A DNA stretch of 63,960 bases, the filler included, from Hausera hauseri (taxonomy: Eukaryota), in the NCBI GenBank assembly GCA_046269625.1. It is 10 parts of 10 records of this genome, joined end to end, with 100 filler letters (N's around TTAATTAATTAA, not from the genome) between each part and the next. Parts side by side here need not be neighbours in the genome. Positions count along the whole stretch, not along the records: positions 25,900 to 31,890 come from JBJURY010157422.1; positions 31,991 to 37,829 come from JBJURY010181195.1; 8 more parts are not named here. The stretch is one strand, 5' to 3'. The notes under the pieces were generated by a model that had not been told where the DNA came from, ran no database searches, and worked only from the letters and a program-made list of their open reading frames with translations. Each line of letters begins with the position of its first letter. Position 1 is the stretch's first letter. Positions 1 to 63,960 of the stretch are shown piece by piece. Made by a program: the position numbers and the translations under genes.

Positions 1-3000
1 GACACAACGTGACCAATCACATATCATCATATAATGAATCACGTGACACAACGTGACCAACCGCATATCATCACATAGTGAATCACGTCACACAACGTGA
101 CCAACCGCATAATATCACATAATAAATCACATGACACAACGTGACCAAACATATATCATCACATAATGAATCACGTGACATAACGTTACCAACCGCTTAA
201 TATCACATAAGGAAACACGTGACACAATGTGATCAAGCAGATATCATCACCTAATGAATCACGTGACACAACGTGACCAAACACATAACATCACATAATG
301 AATCACGTGACACAAGTGACAAATTTCGTGACCAGCCTCATATTATCACGTATTGAATCATGCGATACAACATGTCCAATAACATAACACCACATAATGA
401 ATCACGTGACACAACGTGACCAATCATATATCATCACATAATGAATGGCGTAATAAAACGTGACTAATCACATAACGTCACAGAATGAATCACGTGACGC
501 TACTGGCAACTTTCTAGACCACTCTCATAATACCACTAATTAAATCATGTGACGCAACGCGTCCAATTATATAACATCACATAATGAATCACGTGACACA
601 ATGTGACCAATCATATAACATCAACTAATAAATCACTTGACACAACGTGACCAATCACATACCATAACATAATGAATCATATGACACAACATGATCAGCC
701 ACGTGACCAATCTCATAACATAATGTATTGTATCACTTGACACAACGTGACCAATTATACATCATGGTATAATCAATCTCATGCCTCAACGTGGCCAATC
801 ATATAATATGACATAATGAGTTACGCGACACATCATGAACAATCTCATGACATCATATAATAAATCACGTGACACGGCGTGACTAAGCACGTAACATCAC
901 ATAATGAATGACGTGACACATGTGACAAATTTTGTGAACAGTTTCATAATATCACGTAATGAATCATGTGACACAACGAGTCCAATCAGATAAAGTCCCA
1001 TAATGAATCGCGTGACACAAAGCGGCCAATCACATAATATCACATAAGGAATCACGTGACACAATGTAACCAACAACGTGACCAATATCAAATATCATGT
1101 AATGAATCACTTGACACAACATGATCAATCATATAATATCACATAACAATTCACATGACACAACATGAGCAAATTCATAATAAAACATAAGGAATCACGT
1201 TAAACAACGTGACCAATTATACAATATCGCATAATAAATCACGTGACACAACGTGACTAACAGCATAATATCCCATAATGAATTACGAGATACAGCGTGA
1301 CCAATCACATTACATCACATAACGAATCACGTGACACTAGTGGCAAAATACGTGACAAGTATCATAATATCAGGTAATGAATTACTCGACACATCGTGAA
1401 AAATGACATAACATCACGTAGAAAATCACGAGACACAAGGTGACCAATCATATAACATCATATAATGAATCACGTGGCACAAAGTGACCAAATACATAAC
1501 ATCGCATAATAATCCGTTACACAATGTGACCAATTATATCACATCGCATAATCAAACATGTGACACAACGTGACCAATCACATAACATCACATAACGAAT
1601 CACGTGAACCAAGGTGACAAAATTTATAACATCACATAATTAATCACATAACACAGCGTGACCAATCACATAACATCACATAATGAATCACGCGATACAA
1701 CGTGACCCATAACATACCATCACATAATGAATCACGAGACACAACGTCAACAATCACGTAACATCACATAATGAATCACGTGACGCTAGTGGCAAATTTC
1801 TTGACCAGTCTCATAATATCACTAAATGATTCATGTGACACAACGCGTCCAATCCTATAACATCACATAATGAATCACGTGACACAACATTTCCAATCAC
1901 ATAACATCACATAATGAATCACGTGACACAAGGATCCAACCGCATAATATCCTATAATGATTTACGTGACACAACGTGACCAATCATATAACATCACATA
2001 ACGAATCACGTGAAGAAACGTGACAAAATATATAACATCACATAATTAATCACGTGATACAACGTGACCAATCACATATCATCGCTTAATGAATCTTGTG
2101 GTACAACGTGACCAACTACATAACATATCACAATTTATCACATGATACAACGTGACCAATCACATAACATCATATAATAAATCACGTGACACAACATGAC
2201 CAATCACATAACATCGCATAATGAATTACGTGGTACAACGTGACCAACTACATAACATATCACAGTGAATCACATGATACAACGTGACCAATCACATAAC
2301 ATCATATAATGAATCACGCGACACAACATTTCCAAACACATGACATCCCATAATGAATCACATGACACAATGTGACCAATCACATACCATCACATTATGA
2401 ATCATATGACACAACATGATCAGCCGCGTGTCCAATCTCATAACATCATTTATTGTATCACTTGACACAATGTGACCAATTATAAAACATCGTATAATCA
2501 ATAACATGCCTCAACGTGGCCAATCATATAATATCACATAATGAATCACGCGACATATCATGATCAATCTCATGATATCACATAATAAATCAAGTGACAC
2601 AAGGTGACAAAGCACGTAACATCACAACATGAATCGCGAGACACAACGTGGCCAATAATATAACATCGCATAATTATCACATTACACAACGTGACCAATT
2701 ATGTAATATCACATAATGAATCACGCGACACAACATGACCAATCTCATAATGACACATAACGATTCACGTGATACAGTGTCAACAAGCACGTAACATCAC
2801 ATTATGAATCATGAGACACAACGTGACCAATCACATAACATCACATAATGAATCACGTGACACAACGTGACCAATCGCATATCATCTCGTAATAAATCAC
2901 ACGAAACAACGTAAGCAACCGCAGAAAATCACATAATTATAAGGTTACATAAGGCGAACAATTATATGACATCGCATAATCAATCTCATGACACCACGTG

Positions 3001-6000
3001 GCCAATAATATAATATCACATAATGAATCACGTGACACAATGTGACCAATCTGATAACATCACATAAAGAATCACGTGACACAAGGTGACCAAATATATA
3101 ACATCATATAATTAATCACGTAACACAACGTGACCAATCACGTAACATCACATAATGAATCACATGACACAACGTGACCAATCACATAACATCGCATAAT
3201 GAATCGAGTAGTACAACGTGACCAACTATATAACGTAGCACTATGAATCACATAACACATCATGACCAATCACATAACATCACATAATGAATCACGTGAC
3301 ACAACGTGACCAATAACATATCATCACATAATAAATTACGAGACACAACGCGTCCAATCACTTATCATCACATAATGAATTTCGTGACACAACTTGGCCA
3401 ATATATAATATCGCATAGTGAATCACATGACACATCGTAACCAATTACATAAGATAACATAATGAATCACCGGACACAACGTGACCAATCGCATAACATC
3501 ACATGATGAATCGCGTGACACAACGTGGCCAATTATATAATATCGTATAATGAATCACATGACACAACGTGAACAATCACGTAACATAGCATACTGAATC
3601 ACGTGACACGTTTTTTCCAATCACATAACATCACATAATGATTGACATGACACAATGTGACCAATCATATAACATTATATAATGGATCACCTCACACAAC
3701 GTGACCAATCCCATGGTATCACATATTGAATCACGTGACACATGTTACAAATTTCCTGACCATTTTAATAATATCATGTAATGAATCATGTGACACAACG
3801 AGTCCAATCACATAATATCACATAATGAAGCACGTGACAAAACGTGACCAATCACATAATATAACATAATGAATCACGTGACACAATATAAACAATCACG
3901 TGACCAGTATCATAATATCATGCAATGAATCACCTGACACAATGTGACTTATCACATAAATTCACATAATTAATCACATGACACAACGTGACCAAAGACA
4001 TAATATAATGTAATGTATCACGTGACGCAACGTGACCAGTCACGTGACTTATCCGATAGCATCACGGTATGTACCACGTGACACATCTTTATCAATCACA
4101 TAACACAACATAAAGAATCACACGACAAAACATAATCAGCCACGCGACCAATGTCATGGCATCACGTAATGAATCACGTGAAACAATGTGACCAATTACA
4201 TAACATCACATAATGAATCACGTGACACAACGTGACCAATTATATAATATCGCATAATGAATCACATGACACAACGTGACCAATCACATAACATCACATA
4301 ACGCATGACGTGACACAAGTTGACCAAATGTATATCATCACATAATTAATCACGTGACACCATGTGACCAATCACATAACATCGCTTAATGAATCACGTG
4401 GTACAACTTGACCAACTATATAACATAGCACAATGAATCACATGACACAACGTGACCAATTACGCAACATCACATCATAAATCACGTGACACTACGTTAC
4501 AAATCGCATATCATCTCATTATGATTCACATTACACAACGTGACCAACCGCATAAAATCACACAATAATCACGTTACACAAGCTGACCAATTATATCACA
4601 TCGCATAATCAATCACAGACACAACGTGGCCAATCATGTAATATCACATAATGAACCATGTGACACTGGTGGCAAATTTCTTGACCAGTCTCATAATATC
4701 ACTAAATGAATCATATGCCACAACGCGTCCAATCCCACAACATCACATAATGAATCACGTGACACAACGTGGCCAATTATATAATATCGCATAGGGAATC
4801 ACATGGAATAACGTGACCAATCTCATAACATCACATAATGAATCACATGACACAACGTGACAAATATCATAACATCGCATAATGAATCGCGTGGTACAAC
4901 GTGACCAACTGCATAACACATCACCATGAATCACCTGACACAACGTGACCAATTACATAATATCGCATAATGAATCACATGACACAACGTGACTAATCAC
5001 ATATCATTACACAATGAATCACGAGCCACAACTTCATCAATTACGTAACATCACATAATGAATCACGTGACACTAATGGAAAAATTCTTGACAAGTTTCA
5101 TATATCACTAAATGAATCATGTGACACAACGCGTCCAATCACATAACACCATATAACGAATAACGCAAAACAACGTGACCAAATATATAACATCACATTA
5201 TTAATCACGTGACACAACGTGACCATTTATATATTATCGCATAATGAATCACATGACACAAAGTGACCAATCACATAACATCACAAAATGAATCACGTGA
5301 CACTACTGACAAATTTCGTGACCAGTCAAATAATATCACTAAATGAATCATGTGACACAACGCGTCCAATCACTTATCATCACATAATGAATCACGTGAC
5401 ACAACGTGGCCAATTATACAATATCGCATAGTGAATCACATGACACAACTTGACCAACCATATAACATCTTATAATGAATCACGTGACACAACGTGACCA
5501 ATTTCATAACACCACATAACGAATCACGTGACACAACGTGACCAAACTAATATTATCTCATAATGATTCACGTGACACAACGTGTCGAAGCACGTAACAA
5601 CACATTGTGAATTACGAGACACAAAGTGACCAAACACGTAATATCACATAATGAATCACGTGACACAACTTGACCAATTATATAATATCGCATAATTAAT
5701 TACATGACACAACGTGACAAATCACATAACATCACATAACGAATTACGTGAAACAACGTGACGAAATATATAACATCACATTATTAATCACGTGAAACAA
5801 CGTGACCAATCACGTAACATCACATAATGATTCACGTGACACAACGTGACCAATTATATAATATCGCATAATGAATTACATGACACAACGAGACCAATTA
5901 TATCACATCGCATAATCAATCACATGACACAACGTGACCAATTATGTAATATCGCATAATAAATTACATGACACAACGTGACCAATGATATCACATCACA

Positions 6001-9000
6001 TAATGAATCACGTGACACAACTTGAGCAATTATATAATATGGCATAATGAATTACATGACACAACGTAACCAATCACATAACATCACATAACGAATTACG
6101 TGAAACAACGTGACCAAATATATAACATCACATAATGAATCACGTGACACAACTTGACCAATTATATAATATCGCATAATGAATTACATGACACAACGTG
6201 ACCAATTACATAATATCGCATAATGAATCACGTGACACAACGTGACCAATCACATAACGTCACATAATGAATCACATTACACAACGTGACCAACCACATA
6301 ACATCACATAATGAATCATGTGAAAGAACGTGACCAAATATATAACATCACATTATTAATCACGTGACACAACGTGACCAATCACGTAACATCACATAAT
6401 GAATCACGTGACACAAAGTGACCAAATATATAACATCACATTATTAATCGTTTGACACAACGTGACCAACCACATAACATCACATAATGAATCACGTAAC
6501 ACAACGTGACCAAGTACATAATATATCCTTATTAATCACATGACAGAACATGACAAATCACGTAACATTGCATAATGAATCTCTTGACACAACCTGTCCA
6601 AGCACGTAACATCTCAATATGATTCACCAGAAACAATGTGACAAATCACTATTTCACACGATGAATCACGTGACAATAGTGACAAATTTCGTGACATGTC
6701 TCATAATATCATTAAATGAATCATGGGATACAAAGAGTCCAATCATATAACATCACATAATGAATCACGTGACACAACTTGACCAATTATATAATATCGC
6801 ATAATGAATCGCATGACACAACGTGACCAATCACATAAATTCACATAACGAATTACGTGAAACAACGTGACGAAATATATAACATCACATTATTAATCAC
6901 GTGACAGAACGTGACAAATGACGTAACATTGCATAATGAATAACGTGACACAACTTGACCAACCGCATAATATAACCTAATGAATCACGTTCCACAAGTG
7001 ACAAAATACGTGACTAGTCTCATAATATCACGTAATGAATTACGTGACTCATCGTGACCAATCACACAATATCACGTAAGGAAACATGTGACACAAAGTG
7101 ACGAATCATATAACATCACATAATGAATCACGTGACACAACGTGACCAAATATATCAAATCACATTATGAATAACATGACACAATGTGACCAAACACATT
7201 GTACCCTATAAAGGGTCACGTGACACAACGTGATTAATCACATAACTTCTCATAGTGCATCACATGACACAACGTGAGCAGTCAAATAAAATCGCATAAT
7301 AATCACGTTACACAACGTGACCAATTATATCACACCACATAATCAATCACATGAAACAACGTGGCCAATTATATAATATCACATAATGTCACGTGACACA
7401 ACGTGACCAATCTCATAACATCTTATAATGAATCACGTGACACAACGTGTTCAAGCACGTAATATCACATTATGATTCAGCAGAAACAACGTGACCAATC
7501 ACAAAATTTTGCACGATGAATCACGTGACACTAGTGACAAATTTCGTGACATGTCTCATATTATCATTAAATCAATCATGGGATACAAAGAGTCCAATCA
7601 TATAACATCACATAATGTATCACATGACACAAAGTGACAAACAACATAACATCGCATAATGAATCGCGTGGTACTTGATCAACTACATAACAGAGCACAA
7701 TGAATCACATGACACAACTTGACCAGTCACATAACATCACATAATGAATAACATGACACAATGTGACCAAACACATAGCACCCTATAGAGAGTCACGTGG
7801 CACAACGTGAATAATCATATAACTTCTCATAATGAATCACATGACACACCATAACCAAATATATAACACCACATAATTAATCTCGTGACACAACGGGAAC
7901 AATCACGTAACATCACATAATGAATCACATTACACAACGTGACCAACCACATAATATCACATAATGAATCACGTAACACAACGTGACCAATTACATAATA
8001 TCTCCTTATTAATCACATGACAGAACGTGACAAATCACGTAACATTGCATAATGAATAACGTGACACAACTTGACCAACCGCATAATATCACATAATGAA
8101 TCACGTGACACAAGTGACAAAATACGTGACCAATCTCATAATATCACGTAATGAATTACGTGATTCATCGTGACCAATCACACAATATCACGTAATGAAA
8201 CATGTGACACAAAGTGACGAATCATATAACATCACATAATGAATCACGTGACGCAACGTGACCAAATATATAACATCACATTACGAATAACATGACACAA
8301 TGTGACCAAACACATAGCACCCTATAGACAGTCACGTGACACAACGTAATTAATCGTATAACTTCTCATAATGCATCACATGACACAACGTGACCAGTCA
8401 CATAAAATCGCATAATAATCACATTACGCAACGTGACCACTTATATTATATCACATAATGAATCACGTGACACAACGTGACCAATCTCATAACATCACAT
8501 AATGAATCTCTTGACACAACGTGTCCAAGCACGTAACATCTCAATATGATTCACCAGAAACAACGTGACAAATCACTATTTCACACGATGAATCACGTGA
8601 CACTAGTGACAAATTTCGTGACATGTCTCATAATATCATTAAATGAATCATGGGATACAAAGAGTCCAATCATATAACATCACATAATGAATCACGTGAC
8701 ACAACTTGACCAATTATATAATATCGCATAATGAATCGCATGACACAACGTGACCAATCACATAAATTCACATAACGAATTACGTGAAACAACGTGACGA
8801 AATATATAACATCACATTATTAATCACGTGACAGAACGTGACAAATGACGTAACATTGCATAATGAATAACGTGACACAACTTGACCAACCGCATAATAT
8901 AACCTAATGAATCACGTTCCACAAGTGACAAAATACGTGACTAGTCTCATAATATCACGTAATGAATTACGTGACTCATCGTGACCAATCACACAATATC

Positions 9001-12000
9001 ACGTAAGGAAACATGTGACACAAAGTGACGAATCATATAACATCACATAATGAATCACGTGACACAACGTGACCAAATATATCAAATCACATTATGAATA
9101 ACATGACACAATGTGACCAAACACATTGTACCCTATAAAGGGTCACGTGACACAACGTGATTAATCACATAACTTCTCATAGTGCATCACATGACACAAC
9201 GTGAGCAGTCAAATAAAATCGCATAATAATCACGTTACACAACGTGACCAATTATATCACACCACATAATCAATCACATGAAACAACGTGGCCAATTATA
9301 TAATATCACATAATGTCACGTGACACAACGTGACCAATCTCATAACATCTTATAATGAATCACGTGACACAACGTGTTCAAGCACGTAATATCACATTAT
9401 GATTCAGCAGAAACAACGTGACCAATCACAAAATTTTGCACGATGAATCACGTGACACTAGTGACAAATTTCGTGACATGTCTCATATTATCATTAAATC
9501 AATCATGGGATACAAAGAGTCCAATCATATAACATCACATAATGTATCACATGACACAAAGTGACAAACAACATAACATCGCATAATGAATCGCGTGGTA
9601 CTTGATCAACTACATAACAGAGCACAATGAATCACATGACACAACTTGACCAGTCACATAACATCACATAATGAATAACATGACACAATGTGACCAAACA
9701 CATAGCACCCTATAGAGAGTCACGTGGCACAACGTGAATAATCATATAACTTCTCATAATGAATCACATGACACACCATGACCAAATATATAACATCACA
9801 CAATTAATCACGTGACACAACGTGACCCATCACATAATATCGCATAATGAATCAATTGGTACAACATGACCAATCACATATCATCACATAATGAATCACG
9901 TGACACAACGTGACCAACCGCATAATATCACATGATGAATCACGTGACACAACGTGACCAATCACATATCATCACACAATGAATCACGTGACACAGCGTG
10001 ACCAACCACACAACATCACACTATGAATCACGAGACACAACGTGACAATCACATAACATCGCATAATGAATCAAGTGGTACAACATGACCAATCACATAT
10101 CATCACATAATGAATCTCGTGACACAACGTTACATATCACAGGACGTCACATGTCCAGTCACGTAACCAATCACATAAAATCACGTAGTGAATCACGTGA
10201 CACAACGTTACCAATCAAAGGACGTCACATGACCACTAACGTGATCAATCACGTCACATCACCTAATGAATCACGTGACACACCATGACCAATTATATAT
10301 AATCGCGTAATGAATCACATGACAACGTGACCAAACACATGACATTACGTGAGCAAACACGTGACCAATCATATTACATCACGTAGTGCCTCACGTGACA
10401 CAACGTGACCAATCACAGGACATGAAGTTACCAATAACGCGACCCAACACACAACATCACGTGATTAATCACGTGACACAACGTTACCAATCAAAGGACA
10501 TCACACGACCACTAACGTGACCAATCACGTCACATCACCTAATGAATCACGTGACACACCGTGACCAATTATATATAATCGCGTAATGAATCACATGACA
10601 ACGTGACCAAATACATGACATTACGTGAGCAAACACGTTACCAATCATATGACATCAGGTAATAAATCACGTGACACAATATGGCGAATCACAAGATATA
10701 AATTGACCCATCACGTGACCAATCATATTACATCACGTAGTGCGTCACGTGACACAACGTGACCAATCACAGGATATGAAGTTACCAATAACGCGACCCA
10801 ACACACAATATCACGTGATTAATCACGTGACACAACGTGACAAATCACGGGTCATCACGTTACCAATAACATGATCAATCACACAACATCACGTGATTAA
10901 TTACGTGACACAACATTTCCAATCACATAACATGACATAATGAATCTCGTGACACAACGTGACCAATCATATAGTATCACATAATGAATTACATGACGCA
11001 ACGTGGCCAAACACACAACATCACGTGATTAATCACGTGACATAACGTGACCAATCACATAACATCACGTGACCGATCACGTGACCAATCATATGACATC
11101 ACATAATGAATCACGTGACACAACGTGACCAATTACGTGACATCTCGCGGCCAATCACGTGCCCAATCAGATAACGTCATGTTATGAATTACGTGACGCA
11201 GCGTGACCATTATCATGATATCTCGTGGCCAATCACGTGACCAATGCGTTAACTTCACGTAATGAATCACGTGACAAACCGTGACCAATCACGGGACATA
11301 ACTGACCAATGAAGTGACCAATCACGTAATATTATGTGATGAATTACATGACACAACGGTATCAATCACACGATATAACGTGACCAATCACGAGACCAAT
11401 CACATAGCATCACGTATTGCATCACGTGGCACAAAGCGACCAATCGCAGGACGTTACGTGGCCAATCAGGAGACCAATAATTTAACATCACGTAATGAAT
11501 CACGTGACACAACGTGACGAATCACATGATATCGAGTGACCAATCACTCGACCAATAATATAACATCACGTAATGAATCACGTGACACAACGTGACCAAT
11601 CACGTAACATCACGTGACCTATCACGTGATAAATCATATATCATCACAACGTGACCGAACACAGCACGTCACGGATTCAATCAAGCGGAAAATTTTATAA
11701 CATAATATAACGACTCACGTGACACAACGTGACCAATCACAGGACATCACGTGACCAATCACGAGACCAAAAATTTAACATAACATAATGAATCACGTGA
11801 CACAAAGTGACGAATCGCAGTACAACACGTTACCAATCACGTAAGCAATCATATAGCATCACTTAATCAATCACGTGACACAACTTGACCAATCACAGCA
11901 CATCACGTGTCCAATTACATAGCATCACTTTATGAATCACATGACACAACGTGACCAATCACATGACATCACGTGACCAATCACGCGACCTATCACATTA

Positions 12001-12066
12001 CTTTACGCAATATATCACGTGACACAACGTGAGCAATCACCGGACATCACGTGACGAATCACGTGA
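1..12066. repeat. Satellite array, ~44-bp unit built of four 11-bp subrepeats (ATCACATAATG AATCACGTGAC ACAACGTGACC AATCACATAAC); longer 56/66/78-bp variants
   Basis: TAATGAATCA recurs at 1681 and 1725 (44 bp) and throughout. TCACGTGACA recurs at 11715, 11793 and 11871 (78-bp spacing) near the right end. ORFs here are repeat translations. Confidence 0.97.
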
Positions 12067-12099
12067 TATAATGTATTCCATTTTCCTTGGGAGATTCCG

Positions 12100-13293
12100 T
12101 AGATATTCTAAAACCATGTTTTCGTCTTTTCATTATCTCGTTGAGTTTAGGAAATTTCAATAATAATTTACTCCCTTTATGAGTGTAGTGACTTCGAATA
12201 GAGCAACTGTTTTCGGCTTTTTTAATAAGTCATAATGAAGTAACTGAATATGGGCTAAGTAAGGATAACCTGATATTAGCTGAGCACACTCAACATATGT
12301 ATTGGTAACTAGAAAACAGGCGTCAGTTGTATTTTCCAATGTAAGGATAAAGTCAGGATTTGGCAAACTGAACATTATACGATCAGATTTTACTTGTATA
12401 TAGATGTCTAATTGTTTAAAAGAAATAATCTGGATGCGTTCTGGGGTTTGTCTTATTCCGGCTATTAGATAGGGGATTTTATTATAAACTGAATAATGGA
12501 AACTACTTAACCAAATGTATTTGGGCAAGATGATTGTAATTGCAGTGTAAGAAGTATCTGTCGATTATCTTGTTTCGTGCATGATATTGGAGGTCGGGAG
12601 CTTGTGACATCTAAAGTATATACTTCGTCAATGCATCTTTTTTCAGCACATGATAGGGCATAGCTGACTCGGCTGATTTGAGGTGCTACCACTAAAATTT
12701 CCTTTTCATCGAATATCTTTGCTCCGATTCGCTTATTATCTTCGATCGAAGGGGTACACGGAATCATTGATGCTTTTCTTTCTATTCCGGTTACCGTACA
12801 TCGCCATATACCATTTACGACGCGAAACATAGCAAATATCAATGAATATTCTTGATCAGGTCGTGCAAATATGCAAGTCGATTGGTTATCCTCTCTGTAA
12901 TAATGAATATTTTTATATCCGATCGTTGTGTCAGCATATCACGTGGTTATTTGCATTACTCTACCTTTTGGAATTTTCCTATCCCATTCTATTGGTAAGC
13001 ATTGCCTTTTATAATCGGGTTGTCCTATAAATATCCTCTCCTCTAAAAATGATCTATCAATCCGGGTTTGCTGTCTCTGTTCAAGTGAATGGTCTGTTAG
13101 AGATAACATAACTGTTTTTGGTCTTAACGGTATCATTATTTTGAATGTTCGATCTTCATAGAGGGGTAAATTTTTATTTTTTGAAATATGTATCTGCACT
13201 GAATAGACGGTTTTAGGCATAACTTTACAACAATTCTCCCCATATGTGGACGTAGACGTACATAGCATTTTTTCTTCCCTATAGAGTGTTAAC
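12100..13293 (-). pseudogene. Decayed unknown ORF (three frameshifted pieces), probably a retroelement accessory ORF
   Basis: Three abutting minus-strand ORFs (12939-13268, 12507-12842, 12157-12528). Weak colinear similarity to the 30600-31346 ORFs (TSSRPP/TTLRPP; KIPYL/KLVPYL; YP...ALFEVT/YP...ALIQIT). Confidence 0.4.
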
Positions 13294-13393
13294 NNNNNNN
13301 NNNNNNNNNNNNNNNNNNNNNNNNNNNNNNNNNNNNNTTAATTAATTAANNNNNNNNNNNNNNNNNNNNNNNNNNNNNNNNNNNNNNNNNNNN
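13294..13393. other. Artificial contig spacer (N44-TTAATTAATTAA-N44); also at 19513-19612, 25800-25899, 31891-31990, 37830-37929, 43510-43609, 49353-49452, 54826-54925, 59766-59865
   Basis: Identical 100-nt linker with stops in all six frames, repeated nine times. Confidence 0.99.
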
Positions 13394-13799
13394 AAGGTGC
13401 AACTCGATGTGCTCTATCGATTAGCACTTTATCCCGATCGATTCGATCAATACTGCACTGTGCAGCGATTATTAAGTGAAAAATGCAAAAGTGCCCTTAG
13501 TAACGGTGCCTAACGGCACCGTTGCTACGCACTTTTTGGATCGATACTGCACAGTGTGCTCTATCGATTGACGCATGTGCAAAATTAATTTATCGATTAC
13601 CCCCCCCCCGTCCGGGAAGGGTCTGTGCCCGAATGCCCATTTTCTCCATACTGACATTCTTTTATTGTGGGGGTGAATTACAGCATCCAAAAATGTTAGA
13701 TAACATTTGGACATTTTATTTGTTACGCTTTAAGTATAATCAGTTTATTGTTCGTGATCGACAATGCCAGTGGCTTTTTGTGGGTAATAGAATATCCTA

Positions 13800-14575
13800 A
13801 CTCTTGTTTGTTCATTCAATGACTCGATTTTTTCCGTTTTCGTCCACTTGAGACAAGACAGCCCCCATTGTGTCAAAATTAGCATCCTTCTGAAAATTCG
13901 GGTATGCCAGCACTGGGATGTTTGCCAGTGCGTTTTTCAAGTCTTGGCGCAATGTGTCATGTGCCTCTGTCCACACTAGGTTTTGCTTTCGCCACCACAC
14001 GATTCCAGTGCTTTCGAGTGTGTTGGGTAGTCTTTGGTGAACTTCCGGTAGTATCCGTATAATCCCGGGAAACTGCATACTTGCGTCACACAGGTTGGTT
14101 TTCTAAATTTTTGTATTGCTGCTGTTTTAGGATCGTCTGTCACAATCTCGTTGCTATTTACAATGTTCCCAAGAAACTTTGCTTCCGTCTGCGCCAATTT
14201 GCATTTTGTAGGTTTAACCTGCAATCCACTTTGTTCAATCCGTTTAAAAATACTTTAATCTTCTCCAATGTTCTTTTATCGTCGTTGAAAACACCAGAAT
14301 ATCGTTCAAATAGACCAGAGCTATTTTCCAATTTAGTTCGCCCAACACATGCATCATGATCTTCTGGAAGGTGAAAGAGACTTCCGATATGCCGAACGGC
14401 ATCCTCTTGAAGCAATACTTGCAACTCCTGATAGAAAACGCGGTCTTTAACTGAAAGTCTTTTAGTTCAACTTGGTAGTAGGCGTTACTTAAATCAATGG
14501 ATGTGAAGAACTTGGCTCTATTCCGCGTGTTCAGATTTTCTGAGATATTGGGAATCGGGAGTTTCACTTTCATAG
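13800..14575 (-). pseudogene. Ty3/gypsy pol fragment (RT and start of RNase H), frameshifted
   Basis: FTSIDLSNAYYQV, KTAFS, RMPFGI, VYLNDILVFS (degenerate YLDD), KCKLAQTEAKFLGNIV, PVLAYPNF, MGAVLSQ. Confidence 0.92.
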
Positions 14576-26234: not shown

Positions 26235-26838
26235 TCATATTCTATCATTCATTAAACTTTGTATCCATTTGCTTCTATATTGCATCCAGTTTTTTAAAGT
26301 ATCGCGCAGAATTTTAACTGTTACTTTTATATTTCTTTCAATTTCATCAAGATTTTGTGTCTGATAATTGATAACAATTACTTTATATATCAAGTAGGCC
26401 ACAGCCGTTATGATTTTTTCTCTAGTGATACCAGTCGCAAACATCTTCGCCAATATGTCTTGTTTATGTGGTTCATTAATTCTATCTTCATTAATATTCT
26501 CGTAAAATTGTCTGCTAATTCTTAGTATGCTGTTACGCAACGTCTGGAACAGTTCATCGGGAATAGTTACTTGCATATCAAACGATGCGAATGATGTGTG
26601 TAATTTTGCTAGCAGCGTTCTCAACAATGGATCTATATCTATAGATTCTGGCGTCGTATCTGTTCTTGACAATAACAAACGTTGTACAATTTCTTCGTTC
26701 CTATCTCTTTTACTTTGAATATCACTTATTTCAGTTCCTTTTGGCCTTCCTTTTCTTTTAGTCTCAGTTTGTACCCTGACATCCTGTGTGTCACCTACTG
26801 ATTGTTCTTCTACTTCCGATGATTGTAGTTCTCTTATT
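26235..26838 (-). pseudogene. Bcl-2-like domain (preceded by KRKGRPKG), in frame with the downstream glycoprotein
   Basis: BH3-like FQTLRNSILRISRQF, BH1-like KMFATGITREKIITAVAYL and BH2-like ILRDTLKNWMQYRSKW, in the correct order and spacing. The frame is open from ~26838. Confidence 0.6.
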
Positions 26839-27829
26839 ATCTATTGTTTCCTCCGCTCTTGCGTCAGGGTGTATCTCGGTTATCGTGATTGGGTTATAGT
26901 TTTCGCTTCTACATCCAATTCTCAGTACTTTATCATAACCATATAAAGTTCTTCCATAAAAACTTAACCCGTACACTTTTCCTTATAGAACGGTTCTAAC
27001 CCTTCAATTTTGTCTCGCAATGTTAATATATCATGTCTTATTCATTCCGAGAACTGTCATATCCTGATTTCCTTCTTTTAACGTAATTCTTACTGTTTCA
27101 TTTCTTCCTCTTTCATTTTCAGCTACTTTAGCCAATATTGTCCGTGCTATCTTTCTTATTGGGCTAGTATCGTTGGCGAGTAATAGTAACTGGAATAAAA
27201 TTTCATTTATATTAACTGTAGATACCTTTAATATCTATCAATTTTAATATTGTGCTTGTCGCTTGATTTACGTCAATTATATTTTCGAGATCTATAGCAA
27301 TTACTGCTTGGATAAGGTCATATTCGGCATCTATTTCTACGTCTATATCATGTATTACTTGTTCGATGACGGTTTCATCAAAACCTTTTGTGGACCGAAC
27401 TTCTTTTTCACTTTCCTCTGACATTTGCTTGCCAGACTTACTTTTCTTTCGCCCTCTTCTTTTTTTCTACATCACTTTTCTCCACAGATGTTTGTCTGGA
27501 TTCCACCTCTTCTGTTATCTTTTTATTACCTTTCTTTCTTCCTTGGCGAGGTTTTCCTCCTTTTGGCTTTTCTTCTATTACGTAAATACTATTTTCTTTC
27601 AATCGTTTCTGTTGAGTTTTATAATCCTTTAATTCTATGGCTAGCTGCTTTTTCATACGATGAGCCAATATCTCGTTAACATAGTTTACACTTTCTTTTT
27701 GTCTTTTTTTAGTTTCATGCTCACTATCCTCAGTTTCTTACTCTTTATCGGATGATTCATCCGAAGTAGTTGACGTATAATCCTTCATCTTTTGTTTATT
27801 ACTATTGGACTTTGAAGAATCCCTTTTTC

Positions 27830-28648
27830 GTGACATACATGTTTTTGCTATGTGACCGTATTTATTACATAGTTAAAACACTTCAACCTCCCTTCCTTCT
27901 CTATATTGGGTAATGCCTTTCCATCCTTCGTAGAACTTTTCTTGTAACTGGACTTTTCTCCATCGTTTTTTAATTTAAATTTCTTTTCTACGTCTGATTC
28001 AGCTTCCGTGGCTGACATTTGCGAGGGACTTCGGATTTTGTTATACCGCTGATACTTTTTGGTACTATTATTCTATTTTTTATCTTGATCACTTTCATAA
28101 CTTTTAGACTTGTTCCACCTATATAGCTCTACATCTCGCTCAGCCTTACGTGCATTTCTTATGGCCTCCTGGAACGTAGGTGGATCAGCCTGTAAAATTA
28201 TCGTCCTTAACTTTCCTTCTAATCCGTATTGTAACTGGGCCAACAACGCGTTGCTTCTTATTGTTGCAGTAGGGTATGCCCTTGCGGCTAACCTTTCCCG
28301 TGTACAAAATCTTTGACCGTTTCATCTTTTCGCTACCTTCGTATAAATTCTTCTATCCTACCCTTTTCAGAGGAATCAACCATAAATTTTTGTGGCAGTT
28401 TTTCTTTAACGGTCTTCCAGTCCTTTTTGTCATCTGGCATCTGGACGTAAATCGTTAAGGCTGTTCCTTTTAAATGAAGAGGTAATCTCAATTCGTTGTT
28501 GGTCATTCCATCCGAAACTTCTTTAGTACACCTCGTATTCCATCATGAAATCTTGCACATCTTATCCATTAAACTTTTTTCTAGGTAAAGTATAATCAGC
28601 CTTTGACTGTACATATTGTTCCACCACGTTTGCATTATAATTTGTCAT
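27830..28648 (-). pseudogene. gag: Ty3/gypsy-like gag with CCHC knuckle, decayed
   Basis: PRKKFNG*DVQDFMMEYEVY..FGWNDQQR..LPLHLKGTA, LAQLQYGLEGKLR..ADPPTFQEAIRNAR, degenerate C..CNKYGHIAKTC at ~27840-27885. Confidence 0.8.
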
Positions 28649-28771
28649 GTCGTTTTATTCCGACAAGTTATCTAAATATTCTAAACCATAATGTTGTTCG
28701 TTATGTTTTTGATACCTAATACCTTTCCTTGTCGTAATTTTGTTTCTTCTAAAGGGTAACTTTTAAGATCT

Positions 28772-28789
28772 TCCCGGGTCACGGCACCA
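28772..28789 (-). promoter_or_regulatory. Primer-binding site TGGTGCCGTGACCCGGGA (tRNA-His-like)
   Basis: 18-mer beginning TGG, 2 nt after the LTR end and upstream of gag. TGGTGCCGTGAC matches the tRNA-His 3' end. Confidence 0.85.
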
Positions 28790-28791
28790 GT

Positions 28792-29593
28792 TATTCAATT
28801 TTCACTAATTCACATTGGGAGAGACTTATTAACTGACGTGTGTGGAATTAATGGGGAGAACAATTTTACTTCGATAGTTGTTTTAGCGCGATGATTTTGG
28901 CAAGACAGATGCAAGATCTTTATCTAATCCTAACCTATAGGTAATGTGTGTTGACAGTGGCCTCTGAGGCTGATTTTAGATTATTACTCTCTACGGTTTA
29001 CTTTTTACTAAGTTACTTATGATTAGACAGGATGCTGTCAAGTAGGTTTGACTTGGACGGCGAAGTAGCCAAATTAATTAATAAGTTAGTTAATTATTGA
29101 GGATAACTTACGGATAAAATAAAAGACAATGACTCGTACGCAAAAATAGCAATATGTGATTAATGAAATCAAAGAAAGGAACCAACTCAAAAGAATAAAA
29201 ACGAATTTTACAATATGATAACTGTATACAGAAATAAACGCTTACGTTAACTGTTCACGTATTGATCAGATAAAAACTGTTCTTTGAATTGTCATTTTTA
29301 AACTAGGGTATTTATACCCTATTTTACAATCAATCTATCACCAATAGTAAATAAAAATACACTTCATCAGAGAAAAGAAAACACCAGGTAAAGTAGATAA
29401 TTGCTGTGCATATTTATTTTTTATTTAGATATTCAGAAAATCAATTATGGTAAGTTATTTCACATTTCTTCATAATCAATTACCGTATATTTATTTTAGA
29501 AAGTCGATGAGAAATTCGATTGTAAGTTTTGTTTATTTTTCAACATTTGTTTATTTTAGGAGGAGAAATTCTCAAAGGAATCAATCACGAACA
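28792..29593 (-). mobile_element. LTR (~800 bp) of element 1
   Basis: Minus strand starts TGTTCG and ends TTGAATA (CA decayed) just before the PBS. The terminal block AATTGTTCTCCCCATTAATT...AAGTCTCTCCCA...TTAGTGA..ATTGAA is shared with 33550-33626. Confidence 0.75.
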
Positions 29594-29629
29594 GTTGATG
29601 GGGGTGAGAAGAAAATTGTCTCAAATTTT

Positions 29630-30897
29630 ATTGGCTGGTTGGAAGAGAGCGGAAAACAGTTTTCCAGATGCAGCCTTGTATCTCAGTCCATGAGGTTTGA
29701 AAATTTCGCCATCTATCAGCACTTCCTCTTCGATTTCAATCTTCGGTTTTCTCGGTGATATTTCTTTTTGTCTTTTAAGGGCACTGTCAGAGGCTGTTGT
29801 ATCGTTTATGAATTCGTCATTCCATCGTAACGTATTGTAAATGGCATGGTAGCACTACATCAATGCCATACTGCGGAGTGGCGTACCCCGCATTTCATAA
29901 AATTTCTTCGCAAGTTTTTTATATGTTGCCGTCTCTAATTTATACTTCTGAATCACATCTTCGTGATACAATAGATCACGAACTCCGATGATTCGTCGTA
30001 ATGGACATGTTTTTGTAACATCTCGAGAACTGCGGCTCCGATTACCAATTTGTCAGTTAAGATGGCGGAAACTTTTTGATAGAAGACATTGGCATCCATC
30101 TGGTTATTAATATTTAATTCTGTCAGATCAGTGATGTAAGAATCAAAATTGTTTATCCGTTGTCTGGGGGTTACTATGGTATAGAGTAAGGTGTTTCCAT
30201 GCAAATCGATAATAGAACACTGCAATGGGATAAGTGGATTGTTTTCATAGTAAGCCAGATTAACAGCTACAATCGCGATATCATTATCAGTAATGTAGGC
30301 TAATCGTCTGTATGGTTTTTCAACGTACTTCAAATAATCTGGTTCCACAAGGTCAAAACATTTTCCGGATGGGGGCGTAATCCAAGTGGCTTTTGACTTT
30401 ACTAATTCCACTCCAATCATAATTCTATTGGTTAACATACGAATTTTGAGGACGTTCTTCCTGACAAGATCAAATTGGATTGTCACTCCATGATTCGAGT
30501 CTAAGTTAATCAAGTCTCCTAATTGATTTGTCTTCTTGTCTTTTGTCTTCACTTGGAACCTTCCGATTATATCATAAATATTAATGCTATGGAATTTATC
30601 TGGAAGACTAATTAGATCTTGAAGGAGAAATGATGTCGCCTTTGTTATTTGGATAAGAGCCAACGATCGATTACTGTGTGAGTACCGTTTTAGATTATGG
30701 AGTATTTGTTGCACCATGGGATAATTTAGACTATAAGCATTGTCATTTATCACAATATGATATTGATTAGAAGGACTGGCGTTGATCAGATGATTCTTAG
30801 TATTTTCATAAAGATTCTTACTGCGCTTTACTGATTGTACTTCCATCATTACGAGGATTACTACAAAGAGAAATGTTAAATATTGATATTTTAACAC
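29630..30897 (-). pseudogene. Retroelement 3' accessory ORF with ISG20/REXO4-like DEDDh fold, catalytic residues altered; frameshift near 30010
   Basis: VAVNLAY...CSIIDLHGNTLLYTIVTPRQRINNFDSYITDL...QKVSAILTDKLVIGA aligns with the REXO4/ISG20 pattern (VAIDCEM...SIVN..G...VKP...DYRT..SGI...EVAE.LKGRILVGH). Shifted frame continues CPLRRIIGVRDLLYHEDV. Confidence 0.75.
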
Positions 30898-31392
30898 GAT
30901 TCGACGGTTATCATATTGATTTTGGTAATAGTTGTTATGTCAAATCTATTATATTTCAGGGTAACTGAGTAACGTTCAGTTATCTTAATTTTTCGGATTG
31001 CGTCGATAACAATCTGTTGAAGCCATCGTCAACTTAGATTATGTGTATCCAAGATATTTGATATACGTCGCCTGTCTATTCTAATCCAATTTGTTCTGCG
31101 ACGTTTTCGTAAGTAGGGGACTAATTTTACGGTCGGTATTATACCTATTGCTATTATTATGGGGGTTATTTTACATATTAGTATTATTTCTAACTGTGAA
31201 TGAGTATACGTCGTGTGTGGAGGTCTTAAGGTTGTGGTTAATTCCACGGTAACTCTTTTATGGGATAGTCTTATTTTTACTTTACTTCTGGTCCGTGCTG
31301 TTAAAACTTTTGTAGATATTACTATCGTCGTAAACTTGCAACACAACTGTATATTTGGTGTTCGGGGTCAACGCTGCACAGGGCACAATTAA

Positions 31393-31839
31393 GTCATCAG
31401 GTGTTATAACTCCTTTTGCAATGATTATATCTCGTACCTTACAGATAAACTTTACTTCAAAAAAGATATCAAAATAATCCGTTGTTCACATTGTCAAGCT
31501 TTCGGCCACCGCTCCTCAGACTGTACAAACAAACAATACTGTAGCTTCTGTGGACGTGCCCATCACTCCTTCAATTCTTGTTTCGCCTCAACACCTTTCT
31601 GTATCAATTGCCACGAGGCAAATAAAGAACTCTTAACTACATACAATTGCTCCCACCCTGCCACAGCTTCAAACTGCCCAACCTACAGGCTTGCTCATTC
31701 ACAACGTAGTCAATTGCTCCCAGACGAAAAATACCCACTACCACCAACTTCCTCATTTCCATCACATTTTACCTTTTCTCCCTCACATTCTCCCTCCACT
31801 TCAGAATACTCCCTCGTAGCAGGCACACCCTCCTCATAA
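31393..31839 (+). pseudogene. Non-LTR retrotransposon ORF1 fragment with three zinc knuckles
   Basis: Open frame without ATG: RCSHCQAFGHRSSDC..QYCSFCGRAHHSFNSC..PFCINCHEA...HPATASNCPTY. Confidence 0.85.
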
Positions 31840-31990
31840 CAATTTTATATTTCTATCTAGTTATCTTCCATTTCTCTATTGGTTGCTTACNNNNNNNNNN
31901 NNNNNNNNNNNNNNNNNNNNNNNNNNNNNNNNNNTTAATTAATTAANNNNNNNNNNNNNNNNNNNNNNNNNNNNNNNNNNNNNNNNNNNN

Positions 31991-32785
31991 GAGATAATAA
32001 AGAACGAGAAATTTTATCCAAGTATCCCCGAAGGAAAATGTTTTAATCTCCCGGAACCCGATTATGTTAAATACAAAACCATTCCATTCCGAAGATTAGA
32101 AAAGGTAACCGATAAAGATATGGTCGTAGCAGCCGTCAATCTGGCCTACGACCAATGGAACCAGTTACAGCCTATTGAGGCATCAATCCTAACCTTGATG
32201 GGAGATACCCTATTTTATGGAATTATTACCCCAAGACAGCGTATCAATAATTTCGATACGCATATAACTGGTCTCACAGAAGCAAATATAAATAATCAAA
32301 TCGATCCAGTAGATTTTTATCGGAAGGTAGCAGAAGTGATCACCGATAAAGTAGTGATTGGAGCCGATGTAGTTGAAATGGTAATAAACCATTTCAAATG
32401 TCCAATTCGGCGGATAGCAGGAATACGTGATATCCTTTATCACGAAGAAGTAATCCGCCGATATCAATTGACAACGAACACATTCAAAGAATTAGCACGA
32501 AAATTTTACGATTCGAAAGGTTTCGCATTACGGAGCACCGCTCTAGCTCAATGCTACCAATCAATTCACAAACAAGTAAAATGGTCAGACGAAATCATCA
32601 CACAAAGTTCGGCCTCCGATACGGTGCGAATAGCACCCACAACATCACAGTGTGGACGAAAACGTAAGATACAATTAGACGAAACGATCATACTGGACGA
32701 TGACATTTACGAACCCGACTCTATTCGGTATAAATCTAAGGCAACGGGCAAATATATCCATATACCATTACCCCTCGATCAGTAA
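31991..32785 (+). CDS. Second ISG20/REXO4-like accessory ORF (5'-partial, intact frame from the contig start)
   Basis: GKCFNLPEPDY...VAAVNLAY...IITPRQRINNFDTHITGLTEANINNQ...TDKVVIGA; clear paralogue of 29630-30897. Confidence 0.8.
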   Translation, partial: EIIKNEKFYPSIPEGKCFNLPEPDYVKYKTIPFRRLEKVTDKDMVVAAVNLAYDQWNQLQPIEASILTLMGDTLFYGIITPRQRINNFDTHITGLTEANINNQIDPVDFYRKVAEVITDKVVIGADVVEMVINHFKCPIRRIAGIRDILYHEEVIRRYQLTTNTFKELARKFYDSKGFALRSTALAQCYQSIHKQVKWSDEIITQSSASDTVRIAPTTSQCGRKRKIQLDETIILDDDIYEPDSIRYKSKATGKYIHIPLPLDQ

Positions 32786-32821
32786 TAAATTGCGGACAAT
32801 TTTCTTCGAACCCCCTTCGAA

Positions 32822-33626
32822 TGTGCGGACAATTAAACACATGTTGCAAATAAATGCAACTAAATTGAAACATATGTTGAAAAAGTGGATATAATCGTAT
32901 AATGATCTTTTGATATTTCTTTGGAAATTAAACACATGTTTCTACTCGTATAATGACTTTTTGATATTTCTTTGGAATCTTGACTTTATTATATGATCAT
33001 GATCATTAATATGCTATTGAACATATTTTTTCGAGTATGTACGGACAATTTTTTATTATGTATAGTGAATGTGGATTACTATATAAGTAGTAACATTTAG
33101 AGGTAAAAACTCATAAGAAATCTTTGGTGTTCTTATTCACCGATTTTGATCGTCACGTTTTATTACGCATCATGTCTTCACGTAAGTCGTTTATGTTTTC
33201 TGGTGTGTGTGAATTGTAAAAGTTGATTATAATAGCTTATAGTGTGATAAAATTTTTGGTTATTTTGGCATTTAATTACAATTATTGATTTGTATATTTT
33301 CGTTTATTGATCATCTTTTAAGTAAAGAAATTAAGACAAGTAAAGATTTAAGTAATTGTGGTTATATCCTCGACCAGGTAAAAGCGACCTGACGAGGGCC
33401 AGTCTAATCTTAAATAAAGAATAAGAGATTAAACCTTAGTGAGTAAATAACAGCCAAACTTGCGACTTCTTGAAACACATTACCTAGTATATAAGTAGGT
33501 AAGGTGACTTGGTACCTCCTTGAAATATATCAATCATTATATTAACGTGAAATTGTTCTCCCCATTAATTAGAAGTCCTAAGAATTAAAAGTCTCTCCCA
33601 AAGATCTAGTTAGTGAGGATTGAACA
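32822..33626 (+). mobile_element. 3' LTR (~805 bp) of element 2
   Basis: TGT...ACA termini, same length and same terminal block as 28792-29593. TATATAA ~33080 and AATAAA ~33412. No PBS follows. Confidence 0.75.
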
Positions 33627-34059
33627 TGTATGCTACGTGTATTTTTTAAAAACTGGTTACATATAGTATAAATTCAATAAAATATATTGAAAAATGAAAG
33701 TACGATTGTTTATGTAATGATTGAATACTTACTTAAGTAAATTAAGGTATATAATACATAATAAACAGTAATCAAAATTATTAGTACACGAAATTATGAT
33801 ATTATTAGTATTAGTGGAAAAACTATTTTAATCAGATTAGTATAAATAAATGAGTAAAACCACTTATTGAAACCACAACAAACAGTCATATGCTGCTACA
33901 CATTACCTCAAAAATTTACTATTTTTTATCGGTGGAACATTTGGGTTTACGTAATACTAAGAGTTGTTCAAAAAATTTAGAAAATCTGATTTTAAACAAA
34001 TTTCCATATAGTATTTTTACGCTATATAGAAACTTGATTTTCATATAAGAATGGTTTCT

Positions 34060-35777
34060 CTAATTGGCCAAAAGTTTGGAACCTCCTTCGATTTTTTCAA
34101 ATAATTTGCATTAAAATGTTATAAAAAATAAACTACCCAACAGTACGTCATAATTTTAATCGTGGATAAGACTGGATCAAGTATGTTATAAAAAGAGTTC
34201 TTATCCATATTGTTTAGTATTTGTAATACTGGTCCTTGCTGGCAAGCACTGCCTCGATAGGCTGGAGAATTGAGAATACTAGTGCCTCTCAGTATTGCCG
34301 AGTGATGGCAGTGGCCGACACTTTCTTTATTGCCTCCTACAGGTTTTTCCGATGTAGGACCCTCTTCTGAGACCTTGCGCATCATATGAGTCCACAGGTT
34401 CTCAATTGTATTGAGGTCAGGGCTTCATCCAGGCCAAGGACCCAGTACCTCAATTACTTTGGTGTGCAACCACTGTCATACGACAGCAGTACGGTGGCAA
34501 GGAGCCCCATCGTGCTGAAAAATGGTGCAACTGAGAATGTTTATATGAGGTTGAAGCTTGTCCTTCAGATAAACTTGACCATTTATGGTCGTTTTGGCTT
34601 TCATGAACCATATGTCACCTCGGCCAGAAGCACTAAAGCATGCCCAGACCATCGTTTATGGAGCTTTCTTGACAGTTGGAACTACAAATCTTATTGTTGT
34701 ACCTCTGGTTAGGAGGTCGCCTGACTCGAGTGGTTGTAGGATGGAACTGGGAGAAGGTTGCCTCGTCCGAAAAGATGATCTTATTCTAGTCGTCCTTTAT
34801 CCAGGCTCTGTACTTTTTACAGAAGGCAAGATGGTCCTTGATATTTTTCATGCTCAGCTTGGCCTTCATTGCAGGTCGACAGGATCTGAGGCCAAAATCC
34901 ATCATCAGGCGTCTTTTTATGGTCCTTGCATTTGATGGGGCGGGAATATTTGCTGCTATCCTACTCGAGGACCACGTGGGATGAGCCACAGAAAACCGAC
35001 GGATAGTCCTGTCCGTGGTTTGTGACGTCACTCGAGGCCTGTCAACCCTTTTTTCTCAAATCCAGTGGTCTTGAATCCTTCGCCCGTGTTATCCTCTTGA
35101 CTACTGCTGACCTGCAGACCCATAATATTGAAGCTATCCTTGTGTTTGAATCATTCTGCTCATGTAGGACCATTACCTGTGCTTTTATCGACTAAAATTT
35201 CTCTTCCGCGAACCATTCTGCAGTAAGATAGATAATAGGTTTAATAATTGCAAGTCAAATAATGATTTATTCTTACTCAAAAACATTTAAAGTACATTTA
35301 GCTTCATTAATAAATGACAAATGACAAGTTTATTTTAAATTGTTAAAGTTTTGAGCAAAAAGAAAACTTACCTTTTAAAGTCTTTATGCTGCAACACTTT
35401 AAAAATCTAAAACCAGAAAACTCAGACAAATAAAAATTATTTCACTCGTTAAAACAACTCCAAACAGACAAAGAATGAGGCTGGATGACGCTATTACGGT
35501 CGCTATAGCTGTACTTTGACCACATGAGTTGGAAACGTTCAATGAGCGTAATATGCTCCGATGCTTATTTCACCTGTCATCACGGTTTAACGCACGAGGG
35601 CGCTAATATCTTAAGCAAATTCCGCGAAAAGGCCATAGTATCATCCACGCAGTATCACCGCACAATGTCACATAACAGAATTTATCTCGGTCGCATGACA
35701 ATTGAATTTGCTACACAGCTTAATACCCAGTGTTTACTCTAGGCTCGACGACCGTTTCAAACTCATGGCCAATACTG
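34060..35777 (-). mobile_element. Decayed Tc1-like (DD34E) transposon; transposase ~35216-34250
   Basis: RPRVTSQTTDRTIRR, IIFSDEATF, MVWACFS, FQHDGAPCH, WPG*SPDLNTIENLW. TIRs ATTGGCCAAAAGTTTGGAAC and GTTTCAAACTCATGGCCAATACTG+TA. Confidence 0.92.
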
Positions 35778-36314
35778 TATATTGCTTGAGTTGTTTTAAA
35801 AATTGAAAACAAAAACATATCAACCTATTTATTTCTGAAGATTACACAAGTCATACATGCCCAAAATAAAAATGCTTTTAACTTAACATTCTTTCCAATT
35901 ACATAAAATAATTTTAACAGTGTGGTAGGTTCAATTTCGTAATAAATAGGGATCGGATAAAGGCAAAATGCCTATAAACGCCTTTTGGGGGTAAAATTTG
36001 TCAAAATGCCTTTTTGCTTTTTCGGCAATTGTTTAATTAAAACAAGGCCTTTTTGTCAAAGTAAATTAGGATAAATGACAAAATGTATAAAATTTTAGTC
36101 TTTCAACTACATTATTTCTCGGATTCAATGGAACGACGAAAAATAAAGAGAATTAGAAATAATTTGTTTTAAAATTACATTTTCTCTTAAATTTAAAAAG
36201 CTGCAATTCAGTGCCAAAATCAAAAGAATCTAAATGTTAAAAGTTGTAGCATTACACCGAAGCCTTTCGTGGGACTAATGTATTCTATAATGTATTATTA
36301 CTAGTAATCAACCC

Positions 36315-36365
36315 TGTGAGGATATAATTGAGAACAGAAGTTCTGTTCTCAATTATATCCTCACA
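36315..36365. repeat. Perfect 51-bp palindrome (25-bp arms, 1-nt loop) flanked by an AACCC direct repeat
   Basis: AACCC|TGTGAGGATATAATTGAGAACAGAA G TTCTGTTCTCAATTATATCCTCACA|AACCC. Confidence 0.95.
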
Positions 36366-36979
36366 AACCCCATTGTTCTTTAAATCATAAGAACTGGGAC
36401 CTACCGCACTGTTACAATTATTTTATGTCATTGGAAAGAATGTTAAATTAAATGCATTTTTATATTGGACATGACCTGTGTAATCTTCAGAAATAAATAG
36501 GATGATATATTACTTATGTTTTAAATTTTTCAAACAACTCAAGCAATAAACGTTTAGAATAGAAAAACCATTTTAGTGTCAAAAACAAATTTCTATATAG
36601 CGTAAATATACCATACGGAAATTTCTTTAATCAGATTTTCCATTTTTTTAAATACTCTGTTAATAATTTGCTTCGACTGTGCATTGGGTGTCCAGTCTAT
36701 GTATGAGAAAATTTTTTTTCGAGCTACACTATCACAAGGAGTATTAAAATTTGTGTAATTTTACACAGATTACGGAAAAGGTAAAAAAACTAGAAATGTG
36801 TCATCTTGAGGGCTCTACCGCATTTTGAAGTTTTGTAGACTTTACGTTTTTACAGACCTAAACCGTATGCCTAAAATAATACAAAAATCAAGTTTAAAAG
36901 GTATTTCATTATTGAAATTAATGAAACAAAGCACAAGAAAACAAAATAAACAAAATAGAGTTTATAATCAATGACAAAA

Positions 36980-37829
36980 ACTTAGAATTTAAACTTATTT
37001 TTGTGTCCAAAATTTGGCATTTCTGCTCGAGATTGCAACTTAGTTCTAATGAATCCATCTCTAGAAGTAGCGTCAGTTACACTCTGTGAGGCCTCTGTTA
37101 CCTGTTTAACATCTTTCCAAAGACTGCGTGACAAGGAAAGTCAACAATCTCCAAGCTATTATTTTTGCCATTTGAAGGTCCTCATTAGAAATATGTCGAA
37201 GAATCGGCGGTGCTGTAACCTGACACTCGTGCCACACAATAATTTCGGTGTAATCTCTATCAGAGAAATTAATATTTGGTGGTTTAAATATCCTGCGTTT
37301 AGTGCTACTTTCAGCTTCTCTACCTTTTATTATTCTTCGCAATGCCAGCTCCCAAATGTGGTCTCTACCATCAAACATACTGACAAGTATGTTTTCTGTA
37401 TGCGCAAAAAAAGCATTTCTTTCAATAACAGAATCCACAACAGATCTCAGATTTTCGGGTAAAATCTAGAGTACATAATCAGTTGAAAAATATATTTGGG
37501 TGTGTCCTTAAACGAAGTCTTTGTCTTGATTAGGAACCAAATCGGAGAGTATACCTTAACCACGTAGCTGACAAGCAATTGCAAATCTTCTAAAGTACGA
37601 GTCTGAGTATACGATTAGCAGAAGTAAGACATCTCGAGTGCGCTATTTTTCCAGCTTGAAGGTTTGCCAGCTCAGAACTACAGGAACCACTTGATACAGC
37701 TTGACATATCTCATAAAGATATTTTTAATCCGTACTTAGTTCATCGACGACATTTTTCGGTAAGTCAGGTAAATTACCAGCCACCGCATAAAAAATACAC
37801 CGTGGTTTTATTTTCGTAAATATCTAATT
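36980..37829 (-). pseudogene. C-terminal fragment of a hAT-related (hATx-like) DNA transposase
   Basis: YLYEICQAVSSG, LVSYVVKVYSPIWF, VIERNAFFAHTENIL, RIFKPPNINF, PPIL, TQSLERC...VTEAS, RDGFIRTKL. Confidence 0.7.
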
Positions 37830-37930
37830 NNNNNNNNNNNNNNNNNNNNNNNNNNNNNNNNNNNNNNNNNNNNTTAATTAATTAANNNNNNNNNNNNNNN
37901 NNNNNNNNNNNNNNNNNNNNNNNNNNNNNA

Positions 37931-38113
37931 TCCGTTCTTTAACTTTAGCCTAGCTCCGGATTATGACATTGACCAGTCACAACTACGTCAATAGGGAAAC
38001 CTGAAATAGGATGTTCACTTTGTCAAAGCGCTGGAAGAGTCTACCGTGATATACATTTACGGTGTATTTGATGCCAATGTGGTAATAACGAAAAATGGAA
38101 CCGTCATTGTATA
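37931..38113 (+). pseudogene. Maverick major capsid protein, C-terminal end
   Basis: FNFSLAPDY...GNLK*DVHFVKALEESTVIYIYGVFDANVVITKNGTV* matches the FDLTPD...GNLRLE..F..AL...VIVYAEF pattern. Confidence 0.7.
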
Positions 38114-38169
38114 AATAAACTCTGATATCTCTTTTTCTTAATACCATGAAGTAATTTATTATTATTGTT

Positions 38170-38545
38170 ATGCTTAAATCACGTTTTACGTTTGGCTCCA
38201 CTGAGCTCAGTCACTACGGAAAACTGTTCATGGGTGTGATATTTCACAGTGTGTTTCTACTGGACCGTGTGCCACGTGACTTACGACAAACTGGTGGTGG
38301 TGGCGTTGGTTTCATTGAAAATACACAAACGTCGTCGTTACCGGGCGAACATTGGATTGCTGTGTACGTGGATCCTACCATCGTCAGAGTATTCGATCCG
38401 CTCGGATTTTACCATCCCTCATCGTTAGTTTCTCAAATTGAAACAATCACATCGTTATCGTGTTGAATATAATACACTTCATTATCAACATCCAATGACT
38501 ATGCTGCGTGGACATTACTGCTTCTTGTGGCTTACGCTACAAACA
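38170..38545 (+). pseudogene. Maverick adenain-like cysteine protease
   Basis: ENTQTSSLPGEHWIAVY, FDPLG; frameshifted tail YNTLHYQH....GHYCFLWL. Confidence 0.82.
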
Positions 38546-39539
38546 CTTGTGAACAATGGTCGCTGAACGTTTTCTATTTTGAACACATTGTGAAATTAAA
38601 ATATATACATGGTAACAAAGGCTGTTTGTGTATTTATGAAATATATCTTTATTGTTATACATTTACATACGTCAAAACAATTTTCAGTAAATTTATTTGA
38701 TCACCTCATATCATTTTTTAGATTCACATTTGACCAGACATTATATGTAAACCTTATATTTGGATGGCTTTTAACTGCATCATCTTTATAATGTGAAAAA
38801 TTAGCAATTGTGATGTACTTTTATACGGTATCATTGAGTCAGCGCATTTACAATCAGATATTTATCATTTTTACATATTGCACTTCATATTTAGACTGTG
38901 CCTTTATTAGTTTTAATAAATAGTTTTAATCATTTCAGAAAGATGATGTAATTTGAGAATTGAGTTATCTAACATTTGCAAATTTAGATGTAAGTTTTCT
39001 ACTGCTCTCAAGGTTTTTGTGTCAGTGCGTGTGCCATCATGTTTCTCTGAGACGTTTGTCACACACCACTCATCAGTGCCTCAGTGTTTCTTGCAGAACT
39101 GCAAAATTTTGTGATATGCATTCAGTTGGTGGCACAGTGACAGTAAAGACAGCCAGAAAAAAAAGAAAATTTATTGGCACTTGATCTATAAAACTAGATT
39201 ACATTTAAATAAAATAATATTGTGAATTATATCCAAAATTAAAGCTGCGCGCAGCCTCGAACGGCCCTCAGCAGCGAAGCCGCTGAAGCCCTATTGTCCC
39301 CGCGCTGTCGTCCCAGCACCGCCGTCCGCCAGCCACCGCGCCTACTGTCGCTCCGTTCCCGCTCACGTCCGCCTGGCGACGGTCATCAACGCGATCGGCA
39401 GCGCCACCAGACGACACTCAATAAATCTGTGGCAGATTGGCTGATGCGGCGAGGAGACAGAGCTGTTGGATTACTCAAATTATATTATTTGGTCAAAAAC
39501 ATCAGCCTACAGATCCAGTTCAGATTATTGGTGCCTTAG

Positions 39540-40340
39540 CTCGGTTTTGTCAGACCTCTGTTAGGAATCTTGGTTTCACATGTGACAGCTTCCTAAGGCT
39601 GGATAAACAAGTCAGTTCTGTTGTTAAAGCCAGTTTCTACCACCTTCGGCTTTTAGCAAAAGTCAAATCTTACTTCCGTCCTAAGGACTTTGAAGGACTT
39701 ATCCATGCCTTTATTGCAACTCGTTTGGATTATTGTAACTCAATATATAAGTGGATAATTCACAAATTACGCGACTTCAAATGATCCAGAATGCGGCAGC
39801 CCAGTTTCTTACAGGAGCCAGAAAGCGTGACCATATAAGTTTGATCCAGAATGCGGCAGCCCAGTTTCTTACAGGAGCCAGAAAGCGTGACCATATAAGT
39901 TCCACTCTAGCATCTCTACATTGGCTGCTTGTCTTTTATCGTATAGATTTTAAGATTCTTTAATTAACTTATAAAGTTTTAAATAGATTAGTCCCCCTGT
40001 ATCTTCTGGATCTTGTAAACTTGCGGTTTGTGTCCAGAATCTTGCTATCTAATAATCAGTTATTACTCTCAGTTCCTCGGACACGACTTAAGAGGAAAGG
40101 AAATCAAGCTTTTTCTGCTGCTGCTCTTGTTTTATGGAATAACCTACCTTTCCAGATTAGATCTGCTCAAAGCCTGGATCATTTAAAATCGCTTCTTAAA
40201 ACTCATTTGTTCTCTTTGGCATTTAATTGATGTATTGTTTTATATTCAGTTTCTTCAATTGTGCTATCGCTTTTGTACAGCACTTTGGTGCAGTTTTATT
40301 CCTGTTTTAAAGTGCTATTTAAATAAATTTGACATTGACA
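39540..40340 (+). mobile_element. 5'-truncated L2/CR1-group LINE of teleost type, with a 60-bp internal tandem duplication
   Basis: VRNLG..D..L..DKQVSSVVKASFYHLR, IHAFIATRLDYCNS, QNAAA.FLTG..KRDHIS..LASLHWL, LWNNLP..IR, KSLLKTHLFSLAF*. Typical 3' UTR GTACAGCACTTTG...AAGTGCT...AAATAAA. Confidence 0.92.
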
Positions 40341-43300
40341 TGGAAAGTAAATGCAGCTCTAACTTGGCCTGTGGAAGTTATTCAACCTTGATTTTTCATG
40401 GAGAAAAGAAAAGTGTGACACTTATCCTCTGCCCACATGCTTTGATGCAGGACAAATCTTTTGGTAACTTTTCACCTTCAGTGTCTCAAGAGTGTTCTGA
40501 GTGAGTTTGAAGTCTGTGTCTCAAAAGCTGTAGTTTTCTCAGAACATGTTTATAAGAGACAAAATGGCGGCGGCAGCTTTGAACCAAAATGTCCGACTTC
40601 CTGTTGGGTTTGGACCATGGCTCCAAGAGACTTTTTTCTAGGTCCTAACATGAAACACATTAGTAGCAAGTTTCATAATCCTAGGTCTTTGTATTATGCA
40701 ATAAACATTTATTTTCATCCTTCTCATGTGGTCTTCTTGCATTTGGATTAAATCAGCTAAACCCATCATGACAGGTGTCAGCATTTATTGTGCAAATGAT
40801 GTTGAATTAGAAATTTTGCAGCAACAGCTAAATTTTGAGTGTTATTTCCCACTACTCTGAACTCACCATCTCCCCTGTCGTCTACCACATTGAGCTGTGT
40901 GAAGCTAAATAGCGGTTGGAGTCCAATATCATCTCCTTTGTATTATGCAATAAACATTTGATTATTTTCATCCTTCTACTGTGGTCTTCTTGCATGTGGG
41001 TTAAATCAGCTAAACCCATGATGACAGGTGTTAGCATTTATTGTGCAGATGTTGAATTCAAAGTTTTGCAGCAACAACAGCTTAATTTGGAGTTTTTGGA
41101 ATATCAGTTTTGTCGTTTGAACATGGTCCTTGGGTTAAATGTATGGAGTGAAAATGGTCTCAAAATATCCACGTAAAAAGTTTTGTGCATGTGTAAAAGT
41201 ACCTGTGTGTGTAAAAAATCTGTAATTATGGATTTGTAAACCTTAAGACAATAAATCTACTTCTATAAATGTTGAAAAAGTATATAAAAGTAACCTGGTG
41301 CAAAAAAGAAAACTGCATTTACAAACATCCAGTTATCGGTGCACAACAATTTTTCAGACTCATTTCACACTTCCAGGAGCTCCCAGATTTGTGTGTAGAT
41401 GGTGCATTTACATTCTAGTATGAAGCTGTGTCAGCTGAGTTTTACTCTGAGTCTAGCGTTTTTGTCCTTCATAATATCCTAAAATTATGTATAGACATAT
41501 TGTGCAGTTTGGAGCAGTACAAGAGACTAAAATGTCTGAAAAAGGACCACTGGGAGGTGGAATGGTTTGCTGGCCGGAAAAGTAAGAAAGTGTCCCAGTG
41601 GTCTGAACTCTGAAGTAAGTAGAAGCTAAACCTACAGGTTTGATTATGAGATGGAGTAGTTATAAATGATTTCAAATTGTTTGATATGTCTGGTATTTGG
41701 ATACTCTGCCCTCATATGTTTCTGTTAGTGGGAGGTAATGTTTGTCAACTATGCTACTTTTTGCGCTTAGCAACTAAGCATGAATATTTAGTGTCACTCA
41801 TCAAATTGAATAGATTATCTTCAGTCTTAACTTTAACCCTGGTTGATGCAGCTTTATGATTGCCAGCAGTCCATATTGATCATACATATCCAGTTTGGTC
41901 CCAGTCATTTAGAGATAATCGTATTCATAGGGCAAGGGACTGCAACTCGCCATTTAGCTTCGCCTGCACGGTTTACAGTATTGGCAGAGCTCACCATCAT
42001 TTCGTTTTATGTCAGTTTGCACAGCATTCAACTCATTTGAGTCATAGAGGAATGATAAGAAAACCAGCAGTACAAAATGTAACATACAGTTCTCAGGGGC
42101 CGTGGCTTAAGTTATGTCATCGATTGATTGTGTGAATGTAATCAGAGCTGGTCTTTAATGAGACATGGAAAGTCTGCTGCAGCCGTGACCTTGCATTTGG
42201 AAGTTATTAAACCTTGATGTTTCATGGAGAAAAGTCAGTTTGACACTTAGCCATGCCCACATGCTTTGATGCAGGAGAAAACCTTCAGTGTCTCAAGAGT
42301 GTATTGAGTGAGTTTGAAGTCTGTGTCTCAAAAGCTGTAGTTTTCTCAGAACATGTTTATAAGAGACAAAATGGCGGCGGCAGCTTTGAACCAAAATGTC
42401 CGACTTCCTGTTGGGTTTGGACCATGGCTCCAAGAGACTTTTTTGTAGGTCCTGACATGAAACACATTTGTAGCAAGTTTCATAATCCTAGGTTAAAGCA
42501 GGACTTGGGGCTGATCATTTAAAATATTCTAGGGGGCACTGTTGAGACATTAGGCCACGCTCACCAAATATTGCACTGGATTCCTGTCAGTGGGTGGATA
42601 AAGATCCATCTTAGTGAGTTTGGCACAGCTGGACTCAAAATTGTGGAACTCAGAGCCAAATGTATGGCAATGGCATTACAGGTAATTTTGCCACGCGGCC
42701 ACGCCCACCTGCTGCATTGAAATCATCTGGGGTTGGAATCCACTACACACCAACATGTCTTCTGTCTGTGCACACAGTTTCATGTTGATTAGGTCAAAGG
42801 GGTCAGATAGCGATTGTTCACAGTAAAACATGACACTTCCTGTTCTCGGGGGGCGTGGCTTAAGTTATGTCATCATTTGACCATGTGAATGTAATCAGGG
42901 CTGCTCTATAATGAGACATGGAATGTCTGATGCAGCTCTGGCCTGGCCAGTGGAAGTTATGAAACCTTGATGTTTCGTGGAGAAAAGGCAAAGTTTGACA
43001 CTTAGCCACGCCCACATGCTTTGGAGTACGAGAATTCTTTTGATAACTTTTCATCTTCAATGTCTCAAGAGTGTACTCAGTGAGTTTCAAGTCTGTATCT
43101 CAAAAGCTGTAGGAGGAGTTCGATCAAATACGACGTCTATAAAAAAGAGGAAATAGCCTCTTTGATCCAAAATGGCCGACTTCCTGTTGGGTTTGGACCA
43201 TGGCTCCAAGAGACTTTTTTGTACATCCTGACAAGATACACATGTGTACCAAGTGTCATTATTCTGAGATAAAGCATGGCTTGGGGCTGATCATTTAAAA

Positions 43301-43509
43301 TGTTCTAGGGGGCGCTGTTGAGACATTAGGCCACGCCCACCGATTATTGCACCGGATTCCTGTCCGGGGGTGTATAAAGATCCACCCTGGTGAGTTTGGT
43401 GCAGCTGTACTCAAAATTGTGGAATTCAGAGCCAAACGTATGGCAACGGCATTACAGGTCACTTGGCCACGCCGCCACGCCCACCTGCTGCAGTTAAACC
43501 AGCTGTGTT
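40340..43509 (+). repeat. Teleost-type interspersed/tandem repeat, ~750-780-bp units (partial 40340-40686; 42140-42890; 42890-43509)
   Basis: CAAAATG.CCGACTTCCTGTTGGGTTTGGACCATGGCTCCAAGAGACTTTTT occurs three times (~40585, ~42392, ~43168). GGGCTGATCATTTAAAA at 42508 and 43284. Confidence 0.8.
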
Positions 43510-43609
43510 NNNNNNNNNNNNNNNNNNNNNNNNNNNNNNNNNNNNNNNNNNNNTTAATTAATTAANNNNNNNNNNNNNNNNNNNNNNNNNNNNNNNNNNN
43601 NNNNNNNNN

Positions 43610-46600
43610 ACTAAGTCCGAATATGTATGTGTCCGGAAATGCGAGAGTCCAAAATTAGTTTCGACGCAACTCCTTCTGCAGTATGCGAAAATGTGGGTGT
43701 CTGGAACTGGGTCAGTCCAAAACTTGTTTCGACGTAACTAGTTTTGCAGTATCCGAAAATGTAGGTGTCCGGAACTGAGTCAGTCCAAATTTGTTTCGAC
43801 GCAGCTCGTTCCGCCGGATCCAAAAATGTAGGTGTCCGGAACTGAGTCAGTCCAAATTTGTTTCGATGCAACTCCTTCCGCAGTATTCGAAAATTTCGGT
43901 GTAGGGAACTGGGACAGGCCAAAATTTTTTTGTACCCAACTCATTCTGCTGAATCCACATATGCATTCGTCCGGAATTGTGTCAGTCCAAAATTATTTTC
44001 AGCCCAGCGCACTCCGCTAAGTCCGAATATGTAGTTGTCTGGAAATGGGAGAGTCCAAAATTTGTTTCGACGCAACTCGTTCCGCAGTATCCGAAAACGT
44101 AGGTGTCCGGAAGAGGGTCGTTCCAAAATTTATTGCGACCCAACTCAATCCGTTAAATCTGAATATGCAGGTGTCCGGAACTGTGTCAGTCCAAAATTTG
44201 TTTCGACGCACCTCTTTCCGCCGGATCCGAAAATGTAGGGGTCCGGAACTTAGTCAGTCCAAAATTTGTTTCGACACATCTCTTTCCGCAGTGTACAAAA
44301 ATGAACGTGTCCGTAACGGGGTCAGTCTTTAATTTTTTTCGGGCCAAGTAATTGCGCTTTGTACGAATTTGCAGGTGTCCGGATCTTAGTCAGTCCAAAA
44401 TTTGTTTCGACGCAACTCGTTCCGCCGAATCCGAAAATGTAGGGGTCCGGAACTGAGTCAGTCCAAAATTTGTTTCGACGCAACTCGTTCCGCCGGATCC
44501 GAAAATGTAGGGGTCCGGATCTGGGACTGTCCAAAATTTGTTTCGACGCAACTCGTTCCTATGTATCCAAATATGTAGGTTTCCGGAACTGTGTCAATCC
44601 GAAATTTCTTTTGACCCAAGTAATTCCGCTATATATGACTATGCAGGTGTCCGGAACTGGGTCATTACGAACTTTGTTTCGATGCAACTCCTTCTGCAGA
44701 ATGCGAAACTGTGGCTGTCCGGAAGGGGTCAGTCCAAATTTTTTTGGACCCAACTCATTCTGCTGAATCCACATATGCATGCGTCCGGAACTGGTTTAGT
44801 CCAAAATTCATTTCCGCCCAATTCATTCCACTAAGTCCGAATATGTATGTGTCCGGAAATGCGAGAGTCCAAAATTAGTTTCGACGCAACTCCTTCTGCA
44901 GTATGCAAAAATGTGGGTGTCCGGAACTGGGTCAGTCCAAAATTTTTTGCACCCAACTCATTCTGCTGAATCCACATATGCGTTCGTCCGGAACTGGGTC
45001 AGTCCCAAATTTTTTTCCGCCCAACGCATTCCGCTAAGTCCAAATATGTAGGTGTGCGGAAATGGGAGTGTCCACATTTTGTTTCGGCGCAACTCCTTCC
45101 GCTGTATCCGAAAATGTAGGTGTCCGGAACTGGATCATTCCAAAATTTGTTTCGACGCAACTCGTTCCGCAGTATCCGAAAATGTAGGTGTTTGGAACAG
45201 GGTCAGTACAAAATTTTTTTCGACCCAACTCATTCCGCTAATTCCGAATATGCAGGTGTACGGAACTGGGTCAGTACAAAATTTGTTTTGACGCAACTCC
45301 TTCCGCAGTATCCGAAAATGTGGGTGTCCGGAACTGGGTCAGTCCAAATTTGTTTTCGGCCCAACTCATTGCGATGAATCCGAATATGCATGTGCGCGGA
45401 ACTGGGTCATTCCAAAATTTTTTTCAACCCAACACATTTCGCTTAGTCCAAATATGTAGGTGTCCGAATCTGGGTCAGTCTAAAATTTGTTTTGACCCAC
45501 CTCTTTCCGCAGTGTCCTGAAATGTAGGTGTCCGGAACTGGGTCTGTCCAAAATGTCTTTAGACGCAAGTCGTTCCGCCCGATCCGGAAATATAGGTGTT
45601 CGGAACTGGGTCAGTCCAAATTTTTTGCGGGCCAAGTCATTGCGCTTTTTAAGAATATGCAGGTGTAAGGATCTGGGTCAGTCTAAAATTTGTTTCGACG
45701 CACCTCTTTTCGCAGTGTCCAAAGATGTAGGTGTCCGGAACTCGGTCATTCCGAAATTTGTTTCGGCGCAACTCCTTCCGCAGTATTCGAAAATATCGGT
45801 GTCCGGAACTGGGACAGGCCAAAATTTTTTTGTACCCAACTCATTCTGCTGAATCCACGTATGCATTCTTCGGAACTGTGTCAGTCTAAAATTCTTTTCC
45901 GCCGAACGCACTCCGCTAAGTCCGAAAATGTAGGTGTCCGGAACAGGGTCATTCCAAAATTTATTGCGACACAACTCATTCCGCTACATCTGAATATGCA
46001 GGTGTCCGGAACTGTGTCATTCCAAAATTTGTTTCGACGTAACTCGTTCCAGTGTATCCGACAATGTAGGTGTCCCGAACTGGGTCAGTCCGAATTTCTT
46101 TTCGGACCAAGTAACTGCGCTTTGTCCGAATATGCAGGTGTACGGATCTGGGTCTGTCCAAAATTTTTTTCGACCCAACTCATTCCGCTATATCTGAATA
46201 TGCAGGTGTCCGGAACTGGATCATTACGAAATTTGTTTCGATGCACTCCTTCTGCAGTATGCGAAAATGTAGGTGTCCGGAAATGGGTCAATCCAAATCT
46301 TGTTTCGACGCAACTCGCTCCGTTGAATCCGAATATGTAGGCGTACGGAACTGGGTCAGTACAAAATTTTTTTCGGGCCAAGAAATTGCGCTTTTGTAGG
46401 AATATGCAGGTGTACGGATCTGGGTCTGTCCAAAATTTTTTCGACGCAACTCATTCCGCCGTATCCGAAAATGTAGTTGTACGGAACTGGATCAGTCCAA
46501 AATTTTTTTCGACCCAACACATTCTGCTATATCTGAGTATGCAGGTGTCCGAACTGGGTCATTCCGAAATTTGTTTCGACGCAACTCCTTCCGCAGTATC

Positions 46601-49352
46601 CGAAAATGTAGGAGTCTGGAACTGGGTCAGTCCGAATTTTTTTGGACCCAACTCATTCTGCTGAATCCACAGATGCATGTGTCCGGCACGGTGTCAGTGC
46701 AAGTTTTTTTCAATCCAACTCATTCCGCTTAGTCCGAATATGTAGGTGTACGGATATGGATCAGTACAAAATTCGTTTCGACGCAACTCCTTCCGCAGTA
46801 TGCGAAAATGTGGGTGTCCGTAACGGAGTCAGTCCAAAATTTGTTTCGACGCAACTTGTTCCGCCGTATCCGAAAATGTAGGTGTCCGGAACTGGATCAG
46901 TCCAAATTTTTTCGACCCAACTCATTCCGCAAAATCTGAATATGCAGGTGTACGGAACTGGGTCAGTACAAAATTTTTTTCAACCAAACTAATTCCGCTA
47001 GGTCCGAATATGTAGGTGTACGTAACTGGGTCAGTCCAAAATTTTTTTCGAAGCAATTCGTTCGGCAATGTCCGAAAATGTGGGTGTTCGGAACTGGGTC
47101 AATCCAAATTTCCTTTCGGCCCAACTCATTGCGCTGAGTCCGAATATGTAGGTGTCCGGAACTGGATCTGTCCAGAATATTTTTCGGCCTAAGTAATTGC
47201 ACTGAGTTCGAATATGCATGTGTCCGGAAATGGGTCATTCCAAAATTTGTTTTGACGCAACTCGTTCCGCATTGTCCGAAAATGTGGGTGTCCGGAACTG
47301 AGTCAGTCCAAAATTTTTTTGGACCCAACTCATTCTGCTGAATCCACATATGCATGTGTCCGGAACTGGGTCAGTCCAAAATTTGTTTCGATGCAACTCG
47401 TTCCGCCGTATCCGAAAATGTAGGTGTCCGGAACTGGGTAATTCGAAAATTTTTTTCGATCCAACTCGCTTCGCTAATTAGGAATATGTAGGTGTACGGA
47501 ACTGGGTCAGTCCAAAATTTTTTTGGCCCAACTCATTCTGCTCAATCCACATTTGCATGTGTCCGGAACTGGGTCAGTCCAAAATTTCTTTCGACGCAAC
47601 ACGTTCCGCAGTATCCGAAAATGTGGGTGTCCGGAACTGGGTCAGTCCAAAATTTTTTTCGACGCAATTCGTTCCGCAGTGTCCGAAAATGTAGGTGTCC
47701 GGAACTGGGTCATTCCGAAATTTGTTTCGACGCAACTCGTTCCGCTGTATCCAAAAATGTTGGTGTCCGAAACTGGGTCAGTCCAAAATTCCTTCCGCCC
47801 ACCTCATTCAGCTAAGTCCGAATATGCAGGTGTCCGGAACTGGGTCAGTCCAAAATTTTTTTGGACCCAACTCATTCTGCTGAATCCACATATGCATGTG
47901 TCCGGAACTGGGTCACTCCAAAACTTGTTTCGACGCAACTCGTTCCGCCGTATCCGAAAATGTAGGTGTCCGGAAATGTATCAGTCCAAAATTATTTAAA
48001 CCCAACTCATTCCGCTAAATCTGAATATGCAGGTGTCCGGAACTGGGTCATTCAAAAAATTTTTTCGATCCAACTCGCTTCGCTAATTCCGAATATGCAG
48101 GTGTCCGGAACTGGGTCAGTCCAAAATTTTTTTGGACCCAACTCAATCTGCTCAATCCACATTTGCACGTGTCCGGAACTGGGTCACTCCGAAATTTGTA
48201 TCGACGCAACTCCTTCCGCAGTATAAGAAAATGTGGGTGTCCGGATCTGGGTCAGTCCGAAATTTTTTGGACCCAAATCACTCCGCTGTGTTCGAGTATG
48301 CTGGTGTTCAGAGCTGGGTCAGTCCAACATTTTTTCCGACCCAACACGTTCCGCTAAGTCCAACTATGTAGGTGTCCGGAACTGGGACAGTCCAAAATTT
48401 GTTTTGACGCAACACGTTCCGCAGTATCCGAAAATGTGGGTGTCCGGAACTGGGTCAGTCCAAAATTTTTCTCGACGCAATTTGTTCCGCAGTGTCCGAA
48501 AATCTAGGTGTCCGGAACTGGGTCAGTCCAACATTTTTTCCGACCCAGCCCGTTCCGCTAAGTCCCACTATGTAGGTGTCCGGAACTGGGACAGTCCAAA
48601 ATTTGTTTCGACGCCACTCGTTCCGTTGTATCTGAAAATGTGGGTGTCCGGAACTGGGTCAATCCAAATTTCTTTTCGGCCCAACTCATTGCGCTGAGTC
48701 CGAATATGCATATGTCAGGAAATGGGTAAGTCCAAAATTCTTTTGGACCCAACTCATTCTGCTGAATCCACACATGCATGCGTCCGGAACTGGGTCAGTC
48801 CAAAATTTCTTTCGACGCAACTCGTTCCGCTGTATTCGAATATTTAGGTATCCGGAATTTTATCAGTCCAAAATTTTTTTCGGGCCATCTAATTGCGCTT
48901 TGTAAGAATATGCAGGTGTACAGATCTGAGTCTGTCCAAAATTTGTTTCGAAGCAACTCAATCCGCCGTATCCGAAAATGTAGGTGTCCGGAACTGTATC
49001 AGTACAAAATTTTTTTCGACCCAACTCATTGCGCTATATCTGAATATGCACGACTCCCGAACTGGGTCACTCCGAAATTTGTATCGACGCAACTCCTTCC
49101 GCAGTATGCGAAAATGTGGGTGTCCGGATCTGGGTCAGTCCGAAATATTTTGGACCCAAATCACTCCGCTGTGTTTGAGTATGCAGGTGTTCAGAACTGG
49201 GTCAGTCCAACATTTTTTCCGACCCAACAGGTTCCCCTAAGTCCAACTATGTAGGTGTCCGGAACTAGGACAGTACAAAATTTGTTTTGACGCAACACGT
49301 TCCGCAGTATCCGAAAATGTGGGTGTCCGGAACTGGGTCAGTCCAAAATTTT
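43610..49352. repeat. Satellite array, 68-bp unit (AAAATGTAGGTGTCCGGAACTGGGTCAGTCCAAAATTTGTTTCGACGCAACTCGTTCCGCAGTATCCG)
   Basis: AAAATGTAGG at 45111 and 45179; fills the whole contig. ORFs are repeat translations. Confidence 0.97.
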
Positions 49353-49807
49353 NNNNNNNNNNNNNNNNNNNNNNNNNNNNNNNNNNNNNNNNNNNNTTAA
49401 TTAATTAANNNNNNNNNNNNNNNNNNNNNNNNNNNNNNNNNNNNNNNNNNNNTATATACAATTTATACATTTATGCACCCCTTACACCTCTTCCGTTGGG
49501 GTTTGACCGGATTCCCCAACTAGTCATTCTGGTTCCAACAATTGGTGTTTTAATTCTAAACATTTGGATAAAAATAAAGATTCAGATGAAGTTATTGATC
49601 ATGAAGGCGATAGAATTTAAATGCTTACAAAAAGTTCCTTGACGTGAAAGTAATCGAATTGATCGCAAAAAGGAAAGCCGTGTTCACTGATGGAATTAAA
49701 CTTGTCTCGATAATTGGGATCGGTCGGGGCAGAACAATGTTTTTAAAGGCTCACTCAACAGCTACAAGACAAGAGGCAAAATATGTGATGATACCACACT
49801 ACCCAGA

Positions 49808-51130
49808 TTGTTGTTTATCACCATCGTTTTCCATCCACTTTTTGTTAATAAATTAATACATACCGCACATATAACACAATGTATCGACACAATACAATTA
49901 TATGACCTCATTCACAAAGCCACCGCCTTCAATGACTTCTATTTAACTGACAATGGATTCATTTTAACTGACCTCCCACACATCATGTCCTCACAATACT
50001 CCCTCTGTATACACATCCACCCTAGAATCCGCGGAGGTATGATTTCTTCACCAACCAGTGACATCACAGATAAGGTGACCACAAAACCCAAATCCATTGT
50101 TTATTATCCAAAATCAAACCATCTAACTCCTTCAACCGATATTAGTTTTTCTCACAAAACCCCTACAATTACACCTTTACATTGCTCTGAATACTTTACA
50201 GACAATGAAAACTCTAGTAAGATTTGGCTCCACTTTTATCAACTTTGGCTACAATCCAACGGTATTATCGACTCGTTAACCAAAGCCAATAATCTACTCT
50301 ACCTTCTACCAAACTCCATGAAGACCTCAATCTATAACTTACTTTACATCTTTCAACACCCTGACCCTTATACGCAATTGTTCAATGCTGTATTAAAACT
50401 AACAGAACCACCAATTGACTCGATAATACAACGATTCTTTAATGAAAACGCGATGGGCATGCAAAAACCTAGTGATTTTTATGCACCTTTTTGGCCCACT
50501 TACGTACCCTTAGCGTTACAAAGGAACACAATCCGGATCTACTTTGCCACTATTTTCTTAATGCTATACCAATTCTAATTAGGGCTTTACTTACTGTCGT
50601 TGAGAATTCTACAGCTTTAGATAAACTAGCCGAATTGGCCAATAAAGCACATGAAGTTTTACAATTACAGTCACAGCCAATCGTATCGGCCGCAATCACA
50701 ACCGGCGACAATCAACTACATACACCAATAGAACAACAAATGAGCAAATTACGCGCCGAAAATGCAGCACTACAATATACAATCAATAATATTAATGATA
50801 AGCTGAATGACCTTTCCTTGCAGGGACGGAGTTCTCTTGTTTTCATCGCACGCTTTCGGCCTCAAAAAATCGATCACCGTACCCGGCGCGATCGTTTGTA
50901 TGCTATTATCATAACAAATTTAATGACAAAGCTAATAAATTCTGTTTAGGGTGTAGATATTACTTTTCGAATCTACACTCAGATAACATTGTTTGCATCT
51001 ATCATGCAAAATTTGGACCTAATGCTCGGAAATGTATTTCAGGCTGTAACTATAAAATCAACTCTAACTACGCCAATGACAAACGTTCTACTTTCTGTAA
51101 TAATAAACGCCCAAACTCACCAATCCAAAA
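49808..51130 (+). pseudogene. gag: CsRn1/Kabuki-type gag with an N-terminal ubiquitin-like segment and two CHCC knuckles
   Basis: ...IHIHPRIRGG|M...; PDPYTQL...QKPSDF; LDKLAELANKAHE; CYYHNKFNDKANKFCLGC and CIYHAKFGPNARKCISGC. Confidence 0.78.
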
Positions 51131-51239
51131 AAACTGATTTCGCCGCCAGTACTCACGGCAGAGTCTGGCAAAGGCAACTTACCTAATCCTTCTTACCGAC
51201 TCACTTTTTTGCAGTCTTTACACTAAAAGCTGCAATCTC

Positions 51240-54200
51240 TACCCCGAACATTGAATCCATATATTTTCTCATCGATACCGGTGCAGCAATCTCATTACTA
51301 CCACTTTCTTTTCTGGTTCAGCACCTTTCACTTCAAACAAAACCTTTATACACCGCTTTCGGTCAACCCCTTCATATTTTCGGAACATGTAAATTATCTT
51401 TCGATCTTCCGCACTTTTCCTCAACATTTCACTGGACGTTTACAGTCGCTAACGTTTAGACGGCAATACTTGGCTCCAATTTCCTGTCGTTAGTTGATTG
51501 CAAACAACGATGTCTGAAAATACATACAACCGGAGACTGTAACGCACAAACAGGCAGAATGACGACGACAGCGCAGTCTGTGGTAAGGAGGAAATCAATC
51601 ATAAAAAAGTCAATTCTTCATTCTAATTCTGTTAACTATCATGTTTACATCCTAAGTTTTTAAATAATAATGTTGATAGTCAGCCGAAGCTCAATGTTGA
51701 TAGCCACGATCTTGTCGATTGAGTAAAATCATTAAACAAAACCATTTCCCTAAATACTGTCTTTAGTACGACCATTTTAAATCAGATTCCACCCGATTTC
51801 GCACCAGAAATTAACCTACATTCATCCCGTACTGCTAACAACATCGATTCATCGCCATTTCCAATATTTTGGCAACTACCTTTCAGTTTGCAACAATTCA
51901 TCAATACTTCTTGTCCTCGTATACTCCTGAAAACGGCATCTGCATAATATCATTACACAACACCAAAGGCCCATTTGTCAAAAGGTTCGTCCATTATCAC
52001 CTCGCCGCGGGCAGGCAGTAGAGACTGAATTCTTTGAACTTGAACAATCAGGTATTGTTCGTAGATCTAAATCCCCTTGGTCTTCGCATCTCCACGTCGT
52101 TCAAAAAAAGATGGATCCTTCCGACAATGCAGCGATTACCGCCAGCTTAAAACTTTAACCATAATGGATACATACCGACTACCATAGATCAAAGACATAC
52201 TATACCGACTTAATTCTACCCCAGTTTATTCAACAATCGATTTAGCCAAAGCGTGCCACAAAATTCCTGTCGCACCGGAAGACATCGAGAAAACTGCAGT
52301 TACCACACCTTTCGGCCTTTACGAGTACTTGTACATGCCTTTCGTTCTTCGGAATGCCGCACAGACTTCCCAGCGACACGTCGATTCAATCCTTTCAGAT
52401 TTTCCTTTTGCTCATCCATATATTGATGATAACCTTAGTTGCTTCATCTTCTATGAAACAACACAAATAACACCTATGCTCTATCTTCAAACGACTTAAA
52501 CAACACAAACTACAGATAAATTTTGCAAAATGTAACTTCTTCCAAAAACTGGTTAATTTTCTTGGACATTATCTCATCAAACGGCCATTCGCCTCAGCCT
52601 GATCGAATCGAGACTCTTAAAAACGTCCAACTACCTAGGACAATTACAGAAATGTGCAGATTTCTCGGTACCTTACATTTTGTCCACAAATATGTTTCAT
52701 ATTGTTCGTAACTCACGGCACCTTTTGCCCACTTAAGCGGAGGAAAACAAACACCCGAAAATCCAGTGGACACCGTAGCTGGTCGATAGGTTTGATAGGC
52801 TACGCGAAGGACTAAAGACTGTTGAAATACTAACATTTAATAAGCCTGATGCCGAACTCATCTTAGCCACAGATGCATCAACCACCGCAGTAGGCGCCGT
52901 TCTACATCAGTTGTATAAAGGCAAAAATCAGCCTCTAGAATTCTTTTCCAGAAAAATAACACCACCAGAAACTAGATATTCAACTTTCGATCAAGAACTA
53001 CTGGCAATTGTTTTGCCTTGCGAATGAAACATCCTTTCACTCGACAAAAACGACAAATTTCATATTTGTCCACTTTTAACTTCGGCATTAAACAAATTAA
53101 CGGTGTTAACAATCTAGTCGCCGAATTTTTATCTAGATCAGTTAGTTCAATCCATTTTTTACAAATTTTTACTCAGGAAAAACTTCAAGAAAATCAGTCA
53201 TCTCAAGACATTGTTAATTCGATTAAGTCTCACCACATCGTTGACGGCGTGGCCTTAGACACTTCCAAACCAGGCCAATCCAAAATAATTCTTGCTCCAT
53301 CTTTACAAAAACAAGCATTTGATAGCGTACATTCATTACACCATCATGGTGCCAAGGCAACTTTTCGCTTACTTCAACGTCAGGTAGTTTGGCTGTTAAT
53401 ACGCTTTGATGTGCGAGCATGGGTTAAAGAGTGCGTGGCTTGTCAGAAATACAAGACCATAAAACATTTAAAATCACCACTATACCACTTTCGCTGCACA
53501 TCACGTTTTGAATCCGTACATATTGATCTCGTCGGTCCTCTTCCACTAGATAACGGTCATCAATTTATTCTGACCATGATGGATCGTTTCTCGCGATGGC
53601 CAGAAACAATCTTTCTGCGGAGCACAAACACTGACACAATAGCGGATGCTTTCATTCGTACGTGGATTAGTAGGTTCGGATTCCCTCGTTTTGTCATTTC
53701 GTACCAAGGTCCTCAATTCGAATCAAACCTGTTTAAATCCCTGGTCAACCGATTGGAGATAAGCCATATTCATACCTTATCATCCTCAATCGAATGGCCT
53801 TCTCGAACGTTTACACCGAACATTGAAAACATAACTTAGAATTCTTGCACAGTCCAACACCAATCGGTCTACTCTTCTTCCGTTCGTTCTGCTTGGCTGA
53901 TGGAACACTCCGTCCACTTCCATAGAATGCTCACCAACTGAAGCTTTATTCGGAACCCCTGTACGGTCATTGTTTGAACTAACCACCCTAGAAGAGACTC
54001 CTGCAGATGAGATGATACGAACAGCACAGGATCACTTCGTGACAATCAGCAAGGATTTGTTCTGCAGGCTATTACACAACAACAAAACTTACATACCCGA
54101 AGACTTATACTCGGCAAAGTTCGTATGGTTAAAAAATCAAACACCGTCTGTTTTTCAACCGCAATACTTAAGACCCTATAAATTAGTGCAGCTGCATTCA

Positions 54201-54300
54201 CAGAACGCTATTATCTTTAAAGACGGAAAAAAATTTGTAGTACATAATACTAATGTAAAATCTACCTTTTTCGTAGATGATACTTCTCCAACTGAAACGT
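51240..54300 (+). pseudogene. pol: Ty3/gypsy pol (protease, RT, RNase H, integrase), frameshifted
   Basis: YFLIDTGAAISLLP; SKSPWSSHLHVV; KTAVTTPFGLYEYLYMPF; YIDD; LATDASTTAVGAVLHQ; HSLHHHG...CVACQ; VHIDLVGPLP; DRFSRWPE; QGPQFES. Confidence 0.95.
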
Positions 54301-55149
54301 CAACCTCGTTTTCTACCCCTATAACCACCACTATCCCCACTTCAATTTACACGTCTACCTTACCACATACTCCTGTACTTCTTTCTGTTCCTACATTTTC
54401 ACCTCCTAATTCCGTTCCTGTCCCTGTTTCCACATTTTCCTCTCCTTCTTTTCTTATTCCTACTTATACTCCAAACCCTATTCTTATTCCTTCACCTATT
54501 TCTACTTCTCCCTTCCACTTATCACTTCCCGAAACTTTCACAGATAACAGGAATCATCCAACTTCAGTCACTCCTTTTCCCTCTTCTGTTTTACCTCCGC
54601 CAGACACAACACTCAACCATGCAAATTCTGATATTTTCTTTTCGCAACCATTCCAGCAGGCAGACACAAAAGTAAAGACACATCGCAAGTCAGTGACATT
54701 AAGTACCTATAGTAGACAACTAAATAACGAAGGATTACAACGTCTTGTACGCACAAAAACTTATAAGACAAGTTACACCGTTTTTTCTCTGGATTTTCTT
54801 TTCAATTTTATCTTTACAGTTTTCANNNNNNNNNNNNNNNNNNNNNNNNNNNNNNNNNNNNNNNNNNNNTTAATTAATTAANNNNNNNNNNNNNNNNNNN
54901 NNNNNNNNNNNNNNNNNNNNNNNNNCGGTCGCGAAATTTCTCACGTACCTGATGATGATAGTTTAAAGTGTCGAGTGAATACTGAATTGCAAGGATACAA
55001 AGAAAAGGCCAATATCAAAAGCCCTATTTGATAAGTGTAGCTGTAGCACATTTTAATTATCAATAAATTTTGTTTGACTGTTCTTCTTCTCTCATTAACC
55101 CAATTAACGAGTATAAATATACGTGTGATTTTAATATGGGTATAAGAAT

Positions 55150-55487
55150 AATGATAATGAATGATGTAAAGATTAGCTTAACAGACGAAAATGCCTTTGT
55201 ACCAAGACGTGTTACAGCAAACAGTGCAGGCTACGATGTGTTTTTCAATGTCAATACGACAATTACAGACAGCACAATTAAATACATAACAATTGGGATT
55301 CGATCGGAGATTCCACCCGGTTACTACGGCCAACTTTTTTAAACAAACGTACTGTCAAAATTCGGACTGACGGTTGTGGGTGGCGGCCGTGCCACTGATT
55401 CAGACTTTCGTGGTAAAAATAAGGTGTTGCTGGTAAGCCAATCCGGGGAACTGTATGCTTTTACGAAAGGCAGTGCATTCGCACAAT
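55150..55487 (+). pseudogene. dut: dUTPase (copy 2), frameshifted and C-terminally deleted
   Basis: AFVPRRVTANSAGYDVFF, GIRSEIPPGYYGQ, DSDFRGKNKVLL, KGSAFAQ. Confidence 0.85.
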
Positions 55488-55961
55488 AATGAAGCTTTCC
55501 AAGGTGATAATTCCCAGTACATAATAAAGGAATTGTGCATTATGGACGTTGGTAACATTTTCAAACCGCTTGTGTACATATTCAAGCCCGGTATTGTGTG
55601 GAAAGACTTGACGGAAAAAGCGAAAATTACAAATGGATTTCTCTTTCGACATCGCCATGGACTTCATTGGTATGAACGCAATTCAACGTTTTGTGCGCCG
55701 TGTATTATGGGAGAGATTTGTGATCGTTTTGACGTTGAAAATACAATATTTTACATTAAAAATCAAATTGATGGACAAAAGTTTACACAATTCTATTTAC
55801 ACTTTCCCGAGTTGCAAATGACGACGTATTCAAGAACATTGAACAACTCGCTGGCGATGGTACCTGACAATATCTTATGTCCATATCGTGATAATAGACC
55901 ACATTGTGCTTACAAAAATGTCTGCGACTTTGTATTGACTATATTTCATGCAAATAAATAA
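55488..55961 (+). CDS. Maverick-associated DEDD-like nuclease ORF (N-terminus lost)
   Basis: EAFQGDNSQYIIKELCI..YIFKP...NGFLFRHRHGLHW resembles the recurrent polinton ORF pattern (D.xGF...KELA...FKPP...HGL.W). C-terminal C..H..HCA-like motif. Confidence 0.65.
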   Translation, partial: NEAFQGDNSQYIIKELCIMDVGNIFKPLVYIFKPGIVWKDLTEKAKITNGFLFRHRHGLHWYERNSTFCAPCIMGEICDRFDVENTIFYIKNQIDGQKFTQFYLHFPELQMTTYSRTLNNSLAMVPDNILCPYRDNRPHCAYKNVCDFVLTIFHANK

Positions 55962-56289
55962 ATATATGTACGTATTTCCTTCTTTCTGTAAATAATATTC
56001 ATGCCATGTTTAGCAATATTGGTCAGTTGAATAATTAAAAACCATAAATACGGGTAAGTTATAATAATAATAATCATGGACTATAATGGAAATTGTACAC
56101 ATTTATTACGAATGACGTCTTCAATAACGGAACAAAGCAGTGTCATCGGCTTCAATGTCGTGGAGGTAATTTGTATCATTGTGATGTGAGACAATACTCA
56201 CAAAGTAAAATGCCTAGGGTTTACAATGAAAACAAACCTTTGATATAAATATAAATTCAATTTCGTTTCAAGTTTGTCTTGTTTAAAAA

Positions 56290-56790
56290 ATGTCTTTGGA
56301 AAACAATTCAGCAGGTGACAGTCTCTCAAAAAAGCCAAGGTACAGCGAATATTCTCTCAGAAATTCCCGGTTGGATAATGGATACAACTTGCATTATCCG
56401 CGCAACGCTATTCAATTGCCACTGACGCAAACGGTCAAAATCAAAGCGGTGAAATATGGTCTATTGATGAAAAATATCAGCGACGATGATGTAAATACAA
56501 TGAAAGACACAATTAGAAAAGTTGACACTGATTTTGTGTTGAGTAACGATATCCAAGATACATCGTCGATTTTTCTCAAACGAAATATGGTGAAAATTGT
56601 CAGTTCACATGGTGGAAAAACAGCAGCAGCAGTAAAAGCAGTTTTGTCACCGGAAGGAGCTAAAGGCCATCTAACATTGAAGTTGAAAGGATACAAGCAT
56701 CTTCACGGCATTAAATCACCAATATGGAAGCTGGGAAAATTTACGCTGGTTTCACTTACTTTGCTTTTGATTTTAGCTTATGATGATTAA
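56290..56790 (+). CDS. Conserved Maverick accessory protein of unknown function
   Basis: Intact 166-aa ORF with a diverged homologue at 24090-24619 in the same syntenic position. Confidence 0.75.
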   Translation: MSLENNSAGDSLSKKPRYSEYSLRNSRLDNGYNLHYPRNAIQLPLTQTVKIKAVKYGLLMKNISDDDVNTMKDTIRKVDTDFVLSNDIQDTSSIFLKRNMVKIVSSHGGKTAAAVKAVLSPEGAKGHLTLKLKGYKHLHGIKSPIWKLGKFTLVSLTLLLILAYDD

Positions 56791-56977
56791 TAAATTTTAT
56801 TGATTGTGTGTTCTTCATATTGTTTCTCGTCACATTAAGTTAAATAGATAAATTAAATAATAATAAAACAAAAGGCAAAAACAACGAATAATATACATTA
56901 TTTATACAAAACAAACAGATCACGATGAATTGTCACAGTAATTTGATCTGTCTGCACCGAATTCTTGCGTGCCTGTT

Positions 56978-59765
56978 TTATTCCAAACGCCAATGTCCGC
57001 ACGCCCAACTCTTATTTCGCCCCACCCACTTACACTTATCATCATTGCATGATAAAGCGACTTTTGTATTGGTCATCGTATGCAGCTGGTGCTCAATCGA
57101 TCGGATGATCGTTTGTGACACAACAGCCTTTGATTGTCCTTCTTCTTCTAAATAGATTCGGGGATAATCAGCGTGGTTTATTTCCGTCTGGGCCAACTGA
57201 ACTCCTTTGGCCAGCATTTTCGGTCCACCGTGAATTAAAAGGCTATAACATTTTGGCCGTAGAAATATCCATTCACGATACTGAACCCGACTTTCACTTT
57301 CATCCTTGAAGCAACCGATTTTGTTGGTGATCGCGCTGCTGTACAACAGATGATCCGGTGGATAGTTAGACGTGTCCATTAATCCATCTGACTGCATTTG
57401 CTACAGTAGCTCTTCGCGATTGACTTTTTTCAGCCGCGGGAAAAAACTGTCTGTGTCACCGGCTATTATACTAATGTCACAGCCGTCAAACATTTCCCGG
57501 TAACGTGCTAAATCGCGATGCTATTGTTCATACATCCGCAACTTTCTAAGGTCCAATACCACTTGTCCAATGTAACTTGGCCTGTCCAGAACGACTTTTT
57601 CTCTGTTTAAAAGCACGGCAATCAATCCATCGGCAATGTGCATTGACCGCCAAAACTTCACCTTACTCATGTACGTGACCAACCACTTTTTGCTCTTACA
57701 TAGGCGTACATTGGGCCGCTTTTCCAGATTCTCCCATGTTTTTCCGTACAGGGAATTGTTTTTCAGTATGTAGTAGTCCTTTTCGAACTTTGTACAAGCT
57801 GCGGCTCGTTTTTCTGAATTTCCGTCAATGCATGCCTTGAATATCGGCGCCTGATTGAATTTAATTGCGCGATGCAGCTGTGTGACGCGTACATCGAGCT
57901 GCATGTAGAACTGTAGCAGGTTCCAATAAACCACGTAATTCAGCTTCGGTTTATGCGTCATGAGCAGTTTCTTCACTTTTGAGCCTGACGGACATTGGTT
58001 AAATGGTGCGACTGGTAAATCGTCCAAAACGTCATGCATCTCATCTGGTACCACGGGATCGACCTCCATTATGTGTCCGACTGAGCTTGCCATGTCTGCT
58101 TGTGGTAGATTGACCATTATGTCGTCCAGATCTTCTCTGTCGACAACCCATTTGAATGTACCGTACGCAACAGTTGCAAAAGCGCTTAGCCATACAGGTT
58201 ATTAATATCAGTATACAGCAGTGATGTGGTATCGGTAGCAGGGACCTGATGCTTGTTGATAAATGTCATGCCGCCTTGAATACCAACATCAAACATCCGG
58301 TACATTTCCGGGTCTTGCAGCAGCTCAATATCTTGATCCAATGACATTAGAGCTGACGCAAAACTCATTCCCTGTATGGAATAAAAATTGAGTGGCTCCA
58401 GCCTATCTTCAGCCAACGCTTTCGCTCGAAACGCTTGGAAAACTTCAACTAATAAGTACACGTCCAGTTTAAGATACAGGAGCATGTAATTCAACAAGTT
58501 TCTACAGCCAAGTTCTGCCCAATACCTCTGTGCTTTCCGGTATTCATTCTCTGTGATACCTGTCCATCGCAGCGGTAATTCCTCTTCTGTCCGGAGTCAT
58601 TCATATGATGTTTTAAAGTCATATGGAAATATGCCTTTGCTGCGTGCATTGTGTGTGGGGAACTGTGTCAATGCTACCAGCATATCTGGCAAGGCATTTA
58701 CCAGCTTTGCCAATGATTCATCGGGAAATTGCAATGAATCAAGGAAGCGTACCTGGAACCGGTTTATACGATCAGACAGAGACAGGTATTTCTCCATCGT
58801 AGTCGGAATTATGGATAGTTCCCAATGCGTAAATCTGTTTATTGCCCATTTCAAAATATGATGGCAATTATAAGCTCTGAAGTTATGAAATACCACCGGT
58901 AAGAATGGCCGCACACGCCCTGCCAAATTGCATGAATTACATGCTGCTCCGAGATATCGACCAGTAAAATGATCGTGATCCGGTACGAGCCGTTCCAGTG
59001 AGTCAGGCGTTCATCTTCATCTGTCCACATCAAGGATTTGTTGCTATTTCTACTGTACCAGGGTGCGATTCTAGTTTCCACTATGGTTTGAAACTGCTGC
59101 AAAAAATCGCATACACAATTCCACCCGTGGAAAACATAATATTGAGGTTGACCTGCGGCTTTTATTTGGACAACCAACATACCGACGGCGATTGAAACAC
59201 GTTTTTGGTCATATATGTTGTGCTGTATTAAGATATCTTCGGTATCGGCATATACTACATATGCCAGACTGTCTGTTTTTGACCAATCAGTGAACCTGCG
59301 TTCCGGTTTGACGGGCATGACATACATTTTAGTTCCTAATGAATTTTGTCTGCACAGCGTCACATGTTTCTACCATGTTGTTTCCGACCTGAATCCATGA
59401 AGACATACAGGACACCATTTACACTGTATCCGTTTTTTGGAGGAAATGGTCATTCTCGATGTTCAGTAGCCTGTCCAGATTTGTCACTGCAACGTAATGG
59501 TACTTTTCCTTTTGTTCCAGTAGCAACAAATTTACTGAGCGGCCATTTGGGTTCCGACTACGACAGATTATATCCACATCAGGATTTTAGTAAATTTCTT
59601 TATCCGCCGGTATTTCTACAATTGTGTTGTACCGGAACACGTTGATTGCCAGTTTCGGATTACGTCGTTCAAAAGCCGGAATGGATTGCAGTTTCATCGG
59701 CATCCAGTTTTCATCGAAATCCAATTCGGAAAAATATTTCTGATACTGTTTTGGACGAGATGCAC
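56978..59765 (-). pseudogene. Maverick pPolB (copy 2), frameshifted
   Basis: VVYADTEDIL, DHDHF, KGIFPYD, YTDINNLYG, YYILKNNSLYGKT, AGDTDSF, IGCFKDE, FLRPKCYS; colinear with 20400-23773. Confidence 0.93.
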
Positions 59766-59865
59766 NNNNNNNNNNNNNNNNNNNNNNNNNNNNNNNNNNN
59801 NNNNNNNNNTTAATTAATTAANNNNNNNNNNNNNNNNNNNNNNNNNNNNNNNNNNNNNNNNNNNN

Positions 59866-60004
59866 TTGTTTTCACAGCATCTGAGAACATTGCCCTGAGC
59901 CGTTCCTGTGTAGCCGAGATCGACTTAATGCGAAGAGCCCCAGATGAATCCACATTAGCGGACTGTATCTGTAACTCTGCGCCGTCATTGAATATAATCT
60001 TCAA
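59866..60004 (-). CDS. Phage hypothetical protein (partial), TTG start
   Basis: RBS AAAGGAG, then TTG-KIIFNDGAELQIQSA...; truncated by the spacer. Confidence 0.65.
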
Positions 60005-60078
60005 ATCTTCTCCTTTCCGTGCGACGTCGCACATTATACTAAGAGCCGTTTGGCTCTGGTCAAAAAGTTGCTTTTGTT

Positions 60079-60738
60079 AACTAAATAGAAATTTTGCGGC
60101 AGGCGAAGAAAGAACCGCAACGCTAAATGGCTGGACGGTAAAGTACCGTTATGCCGGTGCCGGATATATGTATGTAGATATATCCAGGACAGTTTCGTCC
60201 CTAGATAATGGAGCCGCATATACAGAGATAACCAATCTGCCATTTTCTGTTCCGTTCAGACAATCACTTCCTATTGCTAACACGGTTGGCGCTGCGGTTA
60301 TAGGATCCGGTATAGCATTCTTTGACGGGACATCCATGAAGTGTCAATATGAAAAATATACAGCTGCGGTCAGTAACATTATTTTTGGGCTGTTAAGAGT
60401 TGCCTAACTATAGGTGTCATATTCTATATCAGCAGCCGCATAAGTGTCCTGGGACGTAACGTTAATGCCACCATCCAGAGAAATCTCGATACGCGCGACT
60501 CCGGGAAAAGACCCGGAAGGGCCTATATTAAGTATCCGAGTTTTTGGGTGTACTGACTCAGGCAATACGAATACAGTGGCAACCTTATTGGCTGGCAATG
60601 CTTGTATGCCGAGGTGCACATGTACTCGGCTACCGGAAGTATAATAGTAGCATCCACCCCAATTGGGATAATTTTGTCCGGCTAGTGGCGTAAAACTGAT
60701 TATATCCGCTGCGCTGACATTCAATTTTCTATTTAGTT
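60079..60738. other. Putative invertible segment bounded by 13-bp inverted repeats AACTAAATAGAAA (60079-60091 and 60726-60738)
   Basis: Exact inverted repeat; both copies encode L-N-R in frame with oppositely oriented ~110-aa cassettes. Confidence 0.8.
60081..60407 (+). CDS. Silent alternative C-terminal cassette of the receptor-binding protein
   Basis: Open frame LNRNFAAGEERTATLNGWTVKYRYAGAGYMYVDI...EITNLPFS...GLLRVA*, beginning exactly at the inverted repeat and preceded by an in-frame TAA. Confidence 0.75.
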   Translation, partial: LNRNFAAGEERTATLNGWTVKYRYAGAGYMYVDISRTVSSLDNGAAYTEITNLPFSVPFRQSLPIANTVGAAVIGSGIAFFDGTSMKCQYEKYTAAVSNIIFGLLRVA

Positions 60739-61228
60739 CAGTAATATTTGGCGCTTCGCTATATACTTTTTGCACTTCTGTTATGTTCAGCCCGTCAATT
60801 ATGATCTTGTACATTGGCATGTCCGCTACCGCATCGCCGGACTGTATATCTCCCGTTATGTGGCTCGGTACTGCTGGATTTGATTCTGCTGGTGTACCCT
60901 GGATAACTTTCAAACCAATACTCTCGGCTCCGTTATCTTGGTTCCTCTCGTATCTGGCAACAATCAGATCGATACGCTTCATTCCCTGTGATCCATTGAT
61001 AATAGTCAGCGAATCGTAGGTATTCTTTTTTATTGATGCCGTGCACCCCTGATGCATCAACACACCATCTCTGATCTTAATCTCGTTGTTAGAAGACACT
61101 TCTGCTTCCAACTGCATTCCCGTTTGTAAAACATAGGATCCTTCTCCTACAATTCCGATATTTACGTCTCTATCCTGTTCTGAGAATATATGCGCTTTCC
61201 CCGTATATCCTGTAATTATCTCCATCAT
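60404..61228 (-). CDS. Siphophage baseplate/receptor-binding (tail fibre) protein with variable C-terminus
   Basis: Follows Dit/Tal. N-terminus MEIITGYTGKAHI...KRIDLIVARY; C-terminus VFVLPESVHPK...RIEISLDGGINV. Confidence 0.8.
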   Translation of the reverse strand: MMEIITGYTGKAHIFSEQDRDVNIGIVGEGSYVLQTGMQLEAEVSSNNEIKIRDGVLMHQGCTASIKKNTYDSLTIINGSQGMKRIDLIVARYERNQDNGAESIGLKVIQGTPAESNPAVPSHITGDIQSGDAVADMPMYKIIIDGLNITEVQKVYSEAPNITELNRKLNVSAADIISFTPLAGQNYPNWGGCYYYTSGSRVHVHLGIQALPANKVATVFVLPESVHPKTRILNIGPSGSFPGVARIEISLDGGINVTSQDTYAAADIEYDTYS

Positions 61229-62232
61229 GTCTCTCCTTCCAATTTATACACGATTTTTTCTTTTCCGGAAGATATTGTCCAAATCTTCCGGCCAATCGGT
61301 TTCTTCACACTAATCCCTGTCAGATAGTCCTTACCTCCAACAATATCTCCCAAATCAATATTTCCTTCCAGCTTAGTCATTGTCATGTTGTAGGACATGC
61401 TGGATTTCTTAGCCTCAAGTTCTTTGATTCCATTCTTAATCAGGTCTTCTCTCTCGGATCCATTGCTATCATATATGGCAGCAATCTCTTCCATGCCTTT
61501 GAAATATTGTTGAGTCTGCGAAATTGCTCCATTCTGATCAGTGTATAGATGGATAACTAATCTATCCTTCAGCTCGCCTTTTCCTAGACAGATTAGGTGA
61601 TTAATTCCACGCCGGTTATCGTCTGTTGTGAAATTCATGTTATTATCATTGGTCAGCACATACTCCGACGATAAGTCATTAATAGGAACAGCTTCCACTC
61701 TCACATATCCGGCCATTCCTACATCGCCTTCCTGGTATCGTATATTCAGTCGATATCCAACTGATTTTAGCATTTTGGCCAATCCGGCGTGTAACGTGCA
61801 GTATCGGTCGAACTGATAGTTGTTCACTGCTACGCCCGTATCTACAGCAACGCCGTAGAAAAGTCCAGGAAACTCAGTTTCAATCTTATCCTTAATAATT
61901 GAATTAAGTTCCCCGGACGCTACTGCATAATCCTGTCCACTTAATGGCTGTATAATCTTTTTGGTCATCATTCCGCGCCAGGTATCTCCTTTTGCGCGTA
62001 TCGCGTTGGCGCTTGTATCGGTACTGATTTCCCGGACAATTCCACCATACTCTGTATCCGGAGAGAATACTCTGGAACCATACTCAATGGATCCGTCCCA
62101 GTTCCAGCGCTTTAGTTCGATCTCAAAATCATTAATACTGTCTGACTCGTCGGCTCCGACTTCAAAATCAATATTGGCACCCTGGACATAACCTATCTGC
62201 CTTCCGTATTGGTCTGTTTTGATGAGATCCAT
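61225..62232 (-). CDS. Siphophage tail hub/Tal-like protein (ReqiPepy6 Gp37-like)
   Basis: Position after Dit; INHLICLGKGELKDRLVIHLY, DLGDIVGG; overlapping start/stop with neighbours. Confidence 0.78.
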   Translation of the reverse strand: MDLIKTDQYGRQIGYVQGANIDFEVGADESDSINDFEIELKRWNWDGSIEYGSRVFSPDTEYGGIVREISTDTSANAIRAKGDTWRGMMTKKIIQPLSGQDYAVASGELNSIIKDKIETEFPGLFYGVAVDTGVAVNNYQFDRYCTLHAGLAKMLKSVGYRLNIRYQEGDVGMAGYVRVEAVPINDLSSEYVLTNDNNMNFTTDDNRRGINHLICLGKGELKDRLVIHLYTDQNGAISQTQQYFKGMEEIAAIYDSNGSEREDLIKNGIKELEAKKSSMSYNMTMTKLEGNIDLGDIVGGKDYLTGISVKKPIGRKIWTISSGKEKIVYKLEGET

Positions 62233-63062
62233 TCTGGCACGCTCCTCTCCTTAAATACTATAATATCGAAACCGAATTCTCCACTCCAACTTATCAGGAT
62301 ATCTCCTGCTGGAATTTCCGTGAATATGGAATTGCCTGTTGCCTTTTTATAAAATATATTTTGCTCGGTTCCATTCGCAAGTCTCTTAATAATGGTTTTC
62401 TTACGTGAATCAATTACAATATATTCATTTACTTCCAGCGTGTCATACACTTGGTAGACCTGTCCTGCAATCGCAATTCTCGGATTGGCACATGGCCCGT
62501 ATATTACCATGCGGAAGTTACTGCTCCTGTAATGATCAACATGCCAATGCTCTGTTCCAGATACTGGTTTCGAGTAATCGTAGTTGTAATCATAAGGATA
62601 ATCTAAAAAATCATAAGCTTCGCCTTTTCCTGCTGAATCCGGGAAGAAGCTTTTCTCCTGTTCCTCGGCCCACATTGGATAAGGACAGTAGATTCCAATA
62701 TCCATATCTGTCCAGCTATTCCTGGTTGAAGATACCTTGCTGGACATATCCTTGATATAGCAATCAATATAATAGTTTCCGAACCATATACGCCCTGGAC
62801 TTAGATTAACAACGTCATACTCAAAGCAGTTTGTTATCTCGTCCATTTTCGCCTTACGCTCTTCCAATGGCCCACGGAATGTTAATGTAATTTGATATGT
62901 CTTGCCTTCTTTTTCAAACCCGTAGACATCTACGCCCATCTCTTGATCTGTAGTCATCGGCTTCCATTCATACTCATGGAAATAACCGGACGTTGGTCGC
63001 ATCCGGTCACCCACAAGATTGTATTCTTTTCCATTGGAGCACACATATTTGATTTCTATCAT
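62193..63062 (-). CDS. Siphophage distal tail protein (Dit)
   Basis: Immediately after the tape measure gene; CPYPMW, DYPYDYNYDY, IYGPCANPRI, YIVIDSRKKTI. Confidence 0.8.
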   Translation of the reverse strand: MIEIKYVCSNGKEYNLVGDRMRPTSGYFHEYEWKPMTTDQEMGVDVYGFEKEGKTYQITLTFRGPLEERKAKMDEITNCFEYDVVNLSPGRIWFGNYYIDCYIKDMSSKVSSTRNSWTDMDIGIYCPYPMWAEEQEKSFFPDSAGKGEAYDFLDYPYDYNYDYSKPVSGTEHWHVDHYRSSNFRMVIYGPCANPRIAIAGQVYQVYDTLEVNEYIVIDSRKKTIIKRLANGTEQNIFYKKATGNSIFTEIPAGDILISWSGEFGFDIIVFKERSVPEWISSKQTNTEGR

Positions 63063-63960
63063 TCGAATACAACCCCCATATCTCTTAATGCTCGGATCAG
63101 CCCGCGTTCACTGACAACATCGCCACCATCTTTGCCGTCTATAATCGCTATAATCGCTCTTAACAGTGCAATCAGAGTGTCAAGGCGGCTTGATGTCTCA
63201 CTGTCTGATGTTCTAGATACATTTGCTGCTCCCTGCAGGTCGTAGTTTAGGCTGCTCGCATTTGAGAACGGGCTTGTCGCAATGTCCTGAAGCCTAGACA
63301 CTGCAGAATTAATTGCCGGTAGTTCTTCTATTAATCCTTTGGCGAACCCAGCGTCTATCATTTTTCCAACGTAGATTCCCCATCTGGACGCAGAATGAAT
63401 TCCGAAAAACGAAAGCACATTATCTTTAAAACTTCCAAGGACTCCTTTTACTGCATTCCACAATTGACTTCCTGCGTTCCTGAGTCCATTTGCAATTCCG
63501 CTTATAATATTTCTCCCGATGTTTCCCCAGTCAACATTCGAAAATTCATTCCGTATTGACCTTATGATTTCCGGTATCTTTCCTACCAGCATCGGGATTG
63601 CCCGTATAAGTCCCGCCCCTAGTTTTCCAATCATTTCAATCCCGGTCTGAAGGATTTGTGGAAGGTTCCTTGAAAATTCCGCAATCATCCTGATCACTAT
63701 GGTTGCCGCGGCTGATATAATCTGGGGAAGGTTGTTCACGACCCCATTGACAAGGCTTAAAATAAGGTTTCCTCCTGCCGATATGATCGTTGGAAGCGCA
63801 GATGAGATAGTCCCTATGAACTGTGCTACCACGTTTCCTGCTCCAAGGATCAGAGATGGAAGGTTCAGAAGGATTCCATTTACGAAATGTACGATGAAAT
63901 TGCTCCCAGATTCCAGCATCAATGGTAGTTGCGTCTCTATTCCCGTCTTTAGGTTTCCGA
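63059..63960 (-). CDS. Tail tape measure protein, C-terminal part
   Basis: Amphipathic repeats (LP.II..G..II..LV.G), DWGNIGRNIISGIANG, FFGIHSASR. Confidence 0.9.
   Translation of the reverse strand, partial: GNLKTGIETQLPLMLESGSNFIVHFVNGILLNLPSLILGAGNVVAQFIGTISSALPTIISAGGNLILSLVNGVVNNLPQIISAAATIVIRMIAEFSRNLPQILQTGIEMIGKLGAGLIRAIPMLVGKIPEIIRSIRNEFSNVDWGNIGRNIISGIANGLRNAGSQLWNAVKGVLGSFKDNVLSFFGIHSASRWGIYVGKMIDAGFAKGLIEELPAINSAVSRLQDIATSPFSNASSLNYDLQGAANVSRTSDSETSSRLDTLIALLRAIIAIIDGKDGGDVVSERGLIRALRDMGVVFE

Follow-up and report, generated by a model that had tools for sequence, protein, structure and literature searches.

The analysed window (63,960 nucleotides, filler included, of Hausera hauseri assembly GCA_046269625.1) consists of ten contigs joined by N-spacers, and contigs 4 and 5 carry copies of an accessory gene of an LTR retrotransposon (Table 1). 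The contig-4 ORF encodes, in order, a hydrophobic N-terminus, an N-terminal domain of ~170 amino acids, a DEDDh-like domain and a basic tail, and is damaged by an initial Met that is out of frame (30914), a frameshift near 30010 and a stop codon at 29857.

Table 1. Features of the two contigs that carry the accessory gene.
Feature	Position in window	Strand	Remark
Contig 4	25900-31890	element on -	JBJURY010157422.1
Contig 5	31991-37829	+	JBJURY010181195.1
Accessory ORF, contig 5	31991..32785	+	open; 5' end lost at contig start
DEDDh-like domain of contig-5 ORF	about 32078-32596	+	basic tail after domain
Accessory ORF, contig 4	29621..30914	-	broken copy
Non-coding stretch, stop codon to LTR end, contig 5	32786..33626	+	then unrelated flank without primer-binding site
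Homologous non-coding stretch to LTR end, contig 4	28792..29620	-	64% global identity to contig 5
Primer-binding-site-like sequence	28774..28789	-	starts TGG, two bases past LTR end
Broken gag	27800..28650	-	Retrotrans_gag E 0.05 in one frame
BCL2-like open stretch	26235..26840	-	downstream of gag
Further element sequence upstream of ORF	30890..31388	-	frame with transmembrane-like segment and basic cluster
LINE ORF1-like zinc-knuckle fragment	31393..31839	+	depth near 1, loose ends at 31839

The accessory ORF is a real gene. Given the local stop frequency, an open frame of 264 codons would arise by chance with a probability of about 5e-8, and the contig-4 and contig-5 ORFs are identical at 74 of 134 amino acids (55%, E 3e-51), which bears out their description, in an earlier note on this DNA, as two clearly diverged paralogues on separate contigs. 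PRQRINNFD (32231-32257 on the + strand; 30168-30142 on the - strand), NINNQ and TDK.VIGA occur in both copies, as that note had read them, and a relative, P0001 (447 amino acids), carries the same motifs; the ORFs do lie where the note had placed the gene, but the gene extends further, to about 30914. The family sample thus comprises three sequences (the copies of contigs 4 and 5 and P0001). P0001 was the one relative among 341 and 3250 candidates of up to 783 amino acids; there was none among 78 short candidates, in IMG/VR or in phage records, and 0 of the 59 and 143 pattern matches in JGI metagenomes were confirmed as relatives.

The accessory gene is under purifying selection and is multi-copy. 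The dN/dS-type comparison of the copies that the earlier note had proposed gives pS 0.74 and pN 0.30 over 239 codon pairs, a pN/pS of 0.41 (bootstrap 0.34-0.49) with synonymous sites near saturation; the two ORFs are 63, 77 and 39% identical at the first, second and third codon positions, and among the within-ORF differences listed for the run contigs, four of four are synonymous. Summed depth in run X1, which is not equivalent to copy number, is 2200-3500 over the accessory ORF versus about 8 just beyond the LTR end. None of the runs listed as containing the sequence is an RNA run, a result without bearing on expression.

On contig 4 the ORF precedes, on the same strand, the LTR end, a primer-binding-site-like sequence that we take to correspond to tRNA-His, and a broken gag with a CCHC-like knuckle near 27870 (by eye), an order at odds with the earlier placement of the gene at the 3' ends of both LTR elements. 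Further downstream, the BCL2-like stretch matches Pfam Bcl-2 at E 0.0032 and, over model positions 10-97 of 100, at E 0.0012, in both cases under the curated cut-off, has BH1- and BH2-like segments, and finds its best PDB match in BOK (6ckv, E 0.084). The element sequence upstream of the ORF, which includes a high-depth patch at 30900-31099, has no Pfam or PHROG match, and the LINE ORF1-like fragment beyond it is probably a secondary insertion. There are no Rfam matches in 28600-33800 and no tRNA genes in the window.

The same stretch of about 840 nucleotides between stop codon and LTR end precedes the primer-binding site and gag on contig 4 and plain flank on contig 5; its global identity between the contigs exceeds that of all 100 shuffles, and the local alignment of its middle third is not above shuffles (40 of 200 as high). 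Neither copy has a polypurine tract after the ORF, nor any purine run longer than 7. Because the ORF lies ahead of the LTR end, primer-binding site and gag and is followed by no polypurine tract, the gene appears, on a fair balance of probability, to sit inside a long LTR, the contigs ending before the LTR start and pol; elements of the planarian Burro type, which in the available part of their description exceed 30 kb in total with internal regions of up to 25 kb, leave room for LTRs of kilobase size (PMC6431247). Possible, if less than probable, and independent of function, is that the gene is an ordinary internal ORF3 or ORF4 before a short 3' LTR, contig 4 then representing two tandem elements that share an LTR, or a permuted assembly. 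Extra ORFs usually lie between pol and the 3' LTR (PMC5408684, from the part available), the sequence upstream of the contig-4 ORF looks coding, and X1 depth over much of that ORF (30-320) is far lower than over gag and BCL2 (2000-16000), so that the doubling expected for a gene in the LTR is not seen, under an 80% likeness filter that favours conserved parts. Such an arrangement, however, leaves the missing polypurine tract of both copies unaccounted for, requires an extra event, and fits poorly with two resumptions of homology, one right at the stop codon and one at the LTR end, and with the state of contig 4, an aged and damaged copy holding a nested insertion rather than a collapsed consensus.

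By its domain order, the element is probably akin to the planarian gypsy-like giants Burro and GYPSM1, in which Retrotrans_gag and a CCHC knuckle are followed by a BCL2-like domain, an order that the weak gag match, the knuckle read by eye and the BCL2-like stretch of contig 4 would parallel, and which are highly abundant, large and equipped with accessory ORFs (PMC6431247, available part). They differ in that the same part of that source, compared here by description and not by sequence, describes them without an exonuclease-like ORF or an LTR gene. No Pfam match to the MATH and SUMO-like domains was found between gag and BCL2 in the broken frames, and the region of the Burro env, BIR, ankyrin, dUTPase and pol would lie beyond the contig-4 end (25900). 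As far as the available portions of the sources go, Burro polyproteins contain apoptosis- and ubiquitin-related domains (PMC6431247), planarian Burro elements are silenced by PIWI (PMC8532177), and one Burro element reportedly benefits the stem cells of its host (as cited in PMC13465017).

Four tests, individually weak but in agreement (Atlas, PDB profile search, Foldseek and strand order), suggest a DEDDh fold of the C-terminal domain, which we hold to be quite probable. The first ESM Atlas match is RNase_T at 0.92, with 171 features shared, 59% of members bearing RNase_T and a recognition of 3057, and ten of the ten best family matches belong to one clan. An Atlas score of 0.9 is also attained by 4-10 of 100 shuffled proteins. 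Against the PDB, profile A2 finds ISG20L2 and nothing else at E<=10 (E 0.044), and profile A3 ranks it first of two (E 0.025), aligned without gaps over 67-68 residues; that a single E-value of this size says little is shown by a PDB match of the N-terminal domain to SIR2 at E 0.011, which is likely due to chance. Foldseek gave no match as low as E 0.001, its ranks 1-4 being DEDDh domains (E 0.013-0.019, 179-215 columns, from a query model of pLDDT 41), and the best 40 listed comprise 27 DEDD-type domains, 12 CorA and 1 unclear. The two AlphaFold models are of low quality (pLDDT 33 and 41); the second places three strands first and helices next, and the first also drew Orn, RNase T and REXO2. 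With the low-confidence model as query, VIA-align returned no DEDD chain (its best Z was 3.5); matches in the viral fold library were weak, several of them being DEDDh. Compared by profile with 34 PF00929 domains from bacteria, the domain reached a non-significant E of 0.056, with 2 of 40 shuffles as high. The gene has no nuclease-family match in Pfam, NCBIfam or PHROG, and RNase_T exceeds its Pfam gathering threshold in no copy, nor in P0001. That the domain is not DEDD and resembles it by chance would suit the fact that no single fold test reaches its significance threshold, as well as the Atlas scores of shuffled proteins, but seems improbable when independent methods, and the first poor model too, converge on one superfamily and when a forced alignment with the bacterial PF00929 profile is colinear end to end.

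Within the DEDDh fold, the ISG20/REXO4 label given in the earlier note is tentative: ISG20L2 is the top sequence-profile match, aligned without gaps between strand 2 and motif II, but Foldseek puts DnaQ and ERI1 first. The accessory protein differs from ISG20, ISG20L2 and REXO4 (PF00929; PDB 7yw5) in lacking D-x-E and H-x4-D and in scoring below the Pfam threshold.

None of the three sequences, a small sample for the earlier note's question of whether most members keep it, has D-x-E within the domain; both window copies have VNLAY (32135-32149; 30264-30250), as that note observed, and H-x4-D is absent, again as observed, from the contig-5 copy and from the readable pieces of the contig-4 copy, and also from P0001. 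Its statement that GH...D is lacking requires qualification, in that the motif II Gly is kept and is followed five residues later by an acid (D, E and E) in all three, but this acid is out of the ISG20L2 register: the position of the ISG20L2 acid is occupied by M or T, with D or E one residue earlier in 3/3. One acid may thus survive one residue off register. If the fold is DEDDh, catalysis has most probably been lost, and the proposal of a nuclease-like fold kept under selection without canonical metal ligands agrees with concordant tests, each weak, and with the pN/pS value above. In the alignment with ISG20L2, the invariant segment PRQRINNF(D) falls on the DYRT..SGI loop, which presumably lines the 3'-end pocket. 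Where this loop has Arg the accessory protein has Asp, and the DEDDh-like domain is not basic (pI 7.1-7.7), both of which are poor signs for RNA binding.

It is improbable, and a little more so than a chance resemblance of the fold, that the protein has remained a nuclease by remodelling its active site around the acid near motif II together with the Asn of VNLAY, the Asp of RD, the His-Glu of YHE and two Cys. The acid past the motif II Gly is indeed present in all three sequences, Cys, His-Glu and Cys are conserved in all copies that cover them, and fly Maelstrom, which lacks the DEDD residues, reportedly has RNase activity. However, neither strand 1 nor the last helix offers, in whatever register, a match for three of the four acids or for the His, many residues would be conserved by chance anyway at 55% identity, and Bombyx Maelstrom and PML-PXL, without DEDD, are described as inactive in the available parts of PMC4408791 and PMC13659232.

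The hydrophobic N-terminus and the N-terminal domain had been overlooked in the earlier reading. The hydrophobic segment (11-15 residues; Kyte-Doolittle 1.8-2.1 for the 19-mer and 3.05-3.21 over 11 residues) coincides with a confident AlphaFold helix at residues 2-28, inside an otherwise poor model, and might direct the domain to a place outside the cytosol, a point against the RNA-binder reading favoured below; the tail carries a basic NLS-like cluster in 3/3 sequences. The nearest Atlas neighbours of the N-terminal domain are RNase_T clusters (0.82), which remain the sole lead to a tandem DEDD duplication, otherwise set aside: the N-half does not match the C-half above shuffles in hhalign (56 of 150 as high), and 31 of 40 shuffles are as high as its match to the bacterial PF00929 profile. 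The SIR2 assignment of this domain, from a single-sequence match, is missing from the profile search and is probably due to chance. Although we consider it unlikely, the protein might be secreted or membrane-anchored and hold its nuclease-like domains outside the cytosol, at the particle surface or between cells, for example by soaking up double-stranded or small RNA and so keeping it from spreading silencing. Basic residues precede the hydrophobic segment in both of the sequences that reach it, a second transmembrane-like frame lies just upstream of the ORF, and Burro elements have env homology and were proposed to be proviruses (PMC6431247, available part); on the other side stand the NLS-like tail cluster of all three sequences, the few N-glycosylation sequons, none common to the copies, and the ambiguous charges past the hydrophobic segment of the contig-4 copy. 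More doubtful still is a reading in which every LTR and solo LTR of Burro-like giants encodes a secreted or membrane-bound protein with two dead DEDD folds in tandem, which would take up silencing RNA and, from hundreds of copies in the genome, suppress piRNA or systemic RNAi defence on behalf of the element.

The explanation that we tentatively favour, though as a whole we put it at somewhat under an even chance, is an LTR-borne pseudonuclease of a Burro-like giant that binds RNA 3' ends. A captured DEDDh 3'-5' exonuclease fold, carried in the U3 of the long LTR of a Burro-like gypsy giant, would have lost its metal ligands and become a non-cutting binder of RNA 3' ends, which would shield the element RNA or jam host RNA-decay and small-RNA nucleases. 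Granted the rest of this reading, the chance of an RNA-binding shield or decoy is about even. Precedent comes from Maelstrom, Exuperantia and PML-PXL, in which a DEDD fold without its acids is kept by selection and which, in the available parts of the reports, bind RNA without cutting it, although these are host genes and not element genes (PMC4408791, PMC13659232). Neither the ECHC zinc site of Maelstrom nor the SAM-like domain of Exuperantia and PML-PXL, as far as these are described there, is evident in the accessory protein, where inspection of the alignment by eye found two Cys and His-Glu conserved and no common C-x2-H.

A dead fold might instead be a protein-binding decoy or scaffold that associates with a nuclease of the host, or with the partners of that nuclease, and poisons them, with no RNA binding of its own. 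The neutral charge of the domain and its invariant surface-type segments (PRQRINNFD, NINNQ and LAY) would suit such a role, which is in keeping with other host-meddling Burro domains (BCL2, BIR) and with the one Burro element of reported host function (as cited in the available part of PMC13465017); it is rather unlikely nonetheless, no partner being known and the DEDD-less homologues described in the accessible text binding nucleic acid (PMC4408791, PMC13659232).

Rotifer LTR retrotransposons with exonuclease genes whose active sites are intact are already published. Juno and Vesta resemble the present element in having a DEDD-superfamily accessory gene near the LTR, for whose product (ORF3) action on RNA 3' ends or silencing was proposed, but ORF3, downstream of pol, is RNase D-like DEDDy with its invariant residues intact (DEED) and no transmembrane segment in the part of the description available (PMC5408684), whereas the accessory gene leans to DEDDh and is probably in the LTR, and its product lacks the catalytic residues but has a hydrophobic N-terminus and one more domain. 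No DEDDh-type pseudonuclease retained by selection on a Burro-like giant, probably in its LTR, was found in the literature searched, and one may appear in Grohme 2018, Lee 2026 or Repbase entries, outside that search. An element-encoded RNA-binding decoy, if true, would be a concrete candidate for how giants counter small-RNA defence, and a gene borne by the LTR, if true, would survive in solo LTRs. The nucleoprotein exonuclease of arenaviruses, a weak Atlas neighbour of the domain (0.87, rank 21), is similarly a captured DEDDh domain directed against host RNA sensing, but it is active and has both DEDD and ECHC (PMC7968707, available part).

The window consists of ten contigs with N-spacers between them. 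The accessory gene is real; the LTR element that carries it is on the minus strand where contig 4 ends and on the plus strand where contig 5 begins. The two open reading frames align with 74 of 134 identities, and every motif that an earlier note had quoted as common to both (TPRQRINNFD, NINNQ and TDK.VIGA) is indeed found in each. The contig-5 frame is open, its 5' part cut off by the contig start, and the contig-4 frame is disrupted at three places (close to its start, around 30010 and at 29857). P0001, the only database relative found (ENA, single 1.6-kb contig; 447 aa, 53-60% identity to both window copies), represents the whole gene: a hydrophobic N-terminus, a domain of ~170 aa, a nuclease-like domain and a basic tail. 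All family comparisons concern these three sequences, none of them a full-length element. A further minus-strand frame, with a transmembrane-like segment, a basic cluster and one stop, reaches the start of the studied gene and may either stand as a small gene on its own or extend the studied one N-terminally; a patch nearby has a depth of 4900 versus 30-260 alongside.

Features of the accessory gene, its element and the surrounding window
Feature	Position	Strand	Remarks
Accessory gene, contig-4 copy	29621-30914	-	
Accessory gene, contig-5 copy	31991-32785	+	
P0001 hydrophobic N-terminus	residues about 13-28		
P0001 nuclease-like domain	residues about 218-390		
Upstream frame	30890-31388	-	one stop
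High-depth patch	30900-31099		
Post-stop 41-nt stretch	29588-29628; 32787-32827		78% alike
BCL2/BOK-like open stretch	26235-26840	-	Pfam E 0.0012; BOK best PDB match
LINE ORF1-like zinc-knuckle fragment	31393-31839	+	probably inserted in element
Polinton/Maverick-like pieces	19613-25799; 54926-59765		decayed
Gypsy-type pol	49453-54825	+	small, decayed; integrase core, zinc-binding domain
Siphophage tail module	59866-63960	-	intact; tape measure, Dit, minor tail
Tc1/mariner fragments	33960-36658		HTH_Tnp_Tc3_2, DDE_3; nested inverted repeats
Perfect 25-nt hairpin	36315-36365		summed depth about 34600 in X1
Satellite arrays	1-12066; 43616-49352		44-nt unit (22-nt sub-period, CACGTG-rich, about 250 copies); 68-nt unit (about 85 copies)
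Palindromic repeats, contig 2	16027-16398; 18611-18938		diverged

The nuclease-like domain very probably has a DEDDh fold, as judged from sequence comparisons and predicted models, because several tests agree, none of them significant taken singly and none fixing the subfamily. Library profiles do not recognise the ORF protein, and the ESM Atlas places RNase_T clusters at the top (0.92, with 171 shared features and recognition 3057; 10 of the 10 best family hits belong to a single clan). ISG20L2 was the only PDB match of one profile of the three sequences (E 0.044) and the best match of a second (E 0.025), aligning without gaps from strand 2 through motif II, at a noise level set by a probable chance match at E 0.011 for the N-terminal domain. 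Both AlphaFold models are of low quality (pLDDT 33 and 41); that of the domain (pLDDT 41) has three strands, then helices, and Foldseek placed DEDDh domains at ranks 1-4, near full-length (E 0.013-0.019), with 27 DEDD-type, 12 CorA and one unclear among the best 40 matches listed. It is very unlikely that the domain has another fold. Weighing against DEDDh, VIA-align of the model found no DEDD chain, and hhalign with a profile built from 34 bacterial PF00929 domains gave E 0.056, a score reached by 2 of 40 shuffles, though the forced alignment is colinear. For the N-terminal domain, the Atlas points to the RNase_T clan as well (0.82), a lead that direct tests did not support.

The claim that nuclease motifs are missing stands for D-x-E and H-x4-D, absent from the domain in all three sequences whatever the register, but not for the acid near the motif-II Gly, present in all three at +5 (ISG20L2 has Asp at +6); one metal ligand may therefore remain there. 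Since three acids and the His are missing, canonical two-metal catalysis is unlikely. Maelstrom and PML-PXL without the DEDD residues show no nuclease activity and bind nucleic acids, according to passages of PMC4408791 and PMC13659232. A rebuilt nuclease, with the +5 acid on one side and the lost motifs on the other, is very unlikely.

The comparison of dN/dS between copies, proposed along with the idea of a fold kept by selection, was run as pN/pS and agrees with it: over 239 codon pairs the ratio is 0.41 (bootstrap 0.34-0.49), with synonymous sites near saturation (pS 0.74) yet the protein conserved (pN 0.30). All four differences listed inside the contig-5 ORF are synonymous, most rows lying outside those listed. 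In X1, one of the sequencing runs whose contigs resembling the window were compared, summed depth is 2200-3500 across the contig-5 ORF and about 8 past the LTR end, which shows the family to be multi-copy and does not give copy number.

Downstream of the contig-5 stop codon come about 840 nt that close with an LTR-like end at 33626, beyond which the flank is unrelated; the homologous stretch of contig 4 ends about 28792 and leads into primer-binding-site-like sequence and a broken gag. The two post-stop stretches have 64% global identity (score 478 versus at most 279 in 100 shuffles), and neither contains a purine run longer than 7 between stop and LTR end. The LTR end is supported by a contig of run X2, which continues from it into letters starting like the contig-4 primer-binding site. 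The simplest reading is that a single long LTR holds the gene, contig 4 having the 5' LTR and contig 5 a 3' or solo LTR. That the gene is instead an internal ORF and contig 4 contains two elements in tandem is somewhat doubtful, though the contig-4 ORF depth is far below the gag depth and the LTR start is out of view. The 41 nt directly after the stop are more alike than the sequence beyond and are a possible cis signal.

We tentatively suggest, at slightly less than even confidence, that the element captured a DEDDh fold that lost its metal ligands, and that this fold would bind RNA 3' ends, thereby protecting the RNA of the element or acting as a competitor of the host nucleases of decay and small-RNA pathways. 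Its invariant PRQRINNFD segment falls on a loop of the fold, which we take to line the 3'-end pocket. Against 3'-end binding, the domain is neutral in charge and the Arg of the matched loop is Asp here; a protein-binding decoy is nevertheless quite unlikely. The hydrophobic N-terminus, which could carry the protein away from the cytosol, also argues against the proposed role, and a secreted or anchored RNA sponge is an unlikely alternative to it.

The contig-4 element has the order gag, knuckle, BCL2-like stretch (the last with summed depth near 15000 in X1), as do the planarian Burro/GYPSM1 giants, for which passages of PMC6431247 give internal regions of up to 25 kb and total lengths above 30 kb, describe accessory ORFs and homology to env, and name no exonuclease. 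Because no MATH or SUMO-like domain was detected ahead of the BCL2-like stretch, the layout may be that of a compact Burro variant; with these domains undetected and the rest beyond the contig, the likeness is one of layout only and does not show membership. PIWI silences Burro, according to a passage of PMC8532177, and excerpts of PMC11410931 and PMC13238120 add nothing further on Burro genes. The rotifer Juno and Vesta elements have intact DEDDy ORF3s without transmembrane segments (passages of PMC5408684), whereas the present gene has a hydrophobic N-terminus and no D-x-E. Literature searches, Grohme 2018 and Lee 2026 lying outside them, turned up neither a DEDDh pseudonuclease borne by an LTR element nor a gene of this kind in Burro.

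With its siphophage tail module, the window mixes phage DNA with animal-type repeats, so the assembly is probably metagenomic. In a blastn comparison the gypsy-type pol elsewhere in the window shows no relationship with the Burro-like element. The two Polinton/Maverick-like pieces, 75% identical over 2.9 kb, carry protein-primed PolB, endonuclease VII and dUTPase sequences.

Follow-up and report, generated by a model that had tools for sequence, protein, structure and literature searches.

The window, by which we mean the whole stretch of DNA analysed (63,960 nucleotides from the Hausera hauseri assembly GCA_046269625.1), is made up of separate contigs strung together with N spacers, so the DNA to the left of position 59866, where the phage contig starts, is unrelated to the phage. 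This contig covers the last part of a siphophage tail module, all on the minus strand, in which the receptor-binding protein (RBP) gene carries an expressed C-terminal cassette (A) and is followed by a silent cassette (B) on the opposite strand (Table 1). In relatives, the gene that comes after the array belongs to cluster c0 (56 ORFs from 51 loci). The phage contig also occurs in gut metagenome runs from pigs and bovines, and its presence in the H. hauseri assembly is probably that of a passenger. The named carriers of its cassettes are [Clostridium] scindens and the phages CS266P1-4, whose host is given as Clostridium_AP, and from these labels we infer a host of the Clostridium scindens group. 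A visual scan of the nine unrelated contigs that make up positions 1-59765 showed features of eukaryotic look: a long contig of tandem repeats at about 45000-49300, fragments resembling a retrotransposon integrase at 53018-53839, and others, at 57500-59400, resembling a broken DNA polymerase B.

Table 1. Features of the phage contig, with the related locus in two host chromosomes
Feature	Position	Strand	Remarks
Tape-measure protein (TMP), 3′ part	63059..63960	-	phrog_5493, phrog_58
Distal tail protein Dit	62193..63062	-	phrog_33, E 7e-17
Tal-like minor tail protein	61225..62232	-	phrog_538, E 9e-74
RBP gene, 274 aa	60404..61228	-	constant N-terminus plus expressed cassette A; after TMP-Dit-Tal
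Constant N-terminus, codons 1-164	60737..61228	-	conserved in 80 IMG/VR loci
Cassette A, expressed, 110 aa	60404..60736	-	in 83 other proteins
Head site 1, in gene	60723..60738	-	TAAA-TAGAAA-ATT; putative crossover spacer TAGAAA, 60726-60731
Tail site, between the two 3′ ends	60404..60417		exact palindromic spacer CTATAG, 60408-60413; window arms CTAA / GTGT
Cassette B, silent, 108 aa	60081..60407	+	predicted RBP head domain; expressed in 10 proteins
Head site 2, inverted, after TAA	60079..60094	+	TAAA-TAGAAA-TTT; spacer 60086-60091
Next tail-region gene, truncated at contig end	59866..60034	-	phrog_12931 / phrog_30034
Resident tail-only locus	L171:8300-19000 (G409), L173:9180-19500 (G406)		beside cell-surface polysaccharide region

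The constant N-terminus and the two cassettes

The 80 IMG/VR loci that share the constant N-terminus diverge in their C-termini past ELNxK. The PHROG matches of the window's RBP end near residue 170, with phrog_9994 spanning residues 2-171 only, and a model of the full RBP matches the RBPs of the lactococcal phages p2 and 1358 (best E 2.1e-4), being confident only to residue 162. Of the 84 proteins with cassette A, including that of the window, 83 split at the same junction, and this joins the cassette to 16 N-terminal groups (two of them fragments), some only 10% like the N-terminus in the window. In run X1 a variant of cassette A lies silent behind a TAA. The fold of cassette A was assigned from its position because the model lacked confidence (pLDDT <50). 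An identical cassette A follows three different N-termini in the RBP genes P0017, P0019 and P0020. The record of each gives a C. scindens contig of 4,290,604 bp, and they probably come from three prophages of one chromosome.

The reading frame of cassette B (60081-60404) is preceded by an in-frame TAA and has no start codon ahead of residue 30. Its model is an eight-stranded domain (pLDDT 88.9), and the best ten Foldseek rows are all RBPs of the lactococcal phages TP901-1 or p2 or of Listeria phage PSA, with TM scores of 0.55-0.68 and E values of 0.0025-0.008, none reaching E≤0.001. The cassette is therefore predicted, from the model, to fold like the TP901-1/p2 receptor-binding head. There is no detectable similarity between cassettes A and B (E 4.9). 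Cassette B is found in frame within 11 longer proteins, ten of which split at LN(R/G)(K/N), with eight N-terminal groups represented. In P0002 it follows an N-terminus 82% identical to that of the window, and in P0004, labelled C. scindens, it is expressed on the N-terminus of the resident locus described below. In both exact DNA matches it is silent.

Scanning IMG/VR with peptide patterns of cassettes A and B returned no relative, and no close relative of B, no Pfam family was matched by the RBP or either cassette, and a sequence search of the PDB gave no useful match. In the ESM Atlas the matches were to unnamed clusters only. Amongst 20 other cassettes two scored above the Pfam cut-off, one as an H-type lectin and the other as an MSP1 jelly-roll.

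The original prediction described this locus as an invertible switch, and its description of the layout holds. A repeat at codons 164-168 recurs inverted and opens a 108-codon frame on the opposite strand, the two cassettes are nearly equal in length and their stop codons overlap at 60404-60407. Whether cassette B is ever fused to an RBP N-terminus was a point on which that prediction turned, and such fusions exist, P0002 among them. That inversion would swap the C-terminus in frame is supported by ten of the 11 fusions and by exact inversions in relatives, while the window copy itself was seen unflipped. What the prediction lacked was a second class of site and the sharing of cassettes between phages.

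Head sites and a palindromic tail site

The two head sites form an inverted repeat of 16 nt, complementary at 15 of the 16 positions and exact over 13 nt, with the first covering the codons for ELNRK. They are 628 nt apart, and the 660 bp given previously is the span of their outer edges. An inverted match of 13 nt arose by chance in six of 20,000 shuffles. When we looked 200-550 nt beyond the stop for an inverted copy of the junction of at least 12 nt, it was present at 38 of 64 loci (the window and the 63 of the 80 relatives with enough downstream DNA), against 0/64 on the direct strand and 0/64 for two other gene regions. The consensus of the head sites is TAAH-TAGAAA-DTT, with DTT in 21 of 22, part of the set having been collected with a pattern that included this right arm. 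Crossover was assigned to TAGAAA because of the comparison of phage L094 with the chromosomal locus L173 of G406. The left flank of head site 2 is similar to the outermost site in the four-cassette array of L094.

The arrangement of the window recurs without differences in run X18, from which the window sequence may itself derive, and the same layout is present in complete chromosomes and cultured phages. Amongst the contigs of four runs the strand-changing joint of the window copy was absent; in these runs the N-terminus of the window was also found with other cassettes, and other flanks adjoined the A-B pair. A contig of run X2 has both another partner and a variant of A, so it was counted as a swap of the pair and not of a single cassette.

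Three variations on the head site were noted. In sister groups (L006-L074 and L178-L255) the arms are the same and the spacers are TAGCAA or TGGCAA; exchange may be confined to separate, incompatible pools by the spacer. In G409 (C1:292244-292270; L170:6245-6271), about 10 kb past the RBP gene of a prophage, two head sites are fused, with no intervening cassette, into a perfect palindrome. In phage phiCs5676-1 (L149:6144-6815) an element with an annotated transposase, which we take to be of the IS200/IS605 family, interrupts the silent head site, so here the switch should be locked.

The tail site, its core lying between the stops of the two cassettes, was not part of the original prediction. 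Its consensus is the palindrome TAAH-CTATAG-DTTA; in the window the core is exact and both arms deviate. Head and tail sites have like short arms of 3-4 bp and unlike spacers. Of 23 distinct pairs, 16 have the exact CTATAG core (by pair type, 13 of 19; with one mismatch allowed, 20 pairs), compared with 0/44 TAGCAA pairs and three of ten TGGCAA pairs, all of one type. Of the cassettes that recur, 11/12 have more than one partner, against 4/11 in the TAGCAA group and 0/4 in the TGGCAA group, though the loci are related and partly redundant, making these contrasts between groups, and the Fisher values computed for them, less independent than the counts imply. When the same cassette was compared with different partners (21 comparisons, for which 17 pairs were listed by hand from those with a core or near-core), the matches numbered 17.0 out of 20 nt ahead of the core and 5.5 out of 20 nt past it. 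In the cleanest case, the cultured phages CS266P1 and CS266P3 align at 98.5% as far as the silent head site, then have different cassettes, and become collinear again at the first base of CTATAG.

A cassette in these loci is bounded by sites with common arms and different spacers, and the swaps break at both. This is the arrangement of engineered recombinase-mediated cassette exchange (RMCE), where a cassette is placed between spacer-variant lox or FRT sites with like arms and unlike spacers. The CTATAG site and the single-cassette swaps suggest a natural form of RMCE; unlike the engineered one, it would be known from the comparison of sequences only. In the window copy itself the tail arms are degenerate and A and B are found together beside other flanks, from which it would seem that the pair moves as a unit, and A and B probably travel mostly together.

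Alternatively, the head sites could work as proposed while the single swaps come from RecA- or phage-recombinase-mediated microhomology, CTATAG being a by-product of overlapping stops or the site of another protein. The arms are indeed short, four of the 11 TAGCAA-group cassettes re-pair without the motif, and seven of the 23 pairs do not have the exact core, three of them not even with one mismatch. In several pairs both TAGs of CTATAG serve as stops, and CTA/TAG is what overlapping TAG stops would give. The core is, however, retained in L093 and L116, whose stops are both TAA and lie outside it. The breakpoints fall repeatedly on the 6-bp core, with the flanking base moving with its cassette, and among 2,156 matches to AAH-N6-DTT in 208 kb the two commonest spacers are TAGAAA and CTATAG. 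We regard this alternative as unlikely, although it is the strongest of those considered.

Recombinases and a resident tail-only locus

In 16 of the 80 IMG/VR relatives a tyrosine recombinase (PF00589, assigned by scanning four of the 16) follows cassette 2, and a second cassette pair usually lies behind it. The enzyme is about 330 aa long and XerC/D-like, has no arm-binding domain, and gives its best match, below the cut-off, to NF040815; what we take to be the usual tyrosine-recombinase catalytic motifs are visible. It adjoins three of the 18 gene-proximal pairs with the site type of the window, two of these being the resident chromosomal locus, and 19 of 27 pairs in the TAGCAA sister group. 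In the window no recombinase occupies the position it has in relatives, past the silent site, because the next gene of the window directly adjoins that site. The earlier statement that no recombinase lies next to the cassette is therefore correct for this contig. The only serine recombinase found is a large integrase past the lysin, with none at the array. The recombinase gene of L094 (L094:4070-5059) has 60% G+C, compared with 43-46% in the parts of the window's RBP gene, hinting that it is a separately acquired module.

In five couples of near-identical relatives (L020/L023, L116/L128, L053/L055, L065/L068 and L066/L074) the two cassettes are exactly inverted in one member relative to the other. 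The inverted segment is 853 bp at 99.9% identity in L020/L023, with flanks at 99.8% and 98.6%, and 646 bp at 96.7% in L116/L128; neither has an adjacent recombinase, and no recombinase match was found in any of the five records of the recombinase-less inversions, which are 20-87% complete. L053/L055 and L065/L068 differ in addition by a block of 1.8-1.9 kb, consisting of the recombinase and two cassettes, that ends in directly repeated head sites. In L002/L003 the whole cassette pair is replaced while the upstream DNA is 99.5% identical. The window has the layout of the form without the block, and from the sequences either loss or gain of the block would fit. In L057:5916-10462 the tail genes are repeated in inverted orientation just past the RBP stop, reflecting either a large inversion or a mis-assembly.

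Both genomes of the G406 genus that were available (2/2) contain an array of four sites, and its recombinase shares 98-100% identity with the one in phage L094. The same two genomes have a separate prophage with two copies of the same site and no such enzyme. Across 61 relatives of G406 the recombinase was found in two at E≤1e-100. The array of G409 lies in a locus of regulator and tail genes only that is collinear at 94-95% with that of G406 and occupies the same place in the chromosome. The genes of this resident locus encode an ImmA-like protease, an Xre regulator, tail completion, tube and chaperone proteins, TMP, Dit, Tal and RBP, followed by the four-cassette shufflon; among the 17 ORFs scanned in G409 none matched a capsid, terminase, integrase, holin or lysin. 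Tail and regulator genes in a conserved place, with head, integrase and replication genes missing, are what is expected of an F-type tailocin, as judged in two genomes, and the locus may be such a tailocin or a domesticated prophage remnant. In G406 (L173:11606-12208) a frameshift follows residue 25 of the expressed cassette in the resident RBP, and the recombinase is intact.

Phage L094 and the G406 array have three segments in common at 98-100% between unrelated flanks, the segment with the enzyme being inverted, and the resident enzyme has the same head sites on its flanks. Together with the presence of the enzyme in both host chromosomes and the resident N-terminus of P0004, this makes action in trans on the window copy likely as judged from sequence, with a host sample of two genomes. 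The original prediction had the enzyme acting from elsewhere or lost, and each part is partly right: a block with the recombinase is present or absent between relatives, and a matching recombinase is found in the host chromosomes. We consider it probable that the window holds a two-cassette tyrosine-recombinase shufflon without its own recombinase that would swap the RBP head, the likely enzyme coming in trans from the resident locus or a co-resident phage.

The same block differences, exact between direct sites, would also be expected were the two-cassette form a frozen relic, that is, a dead-end product of excision that no longer flips, with the two orientations arising from separate excisions out of an enzyme-bearing parent. 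The four runs without a flipped joint of the window copy and the interrupted silent site of phiCs5676-1 agree with this. A relic would not, however, account for silent cassettes that are nearly all open frames behind intact sites, nor for a near-identical intact enzyme in both host chromosomes; and 15 of the 18 pairs have no enzyme, yet swaps are seen between near-identical phages (L002/L003 and CS266P1/P3). A frozen form therefore seems improbable. It is less probable still that the enzyme driving the probable shufflon is the integrase of the phage or a host Xer-type recombinase instead of the resident one. Complete relatives do encode a tyrosine integrase, which resembles the shufflon enzyme at only 33-36%, but neither CS266P1 nor CS266P3 has any tyrosine-recombinase match in its genome despite their site-exact swap, and it is the resident enzyme that lies between the same head sites, in a segment found inverted. 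The repeat could also be due to chance or faulty assembly, given a short, AT-rich site whose pattern matched 13 of 401 Lachnospiraceae-level genomes, about the control rate (among the inspected genomes with a match the array was in G406 only), but the excess over controls in the 64 loci, the complete chromosomes, the cultured phages and the identical copy in run X18 make this explanation negligible and we rejected it.

Proposed exchange of tips and comparison with known systems

These comparisons show that crossovers at head sites invert a cassette pair, replace the pair between phages, and add or remove the block of recombinase and two cassettes, and that replacements of single cassettes likewise end at a site. 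A broader scheme, which we put forward tentatively and which may well not hold, is that tips are exchanged communally, the resident locus supplying one recombinase for two spacer-orthogonal sites, one on either side of each head cassette, so that unrelated phages, temperate or lytic, would flip, drop or trade single tips among themselves and with the resident locus. A single XerC/D-like enzyme would bind the common TAAH...DTT arms, and the different 6-bp spacers would keep head-head and tail-tail reactions apart, spacer identity being known to limit the partners of tyrosine recombinases. One head-head crossover would give a flip or an excision, while a head-head and a tail-tail crossover together would exchange one cassette between DNA molecules. 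With the enzyme supplied in trans from the tail-only locus of the C. scindens group or from a co-resident phage, all phages passing through this host could draw on a single pool of receptor-binding tips, and these would presumably determine host range.

The switch alone follows a known principle; what would be new is the pool in common use, the donor in the resident locus and the exchange at two spacers. Host range would then take the form of a pool of 21 or more tip types that phages of one gut bacterium have in common. The C. scindens group makes secondary bile acids, and such a pool bears on the difficulty of plaquing these phages and on retargeting them in the laboratory. If the scheme is true, the recombinase, being small and having two 14-bp sites that are naturally orthogonal, would be a candidate tool for exchanging cassettes in gut clostridia.

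The closest published system is the Rin shufflon of Bifidobacterium prophages, which has an armless XerD-like tyrosine recombinase, a constant RBP N-terminus of about 165 aa, TP901-1-like variable heads of 95-110 aa and a short asymmetric site in the gene (PMC6109161); the same type is reported from Eggerthella lenta prophages (PMC8778435). The locus here resembles it in its constant N-terminus and variable heads, in the short asymmetric site in the gene and before the silent cassettes, and in inversions at the sites between related genomes, in our case relatives and not the window copy. The head site differs in sequence from the published rix (PMC6109161). Unlike Rin, the window copy has no adjacent enzyme, and relatives either have the enzyme midway along a four-cassette array or lack it. 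The central palindromic class of site, cassettes common to unrelated phages and a candidate enzyme donor in a resident locus are further differences. The insertion or deletion of a block between direct sites seen here also differs from Rin, where such loss is assumed to be avoided, and that paper also proposes a second invertible locus without a recombinase, served in trans (PMC6109161). Our results bear on both of these points, deletion between direct sites and service in trans, which that paper leaves open.

The likeness to gin, cin and R64 in the original prediction stands in part, the enzyme being a tyrosine recombinase of the Rin/Rci type and not of the Gin/Cin type. The Gin, Cin and Min invertases cross-complement one another. 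Those of Mu (Gin), P1 (Cin) and p15B (Min) likewise swap a host-recognition C-terminus in frame (PMC6109161, PMC13418256). They are serine invertases, in contrast to the PF00589 enzyme here, and a serine invertase was rejected since the array-linked enzyme belongs to PF00589. The R64 pilV shufflon (Rci) also has a tyrosine recombinase and tail-to-tail cassette pairs between short asymmetric sites. Its cassette pairs are fixed segments, unlike those here, which are re-assorted at a central palindrome and occur in phages. The R64 shufflon is cited in PMC9881135, and this paper and PMC13418256 deal with gene-altering inversions and a gin shufflon.

Tailocin fibre loci of Xenorhabdus have spare tips and inversion, with a recombinase proposed at another locus (10.1101/2025.04.19.648921). 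There the tailocin locus has no enzyme, whereas here the tail-only locus has one and the phages do not. The accessible portion of the description of phiCs5676-1 mentions neither inversion nor recombinase (PMC8005731). In a literature search of largely open-access main texts we found nothing on this locus, a second central site or a tail-only locus in C. scindens. A diversity-generating retroelement was rejected because cassettes A and B are unrelated, there is no long repeat and no reverse transcriptase is present in the part of the contig analysed. Downstream of a relative without a silent cassette, at L004:9137-10390, there is a reverse-transcriptase-like ORF, with a match to PF00078 that is below the cut-off.
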